From the NCBI GenBank assembly GCA_016700175.1, contig CP065003.1:1805238-1869237 (forward strand): a DNA stretch of 64,000 bases. Direction: 5' to 3'. The stretch is from Acidobacteriota bacterium. GTDB taxonomy: Bacteria > Acidobacteriota > Blastocatellia > Pyrinomonadales > Pyrinomonadaceae. Positions within the stretch are counted from its first letter, which is position 1. Each line of letters opens with the position of its first letter. The position numbers were made by a program, and so were the translations under genes. The notes below the pieces were generated by a model that saw only the letters and a program-made list of their open reading frames with translations, did no database searches and was not told where the DNA came from. This document shows positions 1 to 64,000 of the stretch, piece by piece.

Positions 1-98
1 TGGCTCCCTGTGTGATTCGAGTTGCTGAATGATACCTCACTCTCTGTCTCCTAATCTCACAACTTCACGACTCCCGATTCACGACTTCACGAAAAGAC

Positions 99-137
99 TC
101 CCGCAAAGACGCTAAGTCGCAAAGGACCGCAAAGAAG
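99..137. repeat. CGCAAAG-word element arm at the window edge
   Basis: TCCCGCAAAGACGCTAAGTCGCAAAGGACCGCAAAGAAG. Same word family as 18197-18230 and 37701-37965. Confidence 0.8.
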
Positions 138-172
138 ACCTCTCCACGACCGCAGTTAGACTTGACCGCGCT

Positions 173-1459
173 CTACTCGTACCTAAGCGCCTCGATCGGG
201 TCCAGTCGGCTCGCCCGGATAGCCGGCATCACACCTGCCACAAAAGCGATCGCGCACACGAGCAAAAGCACCGCCCCGAGCGCCAGAGGCCTGAACGCAA
301 ACAGGCTGAACCCCTCGAAAGACTCGAGGTAGGTCGCAGAAAGGAAAGAATTCGCCGCCGATCCGATCCCTATCGCGGACACGATCCCGAGCATCGCGCC
401 CCAGAACCCGATCAGAACGGACTCGATCGAGAACAGAAGGAACACTTTGAACCGCCCCATTCCAAGCGCTTTCTGGAGACCTATCTCCTTCGTCCTTTCC
501 ATCACGGCGATCACAAGCGTGTTGATGATCCCGAAAGAAGCCGCCAGAAGGGCGACGAGCGCGAAGACGTTCAGCCCCACCTGAAGGATGCCGATCGCGT
601 CGTAGGTCCGTTTCTCGATGTCTGCGATCCCCAGACCCACGAAACCCAGCTTGTCGAGGCGCTCTTTGGTCGTCTCCAGAAGATCCTTGTCGCCGCGCTC
701 GAGCTGGACCGTGAAATTGTTGAAATAGTTGAAGTTCGGCGTATCGCTGTTCTGTTCCGTGTAGATCGCCCTGGCGGTGTCCGTGTCCACGAACGCGTTC
801 AGGTTCGAGATCATTCCCTTTGTCGCGACACCGGCGATCTTTAGGTCCCGCGTCTTCATTTCCCTTTCCTTTCCGACGCGGTACGCAAGTGTCGCCGTCT
901 TCCCGACCAGGTTCTCGATCTTCTCGTCGAACGCCCTTGCGAGGTGAATGGGCAGAATGATCTGGTCCCGGCCGTCGAACATCTTTCCGGCCTCGAGTTT
1001 CTGTTCCACGCCCTCCGAGAGCATCCCGATCCCAACCTGGTACTTCTTCCCGCCCTCGACGGCGATGTACTCGGCGTTCACGCGGTAAGCGGGCGTGATC
1101 GAACGGACGTCCGGAAGGTTTTCCTTTAGCGTATCGATTTGATCGAGTGAAACTGCAAGGCTGTTCGGATCGATCAGATTGCCTTCGCCGTCCTCCGTAG
1201 CTTCCTTGTACTCGACAGGGGCGCTGCTGTTAGCCTGCTCTTCGAGCTCGGCGGGCAGCTTCTTTCTGACGAAAAGAATGCGCTCGCCCTCGAAGGTCTT
1301 GACCTGCATCTCGACGTAATCCCGAAGCCCGTCTCCGACGCCGTTGGTCATCACAAGCGTGAACGCGCCCACGAAGATCGCCATCACGGTAAGAAAGGTC
1401 CTGAGTTTCGCCCTGAAGAGGTTGCGGTTGGCGGTTCGTGCCAGATCCCATAATTTCAT
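173..1459 (-). CDS. ABC transporter permease, FtsX/MacB-like
   Basis: 428-aa ORF with an N-terminal TM helix, a large extracytoplasmic segment and a C-terminal FtsX-type TM bundle. Its start overlaps the stop of the upstream ATPase gene by 4 bp. Confidence 0.85.
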   Translation of the reverse strand: MKLWDLARTANRNLFRAKLRTFLTVMAIFVGAFTLVMTNGVGDGLRDYVEMQVKTFEGERILFVRKKLPAELEEQANSSAPVEYKEATEDGEGNLIDPNSLAVSLDQIDTLKENLPDVRSITPAYRVNAEYIAVEGGKKYQVGIGMLSEGVEQKLEAGKMFDGRDQIILPIHLARAFDEKIENLVGKTATLAYRVGKEREMKTRDLKIAGVATKGMISNLNAFVDTDTARAIYTEQNSDTPNFNYFNNFTVQLERGDKDLLETTKERLDKLGFVGLGIADIEKRTYDAIGILQVGLNVFALVALLAASFGIINTLVIAVMERTKEIGLQKALGMGRFKVFLLFSIESVLIGFWGAMLGIVSAIGIGSAANSFLSATYLESFEGFSLFAFRPLALGAVLLLVCAIAFVAGVMPAIRASRLDPIEALRYE

Positions 1460-2166
1460 ATCTGTTCTCCCGCCTCCCCGGCTTCGTCGTCCTCTCCGAG
1501 TTCATCCACGACCATTCCGTCCTTAAGATTGATCGTCCTTCCGCACTTCGCGGCCAGGTCCTCGTCGTGAGTGACTATCACGACCGTGATCCCCTTGTCG
1601 CGGTTCAGCGTCAGCATGAGCTCCTCTATCGTGCGGCTCGTCTTTGAGTCGAGGTTCCCCGTCGGCTCGTCGGCGAATATCACATCCGGGCCTCCGACGA
1701 GAGCGCGGGCGATACACACCCTCTGTTTCTCGCCTCCCGAGAGGTCCTTTGCCCTTTTCGCGTGCTTGTCGCCGAGTCCGACGGACTCAAGCGCGGCCAT
1801 CGCCTTCGGACGGAGATCCTTGTCCGCTGCGCCTCGGATCCTCATCGGCAATACGACGTTCTCATAAACCGTGTCCCTACCGTTCAAAAAAAACTGCTGG
1901 AACACGAAGCCGAACTTCTCGTTCCTGAGCCGGTCGCGTTCCTTCTCGGAAAGAGACAGGTACTCGCGCCCTTCGAATGAGATCCGGCCGGATGTGGGCC
2001 GGTCGAGACACGCAAGCAGGTGCATCAGCGTCGATTTGCCGCTCCCCGACTTGCCGACGATCGCGACGCTTTCGCCGCGTTCGATCCGCAGATCGATTCC
2101 CTTCAGGACCTCGTAATCGACGGCGTCGCTCGTGAATGTCCTGCGCAATTCAGAAGTTTCCAACAT
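1456..2166 (-). CDS. ABC transporter ATP-binding protein (MacB/LolD-like)
   Basis: Walker A GKSGSGKST, ABC signature LSGGEKQRVCIARAL, Walker B VIFADEPTGNLD. Confidence 0.92.
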   Translation of the reverse strand: MLETSELRRTFTSDAVDYEVLKGIDLRIERGESVAIVGKSGSGKSTLMHLLACLDRPTSGRISFEGREYLSLSEKERDRLRNEKFGFVFQQFFLNGRDTVYENVVLPMRIRGAADKDLRPKAMAALESVGLGDKHAKRAKDLSGGEKQRVCIARALVGGPDVIFADEPTGNLDSKTSRTIEELMLTLNRDKGITVVIVTHDEDLAAKCGRTINLKDGMVVDELGEDDEAGEAGEQI

Positions 2167-2319
2167 AAGTACCAGGTATGAGTGCTCAAGTAATTTGTCG
2201 GTGTTACGAATGGCCGGTTGGAATTTGTTGCAATAAATTTTCTACGAAAGTTCGGATTCGACATCCTCTCGGGCGCCGTCACTTGGGATTAGAGTCGCGG
2301 CTGATGATAGACTGCAGGG

Positions 2320-3594
2320 ATGAAGTTCCTGCACATCGCCGACGTCCATCTGGGCTGCACGAGGTATCACCTCGAAGAGAGCCAGAGAGACTTTTTCGAC
2401 GCCTGGATCGACGTTATTCAGAGATACGCCGTGGACGAAAGCGTCGATTTCGTGCTGATGTGCGGCGACTTCTTTCACAAGCGGAGCGTGCCGCCGGAAA
2501 CGATGAATTACGCGTTCGCCGGCCTCAGCCTCTTGAAAGAAAAAGGCATTCCCGTCGTATCGATCGAGGGAAACCACGACCAGAAGCACCGCGACAGCGA
2601 GTACAGCTGGCTTCGGTCGCTCGCGAACTGGGGCCTCGTTTATCTGCTCGAGCCGACGAACACCGAAGGCAGGCTCGGCTATGAGGAATGGGACGAAGAA
2701 GAGGTCAAGGGCGGGTTCGTAGACATCGGACGCGCGAGGATCTTCGGTTCCGACTGGTACGGGGCATCGGCGAACGCTGCGATCCCCCAGCTTGTACGCG
2801 AGATCGGCTCAAACCGCAGGGACGGCGCGTTTCACATCCTAATGCTCCACACCGACGTCGAGGGCCACGAAACGCACCCTATCCCGGCGCTCAGCCGCGA
2901 CAAGCTCAACGATCTGAGAGACGTGACGGATTACGTCGCGCTGGGTCACACGCACAAGTGCTTCGAGATCGACAACTGGGTCTTCAATCCCGGGTCGCTC
3001 GAGATCACGAACATCGTGGAATACTCCGAAAGGCGGGGCGCGTGGCTGGTCGAAGTCGATGAGGAGAATACCGTTTCCGCAAAACACGTAGAGGACTATG
3101 CCCAAAGGCCTTTCCAGCGGCTGATCTTCGACGTCTCAAGGATGGAAGAGCCCGATCAGGTAACCCGCGGCGTGCTGAACCTCGTCGAGACCCAGGCGCG
3201 GCCTTTCGAAGGACGAGAAGGAGAAAGGCCGCCGATCATCGAGATCACGCTGACGGGCCATCTCGGCTTCCCGAACTCGGAACTTGAACTCAAGAAGATC
3301 CGCGACAAGGCACGGGAGATCACGGACGCGCTCCACGTCCGCTTAAAGAACCACAGCGTTCCGGTCGAATACGCCGTCGCGGCCGATCTGGAGGAAGGCA
3401 TTTCGAGAGAAAAGCTCGAGCGGCGAGTGATCGAGGACCTCGTCTACCGCGACAAGCGCTTTAACAAGCGGACCGAGGCGGTCGCGGAGGCAGTCATCGG
3501 CGCCAAGAAGATGGTGATGAGCGATGATTCACCTGAGAAGATCGCCGAGTTCATCAGCATCAAGACCGAAGAGCAGACCCAGCCAGGCGGATAG
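2320..3594 (+). CDS. SbcD/Mre11-family metallophosphoesterase (DNA repair exonuclease-like)
   Basis: Calcineurin-like phosphoesterase motifs MKFLHIADVHLG, GDFFH, GNHD, GHTH, plus a 150-aa charged C-terminal extension. Confidence 0.8.
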   Translation: MKFLHIADVHLGCTRYHLEESQRDFFDAWIDVIQRYAVDESVDFVLMCGDFFHKRSVPPETMNYAFAGLSLLKEKGIPVVSIEGNHDQKHRDSEYSWLRSLANWGLVYLLEPTNTEGRLGYEEWDEEEVKGGFVDIGRARIFGSDWYGASANAAIPQLVREIGSNRRDGAFHILMLHTDVEGHETHPIPALSRDKLNDLRDVTDYVALGHTHKCFEIDNWVFNPGSLEITNIVEYSERRGAWLVEVDEENTVSAKHVEDYAQRPFQRLIFDVSRMEEPDQVTRGVLNLVETQARPFEGREGERPPIIEITLTGHLGFPNSELELKKIRDKAREITDALHVRLKNHSVPVEYAVAADLEEGISREKLERRVIEDLVYRDKRFNKRTEAVAEAVIGAKKMVMSDDSPEKIAEFISIKTEEQTQPGG

Positions 3595-3600
3595 CGAAAA

Positions 3601-4302
3601 ATGTCCGAAGAATCGAAAAAAGTACTTGGGATCAGGCACTTGCCAATCTTTCCGCTTCCGCTCGTCCTGATGCCGTTCGAGATCCTTCCGCTTCACATCT
3701 TCGAGGACAAATACAGGAAGATGCTCGAAGACATCGCGGTGTCGAAGAACATGTTCGGCGTTTCCCTGTTCGAGCCGGAAGAGCAGGGACCCGATCGGCC
3801 CGCGGCGGGATCGACCGGCTGCGTTGCCGAGATCCGCGAATCGCATCTTCTCGAGGACGGCAGGTCGAACATCCTCACGACAGGCGTGATCCGGTACAGG
3901 ATCGAGAATTACGTCTCGTCTCCGGACCCATACCTTGTCGCAGAAGTGGAATTCTTCGAGGACGTCGACGAGCCTGAAACGGAGATCGAGCCTCTCGCTG
4001 ACGAGGTATTCGGCCTGTTCAAGAGGGTCGCCCAAGCCGCGCACAAGATCAGCGGCCAGCAGGGCGATTTCCCGGAGATCCCTCAGGCCGAGCCCGAACA
4101 GCTCTCTTTCCTTGTATCGGCAGCATTCAATCTCGACAACGAGGTAAAGTACCGAATGCTGGAAATGCGAAAGACGTCCGAGAGGCTTTCGCACCTCCGG
4201 GACGTCCTTTCGCGTTCAGTTGATCAGGTTGAGGAAACGGCGAAGATCAACAAGGTTTCGCGCACTAACGGCCACGTCAAGAAGAAGATCGATATCGACT
4301 AA
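3601..4302 (+). CDS. LON N-terminal (substrate-binding) domain protein
   Basis: LPIFPLPLVLMPFEILPLHIFEDKYRKML is typical of stand-alone Lon N-domain proteins. The gene starts 6 nt after the SbcD-like stop. Confidence 0.8.
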   Translation: MSEESKKVLGIRHLPIFPLPLVLMPFEILPLHIFEDKYRKMLEDIAVSKNMFGVSLFEPEEQGPDRPAAGSTGCVAEIRESHLLEDGRSNILTTGVIRYRIENYVSSPDPYLVAEVEFFEDVDEPETEIEPLADEVFGLFKRVAQAAHKISGQQGDFPEIPQAEPEQLSFLVSAAFNLDNEVKYRMLEMRKTSERLSHLRDVLSRSVDQVEETAKINKVSRTNGHVKKKIDID

Positions 4303-4304
4303 GG

Positions 4305-5342
4305 CTATTTTCCGCTGCCGTCGACGATCTTCGGTTCAACCACTTCCACGGGTTCCGGCGGAAGCATGTCCAGTGAAGGCGGCGTTTTCAGGTTCTCCTG
4401 GAAGAAGTAGATCACTTTTTGATCGTAAGAGTCCGCCTTGTCCGGCGATACGTTGACGAGATCAACGCCGGACGCAGCGAGGTCGGTGAAAGATTGGACC
4501 TGTGTGTCTGACGGGAAACATCCCGCGAGCGATTCGGTCGACTGCTTCAACCCCGGCACGTCCTGGCCCGATAGAAGAAGCGCCTTGCGGTCGCGTATCG
4601 TCTTCGCAAGTTCGCAAACGGACTGGCGCTGATAACATCCCCTCGCGTAGTAGATGTAGGTCGCTCCTTTTGCCATTCCCGCCGTCACCGAACTGAGGAA
4701 CGGATACCTTTTCGCTATCACGGTGTCGATCAGATCGTCCGATTGCTGCGGCACAGAGTCGATAACGACCGAGCGTACGCTCTGATCCCTCGCAGCCGTG
4801 GCCAATGCCGCGATCCCTCCCATCTCGACTCCGTAGATGCCGATCTCCTCGCCGACAAGATTGTCGCGGCTCGCGTCCCGGAGTCCTCTCAGGTAGTCGA
4901 TCGCCGCGAGCGTGTCATCGACCTCGCATCCTCCGAACGATGTCGACGCGACCGGCGGATCCTGGCCGTGTCCCCTCTGGTCGGGCATTAGCACGGTGAA
5001 GTCCGTTGCTTCGCTTAGCTTGACTCCGAGATTGAGCACGTAAGACCTGTCGCCTCCGTATTTATGGAGCAGGATGACGGCCGGATAGTTCTTCTTGCCG
5101 CGGAGAAGCCAACCGCGCGCGGTCGAACCGTCGCGGTTCTTCCACGTCTCGCTCGTAACCTGTGCGGCGTGTGCGCTGAGCCTTCCGTACACTTCCGGCG
5201 TGACCAGATAGGTGTTGCGCGGAGGCGTGGACGTCGAGTGGACGAGCCAGATAGAAGCTCCCATCAGCATAACGACGACGGAGACGACAACGGGCAAAAG
5301 CAAACGGACGATGCTCTTCAAGAGTCGGTTAACTTTATACAT
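4305..5342 (-). CDS. alpha/beta-hydrolase fold protein, membrane-anchored
   Basis: N-terminal TM helix. The nucleophile-elbow region reads GIYGVEMGG (Glu where Ser is expected). Overall layout is dienelactone hydrolase/peptidase S9-like. Confidence 0.7.
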   Translation of the reverse strand: MYKVNRLLKSIVRLLLPVVVSVVVMLMGASIWLVHSTSTPPRNTYLVTPEVYGRLSAHAAQVTSETWKNRDGSTARGWLLRGKKNYPAVILLHKYGGDRSYVLNLGVKLSEATDFTVLMPDQRGHGQDPPVASTSFGGCEVDDTLAAIDYLRGLRDASRDNLVGEEIGIYGVEMGGIAALATAARDQSVRSVVIDSVPQQSDDLIDTVIAKRYPFLSSVTAGMAKGATYIYYARGCYQRQSVCELAKTIRDRKALLLSGQDVPGLKQSTESLAGCFPSDTQVQSFTDLAASGVDLVNVSPDKADSYDQKVIYFFQENLKTPPSLDMLPPEPVEVVEPKIVDGSGK

Positions 5343-5511
5343 ATCGGTAGTTTCGGGTTTGCTCCGGCAGGGTGGGATCTGCTTCAGGGCGAGCGAACAA
5401 CTTGTGCCTGATTCGGCGGGTCTTAGTCTGAAAGCCCCGGGAAAAGAGCTTTCGGCAAGCCAACTAAAATGGTACCATAACCGCAGTCCGCAAAGGAAGG
5501 CTTAAGATCTT

Positions 5512-7386
5512 ATGAGAATTACCGTACCCGCCTTTTTCCTCGCTCTTGTTCTTTTCGTTCCGACAGTTTTCGCACAGGATTCAGTGTCATCCGGAATGTC
5601 CTCGGCAGCTTCGAAGCCGTCGGGCGAGAAGTATTTCCCGCTTGGCGAGCTTAAGGAAGGTATGACCGGAAAGGCCCGGACTGTTTTCAGCGGGTCTGAA
5701 GCGACGGAGTTCGATGTCGAGATACTAGGCGTGCTTCCGGGATGGATCGGGCCAAAGCAGGACCTGATCGTCGGACGGATCTCGGGCGGCGGTGCGGACA
5801 GGACAAAGGTCTTCGCAGGAATGAGCGGCTCGCCGGTTTACATCAACGGGAAACTGGTCGGAGCGATCTCTTACGCGTTCCCTTTCTCGACCGAGGCGAT
5901 CTGCGGGATCACGCCGATCGAGCAGATGGTGTCGATCTTCGAGAATAACGACGCGGGAAAAGAAAGCGCTTCAAAACCGCGGTCCTATTCTTTCGCGGAA
6001 CTCGCCGCTTCGGAATGGAGGCCGAATCTTCCTGAGACTGCAAACCGTTTCGGCGCAGGCATTTATACCGGCGATGCATCTTCGCCTCTGGGTGTTCTTA
6101 CCAGCCAGACCTTCCGGCCGATCGCCGTGCCGGTCTCGTTCTCCGGATTCTCGCAAGCCACATTGAATGAATTTGCGCCCCAGCTTCTTAGATCCGGACT
6201 TCTTCCTGTTTCCGCTCCGGTCGGCACTCTGAGATCGAAGGAAATGAAAAAAGCCGACGAGACGACCCTTAACGGCGGCGATTCCGTGGTGATCCACCTT
6301 ACGAGCGGCGATTTTTCGATGGCGGCGAGCGGCACGGTGACGATGCGGGACGGCGATAAGATCTATGCGTTTGGCCACCCGTTCATAGGCGTCGGCGGTT
6401 CCTCGCTGCCTATGTCGGAATCGCACGTCGTTACGGTCGTGCCCAGCGTTAACAACTCCTTCAAGCTTGCCGTTCCGGATGCGATTGTCGGCTCGATGAC
6501 CCAGGACCGCGCCACAGGAGTGTACGGCAAACTTGGCGAGGCTCCCAGGATGATCCCGGTCCGTATGAACCTTCGCACGAGCCGAAACAAGCTCGAAACG
6601 CTCGAGTTCGAGATCGCGCACGACGAGACGCTTGCGCCGCTTCTTGTGAACATGGCGGTTTTCAACGCGATAATCGCGAACGAGCGTGCGCTCGGCAACA
6701 TGACGATCGAGGTCGACGGGAAGATAAGCCTGAAAGGTCACGAACCTGTCAAGATCGATGGAAGGTTCGGCGGACAGGCGGCGCTCCGGTTTGCCGCCGG
6801 CGCGGTCGTGGTGCCCGTCGGGAATCTCATTTCCGGCAGGTTTGACGATCTTCAGTTCGAAGGCATCGAGATCAATTTGACGACCGAAGAAGGCAACAAG
6901 GCCGCGGAACTGGAAAGGATCGTGGTCGACCGCACCGAGGCGAGGGCGGGCGAAACGGTTTATATTCAGGCGTTCGTGCGCGGTGATTCGGGCAAGTTAT
7001 TCACCCAGCGGATCCCGTTCACTATCCCTGCCGGCACACCCGCCGGAACTTTGACGATCGAGGTCGGAGACGGCTCGAGGCTTCAGGAAAAAGCCTCTGC
7101 AAAGAGGTTCGTCCCGGAATCGCTGGCGGATCTTATCAGCAAGATCAACGAGGTCCGCAAGAACGACCGTCTGTACGTCCAGTCTTACCGGACGACGAAG
7201 GGCGCGATCGTGGGCTCGGACGAGATGCCGAACCTTCCGCCTTCGGTCCTTGCGACGATGAACAACAACCGCACGTCCGGAGGCCACACGCCGACCGTCG
7301 AGACGCTCGTTTCGGAGATCGAGGTCGCGCCGGCGGAGTTCATAGTGACGGGTCAGCAGACGATCAAGATCGAGGTGGTGCGGTGA
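5512..7386 (+). CDS. secreted SpoIVB-like (peptidase S55) serine protease
   Basis: Signal peptide. GMSGSPVYINGKLVGAISYAF matches the catalytic-serine block of S55/SpoIVB peptidases. Confidence 0.7.
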   Translation: MRITVPAFFLALVLFVPTVFAQDSVSSGMSSAASKPSGEKYFPLGELKEGMTGKARTVFSGSEATEFDVEILGVLPGWIGPKQDLIVGRISGGGADRTKVFAGMSGSPVYINGKLVGAISYAFPFSTEAICGITPIEQMVSIFENNDAGKESASKPRSYSFAELAASEWRPNLPETANRFGAGIYTGDASSPLGVLTSQTFRPIAVPVSFSGFSQATLNEFAPQLLRSGLLPVSAPVGTLRSKEMKKADETTLNGGDSVVIHLTSGDFSMAASGTVTMRDGDKIYAFGHPFIGVGGSSLPMSESHVVTVVPSVNNSFKLAVPDAIVGSMTQDRATGVYGKLGEAPRMIPVRMNLRTSRNKLETLEFEIAHDETLAPLLVNMAVFNAIIANERALGNMTIEVDGKISLKGHEPVKIDGRFGGQAALRFAAGAVVVPVGNLISGRFDDLQFEGIEINLTTEEGNKAAELERIVVDRTEARAGETVYIQAFVRGDSGKLFTQRIPFTIPAGTPAGTLTIEVGDGSRLQEKASAKRFVPESLADLISKINEVRKNDRLYVQSYRTTKGAIVGSDEMPNLPPSVLATMNNNRTSGGHTPTVETLVSEIEVAPAEFIVTGQQTIKIEVVR

Positions 7387-7459
7387 GCTGTGAGCTGTGA
7401 GCTGTGAGCTGTGAGCTGTGAGCTGTGAGCTGTGAGCTGTGAGCTGTGAGCTGTGAGCG
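7383..7459 (+). repeat. heptamer tandem array (GTGAGCT) x10 plus 1 variant
   Basis: Counted unit by unit. The stop codon of the S55 peptidase gene (7384-7386) is inside unit 1. Confidence 0.97.
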
Positions 7460-7505
7460 AATGTAGCGATGCCCTGCGTGATGTCAAGAGCTTTCTCCTG
7501 CTTAC

Positions 7506-7568
7506 CGCTCACTGCTCACCGCTCACCGCTCACTTTTTACCGCTCACTGCTCACCGCTCACTGCGTAC
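7506..7568 (+). repeat. heptamer tandem array (YGCTCAC) x9, inverted partner of 7383-7459
   Basis: Units CGCTCAC/TGCTCAC with two degenerate units. This is the reverse complement of GTGAGCR. Confidence 0.95.
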
Positions 7569-7575
7569 TCTAGTT

Positions 7576-8121
7576 ATGAACTCCGATTTCCAACGCCTTG
7601 TTACCGCCGCTCACTACGCGGCCCACCAGCACAGGACACAGAAACGAAAGGGCCTTAATGAGGAACCCTACATTGTCCATCCGCTCGAAGTGGCGAGGCT
7701 CCTTTCAACCATCGGCGGCGTCCACGATCCGGACGTTCTGATCGCCGCGATCCTCCACGACACTATCGAAGACACAAGTGCTGAGAAAGAGGACATCCTG
7801 GAGATGTTCGGTGAGCGCGTGTGCGAGATCGTCCTCGAAGTCACCGACGACAAGTCGCTTCCCAAGGCGGAGCGCAAGAAGCTTCAGGAAGAACACGCTC
7901 CGCATCTGTCGCCAGAAGCCAAACAGCTAAAAATGTGCGACAAGATCAGCAATATCTCGGATATCCTGGAGAATCCTCCGAAAGACTGGCCGCTCGAGAG
8001 AATGATCGAGTATGTCGACTGGGGAGAGCGCGTGTTCGCCGGGCTGAGGGGTACGAACGAGGATCTCGAGCGGCACTTCGACGAGCTTGTCGAACGGGCG
8101 AGAAGGGAGCTGGGGGCGTAA
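7576..8121 (+). CDS. HD-domain hydrolase, small (p)ppGpp hydrolase (Mesh1/SpoT-HD-like)
   Basis: HPLEVARLL and LHDTIEDT motifs. The start was moved to ATG 7576 because 7453-7575 of the tracked ORF is translated heptamer array. Confidence 0.75.
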   Translation: MNSDFQRLVTAAHYAAHQHRTQKRKGLNEEPYIVHPLEVARLLSTIGGVHDPDVLIAAILHDTIEDTSAEKEDILEMFGERVCEIVLEVTDDKSLPKAERKKLQEEHAPHLSPEAKQLKMCDKISNISDILENPPKDWPLERMIEYVDWGERVFAGLRGTNEDLERHFDELVERARRELGA

Positions 8122-8129
8122 GTCGGACC

Positions 8130-8220
8130 GCGGGCGTCCCCGCCCGCATTCCTCCGCGCATCCGCGCGGCGCAAACTGGAGTTCACGGTACCTCGAGGTA
8201 CGATAGGCTTCAGCCTGTCG
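8130..8220. repeat. mosaic of hairpin modules C, B (minus orientation) and D
   Basis: GCGGGCG-TCCC-CGCCCGC (8130-8147), module B reverse copy (8154-8194), CGATAGGC-TTCA-GCCTGTCG (8201-8220). Confidence 0.9.
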
Positions 8221-8256
8221 AGGATCCCGCCCGGTCCGGCGTAACCGAACACATAA

Positions 8257-8820
8257 TTACCTTACCCTCCAACTCGAACGGCCGGTCAAATGGTCAGGAA
8301 ACAAGGAATATCCGTTGTCTCCAGTTCCCAGCAGCGAAATGCCTTTCTGAGTATCCACCAACCCACAGAATATCGAAAAGTCAGCATGATCGTGCTCCCA
8401 GTACAGATCTACCCTTGCATTCCCTTTTTCATATACCACTGCCGGAGCTAATGGTTGATCCGAGGACAGCCGCCAGCCATCTTTCTTGAGAAACTCCTCT
8501 GCGTGCTGGACGAAGTCCCTTCCATTCCCTTTCGCTTCATAGAAGTATCCGAGTGTGCTGATATTGTACAGTCCTTTGATCCCAACCAACTTCGCGTCCG
8601 CTGGTAGCGGTATTTTCCCGCAGACCTCGTCTAAATGACCGTAGAGTGGATCTTGCCGTATTTTCTTTTCAGCCAATCTCGTGCTCTCAGAATCGAATCC
8701 AGGGCTTGGGTTTACAAAATAGCAGCTAGAAACTACAACCGCCAGCGAAATCGTTACGCAAGCAATCGCCACCCGTATAGACGGGCGAATTCGGCATGTA
8801 TCAGTAATGCAAGCTCGCAT
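8257..8820 (-). CDS. hypothetical lipoprotein
   Basis: 187-aa ORF with a signal/lipobox-like N-terminus (..AVVVSSC). Visibly lower G+C than its neighbours. No recognisable domain. Confidence 0.5.
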   Translation of the reverse strand: MRACITDTCRIRPSIRVAIACVTISLAVVVSSCYFVNPSPGFDSESTRLAEKKIRQDPLYGHLDEVCGKIPLPADAKLVGIKGLYNISTLGYFYEAKGNGRDFVQHAEEFLKKDGWRLSSDQPLAPAVVYEKGNARVDLYWEHDHADFSIFCGLVDTQKGISLLGTGDNGYSLFPDHLTGRSSWRVR

Positions 8821-8918
8821 AACGATTCGCCTGTATCTCTGAAAAAAGCCGAACTATTGGGTACAAAGCCAAAGAGGAAACAGGAAAGAATGGAACACGA
8901 GAACATCCGGTTCCTCAA

Positions 8919-9338
8919 TTACTCCCCTTCAACCCAAACCTCGCCATCGGCATAAACTTCTTTCTTCCAGATCGGGACCGTTCGCTTTAATTCCTTGATC
9001 AACCATTCGCATGCCTCGAACGCAGCTCGCCGATGTGGGGCGGCGACAGAAATGACGACGCTTGTTTCACCTATCCTCAGCTTTCCGAGCCTGTGAACTA
9101 TGGCGACGTTCGAGATATCGAACTCGTCTTTCGCCGCGGCCGCAAGCCTTTCCATCTCCTTGAGCGCCATCGGCTTGTAAGCTTCATAAACCAGATATTC
9201 CGTCTCGCGGCCTCTTGTGAATCGCCGAACGTATCCGTCAAGCGTCACTGTCGCTCCGCACTCTTCGGGAACGACCCTCCGTGCGATCTCGCCGACATCG
9301 AGTGGATCTATTGTTAGTTCAAAGAACATGAGTCCCAT
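8919..9338 (-). CDS. moaE: molybdopterin synthase catalytic subunit MoaE
   Basis: 139 aa. Contains ETSVVISVAAPHRRAAFEACEWLIKELKRTVPIWKKE, the typical MoaE core. Lies downstream of moaD. Confidence 0.85.
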   Translation of the reverse strand: MGLMFFELTIDPLDVGEIARRVVPEECGATVTLDGYVRRFTRGRETEYLVYEAYKPMALKEMERLAAAAKDEFDISNVAIVHRLGKLRIGETSVVISVAAPHRRAAFEACEWLIKELKRTVPIWKKEVYADGEVWVEGE

Positions 9339-9371
9339 TGGTCAACGATCATTGCACACTTGATCAATGAC

Positions 9372-9623
9372 TCAGCCTCCTGAAACCGCGGTGAACACCG
9401 CCAGTTCGTCTCCTTCATTCACAGTCTCATCAGCCCTCACATACTCCTGGTTAACCGCAAAGAGCAGTGAGCTGCGGTCGCGGCTCGCGGTCAGTTTCGG
9501 ATAGCGATCGAGAATCTCGGTAAGTGCGGTTTCAGCCCCGATCCCGTCTTCGAGATCGATCTCCGCTTTGGCCGTTCCCGCCTCTTCAGCGGTTGCTCCG
9601 AAGAACAAGACAGATACTTTCAT
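9372..9623 (-). CDS. moaD: molybdopterin synthase sulfur-carrier subunit MoaD
   Basis: ThiS/MoaD-size protein ending in GG. The start was set at internal ATG 9623 (MKVSVLFFGA...) because the upstream part of the ORF is repeat sequence. Confidence 0.75.
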   Translation of the reverse strand: MKVSVLFFGATAEEAGTAKAEIDLEDGIGAETALTEILDRYPKLTASRDRSSLLFAVNQEYVRADETVNEGDELAVFTAVSGG

Positions 9624-9649
9624 TTTGAATCTCAAACTTTGAACTTCTC

Positions 9650-9684
9650 GAGGTAGCCCTCCCTCACGGTCGGGCTTCCGACAC
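9650..9684. repeat. dispersed word GTAGCCCTCCCTCACGGTCGGGCTTC(C)GACAC
   Basis: Near-identical copy at 23336-23372. A related stretch occurs at 27455-27490. Confidence 0.85.
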
Positions 9685-9761
9685 CACTCACTGCTCACCG
9701 CTCACGGCTCACTGCCCACTGCTCACTGCTCACTGCCCACTGCTCACTGCTCACCGCTTAC
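9685..9761 (+). repeat. heptamer tandem array (TGCTCAC/TGCCCAC family) x11
   Basis: Counted unit by unit. Overlaps the last 5 codons and the stop of the acyl-CoA ligase gene. Confidence 0.95.
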
Positions 9762-11342
9762 CTCTTTCTTAAGCGTCAACTTGTGGATCTTTCCCGTCCC
9801 GCCGATCGGGAGCTCGTCCCGGAACTCCACATAACGCGGATACTTGTTCGCCGCGAACTGCTCCTTGCACCAGTCGATGAACTCTTTCTCAGATAGCTCG
9901 GCTCCCTCGTTCAGGACGAGAAAAGCCTTCACTTCCTCTCCCATCTTCTCGTCCGGTACGCCGATCACGGCCACCAGAGACACCGCCGGATGCGTCATTA
10001 TCACTTCCTCGAGCTCGCGCGGATAGACGTTGTACCCACCGCGCAGGATCATGTCCTTCTTGCGGTCGACGATCTGCACGTAGCCGTCTTCGTCGATGAT
10101 CCCTATGTCGCCCGAATGGAACCAGCCGTTCTTGAAAGCTTCAGCGGTAGCCTCGGGCCGTTTGTAGTAGCCCTTCATCACGTTCGGACCGCGGATCACG
10201 ATCTCGCCGCGTTCGCCCGCCGGGACCGTCCTTCCTTCCTCGTCGACACACCGGACGTCCACACCCTGGATCGGCTGGCCGACCGTGCCGGGCTTCGAAG
10301 GCCTGTCGAAATGATTGAAGGTCGCGAGCGGCGATGTCTCAGACAAGCCGTAACCTTCGAGAATGCGCACGCCGAACATTTCGCCGAACTCGCGCATGAC
10401 TTCCACAGGCATCGGCGCGCCGCCGGAGGTCGGAACCTTGAAGAACTCTTTGATCTTCGACACGTCGCGGCCCGTCTGCTTCACGTACTGAAGAAGCGCC
10501 CAGTACATCGTCGGGACGCCGACCCAGAAGTTCACGCGCTCTTTTTCCATCGCGTCGAGCGTCGCCGCCGGATCGAACCTGGGGATCAAAACGACCCGGT
10601 TCCCCGCGAACATGTTCGTGTTCATCTGGACCGTCTGCCCGGTCGTGTGGAAAAGCGGAAGCGTGATCAGGCAGGTCATCTGACCGCCTCCGGTGAAATC
10701 CAGCACCGGAAGGTGAATGTTGTATGTCGTGCTTATGTTCGTGAAGAGGTTCAGGTGAGTGAGTTCCGCGCCTTTCGGCTGGCCGGTCGTGCCGGAAGTG
10801 TAAAGGATCGCGCAGGTGTCGTCCGGGTCCGTCGCGACCGTCTCGTACACGGCCGGCTTGTCATAGATCAGCTGGGTCAGCGTTCGATGGCCCTCGATCG
10901 GGCTCGGAGCAAGCTTGTCCGCCGTCATCACGACCAGGTGCTCGCATGTTCCGGCGCGGTCAAACCCTTCCTTGACCATCTGCGCCATGGGAAGTTCGTC
11001 CGTGCCTTCAAACACGAATACCGCCTTGGCGTCGGAATCCTCCAGGTGATACGCGATCTCCCTGGGCTTGAACAGCACGTTCAGAGGCACGACCGCGGCG
11101 CCCGCTTTGAGGATTCCGTAATAGACCATCGGAAAATACGGCAGGTTAGGACAGCTGAGCGCGACCTTGTCGCCCTTCTCGATCCCGAGTTCCCCGAGAG
11201 CGTGCGCGACGCGGTTCGCAAGCGCGTTCAGTTCCCCGTACGTCATCCTGACGTCGTTCCAGATCACCGCCTCCTTTTCAGGAGCGAGCCGCGCCTGATG
11301 CTCGATGATCGAGGCGAGATTTAACGTAGTTACTTTCCCCAT
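9744..11342 (-). CDS. long-chain fatty-acid--CoA ligase / AMP-dependent synthetase
   Basis: AMP-binding motif ILYTSGTTGQPKGA and the usual C-terminal GWFHSGD...GKI blocks. The last 5 codons and the stop lie in a heptamer array. Confidence 0.9.
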   Translation of the reverse strand: MGKVTTLNLASIIEHQARLAPEKEAVIWNDVRMTYGELNALANRVAHALGELGIEKGDKVALSCPNLPYFPMVYYGILKAGAAVVPLNVLFKPREIAYHLEDSDAKAVFVFEGTDELPMAQMVKEGFDRAGTCEHLVVMTADKLAPSPIEGHRTLTQLIYDKPAVYETVATDPDDTCAILYTSGTTGQPKGAELTHLNLFTNISTTYNIHLPVLDFTGGGQMTCLITLPLFHTTGQTVQMNTNMFAGNRVVLIPRFDPAATLDAMEKERVNFWVGVPTMYWALLQYVKQTGRDVSKIKEFFKVPTSGGAPMPVEVMREFGEMFGVRILEGYGLSETSPLATFNHFDRPSKPGTVGQPIQGVDVRCVDEEGRTVPAGERGEIVIRGPNVMKGYYKRPEATAEAFKNGWFHSGDIGIIDEDGYVQIVDRKKDMILRGGYNVYPRELEEVIMTHPAVSLVAVIGVPDEKMGEEVKAFLVLNEGAELSEKEFIDWCKEQFAANKYPRYVEFRDELPIGGTGKIHKLTLKKEVSGEQ

Positions 11343-11410
11343 TTTCGTTCAAGACGTAAATTGAAGTGATGGTAAGACTTGCGAGTGGAGACAAGTCTAT
11401 TTCCTTAAGG

Positions 11411-11472
11411 GTTCAAAGTTCAAGGTTCAAAGTTCAAAGAGGCGAGCCGTGAGCAGTGAGCGGTGAGCAGTG
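11411..11472 (+). repeat. (GTTCAAR) x4 followed by (GTGAGCR) x3
   Basis: 11411-11438 and 11449-11472. Two word families lie side by side. Confidence 0.9.
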
Positions 11473-11576
11473 TTCGAAGCCTACGGGGTCCAACGAGTGG
11501 CACAAATTACAAGAATCATACTTCAATGACTTGGTGTCAGGTGCTGCGGATCCGGCGCGATATGTGAAGGGCCGAT

Positions 11577-11723
11577 TCTTGAATTTTGAACCTTCAACCT
11601 TGAACTTTGAACTTTGAACCTTGAACCTTGAACCTTGAACCTTGAACCTTGAACCTTGAACCTTGAACTTTGAACTTTGAACCTTGAACCTTGAACCTTG
11701 AACCTTGAACTTTGAACCTTGAA
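11577..11723 (+). repeat. heptamer tandem array (CYTTGAA) x21
   Basis: 147 nt equals exactly 21 units. It is the inverted partner of 11411-11438. The 74-aa tracked ORF here is just its translation. Confidence 0.97.
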
Positions 11724-11766
11724 GCCTACAAAGATCAGCGCGGGCACAGGTCCCGCCCCTGCAGGA

Positions 11767-12534
11767 TCAAACCGTCATCCCGCCGTCGACCACGATCGTC
11801 TGCCCCGTCACGTAAGAAGAGGCATCGGACGCGAGGAACACCGCGGCGCCTTTCAGTTCGCCTTCCTCGCCGATCCTCGGGATCGGGTTGTTCTCGCGGA
11901 TAGCATTCTCGTAAATGTCGATCACCGGATCGGCGAGCCTCGATCGGAAGAATCCCGGAGCGATCGCATTGACGCGGATCCCCCTTCTTCCCCAGCTTGC
12001 CGCAAGCTCGCGGGTAAGCCCGATCAGCCCCGCCTTGCTCGCTACGTAGCCTGCGTAAAAAGGTCCGTTGGCCGACGAGGTGATCCCTGAAATGGACGTG
12101 ATGTTGATGATCGAACCGCTTCCCTGCTTCAGCATCTCGCGGCCCGCCGCCTGTGCGAAGAGAAAGCAGCCGGTCAGATTCACGTCCACGACCTTCTGCC
12201 ACTTTTCGAGCGGCATCTCCTCGGGCATCGCCCCCCACGAAATGCCCGCGTTGTTGATCAGGATATCGACCTTGCCGAACTTTTCGACCGTCGCATCGAC
12301 GACCGTCTGAACCTCGTCGGCCACTGAGGTGTCGCAGAGCATCGACTCGACCTCGAATCCGCGGCCTTTGAACTCCTCGACCGTTTCATCCAGCCATTCC
12401 GCGCGCCTTGCGCACAGCATCAGCGAAGCGCCCGCTTCCGCCAGGCCCTCCGCCATCTCTTTACCCAGCCCTCGCGATCCGCCGGTGACGATCGCAGACC
12501 GACCTGTGAGATCGAACAATTCCATTACGCTCAT
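11767..12534 (-). CDS. SDR-family oxidoreductase
   Basis: TGGSRGLG cofactor motif and YVASK catalytic YxxxK. Starts 6 nt downstream of the kinase stop on the same strand. Confidence 0.9.
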   Translation of the reverse strand: MSVMELFDLTGRSAIVTGGSRGLGKEMAEGLAEAGASLMLCARRAEWLDETVEEFKGRGFEVESMLCDTSVADEVQTVVDATVEKFGKVDILINNAGISWGAMPEEMPLEKWQKVVDVNLTGCFLFAQAAGREMLKQGSGSIINITSISGITSSANGPFYAGYVASKAGLIGLTRELAASWGRRGIRVNAIAPGFFRSRLADPVIDIYENAIRENNPIPRIGEEGELKGAAVFLASDASSYVTGQTIVVDGGMTV

Positions 12535-12540
12535 AATTCT

Positions 12541-15165
12541 TCAGCCTTCGGTACGGCCGCTTGATCGCGGCATACCCATCCGTTCAAGGAGCTTGAAATA
12601 CCGCGGATCGCTGCGGATCTGTTCGAACGGAGGGCTCCACCGGATATAAGGCAAAAAGGCGCTGCGAGCTTCAAAATCCTTCTCCAGCCATTCGAAAGCC
12701 TTGTCATTCTCCCCGAGCCCGGAATAGATGCGGGCGATGTTCCGGCCCTGAGAAGAACTGGATCGGTACCTCTCGATCAGCGAATCGAGTATCTTACCGG
12801 CCTCGTCCCTTTTACCCGCCCTCGCAAGCACGTAACCGTAGATGGACAACGCGTTGACCGATTCCGGCGCCAGCTTGTTACACGTGGTCGCCGTTTCGAC
12901 AGCCGATCGGAAGTTTTCCCGGCTGGCTTCCGCCAATGCCAGCATGCAGTGGGTCCACGGAAAATCCGGTTCCAGCGCGATCGATCTCTGAAGTACCGAT
13001 ATCGCCGACACGTGATCCCCGAGCACGAGATGCGCTCCGGCGAGATTCGTGATGATGATCCCCGACAGCGGGTCCAGCTGCTCGGCGATCTTCGATTCGA
13101 CAAGCGATTCGTCAAATCTTCCGAGCTCACGGAGCAGAAGGCTGTACCAGTGCCGGACTTCGGCATAATTCGGCTTCAGGCTGATTGCCGTCTTGTACTC
13201 ACGCTCAGCCTCCGTCCATTCCCACGAACGATGAAGCACAAGTCCGAGCGACGCGTGGGCTTCCGGGAGCATAGGATCCGCTTCCAGGGCCTTTGAAGCG
13301 TATGCCCTTGCGCGCCTTAGTAGCTCCGAAGAGCGCTCGCCGGTGTAGTTCTCGAGCAGCACATAGGAATCCGAAAGCCCTACATAGGCCAAAGCGAATC
13401 CGGGATCGGATTCGACAGCCGCGGAATACTCCTCGATCGCCGTCCTGAGGCTGTCGGGAGTCCTCTTGTTCCATTGGTAGCGGCCGCGCAGATAGTGCCG
13501 AAAGGCTTCCGCGCTCGCGGTGTACGGCTTTTCGAGGCGCTCACGCTCCGGTTTCGCTATCTCGAGGTTGAGTTCTTCCAGGATATCGATGGCGATAGCG
13601 TTCTGCAGCGACGCGAACTCCGAATGGTCTCTGGTGTAGCCGCGCCCCCATAACCGGTTGCCCGTAGCAGTTTCGACGATCTCGATGTTCACCCCGATCC
13701 CCTGCGACTGCTTTGTGATCTCTCCAAGCACCACGGTGTCGACCGCCAGTCTGCGGCCGATCTCCTGGGCCGTCACGTCCTGCCCCTTGAACCTGAACAC
13801 GGAACTTCGCGCCTTCACTTTGACGGACGGCATATGGGACAGCTTGTCGATCAGCGATTCGGTGAAACCGTCGGCGACTGCCTCGAATTCCGGATCTTCA
13901 GTCAGGTTCACGATCGGAAGGACCGCCACCGCCTCAATGTTGGGCCTCGCCTCCGTCGCAAGCAATGAGTACAGGTACAAACCGGCGATCGAGGCGATCG
14001 CGAGGACCGCAGCAGCAGACGCTAACCATCTTCGGCTTTTCCCGGCGCGAAACGATCCACTGGTTTCGCGGATGCCCTCCGTCGAGTTGGCTCCGTTTAC
14101 CCGGGCACGAAATGCCCGGAGATCGGCCAGCATCTCTCCGGCGGACGAATATCGCTCTTCAGGGTCCTTCTTGATGGCCTTCCCGATTATTCTCTGAAGG
14201 TCGTCCGCTTCCCCGGCATCCGGCACGTTTTCGAACACCGGTTCTTTTTCGAGAATCGACGATACCGTGTCCGAATGGGTCTCGCCGTCGAATGGCGCCT
14301 CGCCTGTCAACATTTGGTAGAGCACGACACCGAAGCTGAAGATGTCGGTTCTGAAGTCGACCTCACCCGCGCGTGCCTGTTCCGGCGACATATATCCTGA
14401 GGTCCCGACGACAAGGCCCCTGATGGACGAAGCTTCCGCTCCATCGGCTCCTGCCTGTCCGCTTACGCTTTCCGTAAGCTTGGCAACTCCGAAATCAAGC
14501 ACCTTTACAAGCCCGTCGGGCCTGATCATTATGTTGCCGGGCTTTATGTCTCGGTGGATGATGCCCGCGTCGTGCGCGGCCTCGAGCGCCGAACCGATCT
14601 GCACGGCGACATCCGCGATCTCGTCAAGTTCCATCGCTCCGCGTTTCAGGCGGTCGCGAAGCGTCTCTCCCTCGATAAACTCGGTGGCAATGTACCTCAG
14701 TTCCTCGGTGTCCCCGATATCGTAGACGGTGAGGATGTTGGGGTGATTCAGCGCCGAGGCCGTTTTTGCTTCAAGCTCGAATCGCCGCAGCGCACCGCTT
14801 CTCCCGAGCAGGCCGCCGCTGACGAACTTGATCGCCAGTTTGCGGTCGAGACGCGGATCCTCGGCGAGATAGACGGTTCCCATACCGCCTTGCCCGATCT
14901 TGCTTATGATCCTGAAATTGCCGAGGTCCGTGCCGCTCAGGTCCGCGGCGCCGACGGAAGACAGAAGCTCGGCGGCGAGATCCTCGGGAGGAATGTCGAC
15001 GACACCGTTGAATTCGTCGTCAAACGAAAGAAGCTCCTTCAACCGTTCCTCGACCGCCTGGTCGCCGCCGGACCGCGAACGGACGAATCCGTCCCTCTCC
15101 TCGGCCGGGAGCTCGATCGCCCGGTGATACAGGTCTTCGATCCGTTTGAATAAGGCAGGATCCAT
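12541..15165 (-). CDS. Ser/Thr protein kinase with TM helix and C-terminal TPR domain, sigma-linked
   Basis: G-loop GQGGMG at aa 91-96, HRDIKPGN, DFG, SPEQ. A 70-aa N-terminal helical extension, one TM helix and TPR repeats. Confidence 0.9.
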   Translation of the reverse strand: MDPALFKRIEDLYHRAIELPAEERDGFVRSRSGGDQAVEERLKELLSFDDEFNGVVDIPPEDLAAELLSSVGAADLSGTDLGNFRIISKIGQGGMGTVYLAEDPRLDRKLAIKFVSGGLLGRSGALRRFELEAKTASALNHPNILTVYDIGDTEELRYIATEFIEGETLRDRLKRGAMELDEIADVAVQIGSALEAAHDAGIIHRDIKPGNIMIRPDGLVKVLDFGVAKLTESVSGQAGADGAEASSIRGLVVGTSGYMSPEQARAGEVDFRTDIFSFGVVLYQMLTGEAPFDGETHSDTVSSILEKEPVFENVPDAGEADDLQRIIGKAIKKDPEERYSSAGEMLADLRAFRARVNGANSTEGIRETSGSFRAGKSRRWLASAAAVLAIASIAGLYLYSLLATEARPNIEAVAVLPIVNLTEDPEFEAVADGFTESLIDKLSHMPSVKVKARSSVFRFKGQDVTAQEIGRRLAVDTVVLGEITKQSQGIGVNIEIVETATGNRLWGRGYTRDHSEFASLQNAIAIDILEELNLEIAKPERERLEKPYTASAEAFRHYLRGRYQWNKRTPDSLRTAIEEYSAAVESDPGFALAYVGLSDSYVLLENYTGERSSELLRRARAYASKALEADPMLPEAHASLGLVLHRSWEWTEAEREYKTAISLKPNYAEVRHWYSLLLRELGRFDESLVESKIAEQLDPLSGIIITNLAGAHLVLGDHVSAISVLQRSIALEPDFPWTHCMLALAEASRENFRSAVETATTCNKLAPESVNALSIYGYVLARAGKRDEAGKILDSLIERYRSSSSQGRNIARIYSGLGENDKAFEWLEKDFEARSAFLPYIRWSPPFEQIRSDPRYFKLLERMGMPRSSGRTEG

Positions 15166-15171
15166 CGATCT

Positions 15172-15750
15172 TCAGCCCCGCTGCAGCTCGTTAAGAAGCC
15201 AGCTTCGGGCAAATCTCCAGTCACGCTTCACGGTGTTCGGCGAAACGTCCAGCACGCCTGCGATCTCGTCGGTGTTCATACCTCCGAAGAACCGAAGCTC
15301 CACCACCCTCGACTTGCGCGCGTCGAGCGTCTCGAGCTCATTTAGCGCATCATCCAGCGCCACTATCTCGTCCGTCCGTTCGTCGGTCACGTAAAGATGG
15401 TCTTCAAGCGTGATCCTCTGCGGACTGCCTCCCCGTTTTGCCCTTCCCTTTGCACGGGCGTAATCGACGAGAATATGGCGCATCGCCTGGGCCGCAACGC
15501 CGAAAAAATGCGCGCGGTTCTTCCAGTTCCTCTCGTCAGCACCGGCAAGTTTCAGGTAGGCCTCGTGGATGAGCTCGGTGGTCTGCAGAGTGTGGCCTCC
15601 CTGTTTGTTCAGGTACCGACCGGCCATTTTGTGCAATTCGGCGTACACAAGCGGCATAAGCTCCTCGAGAGCTTTTTCGCTTCCGTCGCTCCATTCGGCG
15701 AGCAGACGCGTAACCTGATGAGTCTCGGTATCTCCCATTCCTTTACTCAC
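15172..15750 (-). CDS. ECF-type RNA polymerase sigma factor (kinase-associated family)
   Basis: Sigma-70 regions 2 and 4 are present. The TRLLAEWSDGSEKALEELMPLVYAEL N-terminus is typical of the ECF family found next to Ser/Thr kinases. No anti-sigma gene is adjacent. Confidence 0.9.
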   Translation of the reverse strand: MSKGMGDTETHQVTRLLAEWSDGSEKALEELMPLVYAELHKMAGRYLNKQGGHTLQTTELIHEAYLKLAGADERNWKNRAHFFGVAAQAMRHILVDYARAKGRAKRGGSPQRITLEDHLYVTDERTDEIVALDDALNELETLDARKSRVVELRFFGGMNTDEIAGVLDVSPNTVKRDWRFARSWLLNELQRG

Positions 15751-16137
15751 CGACGGAGTCCGGATGCGGGAACGCGCCTGTTCGAAAGCAGGATTCCCAA
15801 CCGGGCCCGGTCATGAGGCGTTCTATTCTGGTGGCTTTGATGGATCGCAGTGCCCTGATTTTAAGTGATGGGCGAGCTAATTGAAAGAACAATGTACGCA
15901 TCCGCGAGGAGATCGTCTCGCGAGAGCTCGATGACCGCCGGGCTTTGACGAACACGACATTTGCGCACCTGAGCAGATGGACCTCGCCGCCTGACATCCG
16001 TCACTTCGTATTTCCCCGCCTCTCGTCACGCACATCCGCCGTTCGTCACAAAACCGAGTCATCAGCCGCGCGGCCAATGTACGATCGCCCGCATAGCGGA
16101 CAAGCCGCACGCAAATCGATCAGGAGGAGCATTCATC

Positions 16138-16821
16138 ATGTATATGTTTATCGTCGATCCATACCAGGTCTACAAGCTAATCGGGGCGCTAATAGCCTTT
16201 CTTGCGATATTTTTCACCTGCGGTACCGCATCCGCGGCACACGGGCAGGGCGACGCTGAAAAGAAAGACCCTTCGGTCTTCACCGAGGCGGACAGGACGA
16301 AGGCGCTCGAGAAACTGAACGAGACGCGTACCAGGCTTTCCAACGAACTGAAGGGCCTGTCCGACAAGCAGCTCATTTACCGGTCCGGACCCGACCGTTG
16401 GACGATCGCACAAGTCGCTGAGCACATCATCATCGCCGAGCAGAGGATCTCAACCCTGATCGCGGAGAGCATCGTGAAAGGGCCCGAACACTCTTCACCC
16501 GACGTTTTCCGTGTTAACGACATCGCGATCCCTCTGGCGATCACCAACCGGAACCAGAAGTTCACCGCGCCACCGACCGTGCAGCCCGAAGGAAGGTGGA
16601 AGACCCGCGACGAACTGCTCTCGGAATGGGAAACCTCGAGAGCAAAGACGATATCGTTCCTTAAAACGACGGAAGTGAACCTCCGCACGCGGTTCGCGGA
16701 GAACCCCGTGCTCGGAATGATCGACGCCTTTCAGTGGATCATCTTCCTGGACTCGCACGCGAGAAGGCATCTGGAGCAGATCGCGGAGGTGAAGGCGGAC
16801 GCGGGATATCCGACGAACTAG
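16138..16821 (+). CDS. DinB-family protein with signal peptide
   Basis: WTIAQVAEHIIIAEQ and HARRHLEQI histidine motifs of the DinB_2 four-helix bundle. Hydrophobic N-terminal leader. Confidence 0.75.
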   Translation: MYMFIVDPYQVYKLIGALIAFLAIFFTCGTASAAHGQGDAEKKDPSVFTEADRTKALEKLNETRTRLSNELKGLSDKQLIYRSGPDRWTIAQVAEHIIIAEQRISTLIAESIVKGPEHSSPDVFRVNDIAIPLAITNRNQKFTAPPTVQPEGRWKTRDELLSEWETSRAKTISFLKTTEVNLRTRFAENPVLGMIDAFQWIIFLDSHARRHLEQIAEVKADAGYPTN

Positions 16822-16872
16822 GGCAGGATTCATACGGGTCCTATGTAGGCGATCCGCCTGCACGAGGCGCCG

Positions 16873-18111
16873 TTGGCGGAGGGAAAGATTGAACGGTCAG
16901 CAAAATTCTTTCCGCCTTCGGCGCCTTCATCTCTCGCGTGGGCCTTTTCGGATCAGCGGAATGTTGATAGATTGTGGCTCCTGATGTTCAAAGGCCTCAA
17001 AGAGCACGAACCCGGATTCCTCAGATGGAAGCTTCTCATTTTCTGGGCATTGCTCACCTTCGTGGGACTTCTACTGACGATCTCGCTTTACGCGGGTAGT
17101 TACGCCGTCGGCGAGCCGGCGACTCTTTTGGAAGCCTTGAATTCGCAGATGGTCCGGTTCCAGGTCTGGGCGGCGTTCGCGGTTCTGATCGTCGGCGTGG
17201 ACCTTGTTTACAGGCGCTACTTCCGCTCGTGGTTTCTCCGATTTCCTGTTCATCTTGTGACGGCACTGGTCTGGTCGGCAGTCACGGCCACCGTCACCGT
17301 AGTGTTGATGTGGCTGTTCGAAGGACTGACGAGCTCGCAGCCGAGCGGGCTTGGTACGATCGCCGCGGCGACAGGCGTCGGAAGCGTCGTGACCGGGGTG
17401 ATCGGCTACAAGATAATCCTGACCACCAATTACGCGCTCGATTTCAACAAGAAGTTCAACGACGAGAAGAACAAGAGCGAAGTGCTCGAGAGGCAACTTG
17501 CACAGGCGCAGCTGCAGGCGCTGAAGATGCAGCTTCAGCCTCATTTTCTTTTCAACACGTTGAATTCGCTGTCGAGCCTGGCGCTGGAAGATCCCAGGCA
17601 GACGGTGCATATGATAACCAGGCTCGGGGACTTTCTGCGGATGACCGTCGATTCGAACGGCACGCAGACAGTCTCGCTGGAGCAGGAACTGGAGTTTCTG
17701 AAGAACTACCTGGAGATCGAAAAGGTGCGTTTCCGGGACCGTCTGGAGCCGGTGTTCGAGATCGATCCGGAAACGCTGGGCGCAGACGTGCCGAACCTGC
17801 TTCTTCAGCCGGCGGTCGAGAACGCGATCAAGCACGGCGTTTCGAAGAGCATGAGCGCGGGAAGGATCCTGATCTCGGCACTGCGAGAGGGTGAGCGGCT
17901 GGTCTTAAAGATCGAGAATGACGGACCCGTGCCGAACGGCCGGCCCGGGACGGAGGTCAGAGAAGGCGTGGGGATCGCGAACACCCGCGAGCGGCTGAAG
18001 CAGATCTACGGCGAGGACTTCGAGCTGGATTTCGAGCTGCTCCCTCGAGGTGGAGGAAGACTAATGATCTCAGTGCCCCTTAGACCGAACGGGACCGAAG
18101 ATGATCACTAG
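16873..18111 (+). CDS. sensor histidine kinase, LytS/YehU type
   Basis: Multiple TM helices, LQPHFLFNTLNS (His_kinase PF06580-type H-box) and HATPase N-box LLLQPAVENAIKHG. TTG start is uncertain. Confidence 0.8.
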   Translation: MAEGKIERSAKFFPPSAPSSLAWAFSDQRNVDRLWLLMFKGLKEHEPGFLRWKLLIFWALLTFVGLLLTISLYAGSYAVGEPATLLEALNSQMVRFQVWAAFAVLIVGVDLVYRRYFRSWFLRFPVHLVTALVWSAVTATVTVVLMWLFEGLTSSQPSGLGTIAAATGVGSVVTGVIGYKIILTTNYALDFNKKFNDEKNKSEVLERQLAQAQLQALKMQLQPHFLFNTLNSLSSLALEDPRQTVHMITRLGDFLRMTVDSNGTQTVSLEQELEFLKNYLEIEKVRFRDRLEPVFEIDPETLGADVPNLLLQPAVENAIKHGVSKSMSAGRILISALREGERLVLKIENDGPVPNGRPGTEVREGVGIANTRERLKQIYGEDFELDFELLPRGGGRLMISVPLRPNGTEDDH

Positions 18112-18120
18112 GTTTCTTTT

Positions 18121-18230
18121 TTGCGGTTCTTTGCGACTTTGCGGGAGACACAACGAGATTCAATCGGCAATCCCTGTTAAACTCGGCTGAGAACACTCTC
18201 GCAAAGACGCCAAGCCGCAAAGAACCGCAA
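18121..18230. repeat. palindromic CTTTGCG-word element between lytS-like and lytTR genes
   Basis: Left arm TTGCGGTTCTTTGCGACTTTGCGGGAGA, right arm TCTCGCAAAGACGCCAAGCCGCAAAGAACCGCAA, about 48-nt centre. Confidence 0.9.
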
Positions 18231-18411
18231 AGGAAAGAGTTAAGCGCAATCAGGATCTGAGCTTTAGGTGCGTTTCTATCGGAAGAGTCAGATTCGCCGC
18301 AAAAGAGACAAACGAAAGGATCTTTGCGTCCATAGCGACCTTTTCGTTTGACACTCTTTAAAATCTCCGCGGTCTCTGCGTGCTCTGCGGTAGATTCTTC
18401 TTAGCTTATCT

Positions 18412-19176
18412 ATGTTCAAAGCACTCATAGTCGATGACGAGCCGCCGGCGCGGGAGATCATCCGCAGGATGCTCGCCGAGGACGAAGAGATAGAGGTCGT
18501 CGGCGAATGCTCGAACGGCGCCGAGGCCATCGAGGCGATCGCGGAGAAAGGCCCTGACCTTATGTTCCTCGACATACAGATGCCGGAGGTCGACGGCTTC
18601 GAACTGCTGGAAGCGTGCGGCGAGGAAAAGATGCCGGCGGTGATCTTCGTAACGGCTTTTAACCGCTACGCGGTCAAGGCATTCGAGGTGTCGGCGATCG
18701 ATTACCTGTTGAAACCGTTCGATCACGAGCGGATGGCGATGGCGCTCGACCGCGCGAAGACGAACCTTCGCGAACGCTCGGACGCTGAAAGAAGCGAGCA
18801 GTTGCTCGATCTTCTCAACCGCCTGACGGGAGGCCGCGAGAGGCTAAGGCGCTTTGTGATCAAGAACAACGGCCGGATCCTGCTTGTCCCGGCTGAAGAT
18901 GTCGACTGGATCGAATCGGACGGGAACTACCTGATACTCCACTGCGGGAACGACCGGCACCTGATCCGCGAGACCTTGAAAAACCTTGAAGAGAGGCTCG
19001 ATCCGGAGACGTTCTTCCGCATCCACCGATCGACGATCGTGAACATCGACTCGGTGAAGGAGCTTCAGAAGCACTTCAACGACGAGCACGTGGTGCTGAT
19101 GAGATCGGGGAAGGAGCTGATCCTGAGCCGGAGGTACAGGGGCAAGCTGGGGGAGAAACTGGGCGCTGCGATCTAG
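18412..19176 (+). CDS. LytTR-family response regulator
   Basis: Receiver motifs ALIVDDEP and DLMFLDIQMP. C-terminal LytTR DNA-binding domain (HRSTIVNIDSVKEL). Confidence 0.9.
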   Translation: MFKALIVDDEPPAREIIRRMLAEDEEIEVVGECSNGAEAIEAIAEKGPDLMFLDIQMPEVDGFELLEACGEEKMPAVIFVTAFNRYAVKAFEVSAIDYLLKPFDHERMAMALDRAKTNLRERSDAERSEQLLDLLNRLTGGRERLRRFVIKNNGRILLVPAEDVDWIESDGNYLILHCGNDRHLIRETLKNLEERLDPETFFRIHRSTIVNIDSVKELQKHFNDEHVVLMRSGKELILSRRYRGKLGEKLGAAI

Positions 19177-19191
19177 GGCTGAACGAGCTCT

Positions 19192-19330
19192 TCAACGCGA
19201 AGGTCGCTAAGGTCGCAATGGAATCTTGGACGCTCTCCTTTTGATCAGATCTAATTCCGGTAAGACCGTTCAGAACGTGATAATAGGAGTGAATCAACCT
19301 TCTTTGCGTCCTTCGCGACCTTTGCGTTGA
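19192..19330. repeat. palindromic CTTYGCG-word element (27-nt imperfect inverted arms)
   Basis: Arms TCAACGCGAAGGTCGCTAAGGTCGCAA and TTGCGTCCTTCGCGACCTTTGCGTTGA, about 85-nt centre. Lies between convergent genes. Confidence 0.9.
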
Positions 19331-19334
19331 AACC

Positions 19335-22300
19335 CTACGTCCCGAATTTGGCGCGGATCTTCACCGCCCGTTCGAGCCCGTCGACGTTCTCCAGGATCTT
19401 CCTTTTCAGGTCGGCATCAAGCTTTGGATTCGCTTCCAAAAAACGGTTCACGATCTGCAAGGCCTCTTCGCTCTTCTGCCCGCCGATGAACGAGCCGAGC
19501 CAATTGTTCACGAAGAAGATCTTTCGGTTGCGTTTCAAAGCCGGCAGTTCGGCGAGCGCTTCGTCGAGATAAGGGAGCGTAAGTTCCGAATGCGAAGGCG
19601 AATTCCAGACGCCCGACGCCTCCTCGATCCAGCTTTCGGAGATCTCCTTGTTCTCGGTGAAATCCTTCCAGTACTTCGCCTTGTTCTCTTTAGTCGCGAA
19701 TCCCGCCTTCGCGGCGTATGCCCAACGGAGCGCCGCGTCGTCCTTCTCGGTCTTTTCGAGCTCGGCGAGGAACTTCGCCCCGTCCGGATCGCCGGCGACT
19801 ATCAGGCGCGTGGCGATGTCGAAGCGGTCTTTCGGGCGGACAGGAAAGGGAGTACTGAGAGATGAGTACTGAGTACTGAGATTGCCCCCTGAATTGAGGT
19901 TCAGGTTTGAGTCTGTGGGCCCCTTCTCAGTCCTCAGTACTCTCTTCTCAGTACTCGAACCGCCTTCGGCTTTTGCTGGGCTACCATCCGTCGCTCCTCC
20001 GGAGCGAAGATCGACACCCGTCTCCGGTCTTCGGTCTCCCGTCTCCTGACTTCTGACTTCTGACTCCTCTGCCCCGTCTCCCGTCTCCGGTCTTCGGTCT
20101 CCCGTCTCCGGTCTTCGGTCTCCCGTCTCCTGACTTCTGACTTCTGACTCCTCTGCCCCGTCTCCCGTCTCCGGTCTCCCGTCTCCCTTGCGGAACAGTT
20201 CCTTCAGCGCCGCCCTCGCCCTTTCTCCTTTCGCAACGCCCAGCAAGGCTCGGAAATACGTGATCCTCTGCCCTACGGTCGGCGCGCCGTAGATCTTGTC
20301 GACAAGCAGCGCCTCGAGCTTCTGCGTGACCTCGTCCTGCTGTTTTTCCGAAAGGTAATACGTATAGGCGTACGCCACCCGGCCGAGGATCGACGAGATC
20401 GTCGTCTCGTCCTTCTCGATGTCGATATTCGCGATCGCGAGGTTTATGTAATCGAGCGGCGCGAGCTCGGCGAACCGGACCGAATCCCAGAGGCTGCCCC
20501 ACATCTGCGCGCGGAAAAACTCGTCCTTCTCGTCTCGTATGTTCTTGAGGATGTAGTTCCGGCTCTTTTCATCGAGCAGGAAAATCCCATAGCCGTAATC
20601 GCGGTAATTGGGGAATATCAGAATGGTCTTGCGCTCGTTTAACTTCGGTGGCTCAGACGAGTAATCGTCCTTTTTCTTGGCTTCGCTCTCATCGTCAAGA
20701 GGAAAGAGAAACTCCCTGCGTCTTGTGATCGAGTTGGATTCAAGGTCAGGCAACCTCGCATACGCTCTGTACCCAATTGGAATTCTTTCGATTCTCGTTT
20801 CACCATTCTCAAATACTCTGAGAACTTGAATATCCTGAAGCCAGTTGTAGTTAGCTTCGGGCAATATCGGCTCTTGAAGCATGTAGTCATTGAGAACAGT
20901 ATGTCCTCCATGGGCTCCGCATGAACGAGTAAATCCTGGGAGATCAGCAATGGGATTCGGGTCGCTCATCAAACAGTCTGACGGGCGATAAACGGCGGTT
21001 CCGGGCTTCGAAACCCAGTACCATGCCCACTCACTTCTCACGTGCCACTTGGTGAAATCAATCAGCGCTTGCTTGTCGGAATCACTTAGCTTCTTGAAGA
21101 ATTCTCGCTCAGACTCCTTTCTCACCCGAATGTAGGCGATTTCGTCCACTAGATCATGCCAGGTTGCGTTTCCGAATTCATGGCTATTCAGAAATTGACG
21201 TACAGCCTCCCTGAAAATCTCCTCGCCCCAAAAGAACTCAGCTTGCTTTAAGAACGATGGGGCCTTCTGATACACGATATTTCCGTAAGCAGATTTTGCC
21301 GCGCTCAAGTTCGGGAGTTCTTGATGGATTGGAGTAGTCCCACTTGTAACGTCTGTTTGGTAAGCGGCGCTCTTAGTCCGCTGATAGAAGACCTTCCAGG
21401 GATCGTATTCGGGAAGGACCTTCTCCATCGTCTTGTACGCCATGAACGTGGCGAATCCTTCCTTCAGCCAAAGGTCGTCGAACCACTTCATCGTGACCGT
21501 GTCGCCGAACCACTGGTGGGCCGCCTCGTGAAAGATGACCGACGCGCGCGAGATGTAGTTGTTCGCGGTCGGTTCGGTCGGGAAAATGACGGACGTCTCG
21601 CGGAGGAACGTCGCGCCTGCGTGCTCCATTCCGCCGAAAGGAAATTCGGGGATCAAGACGACATAGTACTTCGGAAACGGGAAAGGGTAGTCGAAATAGT
21701 CCTCGAGATACTCGATCGCCTCGCGGTTGAGGCGGAATACCTCTTCGACCGGAGCGACTGGAGCGCGGGCGCTTGGACCGCGGGCGTCCTCGCCCGCATC
21801 TGTGTTCCCGACTGGAGCGCGGGCGGCCTCGCCCGCATCCGCCGCCTGTGGCGGCAAGAGTTTATGCGCCTGTGATTTCCGGACGAAGATACGAATCGGA
21901 ACGCGGTCGGAGGGCCCGTCGCTACCGCTCCGGGTACTGAGTGGCTCCTGAATCACCTCAAACGGTCCCGCCGCGAACGCGAAAACGTAAGTACTGATCG
22001 GCTTAGTTTCTTCAAAGCCGACGTACCGACGCTCTGCTAGTTTCTTACGGTATTCTTCGGCTTCGCTTCTTACGGAGGGTCCGATGCCGGGCCGCGTACG
22101 TGAAGTATCGATACCTCCATTGCTAATCGCGACCCAGTCCTTCGGAATATCCATCGACAACAGGAAGCGCGCTTTCAAATCCGGTTGATCAAAGACCGGG
22201 AAGGCCGTCGAAGCATCCGAGGGAACGAATAGCGAGTAGATATACTCTGAGCCATCCTCCGTGTCTTTGTATCTCGTCACCGCGGCTCCCGACGTCAGGA

Positions 22301-22712
22301 TCGGTGAACTAAAATTGAGGACTAACTTGTTTCGGCCTTGCCGCACGCCTTTTCGAAATATCAAATGCTCTTCTACTTCAACGAATTCCGCTTCACGATC
22401 ATTCAGCCTTACGTAGGAGAGGGTTGAGCGTTGTTCGTGACCCGCGATTTTCCGCCAATCAAGCACGATCGGGACATCCTCGTCGGAGGATTCCTTGCGG
22501 ATGTCCACTGAGATCTCCAGTCTTCCTTCGAGTCTGTCCGACGCTTTCTCAGTCCAATCGATCCAAACATCGACCTTGTATCGGACATTTGAATAGTGCT
22601 CGGCGCGCCATTTTGCGAGCTCGAGCGGGACGCCCGGCTCGATCGAAGGAGCTTGTGCGTTTGCGGTCATGGCAAAAAAGAAGAGGGCGAAGATTCCCAA
22701 GAGTATTTTCAT
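19335..22712 (-). CDS. M1-family zinc aminopeptidase, secreted, with repeat-derived inserts
   Basis: Signal peptide, exopeptidase motif GGMEHAG, zinc motif HEAAHQWFGD followed by WLKEGFATF. At 1125 aa it is much longer than usual because of low-complexity inserts. Confidence 0.85.
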   Translation of the reverse strand: MKILLGIFALFFFAMTANAQAPSIEPGVPLELAKWRAEHYSNVRYKVDVWIDWTEKASDRLEGRLEISVDIRKESSDEDVPIVLDWRKIAGHEQRSTLSYVRLNDREAEFVEVEEHLIFRKGVRQGRNKLVLNFSSPILTSGAAVTRYKDTEDGSEYIYSLFVPSDASTAFPVFDQPDLKARFLLSMDIPKDWVAISNGGIDTSRTRPGIGPSVRSEAEEYRKKLAERRYVGFEETKPISTYVFAFAAGPFEVIQEPLSTRSGSDGPSDRVPIRIFVRKSQAHKLLPPQAADAGEAARAPVGNTDAGEDARGPSARAPVAPVEEVFRLNREAIEYLEDYFDYPFPFPKYYVVLIPEFPFGGMEHAGATFLRETSVIFPTEPTANNYISRASVIFHEAAHQWFGDTVTMKWFDDLWLKEGFATFMAYKTMEKVLPEYDPWKVFYQRTKSAAYQTDVTSGTTPIHQELPNLSAAKSAYGNIVYQKAPSFLKQAEFFWGEEIFREAVRQFLNSHEFGNATWHDLVDEIAYIRVRKESEREFFKKLSDSDKQALIDFTKWHVRSEWAWYWVSKPGTAVYRPSDCLMSDPNPIADLPGFTRSCGAHGGHTVLNDYMLQEPILPEANYNWLQDIQVLRVFENGETRIERIPIGYRAYARLPDLESNSITRRREFLFPLDDESEAKKKDDYSSEPPKLNERKTILIFPNYRDYGYGIFLLDEKSRNYILKNIRDEKDEFFRAQMWGSLWDSVRFAELAPLDYINLAIANIDIEKDETTISSILGRVAYAYTYYLSEKQQDEVTQKLEALLVDKIYGAPTVGQRITYFRALLGVAKGERARAALKELFRKGDGRPETGDGAEESEVRSQETGDRRPETGDRRPETGDGAEESEVRSQETGDRRPETGVDLRSGGATDGSPAKAEGGSSTEKRVLRTEKGPTDSNLNLNSGGNLSTQYSSLSTPFPVRPKDRFDIATRLIVAGDPDGAKFLAELEKTEKDDAALRWAYAAKAGFATKENKAKYWKDFTENKEISESWIEEASGVWNSPSHSELTLPYLDEALAELPALKRNRKIFFVNNWLGSFIGGQKSEEALQIVNRFLEANPKLDADLKRKILENVDGLERAVKIRAKFGT
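19851..19960. repeat. inverted GTACTGA-type heptamer arms inside the M1 aminopeptidase CDS
   Basis: AGTACTGAGAGATGAGTACTGAGTACTGAG ... CTCAGTCCTCAGTACTCTCTTCTCAGTACT. Translated in frame as ...STEKRVLRTEKGPTDSNLNLNSGGNLSTQYSSLST... Confidence 0.9.
20019..20186 (+). repeat. 24-unit heptamer array inside the M1 aminopeptidase CDS
   Basis: Units CGTCTCC/GGTCTTC/GGTCTCC/TGACTTC/TGACTCC/TCTGCCC in unbroken phase. 168 nt = 24 x 7 = 56 codons. Confidence 0.95.
21756..21840. repeat. two module-C hairpins inside the M1 aminopeptidase CDS
   Basis: GCGGGCG-TCCT-CGCCCGC (21780-21797) and GCGGGCG-GCCT-CGCCCGC (21819-21836). The same hairpin occurs at 8130-8147 and 51015-51032. Confidence 0.9.
21910..21940. 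repeat. fragment of the 39109-39296 element arm inside the M1 CDS
   Basis: GAGGGCCCGTCGCTACCGCTCCGGGTACTGA compared with AGAGGGCCGGTCGCTACCGCTCCCGGTACTGA. Confidence 0.8.
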
Positions 22713-22927
22713 TTCAAAATCTTGAGGGAGAGTGCAATTTCTATTCGGCGCAAATCTCTACGCACGAAGGTCTAACCACAAAGGTCACTGAGGTTTTCAC
22801 AAAGGGCACGAAGAGAACAGGTAGTTTCACGAAGCCTTCTGTCTAATGGTGAACATTCTACCGCAAGGAATGGCATTCATTGATCAGGTCTCAATTTCCT
22901 GATCGTCAACCGCAGAAATAGAGGCTT

Positions 22928-23072
22928 CCCTCTCTGTGTTCTTCGTGAAATCCTCTGTGCGCTCTGTGGTGAATTCTTCTCTGACAAAATGCACGCGCCC
23001 GCCATCCTGGAAAACAAAAAAGACACTCCCGTAAGGAAACGTCTCGGTCAGATCGGGTTGTATCGGGTCAGG
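22928..23072 (+). repeat. 145-bp direct repeat, copy 1
   Basis: Aligns by eye with 23141-23284 (offset 213 nt). Contains CTCTGTG words and a minus-strand terminator. Confidence 0.9.
23009..23044 (-). terminator. intrinsic terminator (minus strand), copy 1
   Basis: The minus-strand RNA reads AGACGUUUCC-UUAC-GGGAGUGUCU (10 bp including G.U pairs) followed by UUUUUUGUUUUCC. It lies inside a 145-bp direct repeat. Confidence 0.6.
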
Positions 23073-23140
23073 AATCAGGTGTCAGGTGTCAACGGTCAGG
23101 TATCAAGCGCCGGAGCGTCAAACTATGTACACAAAGCATC

Positions 23141-23284
23141 GCCCTCTGTGATCTCTGTGAAAACCTCTGTGTGCTCTGTGGTTAACTCTTCTTTGACAAA
23201 ATACAAGCGCCCGACATCCGGGAAAACAAAAAAGACGCTCCCGTAAGGAAACGTCTCGGTCAGATCGGGTTGGATCGGGTCAGG
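23141..23284 (+). repeat. 145-bp direct repeat, copy 2
   Basis: See 22928-23072. Confidence 0.9.
23220..23255 (-). terminator. intrinsic terminator (minus strand), copy 2
   Basis: The minus-strand RNA reads AGACGUUUCC-UUAC-GGGAGCGUCU followed by UUUUUUGUUUUC. On the plus strand the same stem would have C.A mismatches. Confidence 0.65.
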
Positions 23285-23359
23285 GAGCAATGGTCAGGTA
23301 TCGAGGATCACGTATCAGCGGCTCGAGGCTCTCAGTACTCGCGGTAGCCCTCCCTCACG

Positions 23360-23598
23360 GTCGGGCTTCGGACACGGGCTCAATCGACCTCTCCTCTTCT
23401 CATGTGCTGCGCAAGCGCTGCTCTAAACGGGCGCGAGTCGGGCTTCGGACACGGGCTCAATCGACCTCTCCTCTTCTCATGTGCTGCGCAAGCGCTGCTC
23501 TAAACGGGCGCGAGTCGGGCTTCGGACACGGGCTCAATCGTCCTCTCGCTTCCCTCATGTGCAGCGCAAGCGCCGCTCTAAACGGGCGCGAGTCGGGT
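23360..23598 (+). repeat. 77-bp tandem repeat x3.1
   Basis: The GTCGGGC anchor recurs at 23360, 23437, 23514 and 23592. Each unit holds a module-A hairpin (GCTGCGCAAGCGCTGC) plus CTCTAAAC. Confidence 0.93.
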
Positions 23599-23696
23599 CA
23601 CTCTCAGTACTCAGCACTCATCTCTCAGTACTCAGTACTCAGTACTCAGTACTCAGCACTCATCTCTCAGCACCGCTCACCGCTCACTGCTCACAG
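23599..23696 (+). repeat. 14-unit heptamer array (AGTACTC family merging into GCTCAC family)
   Basis: Counted in phase from 23599. The TonB stop codon (23691-23693) lies in the last unit. Confidence 0.93.
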
Positions 23697-25106
23697 ATTG
23701 AAATTGAAGCTGATGAATCCCGTAGCCTTTACCGGCTGGCCGTCGCGCGTGAACGGTCGGAACTTCCATTTCCTGACAGCGTCTTCCGCCGCGCGGGTCA
23801 GCATCGGAGGCCCGTCAGCGTTATTGACCTCCGCCACCGAGCCGTCTTCGTCAACGATGATCTTCACCGTCACGACACCCGTAAGGCGCATCGTCCTCGC
23901 CTGGCGCGGATAGATAGGGCTCACGCGGCGCGTCGCATATCCAATCAGAGACCCGATCGGAAGAGGCCCCGTCGGTTCTTCTACAGAGCTGTCCTTTTCG
24001 GTAACATCGTCCGCCGTAAGCGCACTCTTCACGTTCGGCTGGTCTTCCGGATCGGCCTCGCGGCTTTCGTCACGCTTGGCAGACCCTATGACGCGCACCG
24101 GCCTGTCGTTCGGATCGAGGTCCTTGTCGACCTTTGCCGGCTCAGGATCCTTTTTCACTTCTTCAGGCTTCTTCGCGACAGTGTTCGAGGCCGGCTTGTT
24201 CTCTTCTCTTGGGGGAGTTCTTTCGAGCGGGATAGGAATAGTTTTCCGTTCCGGCTTCTTCTCCGCGACCGTGTCAGCGGCGGGGATCGCAGCAAGCGGT
24301 TGCTCCGCGGGCTTCTCGTCCTCTTCGATCACCGCCAGATCGTCGCTGTCGATCTTCGAAGAAGCGACATCCGCCTCCTTTTCTTCAACCGGCGGCGGAT
24401 TCGTCGCGCTCAGGATAACGCTCCTCGACGCGACCATCTGCTCGCGCGCGTCAGCAAGCTGGTCTTTCCACTGTTTGGCGTCGTATGCGTCCCGCGCAAG
24501 CGCTCCGCGGGCGGAACTCGATTCTTCGAGAAGGGCCGAAGCGTTGGACTGCAGATCTTTGTCGGCGGTCATCGACTTCGAATGCTCGATGACCATCTCG
24601 AGCGTCTCGCGCATTCCCTGGATGTCGGCGATCGCGACGGTCGGCAGGTTGCGGTCGTTGATGTTCAGACCGAGCGATCTGTACCGATCAGACTGCGACC
24701 TCGCGCTGTTCACTACCTGGCCCGCGACGGCAAGATAGTCGAAAGACGCGTCCGACCCCTTCGAATCCTGCGATTCCTTCAAAAGGGACTTTGCCTTCGG
24801 GTAATCCGAAAGCTCGAGATACGCGTGCATCAGAAGGACGTTCACGACGCGGTTCACAGCCGGCTCCGTGTTCTCGCGCTTGATGTTCTCAAGCTCGTAG
24901 ATCGCCGCCGCAAAATTGCGCACCGCCAGCAACGCCTTCGATTTGGAGATGCGCTCGCGCATCACCTCGGCGGACGTAGGCGCCTTCTCGATCGCCGCCT
25001 TGGCGATCGTAGTGTCAGCTGGCGTGTTTTCCTGGGAAAAGGTCTGAAAAGAAAGGCTGAGTATGAATGCAAAAATAAAGACCGGTAATACGGTTCTCTG
25101 GGACAT
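23691..25106 (-). CDS. TonB-family protein with N-terminal TPR-like region
   Basis: Signal/anchor, Pro/Glu/Lys-rich linker and C-terminal TonB domain (YPRQARTMRLTGVVTVKIIVDEDGSV...). Confidence 0.8.
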   Translation of the reverse strand: MSQRTVLPVFIFAFILSLSFQTFSQENTPADTTIAKAAIEKAPTSAEVMRERISKSKALLAVRNFAAAIYELENIKRENTEPAVNRVVNVLLMHAYLELSDYPKAKSLLKESQDSKGSDASFDYLAVAGQVVNSARSQSDRYRSLGLNINDRNLPTVAIADIQGMRETLEMVIEHSKSMTADKDLQSNASALLEESSSARGALARDAYDAKQWKDQLADAREQMVASRSVILSATNPPPVEEKEADVASSKIDSDDLAVIEEDEKPAEQPLAAIPAADTVAEKKPERKTIPIPLERTPPREENKPASNTVAKKPEEVKKDPEPAKVDKDLDPNDRPVRVIGSAKRDESREADPEDQPNVKSALTADDVTEKDSSVEEPTGPLPIGSLIGYATRRVSPIYPRQARTMRLTGVVTVKIIVDEDGSVAEVNNADGPPMLTRAAEDAVRKWKFRPFTRDGQPVKATGFISFNFNL

Positions 25107-25278
25107 TATCCGTTTCTCCTGCTAGCTGCTCCGAGATTCTGTTCTTGGTGAAGTATCTTCAGGACTACGCTTCAAAACGTGATTCCCTTCGAGTTACAAA
25201 AAACTAAACCATTATGCTTTGTAACCTTTGATCAGGCAAGGGCCGATAATCATTGGTTATCGTTACCATCAGGTCTGC

Positions 25279-26673
25279 TTAATCCTTCAGGCTCTCGACG
25301 ATCTTCTTCGAAAGCGCGTTCGCATCCCTCTTCACGGCCGCCTCGTCGAGGGTCAGAAGCCTGCGGTCGAGCATCACGATCCGGCCGTTGATGATAACGG
25401 TTTCGACGTCCGAGGATTTCGTCGCGTAGACGAGGTGCGAATAGATGTTGTAGAGCGGCGTCTGATGAAGGGAGCCGAGCCCCACGATCACGATGTCCGC
25501 AGCCTTACCCTCTTCCAACGAGCCGGTCCGGGCCGCGATGTGAAGGGCCCGCGCCCCGCCGATCGTCGCCATGGCGAACGCCTGCTGCGCAGAGACGACC
25601 TTCGGATCGCCGGAGAAGACCTTATGCAGTTTCGCCGCCGTATCCATTTCTTCCCACAGGCTCAGGTCGTTGTTCGAAGCAGGGCCGTCGGTCCCAAGGC
25701 CGACGTTCATCGACTTGGCGAGCATCGAGGGCACAGGCGCTACTCCCGCAGCGAGCTTCATGTTCGACTGAGGATTATGGGCGATCCCGACATTAGATTT
25801 TTTCAGGATGTCGAGATCGGCATCGTTCGCCTTGATCACGTGCGCGGCAATCGTCGGCCCGTCGAGCAGGCCGATCTTCGAGACGTACTCGACGGGCCGC
25901 ATATTCTTGTTCTCGCGGACGAAATCGACCTCGGACTGCGCTTCGGCGAGGTGTATGACGAGCGGGACCCCGTGCTTGTCGGCGAGCTCGCGCGTCGCCT
26001 TCAGATGCTCTTCCGAAACGGTGTAAGGAGCGTGAGGCGCGATCGCCGGCACGACCAGATCGTGTCCTTTCCACTTCTTCGCGAAGCGATCGGCATAGGC
26101 CATCGCGTCCGCCCAGGTCTTGTTGTCCGGCGCGGGAAAATCGATCAGCGTCTCGCCCAGAACTCCGCGTACGCCGGCTTTCGCGGTCTCTTCGGCGATG
26201 ACGTCCTCGAAGTAATACATATCGCAGTACGTCGTCGTACCGCCGCGGATAAGCTCGGCAAGCCCGAGCCGGGTGCCGATCCGTACCATCTCTTCGTTGA
26301 CGTTCTTCGCCTCCGCCGGAAAGATGTACTTCGTCAGCCACTCCTGAAGGTCGAGGTCGTCGGCGACGCCCCGGAAAACCGTCATAGGTATGTGCGTGTG
26401 GGTGTTGATCAGGCCCGGGATGATGACCTTGCCTGTGGCGTCGATCTTGTTCGAACTTACGTAGGCGGCGCGCACGGCCTTCTGCGTGTCGACATAAACG
26501 ATCCTCCCTTTGTCGACGGCGATCCCTCCATCCTCGATTACGCGCATTCCGCCGTCCATCGTGACGACCGTGCCGCCGAGGATCATGGTGTCGACCGCTT
26601 GCGGCTGGCCTGAAACCAGGGAAACCGCGGCGAACACAAACGCTGCCGAAAGTATTGATCTTAGGACAAACAT
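25279..26673 (-). CDS. amidohydrolase (MtaD/chlorohydrolase/nucleobase-deaminase-like) with signal peptide
   Basis: Metal motif GLINTHTHIP and the later HL/HN blocks. The N-terminal hydrophobic leader suggests export. Confidence 0.85.
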   Translation of the reverse strand: MFVLRSILSAAFVFAAVSLVSGQPQAVDTMILGGTVVTMDGGMRVIEDGGIAVDKGRIVYVDTQKAVRAAYVSSNKIDATGKVIIPGLINTHTHIPMTVFRGVADDLDLQEWLTKYIFPAEAKNVNEEMVRIGTRLGLAELIRGGTTTYCDMYYFEDVIAEETAKAGVRGVLGETLIDFPAPDNKTWADAMAYADRFAKKWKGHDLVVPAIAPHAPYTVSEEHLKATRELADKHGVPLVIHLAEAQSEVDFVRENKNMRPVEYVSKIGLLDGPTIAAHVIKANDADLDILKKSNVGIAHNPQSNMKLAAGVAPVPSMLAKSMNVGLGTDGPASNNDLSLWEEMDTAAKLHKVFSGDPKVVSAQQAFAMATIGGARALHIAARTGSLEEGKAADIVIVGLGSLHQTPLYNIYSHLVYATKSSDVETVIINGRIVMLDRRLLTLDEAAVKRDANALSKKIVESLKD

Positions 26674-26692
26674 ATCTTTAAGACTGAGACCG

Positions 26693-27091
26693 CTATGCCA
26701 GGAAGCTTCTGTCGAAGGCCTCCGGAAGGAGGTCTTTCATTTCGAAGGTTTCACGCAAGCCCTCAAGATTCGCCAGGACCACCGTTACGTTGCCGCACAT
26801 CTCCCAGATCACCTGGCGGCAGGCACCGCAGGGCGGGGTAAGGCGTTGAGCGCCCGTCACGACCGCGATAGATTCGAATTCCGAGACGCCTTCCGAAACG
26901 GCTTTGAATATCGCGACACGTTCGGCGCACATCGTGAGGCCGTACGTCGCCGATTCGACATTGCAGCCGGTGAAGATCTCGCCGTCTTTCGAGAGCAGCG
27001 CCGCTCCGACGCGGAATCCGGAGAACGGCGCGAACGCGTTCTCGCGGGCGGCTTGGGCGTCGGAGATCAGTTCTTCGGAGTTGACGGTCAT
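26693..27091 (-). CDS. cdd: cytidine deaminase
   Basis: Zinc motifs CAERVAIF and PCGACRQV. 132 aa. Confidence 0.9.
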   Translation of the reverse strand: MTVNSEELISDAQAARENAFAPFSGFRVGAALLSKDGEIFTGCNVESATYGLTMCAERVAIFKAVSEGVSEFESIAVVTGAQRLTPPCGACRQVIWEMCGNVTVVLANLEGLRETFEMKDLLPEAFDRSFLA

Positions 27092-27112
27092 TGATTTTTA
27101 GGATCTGGACGC

Positions 27113-27155
27113 GAGGTAACGCGAACTTCAGTTTGCGCCGCGCGAATGCGCGGAC
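27113..27155 (+). repeat. hairpin module B copy (loop GAAT)
   Basis: GAGGTAACGCGAACTTCAGTTTGCGCCGCGC-GAAT-GCGCGG. Confidence 0.93.
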
Positions 27156-27189
27156 CCGCTTTTCGATCTGCGGCTCATGCTCATACGCG

Positions 27190-27410
27190 CAATCGGATCG
27201 CGTAGCGATCGTTGACCTTAGCCGTGGGCTTCAGCCCACGGTGAGGCCGGAAAAACCCCCAAAGTCGCTTAGCGACGTTCCCAAATCGGAACTTGCAAGA
27301 TGCCGCCGCTAAAGCGGCTCGATGTTCTTGCGGAGCCCTTGTCCGTGGGTTGCGCCCTTCGGGCTTACCCACGGCTAAACTCACATGACCGCTACGCGGT
27401 CGCTTGACTT
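27190..27410. repeat. chain of short GC-rich hairpins
   Basis: GATCGC-GTA-GCGATC, CCGTGGGC-TTCA-GCCCACGG, GTCGC-TTA-GCGAC, GCCGC-TAAA-GCGGC, CCGTGGGT...ACCCACGG, GACCGC-TAC-GCGGTC. Confidence 0.85.
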
Positions 27411-27515
27411 CTGAACTCAGTCCTTTCCTCTCAGTACCGTCCTTCGCCCTTGCTGACGCGCGGGCTACGGACACGAACACGATCCTCCCATTGACCGTTG
27501 ATCGATGAGCATTGA

Positions 27516-28130
27516 TCATTGCTCGCCCCTGAGTTTCTCCCTTATCAACCCGCACAGGAGCTCGATCGTGATTCCTATCTGCGTGCCTTCCGGGATGATA
27601 ATGTCCGCCTGGCGCTTCGAAGGCTCGACGAACTCGTAGTGCATAGGCCGGATCGTCTTCTCGTACTGTTCGAGCGTCTGCTTCAGCGTCCTTCCCCGCT
27701 CGTCCATGTCGCGCCGGATCCTTCGCACGAGCCTGATGTCGTCGGGCGTATCGACAAACACCTTCAGGTCAAGGAATTCCAGAAGCCTCGGCTCGCTGAA
27801 GATCAGAATGCCCTCGACGATCGTCACGGTCCTCGGCGAGAGCTTGTCCGATTCCGGGAGTCGCGTGTGGGTCGTGAAATCGTACCTGGGGATCTCGACC
27901 GGGTATCCGTCGATAAGTCGTTTCAGGTGGTTGATCAGAAGATCGTTGTCGACCGCGTCCGGGTGGTCGAAGTTCGCCTGCCTGCGCTCGTCGAGCGGCA
28001 TGTCGGCGAGGTTCCTGTAATAGGAGTCTTGCTCGATCAAGTTGACGTTCTCCGCCCCGACCGATTCAACGATCTTGTTCGCGATCGTGGTTTTCCCCGA
28101 TCCTGTCCCTCCGCAGATCCCTATTATCAT
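27516..28130 (-). CDS. udk: uridine kinase
   Basis: P-loop GICGGTGSGKTT. Uridine kinase length and layout. 4-bp overlap with the upstream PNP gene. Confidence 0.9.
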   Translation of the reverse strand: MIIGICGGTGSGKTTIANKIVESVGAENVNLIEQDSYYRNLADMPLDERRQANFDHPDAVDNDLLINHLKRLIDGYPVEIPRYDFTTHTRLPESDKLSPRTVTIVEGILIFSEPRLLEFLDLKVFVDTPDDIRLVRRIRRDMDERGRTLKQTLEQYEKTIRPMHYEFVEPSKRQADIIIPEGTQIGITIELLCGLIREKLRGEQ

Positions 28131-29038
28131 CCCTGGCCCGCGCCCGCCGTGGTTGCGTCCCCCTCGTCCGCCGCAGTCTCGTCGCCGAGCCGCCTGATTA
28201 TCCTCTTAAGAAGCTTCTGGAACACCTTCGCGGCCTTGTCTCCGGCTTCCATCACCTCGCTGTGGTCGATCTCTTCGCCCGTGATCCCCGCCGCGAGATT
28301 GCTTATGCACGAGATCCCAAGCACCCGCATTCCCATGTGCCTCGCCGTTATCGCCTCGGGTACGGTGCTCATCCCGACCGCGGTCGCGCCCAGCTGACGG
28401 TACATACGTATCTCGGAAGGCGTTTCGTAATTCGGCCCCGAAAGCGCGCAGTAAACTCCACGCCGAAGAAGGGTCTTGATCTTCTTCGTTTTTCCTTTCT
28501 CATAACGCTTTTCCGCGATCGCGTTGGCTTCTTGCTTCGCGATCCTCTGAAGCTCGATGTCGTAGACGTGCGTCATGTCGGGAAATCTCGGGCCGAACCG
28601 CTCGTCGTTCTCCCCGCGGAGAGGGCTGACGCCCATCAGGTTTATGTGGTCCCGGATCAGCATCAGCCGGCCCCGCTTGAAGGTCGTAAGCACGCTTCCC
28701 GCCGCGTTGGTGAGGATCACCGTCTCCACACCGAGGACGCCGAAAACCCGCATCGGAAGAACGACGTCCTTGATGTCGTAGCCCTCGTAGTAATGGAACC
28801 GGCCCTGCTGGATCGCGACCGACACGTTTCCGATCTTCCCAAGGACGAGCCGGCCCGCGTGGCCCTCGACGGTCGAGACCGGGAAATGCGGGATCTCGTC
28901 GTAGGGGATCTTCACCGCGTCCTCGACGAGCTCCGCGAACGCGCCGAGTCCGGAACCCAGCACGAGCGCGACGTCGATCTCGTGCGGATACCTTTTCCTT
29001 ATGTATTCGGCTGCTTCAGATGCGCGTTCGTATTGCAT
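28127..29038 (-). CDS. purine nucleoside phosphorylase (PNP/MTAP family)
   Basis: PNP family blocks (GSGLG..., STVEGHAGRLV, MSTVPE). Lies inside the nucleoside cluster. Confidence 0.88.
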   Translation of the reverse strand: MQYERASEAAEYIRKRYPHEIDVALVLGSGLGAFAELVEDAVKIPYDEIPHFPVSTVEGHAGRLVLGKIGNVSVAIQQGRFHYYEGYDIKDVVLPMRVFGVLGVETVILTNAAGSVLTTFKRGRLMLIRDHINLMGVSPLRGENDERFGPRFPDMTHVYDIELQRIAKQEANAIAEKRYEKGKTKKIKTLLRRGVYCALSGPNYETPSEIRMYRQLGATAVGMSTVPEAITARHMGMRVLGISCISNLAAGITGEEIDHSEVMEAGDKAAKVFQKLLKRIIRRLGDETAADEGDATTAGAGQG

Positions 29039-29063
29039 TAAAGAATCTCCGGCTGTCGATACT

Positions 29064-29981
29064 TCACTTTTCCTTTCGATACGGGATTCCGAGCGCCTTC
29101 GGCGCCCGAGAGAGCCCTATGAAACCCGCGAGCACTATTATTGTAAGCACGTACGGGATGATCTCTATGAACTGCACCGGGATGCTCTCGCCGCCCGGGA
29201 GCTTGGCCCACGGCGCGCCCTGCAACTGGATCGCGAGAGCCTCCGTGAAACCGAAGAAAAGACAAGCGCCCAAAACGTGGAACGGCCTCCATTTCGCGAG
29301 GATGAGAGCCGCCAACGCGATAAATCCTTTTCCCGCGCTCATTCCTTTCGTAAAGAAAGACGACTGCCCGATCGCAAGATACGCCCCGCCGGCGGCGGCG
29401 AGCACGCCGCTGAGGATGACCCCCAGATATCTCATCCGCAGCACCTTAACGCCCGCGGCATCCGCGGCTTCCGGATTCTCGCCTACGGCCCTGATCCTGA
29501 GCCCGAAGGGAGTCTTGAAAAGCACGTACCAACAAACAGGCACAAGCGCGAAGGCGAGCATTGAGGCAACGTTCAGGCGCGCGAACTCGGGGAGCAGATA
29601 CTCCTTTGCGATCTGTTCGGTCGATCCGGCGGCGCCGTAGATCGCACCCGAAAGAAGCGCAGGAACGCCGAGCATAAGGATGTTGATCCCGAATCCCGCC
29701 ACAACCTGGTCGGCCTCGAACTTGATCACCGACACGGCGAAGATCGAAGCCAGCAGCGCCCCGGCGACAAGCGCCGTCAGAAAACCGACATATGGATTGC
29801 TAAGTTCGTACGTGACAACCGCCGCGGTGAACGCGCCGCCAAGCATCAGCCCCTCAAGCGCGATGTTGATCACACCCGAACGCTCGGAGAACATTCCCCC
29901 GAGCGCGGCGAAGATCATAGGCGTCGCAAGTCGGATCGCCGAAAAGATCAGGATAGTGAGTGTGACAAATACTTCGTCCAT
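29064..29981 (-). CDS. ABC transporter permease, nucleoside/BMP-type (NupQ/YufQ-like)
   Basis: ATPMIFAALGGMFSERSGVINIALEGLM is typical of this permease family. Multi-TM. Confidence 0.85.
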   Translation of the reverse strand: MDEVFVTLTILIFSAIRLATPMIFAALGGMFSERSGVINIALEGLMLGGAFTAAVVTYELSNPYVGFLTALVAGALLASIFAVSVIKFEADQVVAGFGINILMLGVPALLSGAIYGAAGSTEQIAKEYLLPEFARLNVASMLAFALVPVCWYVLFKTPFGLRIRAVGENPEAADAAGVKVLRMRYLGVILSGVLAAAGGAYLAIGQSSFFTKGMSAGKGFIALAALILAKWRPFHVLGACLFFGFTEALAIQLQGAPWAKLPGGESIPVQFIEIIPYVLTIIVLAGFIGLSRAPKALGIPYRKEK

Positions 29982-29989
29982 CTAACGCC

Positions 29990-31075
29990 TTATTTCGAGT
30001 ACTTCTGCAATGAAGCCACGAACAGGATGATGATCGCCTGCAGGACCTCAACAAGGTCCTTCGAAACGTATTCGGTGAAAGCATCAACGAAGATCCCTCC
30101 CCGGAGCAGCATTCCGAAGAAGATCGCCGCGAGGAGAACACCAAAAGGGTGGTTCCTTCCGAGGAGCGCGACGGCGATCCCCCAGAATCCCCACTCTGCG
30201 GAGAACCCGTGATAGTAGTTGTGCCTGAATCCGAGCACCTCGCCGATCGCGACCATTCCGGCAAGCGCGCCGGAGATCGTCATCGCGACCATGATCTGCT
30301 TCTTCGGCGAGATCCCGCCGTATTCCGCCGCCGAAGGATTCTCGCCGACCGCCCTCAGCTCGTAGCCCCACTTCGTTTTCCAAAGGAAAACGTACATCGC
30401 AAAGCACATCAAGATCGCGAGCAGGAACGCGACGTTCAGCGGAACGTCCGGGGGAACAAACGGCAGGAACGTGTGAAGCTGGGGGATCGTCGCGGCGTCG
30501 CCTATCGGCGCAGTCTGGAGGATAGGATCGCCCGGAATCTTGTAGTAGTACTGAGTGAAATAGCTGACAAGCCCGATCGCGATGAAGTTGAGCATGATCG
30601 TGTTGATCACCTCGTGCGATCCGAACCTTGCCTTCAGATATCCGGGGATGAAACCCCAGAAGCCTCCGACGATCACTGCCGCGGCTATGCAGAAAGGAAT
30701 AAGAAAGATCGCCGGCAAGCTGATCCAGGACCAGTCCTGCGCGACGCCGTTGACGTTCACGATTGTGCCGCCGAACTTTATCCCGACCCAGGCGGCAGCG
30801 AAGGCGGCGACGTAGAGCTGGCCCTCGGCGCCTATGTTCAGAAGCCCGCACCGGAACGCGATCGCGACGGCCAGTCCTGTGAAGATAAGGGGGGTCGCGT
30901 AGTGGAGCGTTTCGAAGACGCCCTTTCGCGAGATGAAGGAATTTTCGACGAGCAGCCGGAAGGTGGTGAACGGATCGTCACCGATCAGAAAGATGATCAC
31001 GCCGCCGATCACAAATGCCGCCGCGACGGCGATCAGCGGGTACAGTGCTTCGCGAAGGATCTTCATTCCCTGCAA
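29990..31075 (-). CDS. ABC transporter permease, nucleoside/BMP-type (NupP/YufP-like)
   Basis: ATPLIFTGLAVAIAFRCGLLNIGAEGQ block. Multi-TM. Confidence 0.85.
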   Translation of the reverse strand: MQGMKILREALYPLIAVAAAFVIGGVIIFLIGDDPFTTFRLLVENSFISRKGVFETLHYATPLIFTGLAVAIAFRCGLLNIGAEGQLYVAAFAAAWVGIKFGGTIVNVNGVAQDWSWISLPAIFLIPFCIAAAVIVGGFWGFIPGYLKARFGSHEVINTIMLNFIAIGLVSYFTQYYYKIPGDPILQTAPIGDAATIPQLHTFLPFVPPDVPLNVAFLLAILMCFAMYVFLWKTKWGYELRAVGENPSAAEYGGISPKKQIMVAMTISGALAGMVAIGEVLGFRHNYYHGFSAEWGFWGIAVALLGRNHPFGVLLAAIFFGMLLRGGIFVDAFTEYVSKDLVEVLQAIIILFVASLQKYSK

Positions 31076-31237
31076 GAGGACAAGGTCTCAGCGCCGGATC
31101 CGGTCCGGCGAACCGCTCTGATTTTCGGAATTTGTCGGATTGATGCGCTGTAAATATAACCCCATTAACGACTTTATGCCACCCCGAACCTCGAAAAAAA
31201 CCTTCGAAAATGTCCAAAATTATAGGCTAAACCATAC

Positions 31238-31266
31238 TTGACAACTTCACACTCAGGTTTTATTAT
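31238..31266 (+). promoter_or_regulatory. sigma-70-like promoter upstream of hsp20
   Basis: TTGACA (31238-31243), exactly 17 nt, then TATTAT (31261-31266). Lies 70 nt upstream of the hsp20 ATG. Confidence 0.55.
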
Positions 31267-31273
31267 GCACAAA

Positions 31274-31323
31274 GACTAAGCAATTAGTTCTTTTCGTCAC
31301 GAAACCTAAAGAAATTTTTTAGG
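31274..31323 (+). promoter_or_regulatory. hsp20 5' leader hairpins (candidate RNA thermometer)
   Basis: GACUAA-GCAA-UUAGUU hairpin at 31274-31289. CCUAAA (31305-31310) can pair with UUUAGG (31318-31323), which covers the first half of the AGGAGG Shine-Dalgarno. Confidence 0.3.
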
Positions 31324-31335
31324 AGGAGAATAAGA

Positions 31336-31836
31336 ATGAGTATCATTAAGTACGACCCGTTTCGCGAATTGAGAAGCCTTCAGGACGAGATGAACCGTTT
31401 GTTTATGACGAACGTTCCCCGAAGCGTCGCTCAGGAAGACCTGGCGAGCGGAGGATGGTCGCCGAGTGTGGATATTTACGAAAGCGAGAACGAGATCATC
31501 CTCGAAGCCGAGCTTCCGGGTATGAAGCGCGACGATTTTGAGGTCTCCATCGAGAACAACGTGATCACCCTCAAGGGCAAGCGCGAGTTCGAGAAGAAAG
31601 AAGAAGGTGACAACTACCACCGCGTCGAGCGCTCATACGGCGCTTTCACAAGGTCGTTCAGCCTTCCGAGAACGGTCTCCGCAGAAAACACGACCGCGGA
31701 CTTCCGCAACGGTGTCCTCAAGGTGACGCTTCCGAAGAGAGAAGAGGCGAAGGCAAGGCGGATCGAGGTTGCCGGTGAAGGCGAAGATGCGAAGGCGATC
31801 GACACTGAAGTCAAGTCCGATACGGCCAATGCCTGA
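31336..31836 (+). CDS. Hsp20/alpha-crystallin small heat-shock protein
   Basis: Alpha-crystallin domain (SPSVDIYESENEIILEAELPGM..., GVLKVTLPK). AGGAGG Shine-Dalgarno 9 nt upstream. Confidence 0.92.
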   Translation: MSIIKYDPFRELRSLQDEMNRLFMTNVPRSVAQEDLASGGWSPSVDIYESENEIILEAELPGMKRDDFEVSIENNVITLKGKREFEKKEEGDNYHRVERSYGAFTRSFSLPRTVSAENTTADFRNGVLKVTLPKREEAKARRIEVAGEGEDAKAIDTEVKSDTANA

Positions 31837-31894
31837 CGGCGGGGCCGCATCGGTAAATGCCGCGGGCTTGCGCGTGGTGCTATAGGTTTATTCC

Positions 31895-31930
31895 AAAGAA
31901 GGGCAGGCTTTCGTCCTGCCCTTCTTTTTC
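31895..31930 (+). terminator. intrinsic terminator after hsp20
   Basis: 13-bp perfect stem AAAGAAGGGCAGG / CCTGCCCTTCTTT with a 7-nt loop, running into a T-tract. Ends 10 nt before the clpB ATG. Confidence 0.7.
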
Positions 31931-31939
31931 GAGGATACG

Positions 31940-34534
31940 ATGAGATTCGACAGATTCACTATCCGCGGCCAGGAGGCCGTCCAACAGGCGATCGGCGTTG
32001 CCGAGCGCAATGAGAACCAGCAGGTCGAACCCGAGCACCTGCTCGTCTCGATGCTTGAACAGCAGGAAGGCGTGGTCAAACCTATCCTCGGGAAGATCGG
32101 CGCAAAACCTGAGAACATCGTTCCCGAGCTCCAGGGCGCGATCAATTCACTTCCCAAGGTCAAAGGCGGCCAGCAGTATTTCAGCACTCGCGTCAACGCG
32201 ATCTTTCAGGACGCCCAGAAGGAGGCGGAGTCGATGCAGGACGAGTACGTATCGACCGAGCACCTGCTGATGGTCATCGCCGGCGAGAAGGAAGGCGACG
32301 CCGCGCGCATCCTGAAGGAAAACGGGGTCTCTAAAGAAGACGTCAGGAAGGTCGTCGAAGAGATGCGCGGCGGATCGAGGATCACCGACCAGAACGCCGA
32401 AGAGAACTTCCAGGCGCTTGAGAAATACGCCCAGGACCTGACCGATCTCGCCCGAAAGGGCAAGCTCGATCCGGTCATCGGCCGCGACGACGAGATCCGC
32501 CGCACGATCCAGATCCTTTCCAGGCGACGAAAGAACAATCCAGTCCTGATCGGCGAGCCCGGCGTCGGCAAGACCGCCATTGTCGAGGGACTGGCGCAGA
32601 GGATCGTTTCCGGCGACATTCCCGAAACCCTCAAGAACAAGAGGCTTGTCGGTCTCGATCTCGGCGCGATGCTCGCAGGCGCGAAATACAGGGGCGAGTT
32701 CGAAGACCGCCTGAAAGCCGTACTGAAGGAGATCGAAAGGTCCGACGGTCAGATCATTCTTTTCATCGACGAACTTCACACGCTTGTCGGCGCAGGCGCT
32801 TCCGAAGGCGCGATCGACGCTTCGAACATGCTCAAGCCCGCATTGGCGCGCGGCACGCTGAAGGCCGTCGGAGCGACCACTCTTAACGAATATCAGAAGT
32901 ACATCGAAAAGGATGCGGCGCTCGAACGAAGGTTCCAGCAGGTCTACGTTTCAGAGCCAAGCGTCGAAGACACGATCTCGATACTTCGCGGGCTTAAGGA
33001 GAAGTACGAGGTGCACCACGGCGTGCGGATCAAGGACTCGGCGATAATCGCCGCCGCAAACCTTTCGCACCGTTATATCGCAGACAGGTTTCTTCCGGAC
33101 AAGGCGATCGACCTGATCGACGAGGCCGCGTCGCAACTTCGGATCGAGATCGATTCGCTTCCGCAGGAGATCGACGAGCTCGAGCGCGAGATACTCCAGC
33201 TCGAGATCGAGAAACAGGCGCTCGGCCGCGAGGAGGACAAGGCTTCGAAGGAGCACCTTTCCGACATCGAGCGAAGGATCGCCGATCTGCAGGAGAAATC
33301 CTCGGCGATGAAAGCGAAATGGAAGTCCGAGAAGGCCGAGATCGAGAAAATGCGCGCCGCTAAGACGGAACTCGAGCAGGCGAAGCTCGAGCTCGAACAG
33401 TCGCGCCAGAAGGGCGATCTGAACCGCGCCGCGGAGCTTCAGTACGGCCGCATTCCCGAGCTTGAGAAACAGCTGGGAGAGGAACAGGACAGGCTCGCCG
33501 AGCTCCAGGAAGACGGCGTGATGCTGAAAGAAGAGGTTACCGAAGAGGACGTCGCAGAGATCGTCGCCAAATGGACCGGTATACCTGTCTCGAAGATGCT
33601 CGAGGGCGAGATGCAGAAGCTTCTCAAGATGGAGGACAATCTCCGCCGAAGGGTCATCGGCCAGGATGAGGGATTGCTCGCGGTAGCGAACGCGGTCAGG
33701 CGTTCGCGCGCTGGGCTCCAGGATCCGAACCGCCCGATCGGCTCGTTCATTTTCCTGGGCCCGACCGGCGTCGGAAAAACAGAGACCGCGCGTGCCCTCG
33801 CCGAATTCCTTTTCGACGACGAGCGCGCGCTGCTAAGGCTCGACATGTCGGAGTATATGGAGAAGCACGCGGTGGCGAGGATGATCGGGGCTCCTCCGGG
33901 TTACGTCGGATACGAGGAGGGAGGCCAGCTTACCGAGGCCGTTCGCAGAAGGCCGTATTCGGTCGTCCTCTTCGACGAGATCGAAAAGGCGCATCCGGAT
34001 GTCTTCAATATTTTGCTTCAGATCCTCGACGACGGCCGCTTGACCGATTCGAAAGGCAGGACGGTGGACTTCAAAAACACCGTGCTGATAATGACATCGA
34101 ACCTCGGCTCGCGCGAGATCCAGCAGTCCGAGCTGGTCGACACGCCTGTCAAGGATATGGTGATGGACGTGCTCCGAAGCCACTTCCGGCCGGAATTCCT
34201 GAACCGCATCGACGATATCGTCGTGTTCAGCCAGCTCTCGAAGGAACAGCTCGCGGACATCATCGACGTCCAGATCAGGCGTTTGCAGAAACTGCTCGCC
34301 GACAAGAACCTCTCGATCGTGCTTGAGGATTCCGCGAAGGCGCTGCTGATCGAAGAAGGCTATGATCCGAACTTCGGGGCAAGGCCTCTGAAGAGGGCGA
34401 TCCAGACGATGATCCAGAACCCCCTGGCTGTGAAACTGCTGGAGGGAGCCATCCAGGGCGGACAGACAGTAAGGGTCTCCGCCAAGGACGGCGAGATGGT
34501 GTTTACACCCGAGTCGGCGACCGCTGCCGCGTAA
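31940..34534 (+). CDS. clpB: ATP-dependent chaperone ClpB
   Basis: Two AAA+ modules (GEPGVGKTA and GPTGVGKTE), a coiled-coil middle domain, 864 aa. Confidence 0.97.
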
Positions 34535-34564
34535 ACCGCACACGGGGTCATGTGTATGGCGTGC

Positions 34565-34596
34565 CGCCGCGATAGTCTGTTATGCTTGTCGCGGCG
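34565..34596 (+). terminator. possible hairpin terminator after clpB
   Basis: CGCCGCGA / TCGCGGCG 8-bp stem with a 16-nt loop, followed by T-rich TTCGCTATTTATT. The large loop makes this weak. Confidence 0.3.
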
Positions 34597-34640
34597 TTCG
34601 CTATTTATTAATTTAAGGAAAAAATCGATCAGAAAGTCAT

Positions 34641-35342
34641 ATGAACGGACAGGAATTCGAGGCGGAGAACCTCCCGGCGGAGGATCAGGCCGCTGAAGAT
34701 GAGATCAGATTCAACGACAAGCGCCGGTTCAACGAGCAGGGCGAAAGAGTGAAAGTAGAGGTCAAAGACGGCGGCAATGAAGAGCGGGCTGAAAACCCGG
34801 AGCGGACGAAATCGCCCGAGCTCCTGAAGGTGGAGGCCGCGCTTAAGGAAACCGCGCTTCGCTGCGAGGCGGCTGAAGCGAAATTGATCGAGGTCCAGAA
34901 GCGCTTCGAGGCGGAGCGCGCGAAGCTCGAGGCCGAGACCGCTGAAATGCGCGAGCGTATGAAAAAGTCGCTCGAACAGCGCGCAGAGGCGGACCGCTTC
35001 AATTTCCTCACGACGCTGCTTCCCGTCCTCGACAATCTGAACCTCGCGATCGAGGCGAGCGAACGGGATTCCTCGTTCGAACACCTCCTCACCGGTGTAA
35101 AAGGAACCGAGCGGAGTTTCCGCCAGGCGCTCTTGAACGTCGGCGTCGAGCCCGTCGCGTCTGTAGGCGAGCTTTTCAATCCGGAGATCCACGAAGCGGT
35201 CGACCTGGTCGCCTGCGATCCGGAGGACGAAGGCAAGATACTTGCGGAGTATTCCGCAGGATATACATTCAAGGGAAGGCTGCTCAGGCCGGCCAGGGTA
35301 CAGGTCGGCACCGTGGTCAACGCAGGTACCGCGGCCGAGTGA
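34641..35342 (+). CDS. grpE: nucleotide exchange factor GrpE
   Basis: Long N-terminal coiled coil plus the conserved C-terminal GrpE beta domain (FNPEIHEAV...). Confidence 0.9.
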   Translation: MNGQEFEAENLPAEDQAAEDEIRFNDKRRFNEQGERVKVEVKDGGNEERAENPERTKSPELLKVEAALKETALRCEAAEAKLIEVQKRFEAERAKLEAETAEMRERMKKSLEQRAEADRFNFLTTLLPVLDNLNLAIEASERDSSFEHLLTGVKGTERSFRQALLNVGVEPVASVGELFNPEIHEAVDLVACDPEDEGKILAEYSAGYTFKGRLLRPARVQVGTVVNAGTAAE

Positions 35343-35510
35343 CCTACGCCATTCTTAGCCCAGATCATCGATAAATGTTGAAAAGATTGGCCGCTTTGGG
35401 CTAAAGTCGAGCCGCGGGCGCCCGTTCGGGAGTCCTCGGCTCGTTCAATCTACGGTGGCAGATCGATGGTCGTGAAATTTGGAAACTGGAGTCTGGGAAT
35501 CGGTTCCGAA

Positions 35511-37058
35511 ATGACGGAAATCGCAAGGAAACCGCTCGCTCTCGTAATTCTCGACGGCTGGGGCTATTCCCCTGTGCGCGAAGGGAACGCCATCGCCCTC
35601 GCTCACACGCCGAATTACGACCGGATCTGCGCGGAATTCCCTTCCACGTTGCTTGCCGCTTCGGGTGAGAGGGTCGGCCTGGCGAACGGAGCCGCGGGCG
35701 ATTCGGAGGTCGGCCATCTCGCGATCGGCACGGGCCGGATCGTAAAGGGCATCGAGCACAAAATCCTCGCCTCGATCGACGACGGCTCTTTCTTCGAAAA
35801 TCCCGCATTGAACGCCGCCTATGATTCCGCGAACGCGCGCGGGTCGGCCATCCATCTGATCGGGCTTGTTTCCGACGGCGGCGTACATTCCACACTTCAA
35901 ACATTGTTCGCGCTCCTTCGCCTTGCCAAGAAGAAAGGGATCACGGAAAACGTCTTTGTCCACGCCATACTCGACGGCAAGGACGTTGCACAGCGAACCG
36001 CCGACGTTTACATCGAAATGCTCGGTATCAAGCTCGCCGAGATCGGGATCGGCAAGGTTGCGACGCTCTGCGGAAGGCATTACGCGATGGATTCCTCGCA
36101 GAACTGGGACCGGACCGTGCGTGCGTTCACGATGCTGGTGCATTCCGAAGGCGAGCCGGCGAACGATCCCGTTGAAGCCATTCACGGATCGTTCCTTCGG
36201 GGCATCTCCGATGAGTTCATCCAGCCTGTCATCATCGGGAACGGGAACGGCGAGCCGGTCGGAAAGATCAGGGACGGCGATTCTGTCGTGTTCTTCAATC
36301 ACCGGCCTGACGGTATGCGACAGCTCGCAAGGACCCTGGCAGTTTCAGAAATTGGCGAAGAAGGATTCGGGAAGCCGAAGATCGCCGCGGTGTGCCTGAC
36401 CGAATACGACGAGAACTTCGAGCTGCCGGTAGCATTCAAGGATTCGGAACAGGCCGAGGGACTGGCGCGGGTCTTCGCCGAAAACGGCATATACAACTGC
36501 AGGGTTTCTGAGGCAGACAAATTCCGGTACGTGACCCAGTTCTTTAACGGCGGCACCGGCAGCAAACATCCGTGCGAACAAAGGATCGCGGTGCCCGCGC
36601 GTCCGGACCCCGCTCACGAAGCTCCCGAAATGGGATCGTTCAAGGTCACCGACCGGCTGCTTCGGGGCCTGGAAGAAGGCGACAACGAGGTGTTCGTCGT
36701 CAATCTTTCAGCCGCGGACATCGTCGCTCATTCCGGGAATCTGGAGAAGACTGTCGAAGCGGTCCAGTTCGTCGATACCTGCCTGGGCGGGATAGTCGGC
36801 AAGGTTCTGGAGGTCGGAGGAGCGGCGATCGTGACGGCCGACCACGGGAACATCGAGCAGATGATCGACCCGCGGACCGGAAGGCCCGATCCGCACCACA
36901 CCTCGAACCCAGTTCCCTTTCACCTGATCACTTCCGATCCTTCCTCATATATTCTGCGCGACGGCGGCGCGCTCGAGGACATCGCTCCGACGATGCTCGG
37001 TATCCTCGGGCTCGAGAAGCCTGAGGAGATGACCGGGCGGGACCTCAGACTCAGCTGA
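35511..37058 (+). CDS. gpmI: 2,3-bisphosphoglycerate-independent phosphoglycerate mutase
   Basis: LVILDGWG and GLVSDGGVHS motifs. Start set at ATG 35511 (MTEIARKPLALVILDGWG). Confidence 0.93.
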   Translation: MTEIARKPLALVILDGWGYSPVREGNAIALAHTPNYDRICAEFPSTLLAASGERVGLANGAAGDSEVGHLAIGTGRIVKGIEHKILASIDDGSFFENPALNAAYDSANARGSAIHLIGLVSDGGVHSTLQTLFALLRLAKKKGITENVFVHAILDGKDVAQRTADVYIEMLGIKLAEIGIGKVATLCGRHYAMDSSQNWDRTVRAFTMLVHSEGEPANDPVEAIHGSFLRGISDEFIQPVIIGNGNGEPVGKIRDGDSVVFFNHRPDGMRQLARTLAVSEIGEEGFGKPKIAAVCLTEYDENFELPVAFKDSEQAEGLARVFAENGIYNCRVSEADKFRYVTQFFNGGTGSKHPCEQRIAVPARPDPAHEAPEMGSFKVTDRLLRGLEEGDNEVFVVNLSAADIVAHSGNLEKTVEAVQFVDTCLGGIVGKVLEVGGAAIVTADHGNIEQMIDPRTGRPDPHHTSNPVPFHLITSDPSSYILRDGGALEDIAPTMLGILGLEKPEEMTGRDLRLS

Positions 37059-37061
37059 AGA

Positions 37062-37124
37062 GTTCAAGGTTCCAGGTTCAAGGTTCAAGATTCGCGGTTC
37101 AAAATTCCAGGTTCAAAGTTCAAA
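37062..37124 (+). repeat. heptamer tandem array (GTTCAAG family) x9
   Basis: Starts 4 nt after the gpmI stop codon. Same word as 11411-11438. Confidence 0.93.
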
Positions 37125-37155
37125 GAGAGGCCGTATGCGTGCGTATCGCCTATTC

Positions 37156-37303
37156 GCTCAAAGCTCGTCCCGATCCGTTCGAGGCTCGTCTGAGTCCGTT
37201 CGACCTCGTCTCGATCCGTTCGAGGCTCGTCTCGATCCGTTCGAAATTCGTCTCAGTCCGTTCGAAGCTCGTCTCGATCCGTTTAGAGCAGCGCTTGCGC
37301 TGC
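37156..37303 (+). repeat. 21-bp tandem repeat x6 ending in a module-A hairpin
   Basis: The GTTCGA anchor recurs at 37177, 37198, 37218, 37239 and 37260. At 37281 the unit becomes GTTTAGAGCAGCGCTTGCGCTGC. Confidence 0.92.
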
Positions 37304-37341
37304 AATAGTCGTGCGTAGCACGGCTCGATCCAAACAGCACG

Positions 37342-37650
37342 ATGTTCTCCAAAATTCGAAAATGGCTCTCGGGAGCTCCTGCCGACAAAAAGGATGGTGA
37401 CCCCCCTCCTTCTCGAATAGGTGAAACTCCTCCTTCTCGATTATTGGTCAGGGTTATCGGAATCTCTGGAGACAATACGATAGCGGTAATCGTCCTGTAC
37501 GGGGAGGGCTGGGTAACGCACTGGTCGTTGGAAGACGTCCCGTTCGACCTCCGCTTTCCAAACTCTGAATTTTATTGGACCTTTGACCGAGTGGGCGCTA
37601 CTCCCTATATCGAGCGGATCGAAGATGTCGATTTCAATCTTGACGACTGA
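37342..37650 (+). CDS. hypothetical small protein
   Basis: 102-aa ORF in a lower-G+C islet bracketed by repeats. No recognisable domain, so the coding status is uncertain. Confidence 0.35.
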   Translation: MFSKIRKWLSGAPADKKDGDPPPSRIGETPPSRLLVRVIGISGDNTIAVIVLYGEGWVTHWSLEDVPFDLRFPNSEFYWTFDRVGATPYIERIEDVDFNLDD

Positions 37651-37700
37651 CACCCCGACCTCAGGCCGGATTCTAGAACTACAGATTCCCAATTCGATTT

Positions 37701-37965
37701 CGCGTTCTTCTTTGCGGTCCTTTGCGGCTTGGAGCCTTTGCGGAATCTCTTCGTTCTCAAAGAAGAGACAGGATGAACAGGATAATTTAGGATGGGTCGC
37801 TCCGCGTTCTTCTTTGCGGTCCTTTGCGGCTTGGCGGCTTCGCGGGATCTATTCTTTCTCAAAGAAGAGACAGGATGAACAGGATAGTTTAGGATGGGCC
37901 CCTCCGGGTTCTTCTTTGCGGTCCGTTGCGGCTTGCCGCCTTCGCGGGAGATCTTCTGTTGGTGA
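37701..37965 (+). repeat. 102-bp tandem repeat x2.6
   Basis: The CGCGTTCTTC anchor recurs at 37701 and 37803, and as CGGGTTCTTC at 37905. Each unit combines CTTTGCG words with ACAGGAT words. Confidence 0.93.
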
Positions 37966-37973
37966 GAGATTCC

Positions 37974-38255
37974 TCACGCCAACACATATAGTCTCGTGAA
38001 GAAGAAGAGAAAAGCCCAGATCGCAACAATCCCCAACGTCAGAAAAGCTACGCGTTTAGGGAGACCGCCTACACCGAGGATTAGTGCCAACACCGCAGAG
38101 ATTAGAGAGATCGTTAGGAGTGCTGCGGCGAAGTTTCCGGATTCAAAGTGCCACTTCGCCTTCACATAAACGACTATTATCAGTGAAACCATTGCAAGCG
38201 ATAAGCTTAGCCACTTGGGTATTTCAATGTCGATGAATTCGTTGCGAATGGCCAC
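37974..38255 (-). CDS. hypothetical small membrane protein (3 predicted TM helices)
   Basis: 93-aa ORF with three hydrophobic stretches. Lower G+C than the surrounding genes. Confidence 0.45.
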   Translation of the reverse strand: MAIRNEFIDIEIPKWLSLSLAMVSLIIVVYVKAKWHFESGNFAAALLTISLISAVLALILGVGGLPKRVAFLTLGIVAIWAFLFFFTRLYVLA

Positions 38256-38445
38256 GACCGAAATGTATCACTGGTTGGGATCTCGACTCCAGCAAGTTGG
38301 GGAAGTTTACTAAAGAGCGGGAGATCGAACACCGATACCCATTGGCCGCTGATCGCTGAACACTGACCACTGACGGTTGGACACCTTCGCCCCCTCCTTG
38401 CTACGCTTCATCTTTCATTTTTTCCACCCGAGGAATTCCTGCCAG

Positions 38446-39069
38446 ATGATCGACGAACTCACGTTTGACAACACCGACGAAAGAAGACGCAGAAGACAAA
38501 ACGGGACCGGCTGGATCGAAGTGATCGTCGGCTCGATGTTCTCCGGCAAGTCCGAAGAGCTGATCCGGAGGCTCAACCGCGCGAAGATCGCCCGCCAGAA
38601 AGTGCAGGTCTTTAAACCACACATCGACGACCGTTACTCGGTCGAGGAGATCGCGTCGCATTCCGGGATGACGCACATCTCGAAGCCCGTGATGACTGCC
38701 GACGAGCTCCTTTCCCAGATCGACGACGATACTGAAGTGATAGGGATCGACGAGGGCCAGTTCTTCGATATGGAGGTCGTGGAAGCTGTCAACGATCTCG
38801 CCAACCGAGGGATCCGCGTGATCGTCGCGGGACTCGACCAGGACTACATGGGCAAGCCGTTCGAGCCTATGCCCCAATTGCTCTCCATCGCCGAATTCAT
38901 CACCAAGACCCACGCGATCTGCGTGAAATGCGGGAACACCGCGAACTACTCGCAAAGGACGTTCGAATCGGAAGAACGCGTCGAGGTGGGCGCCGCCGGA
39001 CGCTACGAGGCGAGATGCCGCGCGTGCTTCATCCCGCACGCGGACAAGCCGACGGATCTTGGTCAATAG
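38446..39069 (+). CDS. tdk: thymidine kinase
   Basis: P-loop GSMFSGKSEEL and C-terminal zinc ribbon CVKCG...CRAC. Start set at ATG 38446. Confidence 0.9.
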   Translation: MIDELTFDNTDERRRRRQNGTGWIEVIVGSMFSGKSEELIRRLNRAKIARQKVQVFKPHIDDRYSVEEIASHSGMTHISKPVMTADELLSQIDDDTEVIGIDEGQFFDMEVVEAVNDLANRGIRVIVAGLDQDYMGKPFEPMPQLLSIAEFITKTHAICVKCGNTANYSQRTFESEERVEVGAAGRYEARCRACFIPHADKPTDLGQ

Positions 39070-39108
39070 TAAATCGTGAATTGTGAACGGTGTCGATAGC
39101 GCCGGGGT

Positions 39109-39296
39109 TCATCAGTACCGGGAGCGGTAGCGACCGGCCCTCTTTGCTGAATATGTTAGGAAGTGGTAATACGTTTTCGGCGCCGTGGCATCGAGACCAC
39201 GAACATACTCATATAACAGAAATCAAAGTGATTCCGAACGTATTGAATCGAAATGGGCTGAAGAGGGCCGGTCGCTACCGCTCCCGGTACTGATGA
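39109..39296. mobile_element. MITE-like element, 188 bp, 36-bp perfect terminal inverted repeats
   Basis: TCATCAGTACCGGGAGCGGTAGCGACCGGCCCTCTT (39109-39144) has its exact reverse complement at 39261-39296. The centre is AT-rich and 116 bp long. No transposase is present. Confidence 0.55.
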
Positions 39297-39339
39297 GCCA
39301 GGGCTACTGACACCTTCCTCAATTTTCAATTCCCAATTC

Positions 39340-40293
39340 TCAATCCACGGAAAGCACTTCTTCCCACCCTTCTTCCAGCCCGAATTCCGGCTCGAATCCA
39401 AGCTCCTCCCGGATCAGTGATCCATCGACCGCGATGTCCTCGTTGATCTTCTCGATCAGAGGCGTCAAACGCATCTCCTTTCCCGCGATCTTCAGGAATA
39501 CATCCCCACCGGCGAAGGCCGCCCGCGCGAGCGATTCCGGAAGATGTATCGAGGGCGGTTTCTTTCCGAGGGCTTTGGATATCGCGACAACGATCTCTTC
39601 GAGCGTGTGAACCTCGCCGTCCGTCACGTTGTAGATCTTCCCGTTCGACCGCTCGTCGTTCGCGCAGAGTATCGCCGCGCGGACCGCGTCCCTTTCGTAG
39701 ACAAGCGTTCGGCGGTTCTTTCCGGCGCCCACGTACGCGAACATCCCTTTCCTGATCGCTGAGACAAGCTTCGGAAAATTCCCTTTCATTCCCTTTCCGT
39801 AAACGGCAGCGAATCGCAACACCGTTCCGCCCGGATGGTCCAGGACAAGCCTTTCCGCTTCGGCCTTCGTTTCCGCATACGGACCGGAAGGATCAGCCGG
39901 ACTCAACTCGTCGAACGGACCGCCGGCTCCGTACACGTTGATCGTGCTGGCGAATATGAAGCGCTCGCATTCGGAAAGCTCGATCAAAGAGCGGGTCGAA
40001 CCAACATTTACTTCTTCGTATTCGCGGCGCAGATCATCGGCCGGATCGTTGATATGGAGCTTGGCGGCGAAGTGATAGATCGTCGTTACGCCTTCGACCG
40101 CTCGGCGCACGACTTCCTCGTCCCTCAGATCGCCCACGATGACCTCGACCTGTTCCGGAAAGGATACCGATGCGGGGTCGCGGACCTCGGCGCGGACAGA
40201 GACACCTGAGCGCGCGAGTTCTTCGACCAGCACTCGTCCCACGGCGCCTGAAGCGCCGGTCACAAGGACCTTCGGTTTTCCGGCTTCAGTCAT
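39340..40293 (-). CDS. NAD-dependent epimerase/dehydratase
   Basis: Rossmann motif VLVTGASGAVG. Start set at ATG 40293 because the 5' part of the 390-aa tracked ORF overlaps the glycosyltransferase gene. Confidence 0.85.
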   Translation of the reverse strand: MTEAGKPKVLVTGASGAVGRVLVEELARSGVSVRAEVRDPASVSFPEQVEVIVGDLRDEEVVRRAVEGVTTIYHFAAKLHINDPADDLRREYEEVNVGSTRSLIELSECERFIFASTINVYGAGGPFDELSPADPSGPYAETKAEAERLVLDHPGGTVLRFAAVYGKGMKGNFPKLVSAIRKGMFAYVGAGKNRRTLVYERDAVRAAILCANDERSNGKIYNVTDGEVHTLEEIVVAISKALGKKPPSIHLPESLARAAFAGGDVFLKIAGKEMRLTPLIEKINEDIAVDGSLIREELGFEPEFGLEEGWEEVLSVD

Positions 40294-41509
40294 CTTCCAG
40301 TTCGAAAAGGTCGGAGTATTTCGCGAGCGCGGTCTCGAAAGAGTACTTCGTCTCCGCCGCCCGCCTTGCCCTCGCGCCCATCCCGGCAAGTTCATCCCGC
40401 CTGGTACTCGCGTCAACGATCGCCTCAAGAAGTGCTTCAGCATCGTGCGGAGGCACAATCCACCCGCAATCTTCTTCTTCCACAACGATCGCCGTTTCGG
40501 AGCCCTCTTCAACGATCGCGATGATCGGCTTCCCTGCCGCGAGGAAATTGTAGGTCCGGCTCGGCATCGCGAGCGCCTTCATTCCTTCCACGAGCGTCAC
40601 GATTGCGACGTCGCATGCGTTCAGGAAATTTGTCTGGTCCGAACGGGGCCTCGGACCGACGATGGTGATGTTGTCGAACCCGAGCTCTTCTTTCTGTTTC
40701 TCGAGCCGTGCTTTCTTCCCGCCCGCGCCCACGAACAGGAAGTGGACATCTTCTTTTCCGCGCTTCTTCAGTTCGCCGGCGGCCTCGACGATGCTCTCGA
40801 TATCCTGCGGAGGACCCATATTTCCCGCGTACAGCACGACGAACTTGTCCAGCAGGCCCAGCTCCTTGAGCAGAGCGTTCTCCGAACGGTCGGTCGGAGA
40901 CACCTCCTCGAGCGACGCCCAGTTCTGGATCGTCACGATCCGCTCACGGTCGGCTCCGGGTTCATCCGCGACCGCCTCTTCCATGTCCCGCCCGACGGCA
41001 ATGATTTTCGCCGCTCCGGAGTAGAGCCATCGGTTGAGCCTCCTGATCAACTTTACAAGGAAAGATCCTTCGCGTATGTTCCCGGTCGCGACAAGGATCT
41101 CCGGGTACTTGTCGTGAAGAAGAAAGTAGTAAGGCACGCCCCTGAAACGGCACACGAGCGCGATCAGATAAGGGAGCGACGGAGGCGCGGAGACGACAAG
41201 GACCTTGTCGGTCTTTCGGAAACGGAACAAAGCGTTGAGGAACATCGACGTCCCCAGCGTAAGCATGTTCGTCAGCCGGAACAGAAGTACGTTCTTGTCG
41301 AGTGTCGTTCCGCGGCATCGCCTTACATCGACGCCGTTGAGTTCTTCGGAATTGGGAGCGCGAACGCCCCTGGAAAGATAGCTGGGCTGGCCGCAGAGCA
41401 CCGCGACGTCGGTCCTGCGGGCGAGCCCTTCCGCCGTCTGCGTGAGGTAATAGGCGGTCGTGTTCTCTTCGGGAGCGTAGGGCTCGCCTACGACCCAGAT
41501 TCGGTTCAT
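40286..41509 (-). CDS. glycosyltransferase family 4 (WcaI-like)
   Basis: MNRIWVVGEPYAPE N-terminus and C-terminal ...MPSRTYNFLAAGKPIIA block. Start set at ATG 41509. The remaining 328 upstream codons of the tracked ORF have no protein-like features. Confidence 0.85.
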   Translation of the reverse strand: MNRIWVVGEPYAPEENTTAYYLTQTAEGLARRTDVAVLCGQPSYLSRGVRAPNSEELNGVDVRRCRGTTLDKNVLLFRLTNMLTLGTSMFLNALFRFRKTDKVLVVSAPPSLPYLIALVCRFRGVPYYFLLHDKYPEILVATGNIREGSFLVKLIRRLNRWLYSGAAKIIAVGRDMEEAVADEPGADRERIVTIQNWASLEEVSPTDRSENALLKELGLLDKFVVLYAGNMGPPQDIESIVEAAGELKKRGKEDVHFLFVGAGGKKARLEKQKEELGFDNITIVGPRPRSDQTNFLNACDVAIVTLVEGMKALAMPSRTYNFLAAGKPIIAIVEEGSETAIVVEEEDCGWIVPPHDAEALLEAIVDASTRRDELAGMGARARRAAETKYSFETALAKYSDLFELEDD

Positions 41510-41557
41510 CACGGGCAATGGTATAGATTTGAAGCATTTAGGGTCAAGGCGGTCCAA

Positions 41558-42055
41558 ATGCCCGAAAACATCGAACAATTCTACCGGTCGGTCGACGAGC
41601 GCGTAAGTGAGCTCGAGAGCAGGCACGGCGAACGGCTCAATTGCCGCAAAGGCTGTTCGTCTTGCTGCGTCGACGGCATCACCGTTTTTGAGTTCGAAGC
41701 GGAGAACATTCGCTCGAAACACGCGGAATTGCTGAAGAACGGCTCGCCTCATCCGGAAGGCGCGTGCGCATTCCTCGACTCGGAGGGCGCCTGCCGTATC
41801 TACGAAGACCGTCCGTACGTGTGCCGGACGCAGGGACTTCCACTCCGATGGCTCGACGAGCTCGAAGGCAGAACCGTCGAATATCGGGACATCTGTCCTT
41901 TGAACGAGGAAGGCGATGAGCCTCTGGAATCGATCGGTCCCGAAGACTGTCTTACTCTCGGCGAGTTCGAGGGCCGGCTCGCTCATTTGGAAAATATCCG
42001 TTCGGACGGGAGGTCCCGCCGCATCTCCTTGAGAGACCTCTTTTCGAATAGCTGA
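41558..42055 (+). CDS. YkgJ-family cysteine-cluster (zinc/iron-chelating) protein
   Basis: CRKGCSSCC and GACAFL...GACRIYEDRPYVCR motifs. Start set at ATG 41558 within the long tracked ORF. Confidence 0.75.
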   Translation: MPENIEQFYRSVDERVSELESRHGERLNCRKGCSSCCVDGITVFEFEAENIRSKHAELLKNGSPHPEGACAFLDSEGACRIYEDRPYVCRTQGLPLRWLDELEGRTVEYRDICPLNEEGDEPLESIGPEDCLTLGEFEGRLAHLENIRSDGRSRRISLRDLFSNS

Positions 42056-42110
42056 GTATTGTCCGGGAACCGATGTTCGGTTAAAATCCGCATAAGCAAG
42101 CCCGCCTAAA

Positions 42111-43133
42111 ATGTTGAGATCACTTGTCATAGCTTCTTTCTTCTCGATTTTCTGGATAACACCGTTGAAGTCGTATTCGCCGCGGTTCGTTTCATCCGAG
42201 ACGTGTTCGCGCTCCGCGCTCAATGCAGCGCAAAGCGCTGCTCCAAACGGGCGCTGTCTGACGCGCGGGGTTCCGCTTTCGCCTGGGCTCCTTCTTTCCG
42301 GCGAAAAGCCGGACTTCCTGAAGATCGTCAGCGCAAAGCTGGAGAAACAGCACGGGATCGGCCTTTTCGAGGCGTGTTCTGTCAACGACGACCTCGGTGC
42401 CGAGACGGTGTTCAGGGAGTACGGCGCAGTGTTTGTCGCGGAGGGTGTGACCGTACCTTCAAAGTGCATCTTTGCCACCGAAGCGGAGGTCACGGCGTTT
42501 CAGTCGAAACTGGAAACAAGCACGCGATCGGTCGGCGGGACAACGATCACGCTCCAGAGACCGGCGATGGACGCTTTGATCGCGGCGAGAGAAGCGGCCC
42601 GCAAATCAGGGCTTTCGATCACGCCCCGCGGAGGCCCGAACGCCGCCTCGAGGAGTTTCGCGACGACACTGCGGTTCTGGAACTCGAGATTATATCCCGG
42701 CCTCGAGCACTGGAAACGGCAGGGCAGGATCACGGCGAAAGACGTCGCCGACATCCGCAAAGCCACTATTCCCGAACAGGTAGATAAGGTGCTCAGGTGG
42801 GAGCAGGAAGGTATATACTTCGCGCGAGGATTTTCGAAATCGATACTCTATTCCGTCGCGGCGCCCGGCGCGTCGCAGCACATCTCGATGCTTGCCCTGG
42901 ATGTGACCCAGTTCGGCAACGGGCGTGTCAGGGAGATCCTTGCGAAGCACGGCTGGCACAGAACGGTTCTCAGTGACCTGCCGCATTTTACCTATCTCGG
43001 CGTGCCGGAAAACGACCTGCCGAGACTCGGGCTGGAGAAGAAAACGTCGGGAGGCGAGGTTTTCTGGGTACCGGATCTCAGGACTGAGAAAGAAGGACTG
43101 AGGACTGAGAACGGCACGGGCGAGGTACGATAG
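42111..43133 (+). CDS. M15-family (VanY/D-Ala-D-Ala carboxypeptidase-like) peptidase
   Basis: SQHISMLALDV (SxHxxxxAxD) and DLPHFTYLG metal-ligand motifs. Start is uncertain. The last ~17 codons and the stop lie in repeat sequence. Confidence 0.65.
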   Translation: MLRSLVIASFFSIFWITPLKSYSPRFVSSETCSRSALNAAQSAAPNGRCLTRGVPLSPGLLLSGEKPDFLKIVSAKLEKQHGIGLFEACSVNDDLGAETVFREYGAVFVAEGVTVPSKCIFATEAEVTAFQSKLETSTRSVGGTTITLQRPAMDALIAAREAARKSGLSITPRGGPNAASRSFATTLRFWNSRLYPGLEHWKRQGRITAKDVADIRKATIPEQVDKVLRWEQEGIYFARGFSKSILYSVAAPGASQHISMLALDVTQFGNGRVREILAKHGWHRTVLSDLPHFTYLGVPENDLPRLGLEKKTSGGEVFWVPDLRTEKEGLRTENGTGEVR

Positions 43134-43189
43134 GCTTCAGCCTGTCGAAGTCCGCGCTTTCGCGCGGCGCAAGCTGAGGTCCGCGCGAC
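43128..43189. repeat. hairpin module D plus module B (minus orientation)
   Basis: CGATAGGC-TTCA-GCCTGTCG (43128-43147) contains the M15 gene stop codon. Diverged module B at 43152-43189. Confidence 0.88.
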
Positions 43190-43223
43190 AGATGTCAGGC
43201 GAGTTTCTCCGAAACAGTAACCT

Positions 43224-44351
43224 ATGAAATCCAAAATGAAGGCTCTGCTGTCGATGCTTATCGTAGCGTCGTTTGCACTTTCGACGCACGCGTCCGGTCC
43301 GTCGAATTCTTTAGAGGACGGCACGGTCCCGGGTTCGGTCTGCAGATCCGGCGATTTCCCTAGCCATACGTTCGACGAATCGCAGGTCTTTCCAAAGGAC
43401 AAAGGCCTGCTGCATCCGGAGGATGGAAGGGCGCTTTCTGACGGGCGGATCATCGTCGGCGACGAGGAATCTGGACTGCGGATCATCGAAAAGGACGGGA
43501 GCAGCCGCGGATTCGGACGGTTCAAGGCAGCCGGCTGGGTGCACGATCCTCCGAGGGTAACCGCCGGTCCGAACGGAATGTTTCTGGAAAACGATGGCCG
43601 CCATCTGCTTCTCGCCGACGTTTATAACGGACGGATCTACCGGGTCGACACCAGAACTGAAGAGGTGACGCTGGTCTATTCTCACCCGTACGGGATCAAC
43701 AGTGTGATACGTGACAGCAATGGAACGATCTGGTTTACGCAGTCGGCGAAGAACCCTCCGGAGAGAGGATTCCGGGACTTGTTCGCCGCTGTCGACCGTC
43801 CCGTTGCATCCGGGGCGGTTTTCTATTTGCGGGGTTCCGGAAACAACGTCGAATTGCCTGCAATGGAGGCGGCGTCGGATATTTACTTCTCCAACGGCTT
43901 AGCGCTCGACGACGAAGAAAAGTATCTGTATGTCGCCGAGACGATGATGGACCGCGTTTTGCGATTCCGCATAGATGTGGCGAAACGGGCTCTTTCGAAT
44001 CGGGAAACATACCAGTACGTGGTGACACCCGACAATCTGGCCTTTGACAAGCACGGAAATCTTTACGCCGCTTCGCCGATCAGCAATTCGGTTCTCGCGA
44101 TCGACAAAAAGTGCCGAAGCGTTCACACGGTCTTCTCGGCACCGTCTGAAAGCAACTCGAAAGCTCAAAACAAGTGGATCGAGAACAGCCGTCTCGGCAA
44201 GCCCCTGCTTGAACTGTTTACTCCGGAGGTCTGGAACCCGCTGCCCGGCGGTCTCACAGGAATGTTCTGGTCGCAGGATCATAAGACGCTGTATGTTACG
44301 GGGCTGGGCAATGCGATCCTGAAGGTCGATCTTGGGACGGGTCGAAAGTGA
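43224..44351 (+). CDS. secreted SMP-30/gluconolactonase/strictosidine-synthase-like beta-propeller protein
   Basis: Signal peptide and repeated propeller blades (DSNGTIWFTQS, SNGLALD, FDKHGNLYAA). Confidence 0.75.
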   Translation: MKSKMKALLSMLIVASFALSTHASGPSNSLEDGTVPGSVCRSGDFPSHTFDESQVFPKDKGLLHPEDGRALSDGRIIVGDEESGLRIIEKDGSSRGFGRFKAAGWVHDPPRVTAGPNGMFLENDGRHLLLADVYNGRIYRVDTRTEEVTLVYSHPYGINSVIRDSNGTIWFTQSAKNPPERGFRDLFAAVDRPVASGAVFYLRGSGNNVELPAMEAASDIYFSNGLALDDEEKYLYVAETMMDRVLRFRIDVAKRALSNRETYQYVVTPDNLAFDKHGNLYAASPISNSVLAIDKKCRSVHTVFSAPSESNSKAQNKWIENSRLGKPLLELFTPEVWNPLPGGLTGMFWSQDHKTLYVTGLGNAILKVDLGTGRK

Positions 44352-44374
44352 TTTTGCAAGCGAGGCACACAGTC

Positions 44375-44417
44375 GAGGTAACGCGAACTTCAGTTTGCGC
44401 CGCGCGAAAGCGCGGAA
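44375..44417 (+). repeat. hairpin module B copy (loop GAAA)
   Basis: GAGGTAACGCGAACTTCAGTTTGCGCCGCGC-GAAA-GCGCGG, 24 nt after the SMP-30-like stop. Confidence 0.93.
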
Positions 44418-44444
44418 CCACGTTGGCCGCTCGGGCCGCTGCGT

Positions 44445-44563
44445 GAGGACTGAGGACTGAGGACTGAGGACTGAGGACTGAGGACTGAGGACTGAGGACT
44501 GAGGACTGAGGACTGAGGACTGAGGACTGAGGACTGAGGACTGAGGACTGAGGACTGAGGGAA
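44445..44563 (+). repeat. heptamer tandem array (GAGGACT) x16 plus 1 variant
   Basis: 112 nt of perfect units were counted. The 97-aa tracked minus-strand ORF is its translation. Confidence 0.97.
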
Positions 44564-44598
44564 GATAATCTATATGAATCGAGTGTCAAATATTTTGC

Positions 44599-44665
44599 TC
44601 AGTCCTCAGTCCTTTCGTCTCATTCCTCGCTTCTTTCTCAGTCCTCAGCCCTTTTATCTCAGTAC
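44599..44665 (+). repeat. degenerate CTCAGTC-type array, inverted partner of 44445-44563
   Basis: CTCAGTCCTCAGTCCTTTCGTCTCATTCCTCGCTTCTTTCTCAGTCCTCAGCCC... It ends 10 nt before the kinase ATG. Confidence 0.85.
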
Positions 44666-44674
44666 TTCTTATTG

Positions 44675-47623
44675 ATGCCCCTGAACCCCGGAGACACGTT
44701 AGGCAGATACACGATCGACTCGCAATTGGGAGCCGGCGGAATGGGTGAGGTATTCCTTGCCAGCGATCCGACCCTCGGGCGCAAGGTCGCGATCAAGATC
44801 CTCGGGAGCGACGTCTCCGATAACCCTGACAGTCTCGCCAGGTTCGTTCGCGAGGCGAAATCGGCATCGGCCCTCAACCACCCCAACATCCTTACAATTT
44901 ACGAAACCACCGAAGCCGGCGGCACGCAGTACATCGTCAGCGAGTACGTCGAAGGCCGTACGCTGAAGTCCAGATTGAAAGACGGAAGGCTGCCGCTGAC
45001 CCTCGCGCTGGAGATAGCAGTCCAGACCGCTTCCGCCCTCGCGGCGGCGCACGAGGCCGGGATAGTTCATCGCGACATCAAACCGGCTAACATAATGGTG
45101 CGCGAGGACGGGATCGTGAAGGTCGTCGATTTCGGCATCGCGAAACTTGTAGGGACCGGATTCGATCGGGAATCGAAGGGAGAAGCGCCCACGATCTCGA
45201 AGATAGGAACCGCGCCGGGAATGCTTATCGGGACTCCGAAATACATGTCTCCCGAGCAGGCTCGCGGCAAACCGGTCGATCACAGATCCGACATCTTCAG
45301 CTTCGGCCTCGTCCTGTTCGAGATGTTCGCCGGGCGGCCGGCATTCGAGGGCGAGAGCCCGATGGACGTGGTGAGCGCGATCCTGAAAGACCCCGTCCCG
45401 ACTCCGGGCGAGATCGTATCCGGGCTTCCGGAAGGCATCGACCGAATCGTGGATAAGTGCCTCAGGAAAGAAGTGAAGGAGCGCTATCAGAACGCGCGGG
45501 ATCTTCTGATCGATCTGACCGACATACGGGACGAGCTTCGTTTCAAGGAAAAGAGAATGCTCGGCGACGAGACCGTCGCGGCCAAAGTCGTCCACGTCAC
45601 GGAAAGCGATCCGGCGGCGGAGACCGGAAGTCTGACCGCAAACATCGTAAGGCGGCGCAGGTTCACTGTTCTGCACGTGATCGGACTGTTGATCCTGCTC
45701 CTGATCCCTGTCGGCGCGTACATCTGGTACGAGTCGAGCAGCCACGATGCCGCTTCGATCGCCGACAACACCGTCACGACAGAGCTGGCAAGCTGGAGCA
45801 GCGCTCCGGGCGAGCTGTTTAGCGTCGCAAGGTTCTCGCCGGACGGAAAACTGATCGCCTTCTCGTCCACGCGCTCGGGAAACAAGGACATTTGGGTGAT
45901 GCAGTCGAACTCGACCGAGGCAATCCAAATAACGAAGGACGAGTTCGCCAACACGGACCCGATTTGGTCGCCCGACGGATCGGAGATCGCCTATTTTTCC
46001 GACCGGGGAACGGGGGGCGAAAGCGAGGAGACAAGGACCGGCGTCTGGAGGATCTCGGCGCTCGGCGGTTCGCCGAGATCTGTCGGGCCGATCAAGGATG
46101 GAAGCAGCGAACTCCGCAGATGGACCACCGGGGGAAAGATCGTTTATCAGTCCGGCGGCGAGCTTTACGCAATGGATCCAGACAGCGGAGCCGCGGAAAA
46201 ACTGACAAGTTTCGGATCCGGAAGCGGCACTGTCTCCTGGGCCGACGTATCGGACGATCAGCAGCGAGTTTCGTTCGTCGTCAAGACCGGCGACAAGAAC
46301 TGGAAGCTGATGACGCGCGTCCTCTCGAATTCAGAGGCGGAAGAGGTGTATTCGGCCGACACCGATCTTTCGGACGTCGTATGGCTGCCCGCAACGGACG
46401 AATACTACTTCAGCGCGGACCGCGAAGGGACCGAACAGGTATTTTACCTGGCTACGGGCTCGTCGGAGCCGGTTCAGATCACCCGGAATCCCGCAAGCAG
46501 CGTCGTGGTCGATGCGTCCCCGGACGGCGGAAGCATTCTCTTTACGTCGGTCAGGGAAGAATCCGACGTCTGGAGCGTGGGAACCGCGACCTCCGAGGAA
46601 TCGCCGGTCGGGCGCGGTATCGATTCGGAGCTTTGGCCGGCCGTCAGCCCGGACGGTTCGCAGATCGTGTTCCAGTCAGTCCGCAATCTTGACCGCGGAA
46701 ACAGACTCCTTTCCTCGTCGCTTATGGTCAGGCCTCTGGGATCGTCGGCATCGGGGATCGAGCCCGTCGAGATCGCTGAAGGTGCCGCGCTGCCGCAATG
46801 GTCCCCCGATGGTTCGAAGATAGCGTTCTTCCGCGTCGGTGCTGACGGGAATTCGATCTGGGTCGTGAACGCCAGCGGCGGCGAAGAAAGGAAGGTCGCC
46901 GACAATGCCCAGTCGGTCTCCTATTCAGTTTCGCCGTACAACAGGGTCCACACAAAGGACATCGTGTGGCTGCCGGATTCGTCGGGCATTTTCTATTCCC
47001 ACAAGGAACCGTCGGCAACCTCGATCAGGATCGCGCGGCTTAACGGCGGCGCTCCAGGCCCGGTGTCGCCTCCGGTAAACGGCGAATCGCAGTACTGTCC
47101 GGTCATTTCAACCGAAGGGAACAGGCTCGCATTCTTTTCGCAGAGGAACGAGGGCGGCAAGGTCGTGCGGGCGATCTGGGCGACGGATTCGGACCTGAAA
47201 GATCCAAGGAAGATCTTCGAGACCGAACGGCTGATAAGACTGATCGGATGGGACAAAGGCGGCGAGAGCCTTGTCCTCGCGGAGGCGTCCAAGTTCAGCA
47301 GTCTTCCGGACGAAACCACGCTCCTCCGGCTCGGCCTTTCGGGAGGCGATCCGGAGCCGTTCGCGCGTTTGCAAAACGCCTATTACTACAATATCTTCCT
47401 TTCACCGGACAAAAAGACGATCGCTTTCGCGGCCCGCAAGGAGAACAGGGACGATATCTGGCTTGTTTCCGTAAGCGGGGGCGAGTCACGCAAGATTACC
47501 GGCAATAACGATTCGGAGTCCTACTTCTCCGCACTTTCGTGGGCGCCGGACAGCAGCGCCATATACTTTGGGAAACAAACGCGGTTTAGTTTGCTCTCCA
47601 AGATCACCGGCCTAAAGGAATAA
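44675..47623 (+). CDS. Ser/Thr protein kinase with TM helix and PD40/TolB-like beta-propeller sensor
   Basis: G-loop GAGGMG at aa 19-24, HRDIKPAN, DFG, SPEQ. C-terminal repeats of SPDG..IAF.S.R....DIW type. Confidence 0.9.
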   Translation: MPLNPGDTLGRYTIDSQLGAGGMGEVFLASDPTLGRKVAIKILGSDVSDNPDSLARFVREAKSASALNHPNILTIYETTEAGGTQYIVSEYVEGRTLKSRLKDGRLPLTLALEIAVQTASALAAAHEAGIVHRDIKPANIMVREDGIVKVVDFGIAKLVGTGFDRESKGEAPTISKIGTAPGMLIGTPKYMSPEQARGKPVDHRSDIFSFGLVLFEMFAGRPAFEGESPMDVVSAILKDPVPTPGEIVSGLPEGIDRIVDKCLRKEVKERYQNARDLLIDLTDIRDELRFKEKRMLGDETVAAKVVHVTESDPAAETGSLTANIVRRRRFTVLHVIGLLILLLIPVGAYIWYESSSHDAASIADNTVTTELASWSSAPGELFSVARFSPDGKLIAFSSTRSGNKDIWVMQSNSTEAIQITKDEFANTDPIWSPDGSEIAYFSDRGTGGESEETRTGVWRISALGGSPRSVGPIKDGSSELRRWTTGGKIVYQSGGELYAMDPDSGAAEKLTSFGSGSGTVSWADVSDDQQRVSFVVKTGDKNWKLMTRVLSNSEAEEVYSADTDLSDVVWLPATDEYYFSADREGTEQVFYLATGSSEPVQITRNPASSVVVDASPDGGSILFTSVREESDVWSVGTATSEESPVGRGIDSELWPAVSPDGSQIVFQSVRNLDRGNRLLSSSLMVRPLGSSASGIEPVEIAEGAALPQWSPDGSKIAFFRVGADGNSIWVVNASGGEERKVADNAQSVSYSVSPYNRVHTKDIVWLPDSSGIFYSHKEPSATSIRIARLNGGAPGPVSPPVNGESQYCPVISTEGNRLAFFSQRNEGGKVVRAIWATDSDLKDPRKIFETERLIRLIGWDKGGESLVLAEASKFSSLPDETTLLRLGLSGGDPEPFARLQNAYYYNIFLSPDKKTIAFAARKENRDDIWLVSVSGGESRKITGNNDSESYFSALSWAPDSSAIYFGKQTRFSLLSKITGLKE

Positions 47624-47633
47624 GGAGAATCAG

Positions 47634-48131
47634 ATGAAAATGAAGAACCGTGCCCGTTTTATCATACGCGCCTTATTGGCGGTGTCAGCGGTCCTGATGG
47701 CCGCACAGTTCCTGCCTGCATACGGGCAAACCTGCAGTTCGATAACCGACGAGCAGATAGTCGATGCAGTTTACTCGAAGTTCGAGAAGAACGATAAGAT
47801 CTCACCCCAGATCAACCGTCTGAATTTCACTATCGTGCGCGAGCCTGTCTCGGGAACAATGCAGGCGTGGAAGATCCGCGGTTGGGTCGACGACGAGAAA
47901 GACCTGGACAAAGTGATGGAATTGATCCGTGATGTGTTCGAGGACCTGAACGGCGCAACCTGTTTCGGGAACATCAAGTTCAACCAGAACGATCTTTACG
48001 TCGCGACGGCTGTCCCGTCGGGGTTCAAGTCGGAAGGCGGCTGCGTCGGCGATACGAAGCCGTGCGGCGACATCTGTATACCCGTCTCTGAAACGTGCAG
48101 CATCACGGGCCGTACGAAGCAGTCGAACTGA
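47634..48131 (+). CDS. small secreted protein, BON-domain-like with Cys-rich tail
   Basis: Signal peptide. The TDEQIVDAVYSKF...IRGWVDDEKDLDKVMELIRDV pattern resembles BON. Starts 10 nt after the kinase stop. Confidence 0.55.
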   Translation: MKMKNRARFIIRALLAVSAVLMAAQFLPAYGQTCSSITDEQIVDAVYSKFEKNDKISPQINRLNFTIVREPVSGTMQAWKIRGWVDDEKDLDKVMELIRDVFEDLNGATCFGNIKFNQNDLYVATAVPSGFKSEGGCVGDTKPCGDICIPVSETCSITGRTKQSN

Positions 48132-48132
48132 T

Positions 48133-48175
48133 GAGGTAACGCGAACTTCAGTTTGCGCCGCGCGTAAGCGCGGAA
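48133..48175 (+). repeat. hairpin module B copy (loop GTAA)
   Basis: Starts 2 nt after the stop of the BON-like gene. Confidence 0.93.
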
Positions 48176-48202
48176 TCGCGGCGGCAGTTCGGGCCGCGGC
48201 CA

Positions 48203-48258
48203 GAGGACTGAGGACTGAGGACCGAGGACTGAGGACTGAGGACCGAGGACTGAGGACT
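48203..48258 (+). repeat. heptamer tandem array (GAGGACT/GAGGACC) x8
   Basis: Counted unit by unit. Confidence 0.95.
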
Positions 48259-48280
48259 GAAAGAAATTCATTTCCAAATT

Positions 48281-48301
48281 GATAGTTGATAGTTGATAGT
48301 T
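48281..48301 (+). repeat. heptamer tandem array (GATAGTT) x3
   Basis: GATAGTTGATAGTTGATAGTT. Confidence 0.9.
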
Positions 48302-48437
48302 GCGAGACCCGTATTTTCAGGCTTGGACAGCGCGTGCACTGGCAAGGATTTGCGATCAAAGACAATTCATCAATTTCCAATTTTCCATTGTCAATTAGCC
48401 TCAGACCTCAGTCCTTTTATCTCAGCCCTGAGTAGCT

Positions 48438-50924
48438 ATGGCGCTTGACCCCAACACCACCGTCTCCCACTACAAGATCCTCTCCCCGATAGGAAAGGGC
48501 GGGATGGGAGAGGTATATCTCGCGCAGGATACGAAGCTGAATCGCAAGGTCGCGATCAAGTTCCTTTCGGATGAGTTCAGCCGCGATTCCGACAAACTTA
48601 ACAGGTTCATCCAGGAGGCGCAGGCGGCATCGGCGCTCAATCACCCGAACATAGTCACTGTCTTTGAGATCGGCGAGGCCGATGATTCCCGGTTCATTGC
48701 GCTCGAGCACATCGAAGGCGAGACCCTTACGAAGTTTCTCAAGAAAAAACTGAAGTTCGAGTCCGCCCTCGATATCGCCATACAACTCGCGTCGGCACTC
48801 GATGCGGCCCACTCCGCCGGCATCGTTCACAGGGACATCAAGCCCGACAACGTGATGATCAGGAAGGACGGGATCGTGAAGATCCTCGACTTCGGGATTG
48901 CGAAATTGTCAGGCCCGGGAACGGATGCGGCCGGTTCAGTCGATAATGAAGGCGAGACCGCCGTTCAGGTGAACACCTCGCCGGGGATGATCATCGGGAC
49001 CGCGAACTATATGTCACCCGAGCAGGCAAAGGGAAAGGGGATCGATTCCCGGACAGACATATTCAGTTTCGGTGTGGTTCTTTACGAGATGATCGCCGGT
49101 CACCTTCCCTTCCCGGGCGACAGCCCTCTGGAGATCATCGGTTCCATTCTCAACAAAGAACCAAGACCTATCGAAAACCCGGATGTACCTCCGGAACTGG
49201 AGAGGATCGTCTCAAAGAGCCTTCGGAAAGACCCGGATGAAAGATATCAGACGATGAAAGGCCTTGCCGCAGACCTGAAAGATTTCAAGCGGCAGATGGA
49301 CTTTCAGAATCAGCTTGATAAGACGGTTCAGCCTGAACGCGGAGAATCAGAGACTCAGGTCTTCCAGGCTACAACCGCGGCCGATGGGCAGCAAACAACG
49401 GCGGGTACCACGAACGACAGCATTTCGATCAAGCGTTCGAGCCTGGGTAAGATCTTGGGCGCAGTGGCGGTTTTGCTCGTTCTCATCTCTCTCGGGATCG
49501 GATATTGGTACTTCACCCAAGGCGAATCCGGCCAGATAAATTCGATCGCGGTAATGCCTTTTCAGAACGACAGCGCTACAGCCGATTCCGAATATCTCTC
49601 GGATGGTCTGGTCGAGACGCTTATCTATCGGCTATCTCAGATCGAAGAATTGAAGGTCAGCCCCTCAAGCTCGGTGTTTCGATACAAAGGCAAGCAGTCC
49701 GATTCGGTCAGTGCCGGTAAGGAACTTGGCGTTGAGGCCGTAATGACGGGAAAGATCGCTCAGAGAGGCGATGACCTGATCATAAGCGTCGAGCTTGTCG
49801 ATGTTCGCAACAGCAAGACGCTTTGGGGCGAGCGGTACAACCGGAAGATGGCTGATCTTCTTGCAACACAGCGGGAGATCACCAACACGATCATTCAGAA
49901 GCTGCAGCTGAAACTTGCGGGGGAAGACGAGGAGGACCTGCGCAAGGAATACACTTCGAATTCCGAAGCATACGAGCTGTATCTGAAAGGCCGTTTTCAC
50001 TACGAGAAACGGACAAAGGCCGATATCGAAAAGGGTATCGATTATTACGATCAGGCGCTTGCACTGGACAAGAGCTTTGCGCTTGCATATGTCGGTATCG
50101 CAAATGCTTACGGAGTAATGCCTTCGTACGGGTACATTGCTCCCAAGGAGGCGGGTCCAAAGGGAATGGCGGCCGCGCGAAAGGCATTGGAAATAGATCC
50201 GAACCTGGCGGACGCACACGCGGCAGTCGCATATGTCGCCGCCGCGCTCTTCTGGGATTGGGAAACAGCGGAACGCGAGTTCGGGATCGCGCTCGAGATG
50301 GATCCGAACAATGCTGCCACCCGTGTTCGATACGGATACAACTATCTTCTGCCAATGGCACGCACGAAAGAAGCGGTCGATGAGATCAAGCGCGCATTGG
50401 AGCTCGAGCCGCTGTCGATACCGATCGGATCGATGCTGGCAGATGCTTACCTGGAGGACGGGCAGTTCGACAAGGCGCTGGAGCAGATAACGAGGACCGA
50501 CAATCTGGAGCCGGGACATCCCACATCTGCATACTGGCTTATGAGCACTTACGCTGCTAAAGGAATGTGCGGCGAGGCCCTTAGACTTGCCGATAAGAGG
50601 CTGGAGAAAACACCGGACGATCAGGATACGTTGTCGATCTCCGGATACTGTTCCGCAAAAACAGGAAACAGGGGAAAGGCGGAAGCGGTAATCGCGAAGT
50701 TCAGAGAGCTTTCCAAGACCCGGTTCATCCTGAATTCCTACATTGCGCAGATCTACTATGCGCTTGATGAAAAGGACAAGGCATTCGCGGCGCTTGAAAA
50801 GGCCGTCGAGGAGCGAGATTTCTTCATCCCCACAATGAGAACCAATCCTATGTTTGCGGGCCTGCGCCGGGAGCCTCGATTCGGCGAGCTCATGAAACGC
50901 ACGGGTTTGCCGGATCTCGACTGA
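48438..50924 (+). CDS. Ser/Thr protein kinase with TM helix and TPR domain
   Basis: G-loop GKGGMG at aa 19-24, HRDIKPDN, DFG, SPEQ. TM helix and C-terminal TPR repeats. Confidence 0.9.
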   Translation: MALDPNTTVSHYKILSPIGKGGMGEVYLAQDTKLNRKVAIKFLSDEFSRDSDKLNRFIQEAQAASALNHPNIVTVFEIGEADDSRFIALEHIEGETLTKFLKKKLKFESALDIAIQLASALDAAHSAGIVHRDIKPDNVMIRKDGIVKILDFGIAKLSGPGTDAAGSVDNEGETAVQVNTSPGMIIGTANYMSPEQAKGKGIDSRTDIFSFGVVLYEMIAGHLPFPGDSPLEIIGSILNKEPRPIENPDVPPELERIVSKSLRKDPDERYQTMKGLAADLKDFKRQMDFQNQLDKTVQPERGESETQVFQATTAADGQQTTAGTTNDSISIKRSSLGKILGAVAVLLVLISLGIGYWYFTQGESGQINSIAVMPFQNDSATADSEYLSDGLVETLIYRLSQIEELKVSPSSSVFRYKGKQSDSVSAGKELGVEAVMTGKIAQRGDDLIISVELVDVRNSKTLWGERYNRKMADLLATQREITNTIIQKLQLKLAGEDEEDLRKEYTSNSEAYELYLKGRFHYEKRTKADIEKGIDYYDQALALDKSFALAYVGIANAYGVMPSYGYIAPKEAGPKGMAAARKALEIDPNLADAHAAVAYVAAALFWDWETAEREFGIALEMDPNNAATRVRYGYNYLLPMARTKEAVDEIKRALELEPLSIPIGSMLADAYLEDGQFDKALEQITRTDNLEPGHPTSAYWLMSTYAAKGMCGEALRLADKRLEKTPDDQDTLSISGYCSAKTGNRGKAEAVIAKFRELSKTRFILNSYIAQIYYALDEKDKAFAALEKAVEERDFFIPTMRTNPMFAGLRREPRFGELMKRTGLPDLD

Positions 50925-50943
50925 GACGTCGGAATTGAAACCC

Positions 50944-51195
50944 GTTTAGAGCAGCGCTTCGCGCTGCCGAGGTAACGCGAAATTCAGTTTGCGCCGCGCG
51001 CAAGCGCGGAACGTGCGGGCGAGGACGCCCGCGGTCTAAGGCGACAAGCTGAAGCTTGTCGTACATCTGTTTCGAACAGCGCTTCGCGCTGCGGAAGTAA
51101 CGCGAACTTCAGTTTGCGCCGCGCGTAAGCGCGGGACCACATCGGCACTTCGGGCCGCGGGCGGCCCGCGACAAGCTGAAGCTTATCGTACAACC
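50944..51195. repeat. tandem duplication of a four-module hairpin mosaic (A-B-C-D) x2
   Basis: First set: A 50944-50968, B 50969-51011 (loop GCAA), C 51015-51032, D 51042-51061. Second set: A' 51068-51092, B' 51094-51136 (loop GTAA), C' 51151-51168, D' 51169-51188. Confidence 0.92.
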
Positions 51196-51260
51196 GTTTT
51201 AGAGCTTCGGCCTTCCCGACGGCCTGCCGAAACCTGATCCGTGATCCTTGAGACCCGATC

Positions 51261-52118
51261 TCATTTCTCATTCCGTTCTTCGAGATAAGGCAGCGGATCG
51301 ACGGTGCAGTAGTCCGGAGAGCTTTCCACGAGATGCTTGAGGATGGGGATATGACCCTGGCCGTAGATCACGAAGACGCGGTCGCCGGGCTCGGAAATTC
51401 GGGTGAGGTTGGCGAAGATCCTCAGATTCCTTTGATACCAGACCGATACAAAATCGGCGCCTGCGTAGTTGTCGCCGTCCGCCATCGGTGCGAAGTAACC
51501 GATGTACGGTGTATGTGTGAGCTTCAGCATTTCCGGACGGTTCATCTGGTAGAGCATGTATGAAACTGTTCCTTCGGAAAGCCACTTTCCCATCTGTTCC
51601 ATCGCCCGGCCGCCTAACTTCTCCATATCGGCCATTTTCTTCTGAAACTCCGGCTTTGCGCCTATGACCGGACCAAGCGTTTTGTCGTCAAGAGGCATGT
51701 GCACGTCGATCGGGAAGACCTCCTGGTGGCCCATCTGCTTCGCCAGCCGGAAACCTATCTGCTCCTCCTCGCTCGGGCGCAATTCACGTGTACCTTTCAA
51801 ATAGGACTGCCAGCGGTCGGAGGCCGACTTGCCCGCCCAGGGATCTTCGATCGCGACCTTCGTAGGCTTGAACCCCGCAAGCCGGTCGACCAAGGCCTTG
51901 ATCTCCTTCTGCCGTTTCTCCGCGAGAACGTCATCGGCTTTCAGGTTGAACCGGTCGAGTCCGGGATTCGCCATGTGGTAGCTTCCGACCATAAGCACGG
52001 CGATCCGGTCGTCATCCTCCTGACAGGCGTCCGGCGGAACGTTCAGATCCAGCTGGGCGACCCCCGAGCCCGCAAGCAAAAGCAAAGCCAGAGCGGCGAT
52101 TGAAAATGTTCTGATCAT
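51261..52118 (-). CDS. hypothetical secreted protein (possibly DUF5694/TraB-like)
   Basis: 285-aa ORF with a signal peptide. The VLMVGSYHMANPGLD block is reminiscent of that family, but the function is not established. Confidence 0.6.
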   Translation of the reverse strand: MIRTFSIAALALLLLAGSGVAQLDLNVPPDACQEDDDRIAVLMVGSYHMANPGLDRFNLKADDVLAEKRQKEIKALVDRLAGFKPTKVAIEDPWAGKSASDRWQSYLKGTRELRPSEEEQIGFRLAKQMGHQEVFPIDVHMPLDDKTLGPVIGAKPEFQKKMADMEKLGGRAMEQMGKWLSEGTVSYMLYQMNRPEMLKLTHTPYIGYFAPMADGDNYAGADFVSVWYQRNLRIFANLTRISEPGDRVFVIYGQGHIPILKHLVESSPDYCTVDPLPYLEERNEK

Positions 52119-52173
52119 CGTTGTCCTCTTGATTCTCGAATCTTATCCCCTCTTCCGTCACTACTTGAGGGGA

Positions 52174-55100
52174 TCACTGCTGCGGCGCCTCTCTCTCATC
52201 GATAAAATACAACTTGTCCGCCTTTTTCGGTTCGGGATAGATCCTCGATGCGTCGGCGCCGCTGTAAACCACCCCGTTCTTCAGCACGTACTCGATCGAC
52301 CTAGAATTCCTTATTTTCTCGGCGGGATTTTTGGTCATCACGACAAGATCAGCGTATTTCCCGGGTTCGACAGAACCGAGTATGTGGTCAAGCCCGTGAT
52401 GCTTGTAGCCGTTGATCGTCGCGATCTCGATCGCCTCAAGCGGGGTGAATCCTCCCATCGTAAAGAGTTCCATCTCCCAGTGCGCTCCGAGCCCCATCAT
52501 CTGGCCGTGCGCGCCCATCTGGAGCAGGACTCCCTCTTTATAGAGCTTCCGGAGTTCCTTCGCCATGCGCGCCCAGTAATAGTCGTCCTCCCAGAGTTTC
52601 GCCGAGCGCCTGAACCTGAGCAGGTAGTCCTTCCTGAAGAAGTTCAGGAGTTTCTGATCTTCCCAGTACCTCTCCGTGAAATCGAAGTAGCTTTGCCCGG
52701 AAGGGCCGTTGTAGACGACGACCAGCGTGGGCGTCATTCCGATCTCCGAAGCCTTGAAGAGCCGGACGACATCCTCATAAAAGGGCTCGAGGCCCATCGA
52801 ATGCTCGATCCCCGTAAACCCGTCGATGATCTGGGTTTGATTCATCTGCGGGTTTCCGAAAGACTCGGTGATGATGTTCACTTCGAGCTGTTTCGCGGCC
52901 TGTGCGAGGTACTTTCTCGAGTCCCTCTCGTGGTTCGAATAGTCCTTGACCGCGGTCGCGCCGTGGTCCTTGTTGAACTGTACGTGCTCCAGCGCGTCCT
53001 CCAGGCTGTCGATCTGGCGGTACATCTTCGTGCGGTACTTGGTGACGAACATCGGATCGCCGACCGAGAAGATCCTCGGGCCGTCGAGTTTGCCGGCGCG
53101 CAGCATGTCCGAAACCCAGAAGTCCTTCTGCGTCGTGCCGTACACGTCGTACATCGTCGTGACGCCGTACGCAAGATTCGCCTTCAATCCGTAAAGATTC
53201 TGCTCGATCACGTTAAGCGCGGATACAGGACTGCCGTAGTGCCCGTGCGCGTCGAACATACCCGGCATCACGGTCCGCCCTTTGAGATCGAAGACGCGTG
53301 CGCCCGGCGGTACGGGGACGTTCCTGCCCACCGCCTTGATCCTGTCGTTCTCGATGACGATCGTCGCTCCTTCCAGAACTTCCCGGTTCGCGTTCATCGT
53401 GATCACGCGGACGTTCGTCAATGCGATCGTCGTCGCCGGGCTCGCGATATCGAAAGAAAAGCCGAGCGGCGTTTTCTCCGGTCCTCCCGAACCGCCGAGA
53501 ACGTCGGCGAGTTTCTTCTCGTAAAAGAAGGCTCCCCGCGTCCATTGAAGCGTAGAACCGTCTTCCGACCATTCCGTGAAATCACCGTCGTATTCGCGAT
53601 CGACCCGCTTTGTGTAGCCCTTGTTGTCGGCCGCGCTGATCTCCGAGGGTTTTCCGATGTATTCGTAGGGCGACACGTAAGTGCGGTGATATTCGCGGAA
53701 CGCGATCCATTTGTGGTCGGGCGATATGACGGCCCTGGTGGCGTTCGGGAAGACGAACAGCGTCTTGTAGTCCAGCCCGTCCGTGTTCACGCGCCGGATC
53801 TCGAGTTTGTCGTCCGCATAGGCGGAGTAATAAATGTGCTTGCTGTCCGGGCCGAATTTCACCGATGGAGGCCTTTTCGCGTAACGGTTCCCGCTCCAGT
53901 CGACGTTAGCAAGCTTCTTCTGCGTGCCGTCCGGTCCGATCAGGACAAGCTCGAAATCGGTCTGGTCCTCTAGTTTCTCGCCGCGCATCATCGATCCGGC
54001 TCCGCGAAGAAAAGCCACCTGTGATCCGTCGACCGAAACCGCGATCGACCCGTACTGGGTCGGCGAGGCGGCAAGCGTCTCCACATTTCCGCCGTCAGCG
54101 TCCATCCTCCTTAGAGATCCCCTTGTACGGTCGTTCCACGACGCAAAGTAGATCTTGCGGGTGCCCGAATGATAGACGGGATTCGTTTCGTGTTCGGGCG
54201 AGTTCGTCAAATTGGTCAGGTTCCCGCCGGTCCTCGAATAGAGATCTCCGAGCGCTTCGAACAGCACGGAATCGCCGGCGCGCTGTCCCCATCGGTGGGA
54301 CCGGGTCGTCGTTTCGCCTTCGGGTATGGACAGCCTGAACCTGATCGTCTTGTCGATCTCCCTTTCTACAGGCGCGGTGAAGGGGATGATCCTGTCTTGC
54401 TTCGTCCTGACGTCGACCGCGTGGATCTTCCCGCCGTAGCTCAGCACGATCTCGTTCCCGGAAGGGTGCCAGGCGATGTTCGGATAGACTCCGTAAAAGC
54501 CCCTCGACTCGAACCTTCCGTAGTCGAGGTTTTCCGAAAGCACCGTTTCCCTTTTCGTCGCGAGTTCGTGGAGAACAAGCACGGTCCTCGTGTCATCGCG
54601 ATGAACATAAGCGAGATATTTGCCGTCCGGCGAAAGCCTTATACTTCCGGCGCCGCCCGGACGTTCGATATAGACCTTGGTCTCGCCCGTGTTCTTGTCA
54701 TAAGTCTTCACCCGAGGGCCGCTCGACGGGAGGCTCTCGTCGTGGTGTACGTAATAGATCAGCCCGTTGGTCGGATGTTCGTTGAAATGATTGACGGGCG
54801 TTCTTCCTCCCGCCGGAAGGATCTCTTTCTTCGTACCGAAGAAGTTGAACTGATATGCCGGAAACCTGACCTGCATATTCAGGCTCGTCCCGTAGACGTG
54901 CCTTCCGTCGCGGGACCACGTCCCTTGAAAGACGGGCCGCTTCATTCTGGAAACGTTCGCGGCCCGGCCGTTCGTGAGATCCATCACCCAAAGGTCGTTG
55001 CTCACTTCCTCGTCCGACGTGTAGAGCAGTCGGTTTCCCGTGCTGTCGTGCCGAGGGAACATGTTCCACGATCTGCCTTTCGTAAGGCTCTTGGCTTCGC

Positions 55101-55278
55101 CTCCGGAATAAGGGACCCGGTACAGATGCCCCAGAAGATCGAAGACAATGGATTCGCCGTCCGGAGATATATCGACACTGATCCAGGTGCCTTCGGTCGC
55201 GGTGTATTTCAGTTGACTGCTTTGTGAAAGCACAGGAAACGTGAGAGCCAACAGCAGAACAACGGTAAATATCTTCAT
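52174..55278 (-). CDS. PD40/TolB-like beta-propeller fused to amidohydrolase
   Basis: Signal peptide, N-terminal propeller repeats (SPDG...), C-terminal amidohydrolase with MPGMFDAHGHYG metal motif. 1034 aa. Confidence 0.85.
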   Translation of the reverse strand: MKIFTVVLLLALTFPVLSQSSQLKYTATEGTWISVDISPDGESIVFDLLGHLYRVPYSGGEAKSLTKGRSWNMFPRHDSTGNRLLYTSDEEVSNDLWVMDLTNGRAANVSRMKRPVFQGTWSRDGRHVYGTSLNMQVRFPAYQFNFFGTKKEILPAGGRTPVNHFNEHPTNGLIYYVHHDESLPSSGPRVKTYDKNTGETKVYIERPGGAGSIRLSPDGKYLAYVHRDDTRTVLVLHELATKRETVLSENLDYGRFESRGFYGVYPNIAWHPSGNEIVLSYGGKIHAVDVRTKQDRIIPFTAPVEREIDKTIRFRLSIPEGETTTRSHRWGQRAGDSVLFEALGDLYSRTGGNLTNLTNSPEHETNPVYHSGTRKIYFASWNDRTRGSLRRMDADGGNVETLAASPTQYGSIAVSVDGSQVAFLRGAGSMMRGEKLEDQTDFELVLIGPDGTQKKLANVDWSGNRYAKRPPSVKFGPDSKHIYYSAYADDKLEIRRVNTDGLDYKTLFVFPNATRAVISPDHKWIAFREYHRTYVSPYEYIGKPSEISAADNKGYTKRVDREYDGDFTEWSEDGSTLQWTRGAFFYEKKLADVLGGSGGPEKTPLGFSFDIASPATTIALTNVRVITMNANREVLEGATIVIENDRIKAVGRNVPVPPGARVFDLKGRTVMPGMFDAHGHYGSPVSALNVIEQNLYGLKANLAYGVTTMYDVYGTTQKDFWVSDMLRAGKLDGPRIFSVGDPMFVTKYRTKMYRQIDSLEDALEHVQFNKDHGATAVKDYSNHERDSRKYLAQAAKQLEVNIITESFGNPQMNQTQIIDGFTGIEHSMGLEPFYEDVVRLFKASEIGMTPTLVVVYNGPSGQSYFDFTERYWEDQKLLNFFRKDYLLRFRRSAKLWEDDYYWARMAKELRKLYKEGVLLQMGAHGQMMGLGAHWEMELFTMGGFTPLEAIEIATINGYKHHGLDHILGSVEPGKYADLVVMTKNPAEKIRNSRSIEYVLKNGVVYSGADASRIYPEPKKADKLYFIDEREAPQQ

Positions 55279-55480
55279 TTCAGGTCCCTGGAAGTACGGA
55301 GAATCGGTTGTTATTTGGCCGCACGGATGGCGCGAATGAACAGAACCTTAGCACAGAGCGGTTGAAGGTTGAATGTCCTGAACCGGTTCGCAGACCATAA
55401 AACTGCGGGCACCCGCGGGATATCGCCGTTCAGGGAACGCTTCGCAATGTCCCGTTGCCAAGCTCGGTAAGAGTAAATTA

Positions 55481-55593
55481 ACAGGGATGAAGGGAGTGAA
55501 GGAGATTTCGGCGATTGTGTGTCAACGTTGAATGGTACTTCGGAGCGTTCGGGCCCGGCATTAGCCATCTCCTTCACCCCCTTCATCGCTGTT
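55481..55593. repeat. palindromic element P1, copy A
   Basis: Arms AACAGGGATGAAGGGAGTGAAGGAGAT and ATCTCCTTCACCCCCTTCATCGCTGTT. Confidence 0.9.
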
Positions 55594-55606
55594 TCAAGAG
55601 TTAGAA

Positions 55607-55782
55607 GAAACAGGATCGACAAGATGAAAAGGATTGATAGTTGAGAATTGAAAGTAGGGGATTCTACAATCCCGGATCCGGTTCCTAAAGTGGCTACTGG
55701 CTTGGTTTGAAATCAATCCGGTCCAACTACCATTCCCAATTCTCAATTCTCAATTTTTTTCATCCTGTCTATCCTGTTTTTT
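55607..55782. mobile_element. MITE-like palindromic element P2, copy A (176 bp)
   Basis: About 50-nt arms GAAACAGGATCGACAAGATGAAAAGGATTGATAGTTGAGAATTGAAAGT and ...CCCAATTCTCAATTCTCAATTTTTTTCATCCTGTCTATCCTGTTTTTTC. Confidence 0.6.
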
Positions 55783-55795
55783 CAATTCGTCTTTC

Positions 55796-55954
55796 GAAAC
55801 AGGATCGACAGGATGAATAGTATTAATAGTTGAGGATTGAAAGTGGGAGATTCCACGATCCCGCACGCGGTTCGTGAAGTGATTACTGGATTAGCCTGAG
55901 ATCAAAAGGGCCCAACGACCATTCCCAATTCTCAATTCTTAACTATCAATCCTG
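55796..55954. mobile_element. MITE-like palindromic element P2, copy B (right arm truncated)
   Basis: Same arms as 55607-55782. The kinase stop codon 55946-55948 lies in the right arm. Confidence 0.55.
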
Positions 55955-58543
55955 TAATTGTTCCAGCTCCTGCTTCACTCTGACAGTTTCGGGATGGCTC
56001 GCTCCGCGGGATTTCAACAGGGCCTCATACGCGGAGCGCACGAGTTCGCGGGCCTCTTCGAATCTCTTCTGCGCGGCCAGGTTCATCCCCAGACGATGTC
56101 TCGCGGCGGCCGCGTTGGCGTTTGGATCCTTCGAATTCGCATTGAAAAACTCAAGGGCGCTCCTGTGTTCTGCTTCGCCTTTTTCCAGCATCCCTTGCCG
56201 CGTAAAATACTCGCCCCGCAGTGACCGGGTCACGGCGGTTATCACGCTTCCGTTTGGGTGCAGCTCTTTACCGGCAGACTCCGCCTTGCTCAACAGTTCG
56301 TCGGCCTTTGCGAAGTTCTGCTGAGCCAAATAGATCCGTACCAGGCGGTTCGCAAGTTCGATCGTGTAGATGTTCTTTTCGCCCACGCTTTTCAAAGCAA
56401 TCTCGTACGCTTCCGAGAACCGCTGCTCCGCCTTGTTCAGGTCACCTCTCAATAGGGAGATCTCGCCCAACTCCCTGAGCAGATTTGCGCCATCCAGATT
56501 TGCTGCGCCCCCGCGCGAACGCAGTTCCGCCAGGCCCTTGTCCAGCACACTCTCGGCTCTTTGAAGATCTCCGAGAGAAACCAGCGCCGTTCCGAGATTC
56601 CCGAGCAGGACGGGGATCATCCTCCTGTCATCGCCTTCGAACCCGCTCGCGATCTCAAGGGCTTCTTGATTCAGTTCCGCCGTCTGCCTGAAATCGCCTT
56701 TCAAAAGCCTGATGTTGCCCAGCCCGCTCAGCGCTCCTGCAAGGACCAGGTTCGTCTCTTTGTCATCTCCCCGTCTCGGGCGAAGAAATTCGACCGTCTT
56801 CCGGTACTCCTCGCCCGCTTCGTCAAACCTTGCCTGCAGGTAAAGCTGGTTGCCAAGTTGCCCACGGAACTGCATCGATCTCAGGTTTTCCGGTCCGCGG
56901 ATCCTCTCATAGTTCTCGATAGCCTTTCTTATCAGCTTCTCCGAGGTCTTGTTATCGCCTTTGCCCATAAACGCCTTGCCGAGAATAAAAAAGATCTCGG
57001 CCTGCACCTCCGGCTGATCGGCCAATTCCCTTTCTACATTCTGTGCCGCAAGGTCCATAGCTTCGGCAATGGTCGCCTGACGCTTGCGTTCGGGATTTGG
57101 CGAATTCCAGAACGGATTGGCGAAGTTGAGGATGTTTCCGACGAAGTTCAGTGCCTCTTTGGTCTTCGCAGCCTCGGATCTTGCCCTTTCCGCCTCGATC
57201 TCGGTCTGTCGCGCCTGCCACAGAGTAGCGCCGAGACCGACAAGGACCGCGAGCAGGATCAGGAAACCGGCGGCCGCGGCGAAAGCGTTTCGGCGCAGGA
57301 ATTTCCCCGTTCGGTACATCAGCGTGTCGGGCCGCGCCAGGACCGGAAGGCCGTTAAGAAATCGTTCTATGTCGTCAGCTAGCCTTTCGGCGGTCGAATA
57401 TCTGCGGTCCGGTTCCTTCTTGAGCGCCTTGAGGATTATGTTGTCGAGATCACCTTTCAGCTGCTGCCAACGGACGGGATGGGTTTCCGGAACGGTTCTA
57501 GTGCGTGAAGACGACGCGGTCTTTTCGCGGGCAGATGAAGTGGGCGGGTCATTTTCCGGAGGCGAAGAGAGATGCGGCGAACCGGTGTCCGAATTCCTCG
57601 TCCGCGCGGCTTCCGAAGGCATCGGGGGCTCTTCATCCACCACGGCTTCGTAGATCGCCTTGAGATCGTCCTCCTTCGAAGCAAACGGACGCACGCCGCT
57701 CATAAGCTCGTAGAGGATCACACCGAGTGAATAGATATCGGCGGCGGTCGTGACGCTTCGCTTTTGCAGCTGTTCGGGCGAGGCGTACGACGGCGTCATC
57801 ACTCCCAGTCTCGTGATGGTCGCCGTGTCCGTCTCTCCGATCTCGTCGCTGAGTATCTTGGAAATCCCGAAATCGAGGAGTTTCGGGACTCCGTTCTTGT
57901 CGACAAGAATATTCGAGGGCTTCAGATCTCTGTGAACGACCAGATTACGGTGGGCAAAGCCGACGGCCTCGCATACCTTGATGAACATTTCCAGGCGCTC
58001 GTTCAGGCCCAGAGAATGGCGGTCGCAGAACTCGTCGATCGGGAGGCCGTCGACGTATTCCATCGCGAGAAAAGGAATCCCTTCATCAGTGGTTCCCGCG
58101 TTCAGCAACCTGGCGATCGACGGATGTTCCAGCGAGGCCAGGATCTCACGCTCCTGCCTGAACCTTGCGCGCAGCGCAGAGGTATTCAGCTCCCGCTTCA
58201 GAAGCTTTAGTGCGACCTTCTGCTCAAGCTTGCCGTCGGTCCGCTCGGCCAGGAAAACCGCGCCCATTCCGCCCGAGCCCAGCTCGCCAGTGATCTTGTA
58301 AACGTCAATGAGCTGCCCGACAGGCGCTCCATTGTCCGACTCGAGGAAGTCGTGCGAGAACTCGATCGCGGCAAGGTTGAACGAGGCGGCCGCTTCTTCC
58401 TCGAAGCTGAGCAGCTGCTCCACCTCTTGTCTCACTTCGCTGCTCAACCCCGCGCTTGAAAGAAACGCCCGCCTTTCGGAGGGATCGAGCTCAAGGACCT
58501 CTTCGAGTACCTCGTTTACCCTGTTGTGATCGATCTCTGGCAT
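55946..58543 (-). CDS. Ser/Thr protein kinase with TM helix and TPR domain, sigma-linked
   Basis: G-loop GSGGMG at aa 89-94, HRDLKPSN, DFG, SPEQ. 70-aa N-terminal extension. The stop codon lies in the arm of a palindromic element. Confidence 0.9.
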   Translation of the reverse strand: MPEIDHNRVNEVLEEVLELDPSERRAFLSSAGLSSEVRQEVEQLLSFEEEAAASFNLAAIEFSHDFLESDNGAPVGQLIDVYKITGELGSGGMGAVFLAERTDGKLEQKVALKLLKRELNTSALRARFRQEREILASLEHPSIARLLNAGTTDEGIPFLAMEYVDGLPIDEFCDRHSLGLNERLEMFIKVCEAVGFAHRNLVVHRDLKPSNILVDKNGVPKLLDFGISKILSDEIGETDTATITRLGVMTPSYASPEQLQKRSVTTAADIYSLGVILYELMSGVRPFASKEDDLKAIYEAVVDEEPPMPSEAARTRNSDTGSPHLSSPPENDPPTSSAREKTASSSRTRTVPETHPVRWQQLKGDLDNIILKALKKEPDRRYSTAERLADDIERFLNGLPVLARPDTLMYRTGKFLRRNAFAAAAGFLILLAVLVGLGATLWQARQTEIEAERARSEAAKTKEALNFVGNILNFANPFWNSPNPERKRQATIAEAMDLAAQNVERELADQPEVQAEIFFILGKAFMGKGDNKTSEKLIRKAIENYERIRGPENLRSMQFRGQLGNQLYLQARFDEAGEEYRKTVEFLRPRRGDDKETNLVLAGALSGLGNIRLLKGDFRQTAELNQEALEIASGFEGDDRRMIPVLLGNLGTALVSLGDLQRAESVLDKGLAELRSRGGAANLDGANLLRELGEISLLRGDLNKAEQRFSEAYEIALKSVGEKNIYTIELANRLVRIYLAQQNFAKADELLSKAESAGKELHPNGSVITAVTRSLRGEYFTRQGMLEKGEAEHRSALEFFNANSKDPNANAAAARHRLGMNLAAQKRFEEARELVRSAYEALLKSRGASHPETVRVKQELEQLQD

Positions 58544-58619
58544 ATGACGCTATGAAAATGCTCCCTGCGTAAATATGTGCGAACCGAAGACAGACTGTGC
58601 CACTTGAGAGGCAGGTAGG

Positions 58620-59186
58620 CTACTTGTTGAGTTCCCTGTACAGCCAGAGCCGTGCGGCTCCCCATTTCCGAATTACCGACCTGACGCTGATGTCGAGCGC
58701 ATCCGCGATCTCTTCGTTGCTAAGACCGCCGAAGAATCGCATCTCCACTATCTTCGACTGTTCCTCGCTAAAATCCGCCAGGCGCGTCAGCACTTCGTCT
58801 AGGGCGAGTATCGACTCCGCTCTCTGCTCGACCGGGAGCTGAACTTCGTCTATCGAGAAGTGGATCTGATTGCTTCCGCGCTTCGCGGTAGACCGCGACC
58901 GCGCGTGCTGTACAAGGATCTGCCGCATCAGGTGCGAGGCGATGCCGTAGAAGTGACTCCGGTTCTTCCAGTCGATCCCGGATTGTTTGCTGATCTGGAT
59001 GAACGCCTCGTGAACCAGCGCCGTGGGCTGCAACGTGTGGCCCTTTCTTTCGCGCGACATAAGGAGACGGGCTTGCCGCTTGAGTTCGTCATAGACGAAA
59101 GGCATCAGGCGCTCTTTGGCGTCCTCATTTCCCTCGTTCCAGTCCTGGAGGATCTGAGTTATCTCGGAAGAAGTTTGTTCGATCAT
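58620..59186 (-). CDS. ECF-type RNA polymerase sigma factor (kinase-associated family)
   Basis: Paralogue of 15172-15750 (ITQILQDWNEGNEDAKERLMPFVYDEL). Start set at ATG 59186, with an alternative at 59219. Confidence 0.88.
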   Translation of the reverse strand: MIEQTSSEITQILQDWNEGNEDAKERLMPFVYDELKRQARLLMSRERKGHTLQPTALVHEAFIQISKQSGIDWKNRSHFYGIASHLMRQILVQHARSRSTAKRGSNQIHFSIDEVQLPVEQRAESILALDEVLTRLADFSEEQSKIVEMRFFGGLSNEEIADALDISVRSVIRKWGAARLWLYRELNK

Positions 59187-59450
59187 CTTTATCGAGCGGG
59201 CCGGTTTAGCGAAAAGCACCGGCCCGGGGAGTCAGGATGGTCCCGATGTTCGCTTTTTTCTTTTGCGTTCGTTGAAAGTTTCCCAAATTCGCTCGCGATC
59301 CGCAAAGCAAATTCGGCGGGCGGTCGCGCCAACCCCGGCAAGACCTCATAGATAGCAATTTTCCGGTCGGTTTTGGCAGTTTTTTCTCCGGTTCTCACAT
59401 ACACACATAGTTGAACGAATTTCAGTTGTACTCAGAACCCGGAGGAAAGA

Positions 59451-61658
59451 ATGTACTTAGTAAATTTAAGATCAGGACTTGTAGGAATTTGCGTGCTTGC
59501 AGCCGCCGTTTTCTCGGTTCAGGCCATACAGGCGGCGACTTTCACCGTGACCAACACAAATGACAACGGGGCGGGGAGCCTGCGCCAGGCGATACTCGAT
59601 GCCAACGCCTCACTGGACGCGGATGTGATCCAGTTCGACGCGGGTGTATTCAGCACGCCGCAGACCATCACGCTCACGACCGAAGAACTCTATATAGACA
59701 GCAACATCACGATAAACGGCCCCGGAGCGGGCCTCCTGAGCATTTCCGGAAACGATCAGTTCCGGAATATTCTCATCAGGGGGATCAAGGCCCCGATAAC
59801 CGTTGCGATCAACAATGTGACGATCAGGGACGGGTACGCTGCAGGAGGGCCCGGCATAAGGGTGAACGCGTCCGACACCGATCTGAGAGTCACCCTGAAC
59901 ATCGACAGCGTAGTGCTGCTGGACAACGAGGGCAATAGCGGCGCTCTGGGCGGCGGGATCATGATCTTCGGAAACGGCGACCTGAGCGTCAACGATTCCA
60001 TATTTCGCGGAAACATCGGAAATGGGGGCGGAGGCATTAGCTGCGGCGGCGGCGGCGGTGCGTGCCTCAATGTGAGCATTACAAACACGCTGTTCGAAGC
60101 GAACCAAGGTGGTTCCGTCGGAGGAGCGGGTTTCGGGTGCTGCGGAAACGGCACGCCCGAGTCGCCGATCGTTTTGGAAAACGTCGCGTTTATACGAAAT
60201 GTGACGGGAAACAATGGCAGTGCGGTCAGGCTCTCATCGGGGCCGAACACGCTCTTCGAATTCAAGAATGTAACGGTCGCGCACAATACTTCGGTGATAG
60301 GGGCCGCAATGATACTCCAGTTCGGCCAATTCTCTTTCGAGAACTCAACCATCGCCTACAACAAGAGCACGGAACCAAATGACTTCCGAACGATAGGGAT
60401 ACTCTCTCAATGGGGCGATTCTGTATTGTCCTTCCGCAACACGATCGTTGCCAAAAACTCGAATGTAAACGGCGTCGATAGGGACCTGGACGTTCAGGAT
60501 CGCGTATTCGGCAGCCTCAACTCTCTTGGTTACAACATCTTCGGGTCGCTCGTCGGGACGACCGCGGTTGAAGGCGACACAACGGGCAACCAGATAGGGG
60601 TCGATCCGGGCCTCTACTTCATCCCTCAAGGCACAGGCAGCCCGCTGATGACAATGGCCCTGGTTCCCGGCTCCCCGGCGATCGACGCCGGCGATCCGGG
60701 TAATTTCCTCGCTACTGACTCGCGCGGCGTTTCCCGTCCGGTCGACGGAGACGGGAACGGTTCCGCGCTCCCGGACATAGGAGCCTACGAGAGAACGTCT
60801 GCCGACCTGATACCTCTGAAGCCCGTGTTTGATTTTGACGGCGATGCCAGGACCGATGTGTCCATCTTCAGACCAGGCGCAGACCCGGCGCAGTGGTGGT
60901 TCCTTCGTTCCTCTGACCAGGGCACGCGAGGACTCCAGTTCGGAAGTGCTTCTGATACTCCGGTCGCGGCCGATTTTACGGGCGACGGAAGAACGGATAT
61001 CGCGTTCTGGCGGCCTTCGACCGGCCAGTGGTTCATTCTTCGGAGCGAGGACGACTCTTTCTTCGCGTTCCCATTCGGAGCGCCCGGCGACATTCCTGCT
61101 CCTGGGGATTTCGATGGGGACGGAAAAGCCGATCCGGCTGTCTACAGGCCTTCGGCCGGGACGTGGTTCATATACCGTTCGTCGAACGGGGCCGTTTCCG
61201 CAGTTACTTTCGGGGTCGCGACCGACAAACCGATCGTGGCGGACTACGACGGGGACGGGAAGGACGACATAGGCGTTTACCGTTCGCCCGACAACCAGTT
61301 CTGGCTTCTTAGAAGCAGTCTCGGCGTGAAGGCCTATCAGTTCGGAGCCCCGGGAGACCGCACGGCGGTCGGGGACTGGACGGGAGACGGAAAGGCCGAC
61401 GTGGCATTCTTCAGGCCTTCAACTTCAGAGTGGTACGTGATCAGGAGTGAGGACGACTCGTTCTTCGCGTTCCCCTGGGGAGCGACGGGAGACATCCCGA
61501 GCCCGGGAGACTTCGACGGCGACGGTCAGACCGATCCCGCGGTCTGGAGACCTTCCGACAATACGTGGTACATCTTCGGCTCGACGAACGGCTTCGAGGC
61601 GGTGCTCTTCGGGGCGACGGGAGATGTCCCGCTGCCAAGCTCGGTAAGCGTAAATTAA
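59451..61658 (+). CDS. secreted beta-helix (CSLREA/choice-of-anchor-Q-like) protein with C-terminal FG-GAP/VCBS repeats
   Basis: Signal peptide, NTNDNGAGSLRQAILDAN motif, right-handed beta-helix-like repeats, then about 8 DFDGDGKxDxAxxRPSxGxW repeats. Confidence 0.8.
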   Translation: MYLVNLRSGLVGICVLAAAVFSVQAIQAATFTVTNTNDNGAGSLRQAILDANASLDADVIQFDAGVFSTPQTITLTTEELYIDSNITINGPGAGLLSISGNDQFRNILIRGIKAPITVAINNVTIRDGYAAGGPGIRVNASDTDLRVTLNIDSVVLLDNEGNSGALGGGIMIFGNGDLSVNDSIFRGNIGNGGGGISCGGGGGACLNVSITNTLFEANQGGSVGGAGFGCCGNGTPESPIVLENVAFIRNVTGNNGSAVRLSSGPNTLFEFKNVTVAHNTSVIGAAMILQFGQFSFENSTIAYNKSTEPNDFRTIGILSQWGDSVLSFRNTIVAKNSNVNGVDRDLDVQDRVFGSLNSLGYNIFGSLVGTTAVEGDTTGNQIGVDPGLYFIPQGTGSPLMTMALVPGSPAIDAGDPGNFLATDSRGVSRPVDGDGNGSALPDIGAYERTSADLIPLKPVFDFDGDARTDVSIFRPGADPAQWWFLRSSDQGTRGLQFGSASDTPVAADFTGDGRTDIAFWRPSTGQWFILRSEDDSFFAFPFGAPGDIPAPGDFDGDGKADPAVYRPSAGTWFIYRSSNGAVSAVTFGVATDKPIVADYDGDGKDDIGVYRSPDNQFWLLRSSLGVKAYQFGAPGDRTAVGDWTGDGKADVAFFRPSTSEWYVIRSEDDSFFAFPWGATGDIPSPGDFDGDGQTDPAVWRPSDNTWYIFGSTNGFEAVLFGATGDVPLPSSVSVN

Positions 61659-61770
61659 CAGGGATAGAGGGGGTGAAGGAGATTTCGGCGACCCAGCAGT
61701 AACGTTGAATGGTACTCCGTAGCGTTCGCGCTCGGCACTAGCCATCTCCTTCAACCCCTTAATCCCTGTT
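61657..61770. repeat. palindromic element P1, copy B
   Basis: Left arm 61657-61683 (AACAGGGATAGAGGGGGTGAAGGAGAT) starts within the TAA stop (61656-61658) of the FG-GAP gene. Right arm ATCTCCTTCAACCCCTTAATCCCTGTT. Confidence 0.9.
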
Positions 61771-61783
61771 TCAAGAGGCAGAG

Positions 61784-61960
61784 GAAACAGGATCGACAGG
61801 ATGAAAAGGATTGATAGTTGAGAATTGAAAGTGGGAGATTCCACGATCCCGCGCCCGGTCCCTGAGGTGACTACTGGCTTTGTTTGAAATCAATCCGGTC
61901 CAACTACCATTCCCAATTCCCAATTCTCAATCCTTTTCATCCTGTCTATCCTGTTTTTTC
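61784..61960. mobile_element. MITE-like palindromic element P2, copy C (177 bp)
   Basis: Roughly 85-90% identical by eye to 55607-55782. Confidence 0.6.
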
Positions 61961-61971
61961 AATTCCTCTCT

Positions 61972-62232
61972 CGAAACAGGATAAAAAGGATAGATAGGGT
62001 CGCTGACCAGAGCTACTCACGTTGCCGAGTTCCTTGCAGCGTAGCAATTCAGAAGCAGCGATCCTAAGAATCTTGCCTATCCTGTTCTTTCTTAATTGTT
62101 CAGAAAGAAGACAGAAGAAACAGGACAAACACGATAGTAAGGATCGCTGTTCTGGGGTTTCCGCGTAGCAAGGTACTCCGCAACGCAGTCATCTGAAAGC
62201 AGTGATCCTTTCGATCTTTTCTATCCTGTTTT
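61972..62232. repeat. two further palindromic elements (P3, P4)
   Basis: Each reads GAAACAGGA..GATAG..AGGRTCGCTG - centre - CAGYGATCCT..CTATCCTGTTYTTTC. Approximate extents are 61972-62095 and 62108-62232. Confidence 0.8.
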
Positions 62233-62240
62233 TTCTTACC

Positions 62241-63461
62241 TCACCGCTCACTGTCGACGCGCTCTCTTCGAATCCCGTAGCCGATGAATCTCGCCGGGAT
62301 ATTCCTGACGAAGCGGAACCGCAAAAGAAAACGCAACCACCCGGGGAGACTCGGCGGCGTCTCCCGGTTCGATAGCGCCGCCGAGATGACCCGTTTCTGG
62401 GCCTGGATCTGGAACCACTGGACGATCTTCGTCGGCAAGATCCTTCGCGACTGGATCAGCGCCAGAACCTCTTCGGGCACATCTTCCTGTCGGAGCAGCG
62501 CGGGACCGAGCTTGTTCGCCGCCGCGACCGCGTCCTGGATCGCGAGGTTGATCCCGACGCCTCCAACCGGCGACATCGCGTGTGCCGCGTCGCCTATGAC
62601 GAGCAGGCCGGGCATATGCCATTTCTCGAGCCGGTCTACACGCACCTCGAGCGTCTTCACATCGTCCCAGCTCGCGGGAATCCCCGTCTCGTCGTCCAGA
62701 AAGTGCGCGACGCTTTCTACGGACCGTCTGAATTCCCCTATCGGCGTTTTTCTCAGTTCCGAATCGGCCCCTTTCGGCACGATGTAGGCAGCCTGCCAGT
62801 AATCGCTTCGGTTCAGAAGTATCATCATGTGGCCGGCGCCGACGATCGCGAAGGTCTCATCCGGGTGATCTTCGGAACGCGGCACCTTGAACCAGAGCAC
62901 GTCCATAGGCGCCCCGAACTCCTTCACCTTAAGCCCGGCCTGCTCGCGAAGCGCCGAATACCTTCCATCGCAGGCGACCGTAACCCGAGCTCGAAATTCA
63001 ACCGGTCCCTCCGGGCTTTCGGACCTTATGCCGACGCATTTTCCATCCTCAATTATCAATTCCTCCGCTTTATGCTGCATCCGCAGATCGAAATTCTCAA
63101 AACGCTGACCGAAGTCGGCGAGCAGGTCCAGGAAATCCCACTGCGGAACAAACGCCAGATAGTCGAACGGACGAAGTCCTCTAAAATCGACGACCTCCTG
63201 CAGCCGATCGCCGATGTGGACGCCGAGGTGGCGGACCTTGTTGTGGGGTAATTTCTCGAACTCGGAGAGGAGCTCTATCTGATCCAGGATCTCGAGTGTG
63301 GAGGGATGTACGGTGTCTCCGCGGAAGTCGCGTAGAAAATCGGCGTGCTTTTCAAGGACCGTCACATTGACGCCTTGGCGGGCGAGAAGAACGCCGAGCA
63401 TCATACCGGCGGGGCCTCCGCCGGCGATGACGCATCCAGAATGTGCAGTTGATCCGGACAC
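62241..63461 (-). CDS. FAD-dependent monooxygenase/oxidoreductase
   Basis: GGGPAGMMLG dinucleotide-binding motif and GDAAHAMSPVGGVGINLAIQDA second FAD motif. Confidence 0.85.
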   Translation of the reverse strand: MSGSTAHSGCVIAGGGPAGMMLGVLLARQGVNVTVLEKHADFLRDFRGDTVHPSTLEILDQIELLSEFEKLPHNKVRHLGVHIGDRLQEVVDFRGLRPFDYLAFVPQWDFLDLLADFGQRFENFDLRMQHKAEELIIEDGKCVGIRSESPEGPVEFRARVTVACDGRYSALREQAGLKVKEFGAPMDVLWFKVPRSEDHPDETFAIVGAGHMMILLNRSDYWQAAYIVPKGADSELRKTPIGEFRRSVESVAHFLDDETGIPASWDDVKTLEVRVDRLEKWHMPGLLVIGDAAHAMSPVGGVGINLAIQDAVAAANKLGPALLRQEDVPEEVLALIQSRRILPTKIVQWFQIQAQKRVISAALSNRETPPSLPGWLRFLLRFRFVRNIPARFIGYGIRRERVDSER

Positions 63462-63473
63462 TAATAAACAGAT

Positions 63474-63745
63474 TTCAGAAGTCTGAAGTCAGGAGTCAGG
63501 ACAAAAGGAAGAAAGAGAAACAGGATGGACAGGAAGTTAGAGAAACAGGATGGACAGGATGTCGAGGATTCTGCTCCACTATCGACCGCCGCTGGGCTCT
63601 TTCATTCCGGCCTTTGAAATATGCCGAATAGCATTCAGGTTATCGTGTTTATCCTGTCTATCCTGTTTCTCTTCCCCTGACTCCGGACTCCTGACTCCTG
63701 ACTTCTGACTTCTGACTTCTGACTTCTGACTTCTGACTTCTGAAG
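63474..63745. repeat. nested composite palindrome
   Basis: Outer TCAGAAG-type units x4 (63474-63501) face (YCTGACT) x10 (63676-63745). Inner AAACAGGATGGACAGGA x2 faces TTTATCCTGTCTATCCTGTTTC. Confidence 0.92.
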
Positions 63746-63746
63746 T

Positions 63747-64000
63747 ACTACTTCGTAAACTCCATCGAGTACAGGATCGCCGCGAAGGCGTCCCTGCGGT
63801 CCTCGAACTTGTCGCCGTCCGTCGAGACCATCACGTTCACCTGCTGGTTCTGGCCAAGGTAGTTCCGGAACCCGATCCACTGGTGACGCCGCGGAGAACT
63901 CTTCTCTTCCGGCATTGCTTCGACCCATTCGACGCCTTTGATGCCGTCGATCTCAAGGTACCTCGCGGACTCGTACTTGCCCTGTTTGAGTTGTTCGAGC
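63747..64000 (-). CDS. partial CDS (C-terminal 84 codons), hypothetical
   Basis: My own translation of the minus strand gives ...LEQLKQGKYESARYLEIDGIKGVEWVEAMPEEKSSPRRHQWIGFRNYLGQNQQVNVMVSTDGDKFEDRRDAFAAILYSMEFTK* with GC-rich third positions. It runs off the window edge and is not in the ORF track. Confidence 0.5.

Follow-up and report, generated by a model that had tools for sequence, protein, structure and literature searches.

Dense heptanucleotide repeat arrays with paired arms in an Aridibacter-like clade of the Acidobacteriota

The 64,000-nt stretch of DNA analysed here (hereafter the window) contains 26 indel-free tandem arrays of period 7, totalling 1304 nt. The most probable reading, to which we assign a probability of about 0.6, is that these arrays are hypermutable heptanucleotide simple sequence repeats (SSRs) of a known class that have proliferated in an Aridibacter-like clade, and that the paired ones act as the arms of stem-loops. 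They add a new member, unusually dense and well structured, to a class of repeats already known in bacteria.

Arrays were called with Tandem Repeats Finder (TRF) and by direct reading of the sequence, and every one of them has 0% indels. All the period-7 arrays listed in a preliminary description of this DNA were recovered, close to the positions given there; the one placed at 7506-7568, however, was about 6 nt off, being found at 7500-7561. Block-wise dinucleotide shuffling of the window, repeated thirty times, gave 1.47 +/- 1.33 period-7 arrays (27 nt) against the 26 real ones, and no other non-triplet period was enriched in the window, which bears out the period specificity that had been proposed. 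A stricter detector applied to periods 5-30 returned arrays at period 7 only (n = 10, 640 nt, in the window). The density of period-7 arrays is about 41 per 100 kb in the window and 42 when loci L001 and L002 are pooled with it, compared to 5.4 in a control set of 77 unrelated loci from other phyla: period 7 is thus roughly 8-fold in excess, the remaining periods being equally represented in both sets. The arrays, with their strands and window coordinates, are as follows.

7380-7458 (TRF 7383-7458), + strand: (GTGAGCT) x10.9-11 array, 100% matches; 5' arm of a hairpin module, its first unit supplying the TGA stop (7384-7386) of an S55-peptidase-like gene (5512-7386)
7500-7561, + strand: (GCTCACY) x8.9 array, reverse-complement partner of 7380-7458, ending 15 nt before the ATG at 7577
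9687-9758/9766, - strand: (GTGAGCR) x10-11 array; as 9687-9766 it overlaps the final codons and stop (9744-9746) of an AMP-binding gene
11405-11439, + strand: (GTTCAAR)x4 in the + reading, short arm proximal to the AMP-binding start at 11342
11444-11472, + strand: (GAGCNGT)x4 array, within an invertible segment
11473-11577, no strand assigned: single-copy spacer, inverted in A. famidurans along with 11444-11472
11578-11723, + strand: (CYTTGAA) x20.9 (~21) array, 92% matches; long arm, 43 nt downstream of the SDR stop codon at 11767
19850-19956, - strand: reverse-complement pair (TACTGAG)x4 / (AGTACTC)x4, with arms 19850-19880 and 19926-19956 and a 45-nt loop, in frame in the M1 peptidase gene
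20017-20187, - strand: x24.4 array (24 units) of the words AGACGGG, AGACCGR and AGTCAGR, in frame in the M1 peptidase gene 19335-22712 and translated into GDRRPETGD and SEVRSQE repeats
23066-23107, + strand: six degenerate units of NRTCAGG, which TRF scores as 3.6 only
23603-23694, + strand: (CTCAGYA)x10 then (CACYGCT)x3.4, 13.5 units, beginning 3 nt past the stop of the TonB-like gene 23691-25106 (- strand)
27489-27521, + strand: minor array (CATTGAT)x4.7
37062-37123, + strand: GTTCAAG-type x8.9 array, beginning 3 nt past the iPGM stop
38347-38374, 39318-39344, 43094-43109, 55732-55755, 55921-55950 and 61909-61931: short arrays of 2.3-4.3 units
44444-44560, + strand: (GAGGACT) x16.7 array, perfect (100% matches); 5' arm of a module upstream of the Ser/Thr kinase gene 44672-47623
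44598-44660, + strand: 3' arm of CTCAGTCC type with interrupted units, ending about 12 nt short of the start codon
48203-48302, + strand: (GAGGACT) x8.3 (48203-48260) then (TTGATAG) x3.4 (48279-48302), the outer and then inner 5' arms of a nested module upstream of the kinase gene 48438-50924
48368-48433, + strand: inner 3' arm CAATTTCCAATTTTCCATTGTCAATT and outer 3' arm CCTCAGACCTCAGTCC...CTCAGCCC
63469-63501, + strand: AGTCAGR-type x4.7 short arm, adjoining the start of gene 62241-63461 (- strand)
63506-63559 / 63641-63666: second inverted pair, nested in the 63.5-kb module
63676-63743, + strand: (YCTGACT) x9.7 long arm

According to a gene map backed by codon-position GC and Pfam hits, 23 of the 26 arrays are intergenic, the intergenic share of the window being about 17%. 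The intergenic location claimed earlier therefore holds for most arrays but not for 20017-20187, nor for 19850-19880 and 19926-19956, previously unlisted, all of which lie within coding sequence. Nor do the arrays 'fill' the intergenic DNA, as had been stated: they take up about 10% of its bases in the window. An assembly artefact is unlikely, since many arrays contain unit variants and since the same arrays occupy the same sites in independently assembled relatives. Neither Rfam families nor tRNAs were found across the window. A 21-nt super-period, i.e. two helical turns, was considered and rejected: the autocorrelation at lag 21 (0.814) is not above that at lag 14 (0.807).

The vocabulary of the arrays is small. 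The 22 stronger arrays of the window fall into 8 word families, and 16 out of 66 pairs of loci share a word (one mismatch at most), compared to 4.3 +/- 2.0 (maximum 11) for random words. Word families reappear in the genomes of relatives as well as at unlinked loci: 22 of the 28 arrays in four related Aridibacter loci are built from the window's words, and L166, which belongs to a more distant genome, has the same vocabulary as the window. The shared words are GTGAGCN, GTTCAAR, GAGKACT, AGTCAGR, GAGACGG, TTGATAG and ATTCTCA. This contradicts the 'many different words' of the preliminary description and weakens the argument, based on a free word and a fixed period, that was drawn from them. Some words are also found outside the phylum: CTYCTGA in the window equals Geobacter MTYCTGA, and CYTTGAA is one mismatch away from Nostoc TTTTGAA; TAACTGA and GGGAATC were not found in the window. 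The cyanobacterial STRR family, to which the arrays had been likened, is a fair analogue, but its canonical words are missing: STRR1 (CCCCAGT), STRR2 (TTGGTCA) and STRR3 (CAACAGT) do not occur as tandem dimers in the window even with one mismatch allowed, and the STRR2 word was found in L003 only.

About half of the arrays (17 out of 35 in the window, L001 and L002 together) have a reverse-complement partner nearby, defined by at least 12 matching bases out of 14 at a distance of at most 350 nt. Reversed-word and complemented-word controls gave 4/35 and 3/35, respectively, so that true partners are about five times commoner. An independent inverted-repeat search identified the arms starting at 7380/7500 (58 nt, 81% complementary), 11405/11605 (35 nt, 91%), 44439/44598 (44 nt, 73%), 48207/48399 (35 nt, 77%) and 63469/63689 (33 nt, 91%). 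The array pairs constitute the arms of long stem-loops that lie between the stop codon of one gene and the start of the next. Within each of the window's five intergenic modules, the gene-distal arm carries a G/A-rich word on the sense strand and the arm proximal to the start codon carries its C/T-rich complement. The module upstream of the second kinase gene (kinase-2 module) is nested, (GAGGACT)n and (TTGATAG)n being followed by a loop and then by the complement of each; in L163, arrays are enclosed by REP-like outer arms. Placement relative to genes is consistent as well: arrays start at a stop codon or within 3 nt of it, or supply it, at 7380, 9766, 23694 and 37062 in the window and, in relatives, at L161 21477, L166 4929, L085 2500 and L089 1964, and further arrays terminate 10-55 nt ahead of start codons. 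The pairing of about half the arrays had gone unremarked in the preliminary description.

When folded in silico, all 11 modules assayed were more stable than their dinucleotide shuffles, with z-scores from -2.4 to -11; module 7380-7561 gave z = -11.0 in the sense orientation and -7.5 in the antisense orientation. The sense strand folds up to 33 kcal/mol more stably than the antisense strand, which could be taken as a sign of selection at the RNA level. We rejected this interpretation because the asymmetry is compositional: the sense-over-antisense advantage is -9.4 kcal/mol for native sequences and -7.0 kcal/mol once both strands are dinucleotide-shuffled. Since the advantage is almost wholly compositional, it does not separate RNA-level from DNA-level pairing. 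Note that a consensus scan picked up one sigma-70-like site, on the opposite strand in the loop 44562-44589, which is not above chance.

The arrays found in coding DNA lie in the open reading frame 19335-22712, which encodes an M1 aminopeptidase. Residues 693-837 and 964-1120 of this protein align collinearly with residues 555-705 and 725-879 of PDB 7v9o, which reveals an insert of about 110 residues in the window's protein. The insert is the translated array cluster 19850-20187, AGTCAGR being read as SEVRSQE and CTCAGTA as LSTQYS, and the sequence past it has a coding-type GC3. It is hypervariable but present in the nearest homologues, and missing from more distant ones; its orthologues differ by a net 210 nt, i.e. 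30 units or 70 codons, and L161 and L163 contain additional arrays within the same gene. Arrays in coding DNA are tolerated only with the frame preserved. A regulatory hairpin role is not obvious for these intragenic arrays.

The process that generates the arrays is unit slippage together with arm-to-arm recombination. L166 and L167 come from one species and were assembled independently; over 22.4 kb they match exactly save for one AGACAGG unit (8.1 versus 7.1 copies), the only other difference being a 7-nt offset at the locus ends; this is the unit-number polymorphism that had been proposed as a check. Orthologous arrays following the iPGM gene differ by 14 nt and 21 nt, in phase with the unit: A. 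famidurans, for instance, has 7 units where the window has 9 (a 14-nt in-phase indel). At the 11.5-kb site, unit counts (distal/proximal arm) are 21/4 for the window, 4/6 for L161 and 7/10 for L162, and all three species keep the paired word family there. Arrays are absent from some orthologous sites: L163 has a 98-nt spacer without arrays at the 11.5-kb locus, and in L002 the iPGM gene is followed by unrelated repeats.

Recombination between arms is seen at the same site. In A. famidurans (L161), the segment 11444-11577 is found on the other strand (229 nt, 82% identity, E = 3e-51), the genes that flank it are collinear (88-93%), and the endpoints of the inversion fall inside arrays; it is the sole case in a screen of four loci. 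A MoaE/ThiS inversion in L162 was examined as a second array-bounded candidate and rejected, its endpoints being repeat-rich without clear array boundaries. In the M1 gene, the two arms of a pair have changed together, from GAGTACT/AGTACTC in the window to GGACTGA/AGTCCTC in L161, a single case. In the kinase-2 module, the four arms are kept in the window, L001 and L166, which represent three species, while the loop (about 65 nt) has no remaining similarity across them; the nested arms are kept at 62% identity of the neighbouring protein. Gene conversion between arms, instead of selection, could account for this conservation.

The 3.8-kb segment 44442-48224, which lies between two direct (GAGGACT)n arrays, is missing in L001 and present in L002. 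Its absence is consistent with a repeat-mediated deletion, though a collapse of the L001 metagenome-assembled genome (MAG) during assembly may also be the cause.

The host of the window is an Aridibacter-like soil bacterium of the Blastocatellia. Its nearest genomes are those of Aridibacter famidurans and Aridibacter sp., in agreement with the earlier statement that the lineage differs from cyanobacteria; the iPGM protein (gene 35466-37058) is 94% identical to that of an Aridibacter famidurans MAG, 88% identical to that of an Aridibacter sp. MAG and 71% identical to that of an Acidobacteria MAG. Two of the window's proteins have 100% matches among NCBI MAG proteins, both on a contig of 4,490,879 nt. 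The gene content of the window fits such a host, with the M1 peptidase, a TonB-like protein and a number of Ser/Thr kinases that carry TPR or PD40 repeats. Period-7 arrays per 100 kb number 59 in L161, 47.5 in L162, 65.5 in L163 (MAG Ww303) and 71 in L166 (MAG GCA_003385635.1). They number 17-18 in metagenome relatives whose AMP-binding protein is 55-78% identical (relatives above 78% identity were not found in the metagenome scan) and 8.6-8.7 in Pyrinomonadaceae and Chloracidobacterium MAGs, the 77 loci from other phyla standing at 5.4. These densities indicate that the expansion is specific to the clade and not class-wide. A few unrelated controls, such as L012 (a deltaproteobacterial MAG) and L077 (Natronospira), are array-rich, which fits the scattered distribution described in the available text of an earlier report (PMC4679880).

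What the paired arrays might do is suggested by a Haemophilus precedent. The accessible account of the hmw1A and hmw2A genes of H. influenzae (PMC12721329) describes ten ATCTTTC units in the 5'-UTR that make up the left arm of a hairpin, which RNase III cuts, and reports that both hmw expression and repeat-number change depend on the transcribed hairpin. By analogy, the paired arms of the Aridibacter-like clade, if transcribed, would form long double-stranded RNA stems; these stems could serve as RNase III substrates or as elements controlling RNA stability or translation, and a change in unit number would then alter the length of the stem and tune the expression of the downstream gene. From the anatomy of the modules, their conservation and the Haemophilus analogue, we infer that the modules may act as tunable stem-loops, located in intercistronic RNA or in 5'-untranslated regions. 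Some observations count against a hairpin role: about half of the arrays are unpaired, some orthologous sites are array-free, and arrays also occur within a gene.

A less probable explanation, which nevertheless deserves serious consideration, is that the arrays are neutral by-products of a lineage-specific bias in replication slippage, the pairs persisting through homogenisation of inverted arrays by recombination. The fast turnover of words and copy numbers between species, the lack of arrays at some orthologous sites, the location of the in-frame insert in a tolerant protein loop and the disappearance of the strand-specific RNA signal after composition control are all in keeping with it, and a slippage bias was already proposed in 2007, as far as the accessible text of two reports goes (PMC4679880, PMC4692102). 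Such neutrality accounts poorly, however, for the fivefold excess of reverse-complement partners over controls, for nested arms that persist at 62% identity of the neighbouring protein while their loop has diverged, for a limited and recurring vocabulary, and for the consistent placement of arrays at stop codons and just ahead of start codons.

We regard as doubtful a more far-reaching version of the stem-loop interpretation, in which a transcription- or hairpin-dependent process of the hmw type, operating genome-wide in the clade, would build and resize arrays from a vocabulary shared across phyla, with CTGA-core words (Geobacter, Beggiatoaceae) and a TTTGAA-type word (Nostoc). The paired arrays would then be tunable stem-loops and occasionally invertible switches, and would control many genes, including the Ser/Thr kinase family. 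The candidates put forward for period 7 in the literature are the footprint of the polymerase and a process that needs transcription, an RNA hairpin and RNase III.

It is improbable that the inverted pairs function as DNA-level switches, i.e. as invertons that reversibly flip the enclosed segment and alter the expression of its neighbours. Such switches would leave a segment in both orientations, as seen for 11444-11577 when the window is compared with A. famidurans, its endpoints falling inside arrays, but this is one case in the four-locus screen and the orientations differ between species, not within one population. Moreover, the segment has no sigma-70-like promoter in either orientation (with the caveat that the consensus may not be that of this phylum), no recombinase gene lies nearby (the neighbours being an SDR, an AMP-binding enzyme, a kinase and an ECF sigma factor), and the inversion may stem from misassembly of short reads at inverted repeats in a MAG.

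Heptamer-binding factors have precedents in ToxT, which acts at (TTTTGAT)n, and in SARP regulators. The arrays could accordingly be viewed as binding sites for a protein that recognises a 7-nt unit, either a transcription factor or, on RNA or single-stranded DNA, a protein of the cold-shock or OB-fold type. A restricted, conserved vocabulary and words that overlap those of other phyla (the Geobacter and Nostoc words mentioned above) would suit such a protein, and the accessible part of PMC4679880 considers a CspB footprint in which each heptamer is covered by one protein. Yet we consider this very improbable: eight dissimilar families would call for several binders or for one whose specificity is very loose, the analysis identified no candidate protein, and the pairing of arms is left unexplained. 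Finally, miniature mobile elements (MITE- or REP-like) with heptamer terminal inverted repeats, to which the nested inverted-repeat anatomy, the module lying within a gene and the REP-like outer arms of L163 might point, are largely refuted by loops and spacers that are single-copy and match only themselves and their orthologues, target-site duplications and a transposase not having been seen either.

Viewed as proliferated heptanucleotide SSRs with paired stem-loop arms, the arrays make this clade an independent example, of very high density, in a phylum of which some members are in culture (genus Aridibacter). A clear repeated anatomy, single-unit polymorphism, an array-bounded inversion and in-frame translated versions come together in one clade, so that one organism could address period-specific slippage, hairpin processing and the tuning of expression by unit number. 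The arrays also carry a warning for annotation, as they can supply stop codons and create hypervariable protein inserts.

Bacterial heptanucleotide repeats have been on record since 1990. In the searchable literature, we found no description of heptamer repeats for Aridibacter, Blastocatellia or Acidobacteria; to that extent the lineage is undescribed, as had been supposed, but heptanucleotide excess and the idea of period-specific slippage were published in 2007. The cyanobacterial STRR of Calothrix, Anabaena and Nostoc similarly comprise several heptamer words per genome at intergenic positions, and the Nostoc heptamers are often near start codons, according to the available text of a preprint (bioRxiv 10.1101/2022.06.06.494920). 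They differ in belonging to another phylum, the present host not being a heterocystous cyanobacterium, and in their words, STRR1-3 being absent from the window.

Closer in layout are the repeats of Xanthomonas, Geobacter and Beggiatoaceae, as far as the accessible sections of these reports describe them: GGGAATC-type repeats in Xanthomonas and Nostoc, which form inverted pairs in Xanthomonas and vary in length between the same genes (PMC4692102); MTYCTGA x5 sites in Geobacter metallireducens, shown as looping between strands and with intragenic copies too (PMC2700814); and TAACTGA arrays immediately upstream of start codons in Beggiatoaceae (PMC4679880). All share with the window intergenic arrays that lie between the same genes in relatives and vary in length and sequence. 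Those accounts, in the portions available, deal with one or two words each, and do not report an array-bounded inversion, co-varying arms or a hypervariable translated insert.

The hmw system shares with the present arrays a heptamer array that precedes the start codon, acts as the arm of a long hairpin and is polymorphic in unit number. In its published description, as available, it concerns one pair of loci in a pathogen, the right arm being a G-rich stretch and not a second array; here, by contrast, many loci are involved and both arms are arrays. A further match is with the long SSRs surveyed in 2007 by Mrazek, Guo and Shah, as summarised in PMC4679880 and PMC4692102. That survey, as summarised, presents heptanucleotides as the commonest class of long SSRs, in excess in many bacteria, and offers the idea that 7 nt is the DNA segment held by the polymerase, hence a period-specific slippage. 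Indel-free tandem 7-nt units, over-representation at this period only, a preference for non-coding DNA, length variation in close relatives and a scattered phylogeny are common to both. All the features that define the class (exact 7-nt tandem units, over-representation, non-coding preference and unit-number variation) were found here. Compared to the SSRs of that survey, the arrays of the Aridibacter-like clade are distinguished by their very high density, their paired arms and their small, recurring vocabulary.

The low-complexity insert of the M1 aminopeptidase (window 19335-22712; L161, an A. famidurans locus, 10001-13783; L163, from MAG Ww303, 4848-8309) is hypervariable and is produced by a non-triplet repeat. 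Translated heptamer arrays accumulate at several positions in the enzyme of this clade, the length of which ranges from 1054 to 1260 aa.

Ser/Thr kinase genes are clustered (window 12541-15165, 44672-47623 and 48438-50924), with five in 22 kb in the more distant relative GCA_003385635.1 (L166, 1466-22475). Heptamer-array modules lie upstream of most of these genes. In these modules the C/T-rich arm extends as far as the start codon, with nothing resembling a Shine-Dalgarno sequence to be seen. One kinase gene (44672-47623) forms, together with a small gene (47634-48131), a 3.8-kb segment (44442-48224) bearing direct copies of a REP-like box plus (GAGGACT)n on both flanks. The segment is present in L166 and in a further related locus, L002, and absent from the A. 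famidurans contig (L001), which reflects either a repeat-mediated deletion or an assembly collapse.

A dispersed REP-like element, GGTAACGCGAACTTCAGTTTGCGCCGCGCGAAAGCGCGGAA, which contains a CCGCGCG/CGCGCGG hairpin, was also observed, along with a second palindromic family, CCGTTTAGAGCAGCGCTTGCGCTGC, and a third REP-like family, GGAAGCCCGACCGTGAGGGAGGGC (window positions unless a locus is named):

44375-44417, 48133-48197, 51094-51158, 50968-51012, 27112-27154: GGTAACGCGAACTTCAGTTTGCGCCGCGCGAAAGCGCGGAA element
8153-8196 (-), 43151-43185 (-): GGTAACGCGAACTTCAGTTTGCGCCGCGCGAAAGCGCGGAA element, minus strand
37283-37310; 23405-23426, 23482-23503, 23560-23581 (-): CCGTTTAGAGCAGCGCTTGCGCTGC palindrome
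L001 11783; L161 9488: CCGTTTAGAGCAGCGCTTGCGCTGC palindrome in relatives
9630-9690, 23338-23375: GGAAGCCCGACCGTGAGGGAGGGC family
L162 (Aridibacter sp.) 17970-18112; L163 10910-11125, 12830-13010: GGAAGCCCGACCGTGAGGGAGGGC family in relatives

The GGTAACGCGAACTTCAGTTTGCGCCGCGCGAAAGCGCGGAA element, with seven copies in the window and others in all Aridibacter loci, is usually found directly 3' of a stop codon; in two cases a (GAGGACT)n array follows it immediately. Copies of CCGTTTAGAGCAGCGCTTGCGCTGC are embedded in a 77-nt tandem repeat of the window (x3.1, 23360-23597). In L163 and L162, heptamer arrays are enclosed by outer arms consisting of two inverted GGAAGCCCGACCGTGAGGGAGGGC copies and, at the L162 orthologue of window 7380-7561, such an inverted pair replaces the GTGAGCT/GCTCAC arrays.

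Intergenic tandem repeats of other periods occur in the window as well:

22932-23317: 212 nt, x1.8
37161-37283: 21 nt, x5.9 (shorter by one unit in L001)
37701-37949: 102 nt, x2.4
63506-63559: 25 nt, x2.2

The 102-nt and 25-nt repeats have in common the motif ACAGGAT(G/A)GACAGGAT, also present in L002 (11590-11750).

The MoaE/ThiS segment (window 8919-9416) is inverted in Aridibacter sp. (L162, 16612-17109), the window, L161 and L163 all having the opposite orientation to L162. The inversion endpoints fall in repeat-rich intergenic DNA, but at no clear array boundary. A 187-aa ORF on the minus strand (8257-8820) displays an atypical codon-position GC, with a GC3 of 0.51 versus about 0.75 in its neighbours. 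L162 and L163 both lack an equivalent ORF in the interval from MoaE to the HD-domain gene, so this one may have been inserted or may not be a genuine gene.

Finally, heptamer arrays are also abundant in two unrelated control loci, each of which uses its own words: a deltaproteobacterial MAG from groundwater (L012) has 14 arrays in 21.5 kb, and Natronospira elongata (L077) carries an AGCTCGA/AGCTACG family.

Follow-up and report, generated by a model that had tools for sequence, protein, structure and literature searches.

Host gene and predicted product

Within the 64,000-nt stretch of DNA analysed here (the window), an intact minus-strand gene of 1125 aa (19335..22712) was assigned to the M1 family of zinc aminopeptidases from its ORF and Pfam domains, and all of the repeat inserts described below are carried by this gene. 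Peptidase_M1_N, Peptidase_M1 and ERAP1_C (PF17900, PF01433 and PF11838) were all detected above cut-off, and 6223 homologues were found by homologue search. In the translation, the zinc-binding motif H395-E-A-A-H399 ... E418 (HExxH-x18-E) is encoded at 21459..21530 (-) and the exopeptidase motif G360-G-M-E-H364, a variant of GxMEN with H in place of N, at 21621..21635 (-). Both are hallmarks of M1 zinc aminopeptidases; among 108 orthologues, H395, E396, H399, E418, G361, M362 and E363 were invariant and H364 nearly so. The N-terminal beta domain, thermolysin-like catalytic domain and ERAP1-like helical C-terminal domain of the four-domain M1 enzymes were recognised, and the AF2 model of the 1125-aa protein (pTM 0.82) matched M1 structures over its whole length (Foldseek target-normalised TM 0.85-0.86 to EryP 7v9n and M. 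tuberculosis APN 8t41). By motifs, domains and fold, the product is a predicted M1 zinc aminopeptidase. A signal-peptide-like N-terminus (MKILLGIFALFFFAMTANA, followed by QAP) was read from the translation of 22650..22712 (-), with hydrophobic N-termini conserved in orthologues, and suggests that the enzyme is exported. The C-terminal 165 codons (aa 961-1125; 19338..19832 (-)) form the conserved second half of the ERAP1_C helical domain; their pLDDT is mostly >90 (AF2), and they align to residues 725-879 of 7v9o.

Repeat elements in the gene

The original prediction placed intergenic-type repeats in frame within this gene, and both an array and an inverted pair were located inside the intact ORF. 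The two elements that it named are present; a third one between them and two inserts elsewhere in the gene had been overlooked.

The heptamer array (20017..20187 (-), with boundaries uncertain by about 3 nt) was delimited by TRF, a repeat search and a unit list. It comprises 24 units of six types (on the coding strand, nine GGAGACG, four GGAGACC, four GAAGTCA, three GAAGACC, two GGAGTCA and two GGGCAGA) arranged as two 84-nt copies, which are identical to each other at 82/84 positions. For 20017-20187, TRF returned a period of 7 with 24.4 copies (76% match) and a period of 84 with 2.0 copies (97%). The longest perfect runs are 20 nt at period 7 (2.86 units), 55 nt at period 21 and 161 nt at period 84, and the intergenic arrays of the window reach perfect runs of 6.6-16.7 units versus the 2.86 of the peptidase array. 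The translation is GDGRPETGDGAEESEVRSQETGDRRPETGDRRPETG, a peptide of the GDGRPET/GDRRPET/EVRSQET type. Because the GGAGACN family, of which the array is mostly built, has no stop codon on either strand, such an array would be tolerated inside an ORF. All three minus-strand frames were open across the array in a frame scan, as 7 and 3 are coprime. The second minus-strand ORF noted earlier (19981-20502) does exist; as a gene it was rejected, since it has no Pfam family and the arrays are open in all frames.

The third dispersed element (19961..20016 (-)) lies between the array and the inverted pair and encodes VDLRSGGATDGSPAKAEGG. It contains a small hairpin, CGCTCC-GGA-GGAGCG, at 19992-20006, and is 94% identical over 50 nt to a segment (L001:3999-4048) in a different loop of an orthologous gene (P0002). 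Its peptide is visible in the orthologue protein alignment.

The inverted heptamer pair (19850-19881 / 19925-19956) has arms of 32 nt that are 88% complementary and 43 nt apart, and as RNA the element gave -66.1 kcal/mol (z = -6.15 versus shuffles). The mRNA-proximal arm (19925..19956 (-)), found by inverted-repeat search, is in the TGA-bearing orientation (GAGTACTGAG...) and encodes SSTEKRVLRTEK. Its TGAs lie at 19950 and 19929 in frame 2 and at 19936 in frame 1, with none in frame 0; the coding frame alone is open there because the arm is degenerate. The 43-nt spacer (19882..19924 (-)), which encodes GPTDSNLNLNSGG, is unique, with no copy within the window or the 85 loci retrieved. The distal arm (19850..19881 (-)), CTCAGTACTCAGTACTCATCTCTCAGTACTC, encodes LSTQYSSLSTP and directly precedes the conserved PFPVRPKDRFDI; its DNA and peptide were found at the same position in two orthologues (L002 and L003). 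When the whole composite insert was scanned, the coding frame was the sole open one. Around the hairpin, the terminator scan of the coding strand revealed nothing resembling an intrinsic terminator, so a reading of the hairpin as an internal terminator was dropped. No Rfam family was found within the window.

Elsewhere in the gene, two REP-like hairpins (GCGGGCG-N5-GCCCGC; 21772..21836 (-)) encode DAGEAARAP and DAGEDARGP in frame; the corresponding residues 301-318 have pLDDT <50 (AF2), and copies lie between genes at 8125-8149 and 51014-51040. The terminal-inverted-repeat core of a MITE-like element (21910..21940 (-)), encoding TRSGSDGPS in frame, shares 94% identity with each arm (39112-39142 and 39263-39293) of a 204-bp palindromic element at 39101-39304. 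The gene thus holds at least five repeat-derived segments. That such repeats otherwise lie between genes, as had been proposed, was confirmed for the window by intergenic copies of GAGTACT at 23595-23670, which include a copy of the distal arm, and of CTGACTT at 63676-63743; the same elements also occur in other loops of the orthologous peptidase genes and between genes. A search with the insert peptide matched only short, domain-less ORFs over (GGAGACN)n arrays of other organisms and gave no sign of further host protein families. TGA is present on one strand of 15 of the 18 heptamer families in the window. Heptamer arrays here are typically paired as hairpins just past the 3' ends of genes.

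The loop in orthologues

The anchors GQRITYYR and KDKFDI are 139 aa apart in this protein versus a minimal 32 aa in 22 of 100 orthologues, a share of about 22% among orthologues whose loop could be mapped; in the solved homologue 7v9o, about 20 aa occupy the position that takes up 127 aa here. The minimal loops mark the segment as an insertion and not as ancestral sequence. To this extent the earlier view of a lineage-specific insertion stood; the site itself, however, appears to have been occupied since before the divergence of the Aridibacter-like clade, with its content turning over. In-frame inserts were present at the same site in all five syntenic orthologues (58, 82, 106, 116 and 74 aa, all different), composed of the same repeat words; every one begins with GGAGACN heptamers, and two of the five end in an identical LSTQYSSLST-encoding arm. 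Arrays of the orthologues have 4-12 units (four in L001 versus 24 here), and the claim that frame preservation depends solely on a unit count divisible by 3 was oversimplified, as it is the length of the whole composite insert that must be so divisible. Across the six orthologous genes, 37 TRF period-7 rows (a few overlapping) were all in frame, with at most 4.43 perfect units; the run lengths in the orthologues may be underestimates, because long perfect arrays may be collapsed when MAGs are assembled from short reads. In Pyrinomonadaceae that are more distant, the same loop contains other REP-like peptides, and many peptidase fragments in the database begin within it. A profile search of genome contigs with the orthologue alignment returned mostly distant M1 genes, the closest relatives being absent among the matches listed.

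Selection and structure

The 165 codons downstream of the insert aligned without gaps (165/165) to five orthologues, with dN/dS of 0.07-0.10, and are as constrained as the catalytic domain (0.06-0.09); together with the confident AF2 packing of both half-domains, this indicates a functional downstream frame. The insert gave dN/dS of 0.38-0.67, a soft value because insert alignments are unreliable. Residues 853-951 have pLDDT <50 and no secondary structure in the AF2 model, although low pLDDT is expected for a lineage-specific insert even when folded; the helices on either side (830-843 and 960-972) are modelled with confidence. Polar or disorder-promoting residues make up 86% of the insert versus 56% of the rest of the protein, and its net charge is -9.

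Simulated slippage and search for variants

Simulated changes of +/-7 or +/-14 nt truncated the protein to 905-930 aa, without the C-terminal ~165 residues, as had been foreseen for the slip of one or two units, and changes of +/-21 or +/-84 nt kept the frame. All six orthologous genes are in frame and no out-of-frame allele was found, a count biased against frameshifted alleles because the orthologues were retrieved as called full-length proteins. In a metagenome scan, the 20-mer flanking the array was found at 12 loci, none related to the gene (chance matches). Searches for sequencing runs turned up none from this organism; in the one related activated-sludge run (X1), short contigs were broken at the repeats, with ends at 19840, 20463 and 21754. 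When split (OFF) alleles were sought with the C-terminal 170 aa, all 120 matches listed were C-terminal-only proteins of 146-298 aa. The three examined on long contigs (L098-L100) come from long-read assemblies rich in errors, where several breaks interrupt the gene, at least one of them at a homopolymer; the neighbouring genes are intact in L098 and fragmented in L100. Matches on short contigs resemble contig-edge partials. The fragments were rejected as evidence of phase variation.

Interpretation of the insert

The ~340-bp segment is probably a nest of three dispersed repeats that is tolerated as a disordered linker in a permissive loop. The nested elements would be the heptamer array, the short hairpin element and the inverted heptamer-array hairpin; the loop would connect two helices in the ERAP1_C domain at the C-terminus of an exported M1 aminopeptidase, and the segment would be translated as an acidic linker rich in glycine, serine, threonine and arginine. 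We infer that the loop was colonised prior to the divergence of the Aridibacter-like clade, and that its content later turned over via slippage, unequal recombination and new insertions. As the downstream half-domain is needed, survival would be limited to variants free of stops and frameshifts. The array presumably fits inside the ORF through its mostly GGAGACN composition, stop-free on both strands, and the TGA-bearing arm would be degenerate enough to leave exactly one frame open, the one that is used.

The original prediction had left a choice between a tolerated linker and a slippage-controlled switch. The linker is favoured by the orthologue inserts, the dN/dS values and the pLDDT, and is the likelier of the two because inserts of a similar kind occupy this site in related species. 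A contingency locus, at which slippage by one or two units toggles at high frequency between a full-length and a C-terminally truncated or null peptidase, was judged unlikely. Its attractions are an array in the ORF of an apparently exported protein, with a unit length not divisible by 3, the truncations obtained by simulation, and the great difference in array length between close relatives, which marks the tract as dynamic; moreover, intragenic heptanucleotide tracts are proposed mediators of phase variation in Haemophilus influenzae (Power et al. 2009, PMC2651432). Those tracts, (AATTTTG)14 in hmw1A and (AACAACC)8-13 in an HI1369 homologue, likewise lie in ORFs of exported or surface proteins, where gain or loss of units shifts the frame, but they are long and perfect, and their unit number and frame vary between strains. 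The array here is a mosaic of six unit types whose identical heptamers run to at most 2.86 units, against 8-14 in H. influenzae and up to 16.7 in the intergenic arrays. The registers in which it is perfect over long stretches (21 and 84 nt) preserve the frame, the genes compared are all in frame (with the retrieval bias given above), the C-terminal-only fragments seem to have other origins, and the downstream domain is under strong purifying selection. If that half-domain is needed, out-of-frame slips would be ordinary loss-of-function mutations that are purged, and no regulated switch.

The insert might instead be a functional variable linker under selection, for example a flexible spacer, charged envelope tether or protease-accessible hinge, whose in-frame variation in 21- or 84-nt steps is adaptive, as in VNTR surface proteins. 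The site is still occupied across the clade, GDRRPETGD-type and LSTQYSSLST peptides are kept at its edges in several species, the 84-nt duplication is recent and in frame, and dN/dS of the insert is below 1. This reading is nevertheless improbable: a share of orthologues has no insert at all, the content is not conserved among close relatives, the dN/dS is soft, and the DNA repeats themselves account for the peptide words being kept, because a heptamer array yields the same heptapeptide in every frame. It is hardly credible that the repeats mark an assembly error or a decaying gene with a fortuitous long ORF. Such repeats do break short-read assemblies, as in run X1, and many database fragments begin in this loop; however, 1125 codons are open with the catalytic motifs all intact, the one of three frames open through the composite is that joining the two conserved halves, five independent assemblies have the same architecture, and purifying selection is strong on both sides of the insert.

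A joint reading of wider reach was considered rather unlikely. A few surface loops of the Pyrinomonadaceae M1 peptidase may be lineage-wide landing pads that repeatedly capture the hairpin repeats of each genome; heptamer arrays captured in the Aridibacter-like clade could act as a module of variable length that changes at a low rate, mostly altering linker length in frame and occasionally knocking out the half-domain; and the many TGA-bearing heptamer-array hairpins located at the ends of genes may constitute a functionally relevant repeat system not yet described, such as cassettes acting as frame-independent stops or as terminators. If so, the copy in the gene would be a rare stop-free escapee of that system.

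Comparison with known systems

A close parallel is offered by the Rickettsia palindromic elements (RPEs; Ogata et al. 2000; reviewed in PMC10969869), which are inserted in frame in protein-coding genes. Like RPEs, the elements described here form a dispersed palindromic family with intergenic and intragenic copies, the latter being read in one fixed frame as a recognisable peptide, at places compatible with the host protein fold and at different sites of related genes. The likeness is an analogy, and sequence homology is implausible because the elements here are heptamer-based. Tandem heptamers take the place of the ~150-bp unit of RPEs, a single loop contains a nest of several unrelated repeat types, and the host is a free-living, soil-type acidobacterium.

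Heptanucleotide repeats are known as TAACTGA in Beggiatoaceae, cyanobacteria and Bacteroidetes (MacGregor 2015, PMC4679880) and as GGGAATC in Xanthomonas and Nostoc (Rehm 2015, PMC4692102). In common with the present arrays they are abundant and mostly intergenic, some as inverted pairs, with all three frames of one orientation closed by stops and the other orientation open. This open form is occasionally found in peripheral parts of ORFs, where it encodes the heptapeptide LSVISYQ, compared with LSTQYS(S/V) here. In the present genome, by contrast, many heptamer families coexist, the arrays are typically hairpin pairs just after gene 3' ends, and the intragenic case lies in the middle of a conserved domain and not at a protein terminus.

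Intragenic insertions of REP, ERIC, BOX and MITE elements also create in-frame fusions (Delihas 2011, PMC3184786; PMC10969869). There, too, stem-loop repeats that are normally intergenic are tolerated in coding sequence, and the peptidase gene itself carries REP-like hairpins and a MITE terminal-repeat core; such insertions are usually single, whereas at least five segments occur here and the hotspot loop is common to a family of species. By itself, the case reveals no new regulatory mechanism. It would be a clear instance outside Rickettsia and cyanobacteria of selfish or slippage-born repeats absorbed as a disordered loop of an essential-looking domain, and points to the properties that allow an intragenic heptamer array (units from a family free of stops, a degenerate sequence and higher-order periods that keep the frame) and to one loop serving many species as an insertion hotspot. 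It would also explain the fragmentation of such genes in short-read metagenome assemblies and the inflated numbers of 'hypothetical protein' calls.

Host gene and its repeat elements

The minus-strand ORF at 19335-22712 was translated into a protein of 1125 aa containing Peptidase_M1_N, Peptidase_M1 and ERAP1_C domains, the zinc motif H395ExxH399...E418 and the exopeptidase motif GGMEH, and is predicted to be an ordinary M1 aminopeptidase. Its relatives in the protein search were Acidobacteriota of the Pyrinomonadaceae/Aridibacter group (best match, 82% identical), and the lengths of the orthologues (898-1277 aa) differed by inserts at a handful of loops.

As the original prediction stated, repeats are carried in frame inside this ORF, and the quoted array peptide was seen in the translation. 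A period-7 array at 20017-20187 (Tandem Repeats Finder: 24.4 copies, 76% match) was also reported as an 84-nt unit repeated 2.0 times at 97%. An inverted pair (arms 19850-19881 and 19925-19956; 32 nt, 88% complementary, 43 nt apart) formed a long hairpin on the mRNA strand (-66.1 kcal/mol, z = -6.15; no shuffle equally stable). Between them, a third dispersed repeat of 56 nt (19961-20016) was recognized by its match (94% identity over 50 nt) to L001:3999-4048, which is another loop of the orthologous gene in an Aridibacter famidurans MAG. Two REP-like hairpins (21772-21836; intergenic copies at 8125 and 51014) and a MITE-like terminal-repeat core (21910-21940; peptide TRSGSDG; copies at 39112 and 39263) were likewise in frame in the gene. 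The stretch 39101-39304 is a MITE-like element of 204 bp; its terminal inverted repeats are 44 nt long (93% complementary), and their core recurs in several loops of the M1 orthologues.

Within this window the in-gene repeats are of the intergenic type: the GAGTACT arm matched 23595-23670, and the CTGACTT-type units of the array matched 63676-63743. The window contained 27 period-7 arrays, many of them inverted pairs a few tens to about 200 nt apart, and those of at least 4 units outside the M1 gene were all intergenic or across the stop codon of a gene, which bears out the claim that such repeats otherwise occur between genes. Intergenic arrays included 7383-7561, 9687-9758, 11405-11723, 23603-23694, 44444-44663, 48203-48302 and 63469-63743, and the window-wide list also included 37062-37123; two very short ones, of 2.7 units (38356-38374) and 2.3 units (43094-43109), lay in the last ~40 nt of long ORFs. 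When the window was compared with itself, no gene but M1 was a convincing carrier of short dispersed repeats.

Comparison with orthologues

Between the anchors GQRITYYR and KDKFDI, the M1 protein has 139 aa, versus a minimum of 32 aa in 22 of 100 orthologues and 32-65 aa in most, and in the solved homologue 7v9o, ~20 residues separate the parts aligned to residues 693-837 and 964-1120; from these short loops, roughly 107 aa (321 nt) of the M1 loop is inserted. The five closest orthologues were compared together with their DNA (loci L001-L005). In-frame inserts of 58, 82, 106, 116 and 74 aa were present at exactly the same site in all five, each beginning with GGAGACN heptamers immediately after LKELFRxG. 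Those of L002 and L003 ended in the same CTCAGTACTCAGTACTCATCTCTCAG... arm, encoding LSTQYSSLST, and each orthologue had an interior of its own, with heptamer families of other kinds, REP-like hairpins and MITE-like pieces. The shared site and differing interiors indicate that the loop was occupied before these species diverged and that its content has turned over since. Thus, of the proposal that alignment would reveal a lineage-specific insertion, the minimal loops support the insertion and the occupied loops of the closest relatives speak against its restriction to one lineage. More distant family members carried other REP-like peptides in the same loop (e.g., NTLPTGRVSAS, PPASAGG...NAAGSD and PPPLLGKEGS), and the ERAP1_C loop is a general insertion hotspot.

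Only L001 has Amidohydrolase, TonB_C, M1, LytTR regulator and histidine kinase in full order; the other loci retain either the stretch TonB_C–M1 upstream or that from M1 to LytTR/kinase, with an SDR gene instead downstream of M1 in L002, L004 and L005. Compared with its closest orthologue (P0002, encoded at L001), the M1 gene is a mosaic: 1.5% of non-synonymous sites differ in the catalytic domain versus 26% in the N-terminal 250 codons, where synonymous sites are saturated, and residues ~527-690 of both proteins resemble the type of proteins P0017/P0025/P0030, not that of P0003-P0006. This divergence pattern suggests recombination between lineages.

Reading frame through the insert

The second minus-strand ORF (19981-20502) exists as predicted, though the array is open in all three frames of the minus strand; since a heptamer array encodes one heptapeptide whichever frame is read, the open frame is no sign of a second gene, and this candidate, which matched no Pfam family, was rejected. 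TGA occurred on one strand in 15 of 18 heptamer families of the window (families not independent; ~18% expected for random heptamers of the same composition). Most of the in-gene array belongs to GGAGACG/CCCGTCT, a family free of TGA on both strands (there are three such families), and the GAAGTCA units of the array are in the open orientation. Hairpin geometry makes one arm necessarily TGA-bearing; in the degenerate arm concerned (19925-19956), only frames 1 and 2 contain TGAs. Exactly one frame is open through the whole composite insert, namely that joining the two conserved halves, and selection has probably filtered insertions and later mutations to leave it.

Tolerated linker or slippage switch

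The original prediction left a choice between a tolerated disordered linker and a switch in which slippage by one or two heptamers truncates the protein. The frame-shift arithmetic of the switch was reproduced: when 7 or 14 nt were removed from or added to the array in simulation, the protein ended at 905-930 aa, and with 21 or 84 nt the frame stayed intact. The array nevertheless lacks the long perfect tract that is key to a contingency locus. Six unit types are mixed in it, and its longest perfect period-7 run is 20 nt (2.86 units), in contrast to the 8-14 identical units of intragenic heptanucleotide tracts in H. influenzae, proposed mediators of phase variation whose frame varies between strains (PMC2651432). 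Perfect repetition extends further at two periods that keep the frame, over 55 nt at a period of 21 nt and over 161 nt at one of 84 nt (the two copies being 82/84 identical). For these reasons the array is predicted not to be prone to frequent one-unit slips, and the switch is unlikely. Perfect runs in intergenic arrays of the window reach 6.6, 7.9, 10.9 and 16.7 units. In six orthologous genes, perfect runs were at most 4.43 units, and 37 period-7 rows within the ORF (a few overlapping) were all read through in frame, in a set of full-length orthologues found as called proteins and hence biased against out-of-frame alleles.

The evidence favours the tolerated linker. The 165 codons 3′ of the insert aligned without gaps to all five orthologues, with dN/dS (0.07-0.10) at the level of the catalytic domain (0.06-0.09); that of the insert was 0.38-0.67, from poor alignments. 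In the AlphaFold2 model (108 orthologues, pTM 0.82), the helices 830-843 and 960-972 were confident, and residues 853-951, which lie between them, had no secondary structure and a pLDDT of less than 50; the other repeat inserts (262-265 and 301-318) also had low pLDDT. From the packing of the model and its superposition on whole-length M1 structures (target-normalised TM 0.85-0.86), the helices 3′ of the insert are predicted to make up half of the C-terminal domain, as an integral part of it. Polar or disorder-promoting residues make up 86% of the insert versus 56% elsewhere (net charge of the insert, -9). A disordered loop that is tolerated is the most likely reading of the insert.

Metagenome contigs scanned for an exact word yielded nothing beyond chance matches. 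In a search for split alleles with the last 170 aa as query, the matches listed were all short C-terminal-only proteins, and those on short contigs look like contig-edge partials. Three long contigs from ENA long-read metagenomes (L098-L100), in which M1 orthologues were broken into 4-6 small ORFs, were examined; their assemblies are error-rich, and they were rejected as evidence of split alleles. At least one break was at a homopolymer (e.g., GGAAAAAGACG in L099), and genes near M1 were fragmented in L100 and seemingly intact in L098; the breaks are probably indel errors from assembly and not biological. Searches of sequencing runs found none of this organism, and a related activated-sludge run yielded short contigs only, ending at the repeats.

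Known systems and other repeats of the window

The M1 segment fits the description of an in-frame dispersed-repeat insertion. Its closest analogy is the Rickettsia palindromic elements inserted in frame into protein-coding genes (PMC10969869; Ogata 2000, as described in that review), and intragenic REP, ERIC and MITE insertions are likewise near to it (PMC3184786). By type, the repeats can be grouped with the long heptanucleotide SSRs of bacteria (PMC4679880, PMC4692102), and the TGA-bearing families of the window resemble the TAACTGA repeats of Beggiatoaceae and cyanobacteria, which in forward orientation stop all three frames (PMC4679880). Genome-wide, TGA-bearing heptamer-array hairpins at gene ends may be a more interesting lead than the M1 insert.

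Heptamer arrays are abundant in the genome and comprise many unit families, often as inverted pairs (hairpins) directly 3′ of genes. GTGAGCT, the first unit (7383-7389) of a perfect 10.9-unit array, is the source of the TGA stop of ORF 5512..7386(+), and arrays 9687-9758 and 23603-23694 overlap the stop codons of ORFs 9744..11342(-) and 23691..25106(-), respectively. Short domain-less 'hypothetical proteins' from many metagenomes (P0121-P0137) are ORFs over (GGAGACN)n arrays (GDRRPETGDRRPET...); arrays of this kind are widespread and get translated by gene callers. The unusually long region upstream of the M1 gene, ~980 bp from the TonB_C gene to the M1 start (22713-23690), is almost all repeats: a 212-bp unit x1.8 (22932-23317), a 77-bp unit x3.1 (23360-23597) and heptamer arrays (23603-23694). 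Nested palindromic clusters at 55447-55939 and 61624-61982 have arms of ~53 nt composed of ATTCCCA/ATTCTCA heptamers and AAACAGGATCGACAGGATGAA-type repeats, and at least three sites (55604-55849, 61785-61956 and 63506-63666) have similar nested clusters.

Follow-up and report, generated by a model that had tools for sequence, protein, structure and literature searches.

Tandem arrays of 7-nt words in Pyrinomonadaceae (Acidobacteriota, Blastocatellia) and in unrelated metagenome contigs often face a nearby array of the reverse-complement word, and this inverted pairing is real and mostly a property of heptamers. The stretch of DNA that we analysed (hereafter the window) comes from a soil member of the Pyrinomonadaceae and is 64 kb long, and we distinguish the purine-rich (G-rich) arm of each pair as the R arm from the pyrimidine-rich Y arm. 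We tentatively read these pairs as transcribed RNA hairpins at gene junctions that are built from slippage-prone heptamers, a proposal derived from sequence analysis to which we give somewhat less than an even chance.

Counted by period, the tandem repeats of the window comprise 17 arrays of period 7 (1214 nt in total) and one of period 9, with none of period 5, 6, or 8. Copy numbers range from 2.3 to 24 without a mode at four, and the words fall into at least seven unrelated families within one genome (GAGGACT, GTGAGCN, GTTCAAG, AGTCAGA, TTGATAG, TTGAGAA, and others); inspection of all arrays found GGG in none of them. Several arrays show a 21-bp super-period, i.e., two helical turns. Across Pyrinomonadaceae loci we counted 43 non-redundant period-7 arrays, with the window and the related loci L001 and L002 being dense in arrays and L003, L004, L006, L008, and L009 being almost free of them. 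The dominance of heptamers among tandem repeats extends from the window to unrelated contigs and to prokaryotes generally (Mrazek 2007, as cited in PMC4679880 and PMC4692102), which is what the main rival of our reading would predict: that the arrays are a non-adaptive by-product of polymerase slippage, for which heptamers would be the favored unit and which would let arrays originate and grow wherever DNA is unconstrained, with partners arising through snap-back or template-switch copying and a hairpin devoid of function. Selection would then filter orientation only beside genes, e.g., by keeping sense stop codons after a gene and by avoiding purine-rich pseudo-Shine-Dalgarno or start signals before one. 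We regard this explanation as doubtful but serious and return to it wherever the evidence bears on it.

The pair at the center of this study separates a gluconolactonase-like gene, which is 89% identical to its counterpart in an Aridibacter famidurans metagenome-assembled genome (MAG) and 63-71% identical to those of other Pyrinomonadaceae, from a Ser/Thr kinase gene (Table 1). Its R arm begins 92 nt after the upstream stop codon and presents TGA in each of the three frames, while its Y arm is 85% paired to the R arm in the minimum-free-energy fold; the kinase ATG follows 9 nt past the Y arm and lacks a Shine-Dalgarno motif. Within the loop, TGTCAA reads as TTGACA on the minus strand and forms part of a promoter-like TTGACA-16-TATCTT match (10/12 positions) that is directed into the R arm, and similar matches were seen by eye in the loop at 7460-7499 and its L001 orthologue. 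A loop promoter was dropped as a general feature because TTGACA occurs in 7 of 97 loops, without enrichment; the 97 loops share no 6-mer and are just mildly AT-rich.

Table 1. Heptamer arrays of the window and the features that flank the focal pair. Positions count from the first nucleotide of the window; R and Y forms of minus-strand entries refer to the sense of the minus-strand genes.
Feature	Position	Strand	Remark
Upstream gene, SMP-30/gluconolactonase-like	43224..44351	+	Pfam SGL, E=3e-23
REP-like module with two small GC hairpins, core CAGTTTGCGCCGCGCGNAAGCGCGG	44374..44420	+	
Focal 5' arm (R arm), (TGAGGAC)x16.7, G-rich	44444..44563	+	100% perfect at 44444-44560
Focal loop, AT-rich	44564..44597	none	37-nt spacer after 44560
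Focal 3' arm (Y arm), CTCAGTC-type reverse-complement array	44598..44665	+	degenerate, phase-shifted
Downstream Ser/Thr kinase with PD40 repeats	44675..47623	+	
R arm, (GTGAGCT)x10.9	7383..7459	+	perfect
Y arm, ([C/T]GCTCAC)x9	7500..7568	+	76% matches
R arm, (GTTCAAG)x20.9	11578..11723	-	
Y arm, (CTTTGAA)x4.1	11411..11439	-	
R arm, (GAGGACT)x8.3	48203..48260	+	perfect at period 21
Inner nested arm, (TTGATAG)x3.4	48279..48302	+	
Y arm, CTCAGAC/CTCAGTC	48400..48433	+	degenerate
R arm, (AGTCAGA)x9.7	63676..63745	-	
Y arm, (CTGACTT/C)x3.6	63474..63501	-	
Symmetric short pair, GAGTACT x4.4 / CTCAGTA x4.4	19850..19958	-	in frame in M1 peptidase CDS
Unpaired heptamer/21-mer array, 171 nt	20017..20187	-	in frame in M1 peptidase CDS
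Unpaired array, R form in sense (CAGTGAG)	9687..9758	-	includes stop codon of 9744..11342
Unpaired arrays, R form in sense	23603..23694	-	adjoin stop codon of 23691..25106
Unpaired array, (GTTCAAG)x8.9	37062..37123	+	3 nt past stop codon of 35466..37058

The other junctions of the window follow the same plan. The R arm at 7383 includes the stop codon of gene 5512..7386, and its Y arm, which carries the same single mismatch to the R arm in each heptad, precedes the ATG of an HD-domain gene at 7576. On the minus strand, the R arm at 11578..11723 lies 43 nt past the stop codon of 11767..12534, and the Y arm, adjoined by a second short array at 11444-11472, ends 68 nt ahead of the start codon of 9744..11342. 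At the second kinase junction, a REP-like module precedes the R arm, the inner arm is kept in L001 and L002 and finds its pairing partner in a degenerate, CAATT/TCAAT-rich sequence around 48366-48397, and the ATG of a TPR Ser/Thr kinase follows at 48438. Close to the edge of the window, a minus-strand gene that extends beyond it ends in a stop codon at 63748-63750, and an R arm begins 2-4 nt further on; the matching Y arm lies 12 nt ahead of the start of 62241..63461, and the two arms enclose inner inverted arrays (AACAGGAT.../...ATCCTGTT). Pairs are nested in the window, with TTGATAG arms inside GAGGACT arms and AACAGGAT arms inside CTGACTT arms. Heptamer arrays often overlap the stop codon itself (e.g., those at 7383 and 9687). 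The genes downstream of pairs encode Ser/Thr kinases, an HD-domain protein, an acyl-CoA ligase, and an FAD monooxygenase rather than adhesins, and Shine-Dalgarno-like motifs precede 13 of the 41 genes in the window but none of those preceded by arrays.

A sequence-only reading of this DNA had listed six inverted pairs, and all six are present, with partner scores of 15-105 against a window null whose median is 6 and whose 95th percentile is about 8.5. When neighboring arrays in the window and nine related loci are compared, words that are reverse complements of each other occur in 6 of 22 cases, with 1.2 expected from permuted words (P=0.0016). For an independent sample we scanned metagenome contigs (32-71% GC) for (GAGGACT)x4 and obtained 120 loci, in which a reverse-complement partner within 300 nt lies downstream of 36 of 110 arrays and upstream of 10 of 118, compared with 2-4% for direct partners and a null of 2.2%. 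Heptamer arrays of other words on the same contigs, which were ascertained without selection by word, have an inverted partner in 72 of 157 cases (46%), and arrays of periods 8, 10, and 11 in 9 of 66 (14%). The sequence-only reading had made its case depend on a preference for inverted partners within a few hundred nucleotides, and this preference held in the 120 metagenome loci. Slippage alone does not explain the period-7-specific pairing of 46%, which argues against a mere by-product. Nested pairs are also present on a contig of Candidatus Sumerlaeota (L062).

Two generalizations about these arrays proved too strong. The claim that each long array has a partner fails for those at 9687-9758, 20017-20187, 23603-23694, and 37062-37123, which have none within 300 nt, and about half of all arrays are unpaired. 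Likewise, one arm was said to be always expanded, but the pair at 19850/19926 is symmetric (4.4/4.4 copies), and when pairs of all sources are pooled (n=97), arm lengths differ by a median factor of 1.3, a two-fold or greater difference is confined to 21%, and neither side is systematically longer, so that we rejected arm-length asymmetry as a general rule.

The suspected potential for long hairpins was borne out, since all six pairs fold as RNA or single-stranded DNA with inter-arm pairing that covers 77-100% of the shorter arm and with z-scores of -3.4 to -9.5 for RNA and -3.1 to -8.0 for single-stranded DNA. The latter folds would also suit a structure at the level of DNA, i.e., a cruciform, a hotspot of replication or recombination, or a platform for a repeat-recognizing protein, as would the 21-bp super-period of several arrays and the order of the two kinase genes with their arrays, which is swapped between the window and L001, as could result if repeated modules recombined. 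Extrusion of a cruciform from duplex DNA is disfavored by long spacers and by mismatches between arms, and the spacers of 37-176 nt and imperfect arms seen here therefore make the formation of cruciforms, as originally proposed, unlikely. A single sequence-specific protein would have to accommodate at least seven unrelated word families, and the arm asymmetry follows the direction of genes on both strands, so that we hold a DNA-level role to be quite improbable overall.

The relation to gene direction is most regular in the window, where all five co-directional pairs, on both strands, have their long homogeneous arm just past the stop codon of the gene upstream. The gap between stop codon and long arm is 2-92 nt, except at 7383 where the stop codon lies inside the array, and the short degenerate arm ends 4-68 nt ahead of the next start codon (4-12 nt at four of the five sites). 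Because the pattern holds on both strands, the asymmetry tracks transcription rather than replication; a replication-direction bias was rejected, given that the long arm flips with gene strand within the window. The proximity of Y arms to start codons at four of five co-directional sites also makes plausible, from sequence position, the suggested role of the pairs in 5' leaders. In the window, L001, and L002, nearly all arrays next to a stop codon are of R form in sense and nearly all next to a start codon are of Y form, as judged by eye, with a single short exception at 9624-9650; the array at 37062 has its orthologue in L001 at 3204-3251. In the metagenome loci this effect is weaker (30:7 and 33:17, the latter being the ratio of G>C in sense among arrays that follow a stop codon), and start and stop codons are equally frequent neighbors of pairs there, as far as crude gene calls can tell; this lack of preference counts against a general junction hairpin. 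A census of gaps found arrays in 0-1 of 6 divergent and 11 of 21 other intergenic gaps, which is a tiny sample. Upon folding, divergent gaps (n=5) showed no excess structure, unlike most co-directional and convergent gaps, which argues for hairpins at junctions.

The pairs have a marked chirality: in 80 of the 97, purines are more frequent in the 5' arm than in the 3' arm (P=6e-11). The ratio is 38:10 without GAGGACT, the word used for ascertainment, and 30:5 when counted by word family. Chirality consists of an excess of G over C (34:7, GAGGACT family excluded) and not of A over T (20:19), and non-tandem inverted repeats of the same DNA show no skew (63:58). The latter result weakens the thermodynamics of terminators as a cause, since ordinary inverted repeats lack the G>C bias. 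Of the pairs whose stop codons are confined to one arm, 24 have them on the 5' side and 5 on the 3' side, and the skew is gone for words that are stop-free in both orientations (9:7). That chirality follows stop content in this way speaks for the non-adaptive by-product with its filter beside genes. As a sole cause, stop codons fit the 24:5 distribution but fail for GTTCAAG, AGTCAGA, and the GGGAATC word of Xanthomonas, which is stop-free in both orientations and yet obeys the convergent rule (PMC4692102); the latter also speaks against the by-product. G>C skew and stop-codon content are two candidate causes of chirality that are not separable here.

The composition of the arms could also point to the termination factor Rho, which prefers C-rich, G-poor, unstructured RNA. 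A polymerase that approaches a gene from either side would make long C-rich, G-poor RNA on which Rho can load, while one that leaves a gene would make G-rich RNA, so that the arrays would suppress antisense and untranslated read-in transcription. Where read-through is legitimate, the C-rich arm of the transcript would be hidden from Rho by its pairing to the G-rich arm. This established preference of Rho agrees with a skew that concerns G versus C rather than A versus T and with its absence from ordinary inverted repeats, which are too short for Rho loading. It also agrees with the G-rich sense orientation of single GAGGACT arrays in co-directional gaps (10:1) and with the G>C excess of post-stop arrays. 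However, stop-free words lack the G>C bias, and a C-rich leader just ahead of start codons would expose genuine mRNAs, so that we deem gating by Rho distinctly unlikely.

Comparison between species reveals which parts of the pairs are maintained. When the two kinase junctions of the window are aligned with those of L001 and L002, the outer arms match up and so do the inner (TTGATAG)3 / TATCAATT arms, while the central loop does not; the inner arms (three copies of TTGATAG plus partner) are nearly invariant in the three species around a scrambled loop, which counts against a by-product of slippage. Copy number drifts, with the focal R arm having 16.7 copies compared with 3.3 in the Aridibacter MAG next to a largely conserved Y arm, which supports the earlier idea that one arm expands; the other kinase junction has 8.3, 6.4, and 7.1 copies in the window and its relatives. 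The arms do not co-vary, as exemplified by L002 where a 5' arm changed to GAAGACT opposite a CTCAGTA 3' arm and pairing was weakened. Such labile copy numbers and the independent homogenization of each arm without compensatory change would be expected of a by-product, as would the frequent overlap of arrays with the stop codon itself and the in-frame arrays that invade a tolerant loop of a protein. In the latter case, the in-CDS pair and the 171-nt array, which encodes GDRRPET/SEVRSQ repeats, occupy a hypervariable loop of the M1 peptidase, and L002 has related in-frame arrays at the equivalent place.

Repeat modules have been inserted or deleted between species, and the window contains other dispersed hairpins, i.e., seven matches to a REP-like unit (0 expected) that precedes both GAGGACT arms and a hairpin with heptad-periodic stems, roughly 150 nt in length, that is present three times. 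REP, BIME, and REPIN elements are 20-40-nt palindromes that depend on RAYT transposases and occur as inverted doublets and mosaics between co-directional or convergent genes, while Rickettsia palindromic elements insert in frame into coding sequences. All of these share with our pairs the character of dispersed extragenic hairpin modules; they differ in that the arms here are tandem heptamers without an internal palindrome whose length varies by slippage. Next to its heptamer arrays, this DNA also has typical REP-like units. A transposase-mobilized hairpin akin to a MITE, REPIN, or BIME, in which the heptamer arrays serve as terminal inverted repeats, would account for fixed chirality, for the other dispersed hairpins, for the gain and loss of modules between species, and for the in-frame insertion in a CDS. 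We nevertheless consider it very improbable because sites with the same GAGGACT arms enclose completely different loops of 37 and 139 nt, unlike copies of a MITE, because there are many different words and arm lengths that vary by whole heptads, and because orthologous positions are stable across genera; a non-systematic look noticed no target-site duplication.

The closest known system is the class of intergenic heptamer arrays described by Rehm et al. 2015 (PMC4692102), i.e., GGGAATC in Xanthomonas and GGGGAYT in Nostoc, which are strongly over-represented and abut open reading frames. The Xanthomonas word forms 70-75 "convergent" pairs of plus- and minus-strand arrays per genome, with the G-rich strand in sense within 50 bp after a stop codon or in antisense within 50 bp before an open reading frame; it is scarce between divergent genes, varies in copy number between sister species that keep the single or paired type, and is mostly transcribed without a function having been identified (PMC4692102). 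Our arrays have in common with this class the over-representation of heptamers (17 period-7 arrays), the convergent pairs with the G-rich strand at the 5' side on both strands (here 80/97, and 30 of 35 word families), and the G-rich strand in sense after stops and in antisense before starts. The architecture is thus the same, here with many words that do not form G-quadruplexes (G4). The Xanthomonas arrays were interpreted via G-quadruplex formation with a preference for four units (PMC4692102), while the words found here have no GGG and no mode at four; without a G3 tract, the G-quadruplex is therefore not the common cause. Further differences are the number of families (at least seven instead of a single G-tract word), nested pairs, arms of up to 146 nt, one pair inside a CDS, and the phyla concerned, i.e., Acidobacteriota and Sumerlaeota.

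A precedent for a functional hairpin of this shape is the 5'-UTR of hmw1A in H. influenzae, where a perfect (ATCTTTC)n repeat forms the 5' arm and a degenerate complementary sequence the 3' arm of a long, imperfect hairpin directly ahead of the start codon that is cleaved by RNase III; added repeats leave the fold unchanged, and expression is tuned by copy number (PMC12721329). Our pairs share this arrangement of repeat arm and degenerate arm before a start codon. However, hmw1A is a single phase-variable adhesin locus with proven transcription and cleavage and a pyrimidine-rich repeat arm, i.e., of opposite chirality, while the layout described here is found genome-wide beside housekeeping and kinase genes. 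The TAACTGA repeats of Beggiatoaceae, cyanobacteria, and Bacteroidetes occur in 2-6 copies in forward orientation before start codons, with 169 direct sets and one indirect set (PMC4679880). Like these and the cyanobacterial STRR heptamers, our arrays are intergenic, end a few nucleotides before starts, and go along with few Shine-Dalgarno sites, and their words are related through a core of nTGAnnn/ACTGA; unlike the direct TAACTGA sets, they are inverted with the complement (CTCAGTn) on the sense strand.

In the mechanism that we propose, an intergenic gap is bridged by a pair of inverted arrays built on a single 7-nt word, with the G- or purine-rich version on the strand that reads away from the neighboring gene. 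A transcript exiting the upstream gene would run through the G-rich arm, the loop, and the C/U-rich arm and could fold into a long imperfect hairpin, the base of which would draw the upstream stop codon near the downstream start codon. The arrays, their pairing, chirality, and position beside genes, the potential to fold, the conservation of arms but not of loops, and the drift in copy number are observed, and from these we infer that the arrays are transcribed, that RNA rather than DNA is the active form, and that expression is affected: the RNA hairpin would punctuate the transcript as a barrier, processing site, or stabilizer and may cover the leader of the following gene, which lacks a Shine-Dalgarno motif. 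Slippage during replication or transcription would change the number of copies, mostly in the arm that is free of promoter or leader constraints, and the outcome would be a long perfect arm after the stop codon and a short decayed arm before the start codon.

Reading the pairs as junction hairpins draws on significant folds, same-word pairing above chance, the chirality of the 5' arm, a long arm that tracks gene direction, conserved arms around free loops, drifting copy number, and the precedents of transcribed Xanthomonas pairs (PMC4692102) and the RNase III-cut hmw hairpin (PMC12721329). Several observations count against it. Rfam covariance models gave no match at the gathering threshold across the 64 kb, and a consensus scan of the arm pairs at 44300-44720 and 48100-48480 found no canonical intrinsic terminator (GC stem plus T run), which leaves the bidirectional terminators once suggested for these structures unproven. 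In addition, arms do not co-vary and the pair at 7383/7500 keeps a mismatch in each heptad, around half of the arrays are unpaired, and a junction role is meaningless for the in-frame pair and array in a CDS. A screen of public sequencing runs for the window sequence returned no RNA run and a single weak DNA match, and an exact-protein look-up with a window gene returned no match.

To our knowledge, heptamers are the most over-represented class of long bacterial microsatellites and have no accepted function. The layout described here recurs with non-G4 words in Acidobacteriota, a Sumerlaeota contig, and metagenome contigs of 32-71% GC, which does away with the G-quadruplex as an explanation and shifts the emphasis to strand composition together with hairpin formation. 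New regularities are the period-7-specific pairing, a G>C 5' arm, a long arm placed past the stop codon, and arms that are conserved around free loops. In practical terms, the arrays inflate calls of open reading frames because start codons are extended across Y arms; they also break assemblies and may be a driver of local changes in gene order. A broader, and in our view unlikely, interpretation is that convergent heptamer pairs are a cross-phylum, G-quadruplex-independent punctuation of gene boundaries. If so, each gene edge would be flanked by a repeat with its G- or stop-rich strand pointing outward, so that exiting polymerases or ribosomes would meet G-rich, stop-laden RNA while entering polymerases would make C-rich RNA that is masked in a hairpin or exposed to Rho. 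Heptamer pairs would then be a tunable insulator, evolvable by slippage, in bacteria that are poor in Shine-Dalgarno motifs.

The REP-like dispersed module CAGTTTGCGCCGCGCGNAAGCGCGG, within each copy of which lie two small GC hairpins, occurs seven times in the window against an expectation of zero. It immediately precedes both GAGGACT arms, the G-rich 5' arms of the heptamer arrays (7-nt tandem repeats) at 44444-44563 and 48203-48260 that each stand before a Ser/Thr kinase gene, and two further copies share the convergent gap at 50925-51260. The two kinase genes appear in opposite order in the window (43224-50924) and in L001, the related locus of an Aridibacter MAG (10001-14882), and each retains its own 3' arm and loop. 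In L001, the REP-like unit is separated from the GAGGACT arm by an inserted extra module of ca. 170 nt, which is flanked by similar GCCGCTG ends. These arrangements suggest that repeated modules have recombined with one another.

Positions of repeat elements in the window and, where named, in related loci
Feature	Positions	Strand or spacing	Setting	z
REP-like module	8154-8178, 27129-27153, 43152-43176, 44391-44415, 48149-48173, 50985-51009, 51110-51134
Heptamer arrays in M1 peptidase CDS	19850-20187	minus	CDS 19335..22712
Related in-frame heptamer arrays in L136	2949-3118
Additional heptamer arrays in L136	334-383, 1069-1099, 1339-1362		expected M1 peptidase N-terminal part
Hairpin with tandem-repeat stems	19177-19334		convergent gap	-6.5
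Perfect inverted repeat, ~36 bp	39111-39147 and 39264-39300	spacing ~115 nt	convergent gap
Hairpin element, ~150 nt, three copies	55620-55760, 55800-55950, 61790-61940
Large intergenic tandem repeats	22932-23597 and 37701-37949
TTGACA in short loops	44562-44589	minus
	7460-7499
	L001 14413-14444

Arrays also occur inside the M1 peptidase gene, where they lie in frame within the ERAP1_C domain and include one inverted pair, reminiscent of the way Rickettsia palindromic elements insert in frame into coding sequences. The array-bearing loop is hypervariable across Pyrinomonadaceae homologues, which carry other low-complexity inserts there (SEPPALAGG; PTVMEGLVGGN three times). At L136, a locus from the L002 genome, no gene was called at 1-2500, the expected N-terminal part of the peptidase; three additional heptamer arrays sit in this stretch, and arrays may split or frameshift the gene in this genome.

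The stems of the hairpin at 19177-19334, with a G-rich 5' arm, consist of 9-mer tandem units (CGCGAAGGT), so heptamers are not strictly the only tandem units from which hairpin stems are built in this genome. Heptad periodicity marks the stems of the ~150-nt hairpins (TTGATAG TTGAGAA TTGAAAG ... / CCATTCC CAATTCT CAATTCT), which are enclosed by AACAGGAT.../...ATCCTGTT arms. The ~36-bp inverted repeat lies between weak heptamer arms (39053-39073 and 39318-39344), in a convergent gap with an RNA folding z of -14.5. The large intergenic tandem repeats are built of units of 212 nt (x1.8), 77 nt (x3.1), and 102 nt (x2.4), and the motif CCCGTTTAGAGCAGCGCTTGCGCTGC recurs within them and is also present in L001.

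A Shine-Dalgarno-like motif precedes only 13 of the 41 gene starts in the window. Other lineages rich in heptamers (cyanobacteria, Bacteroidetes, and Beggiatoaceae) likewise make little use of Shine-Dalgarno sites. In the short loops, the minus-strand TTGACA lies 16 nt from a -10-like hexamer; TTGACA was not enriched in loops from other genomes. If this putative promoter is active, antisense transcription into the long, purine-rich arm, e.g., (TGAGGAC)x16.7, would result.
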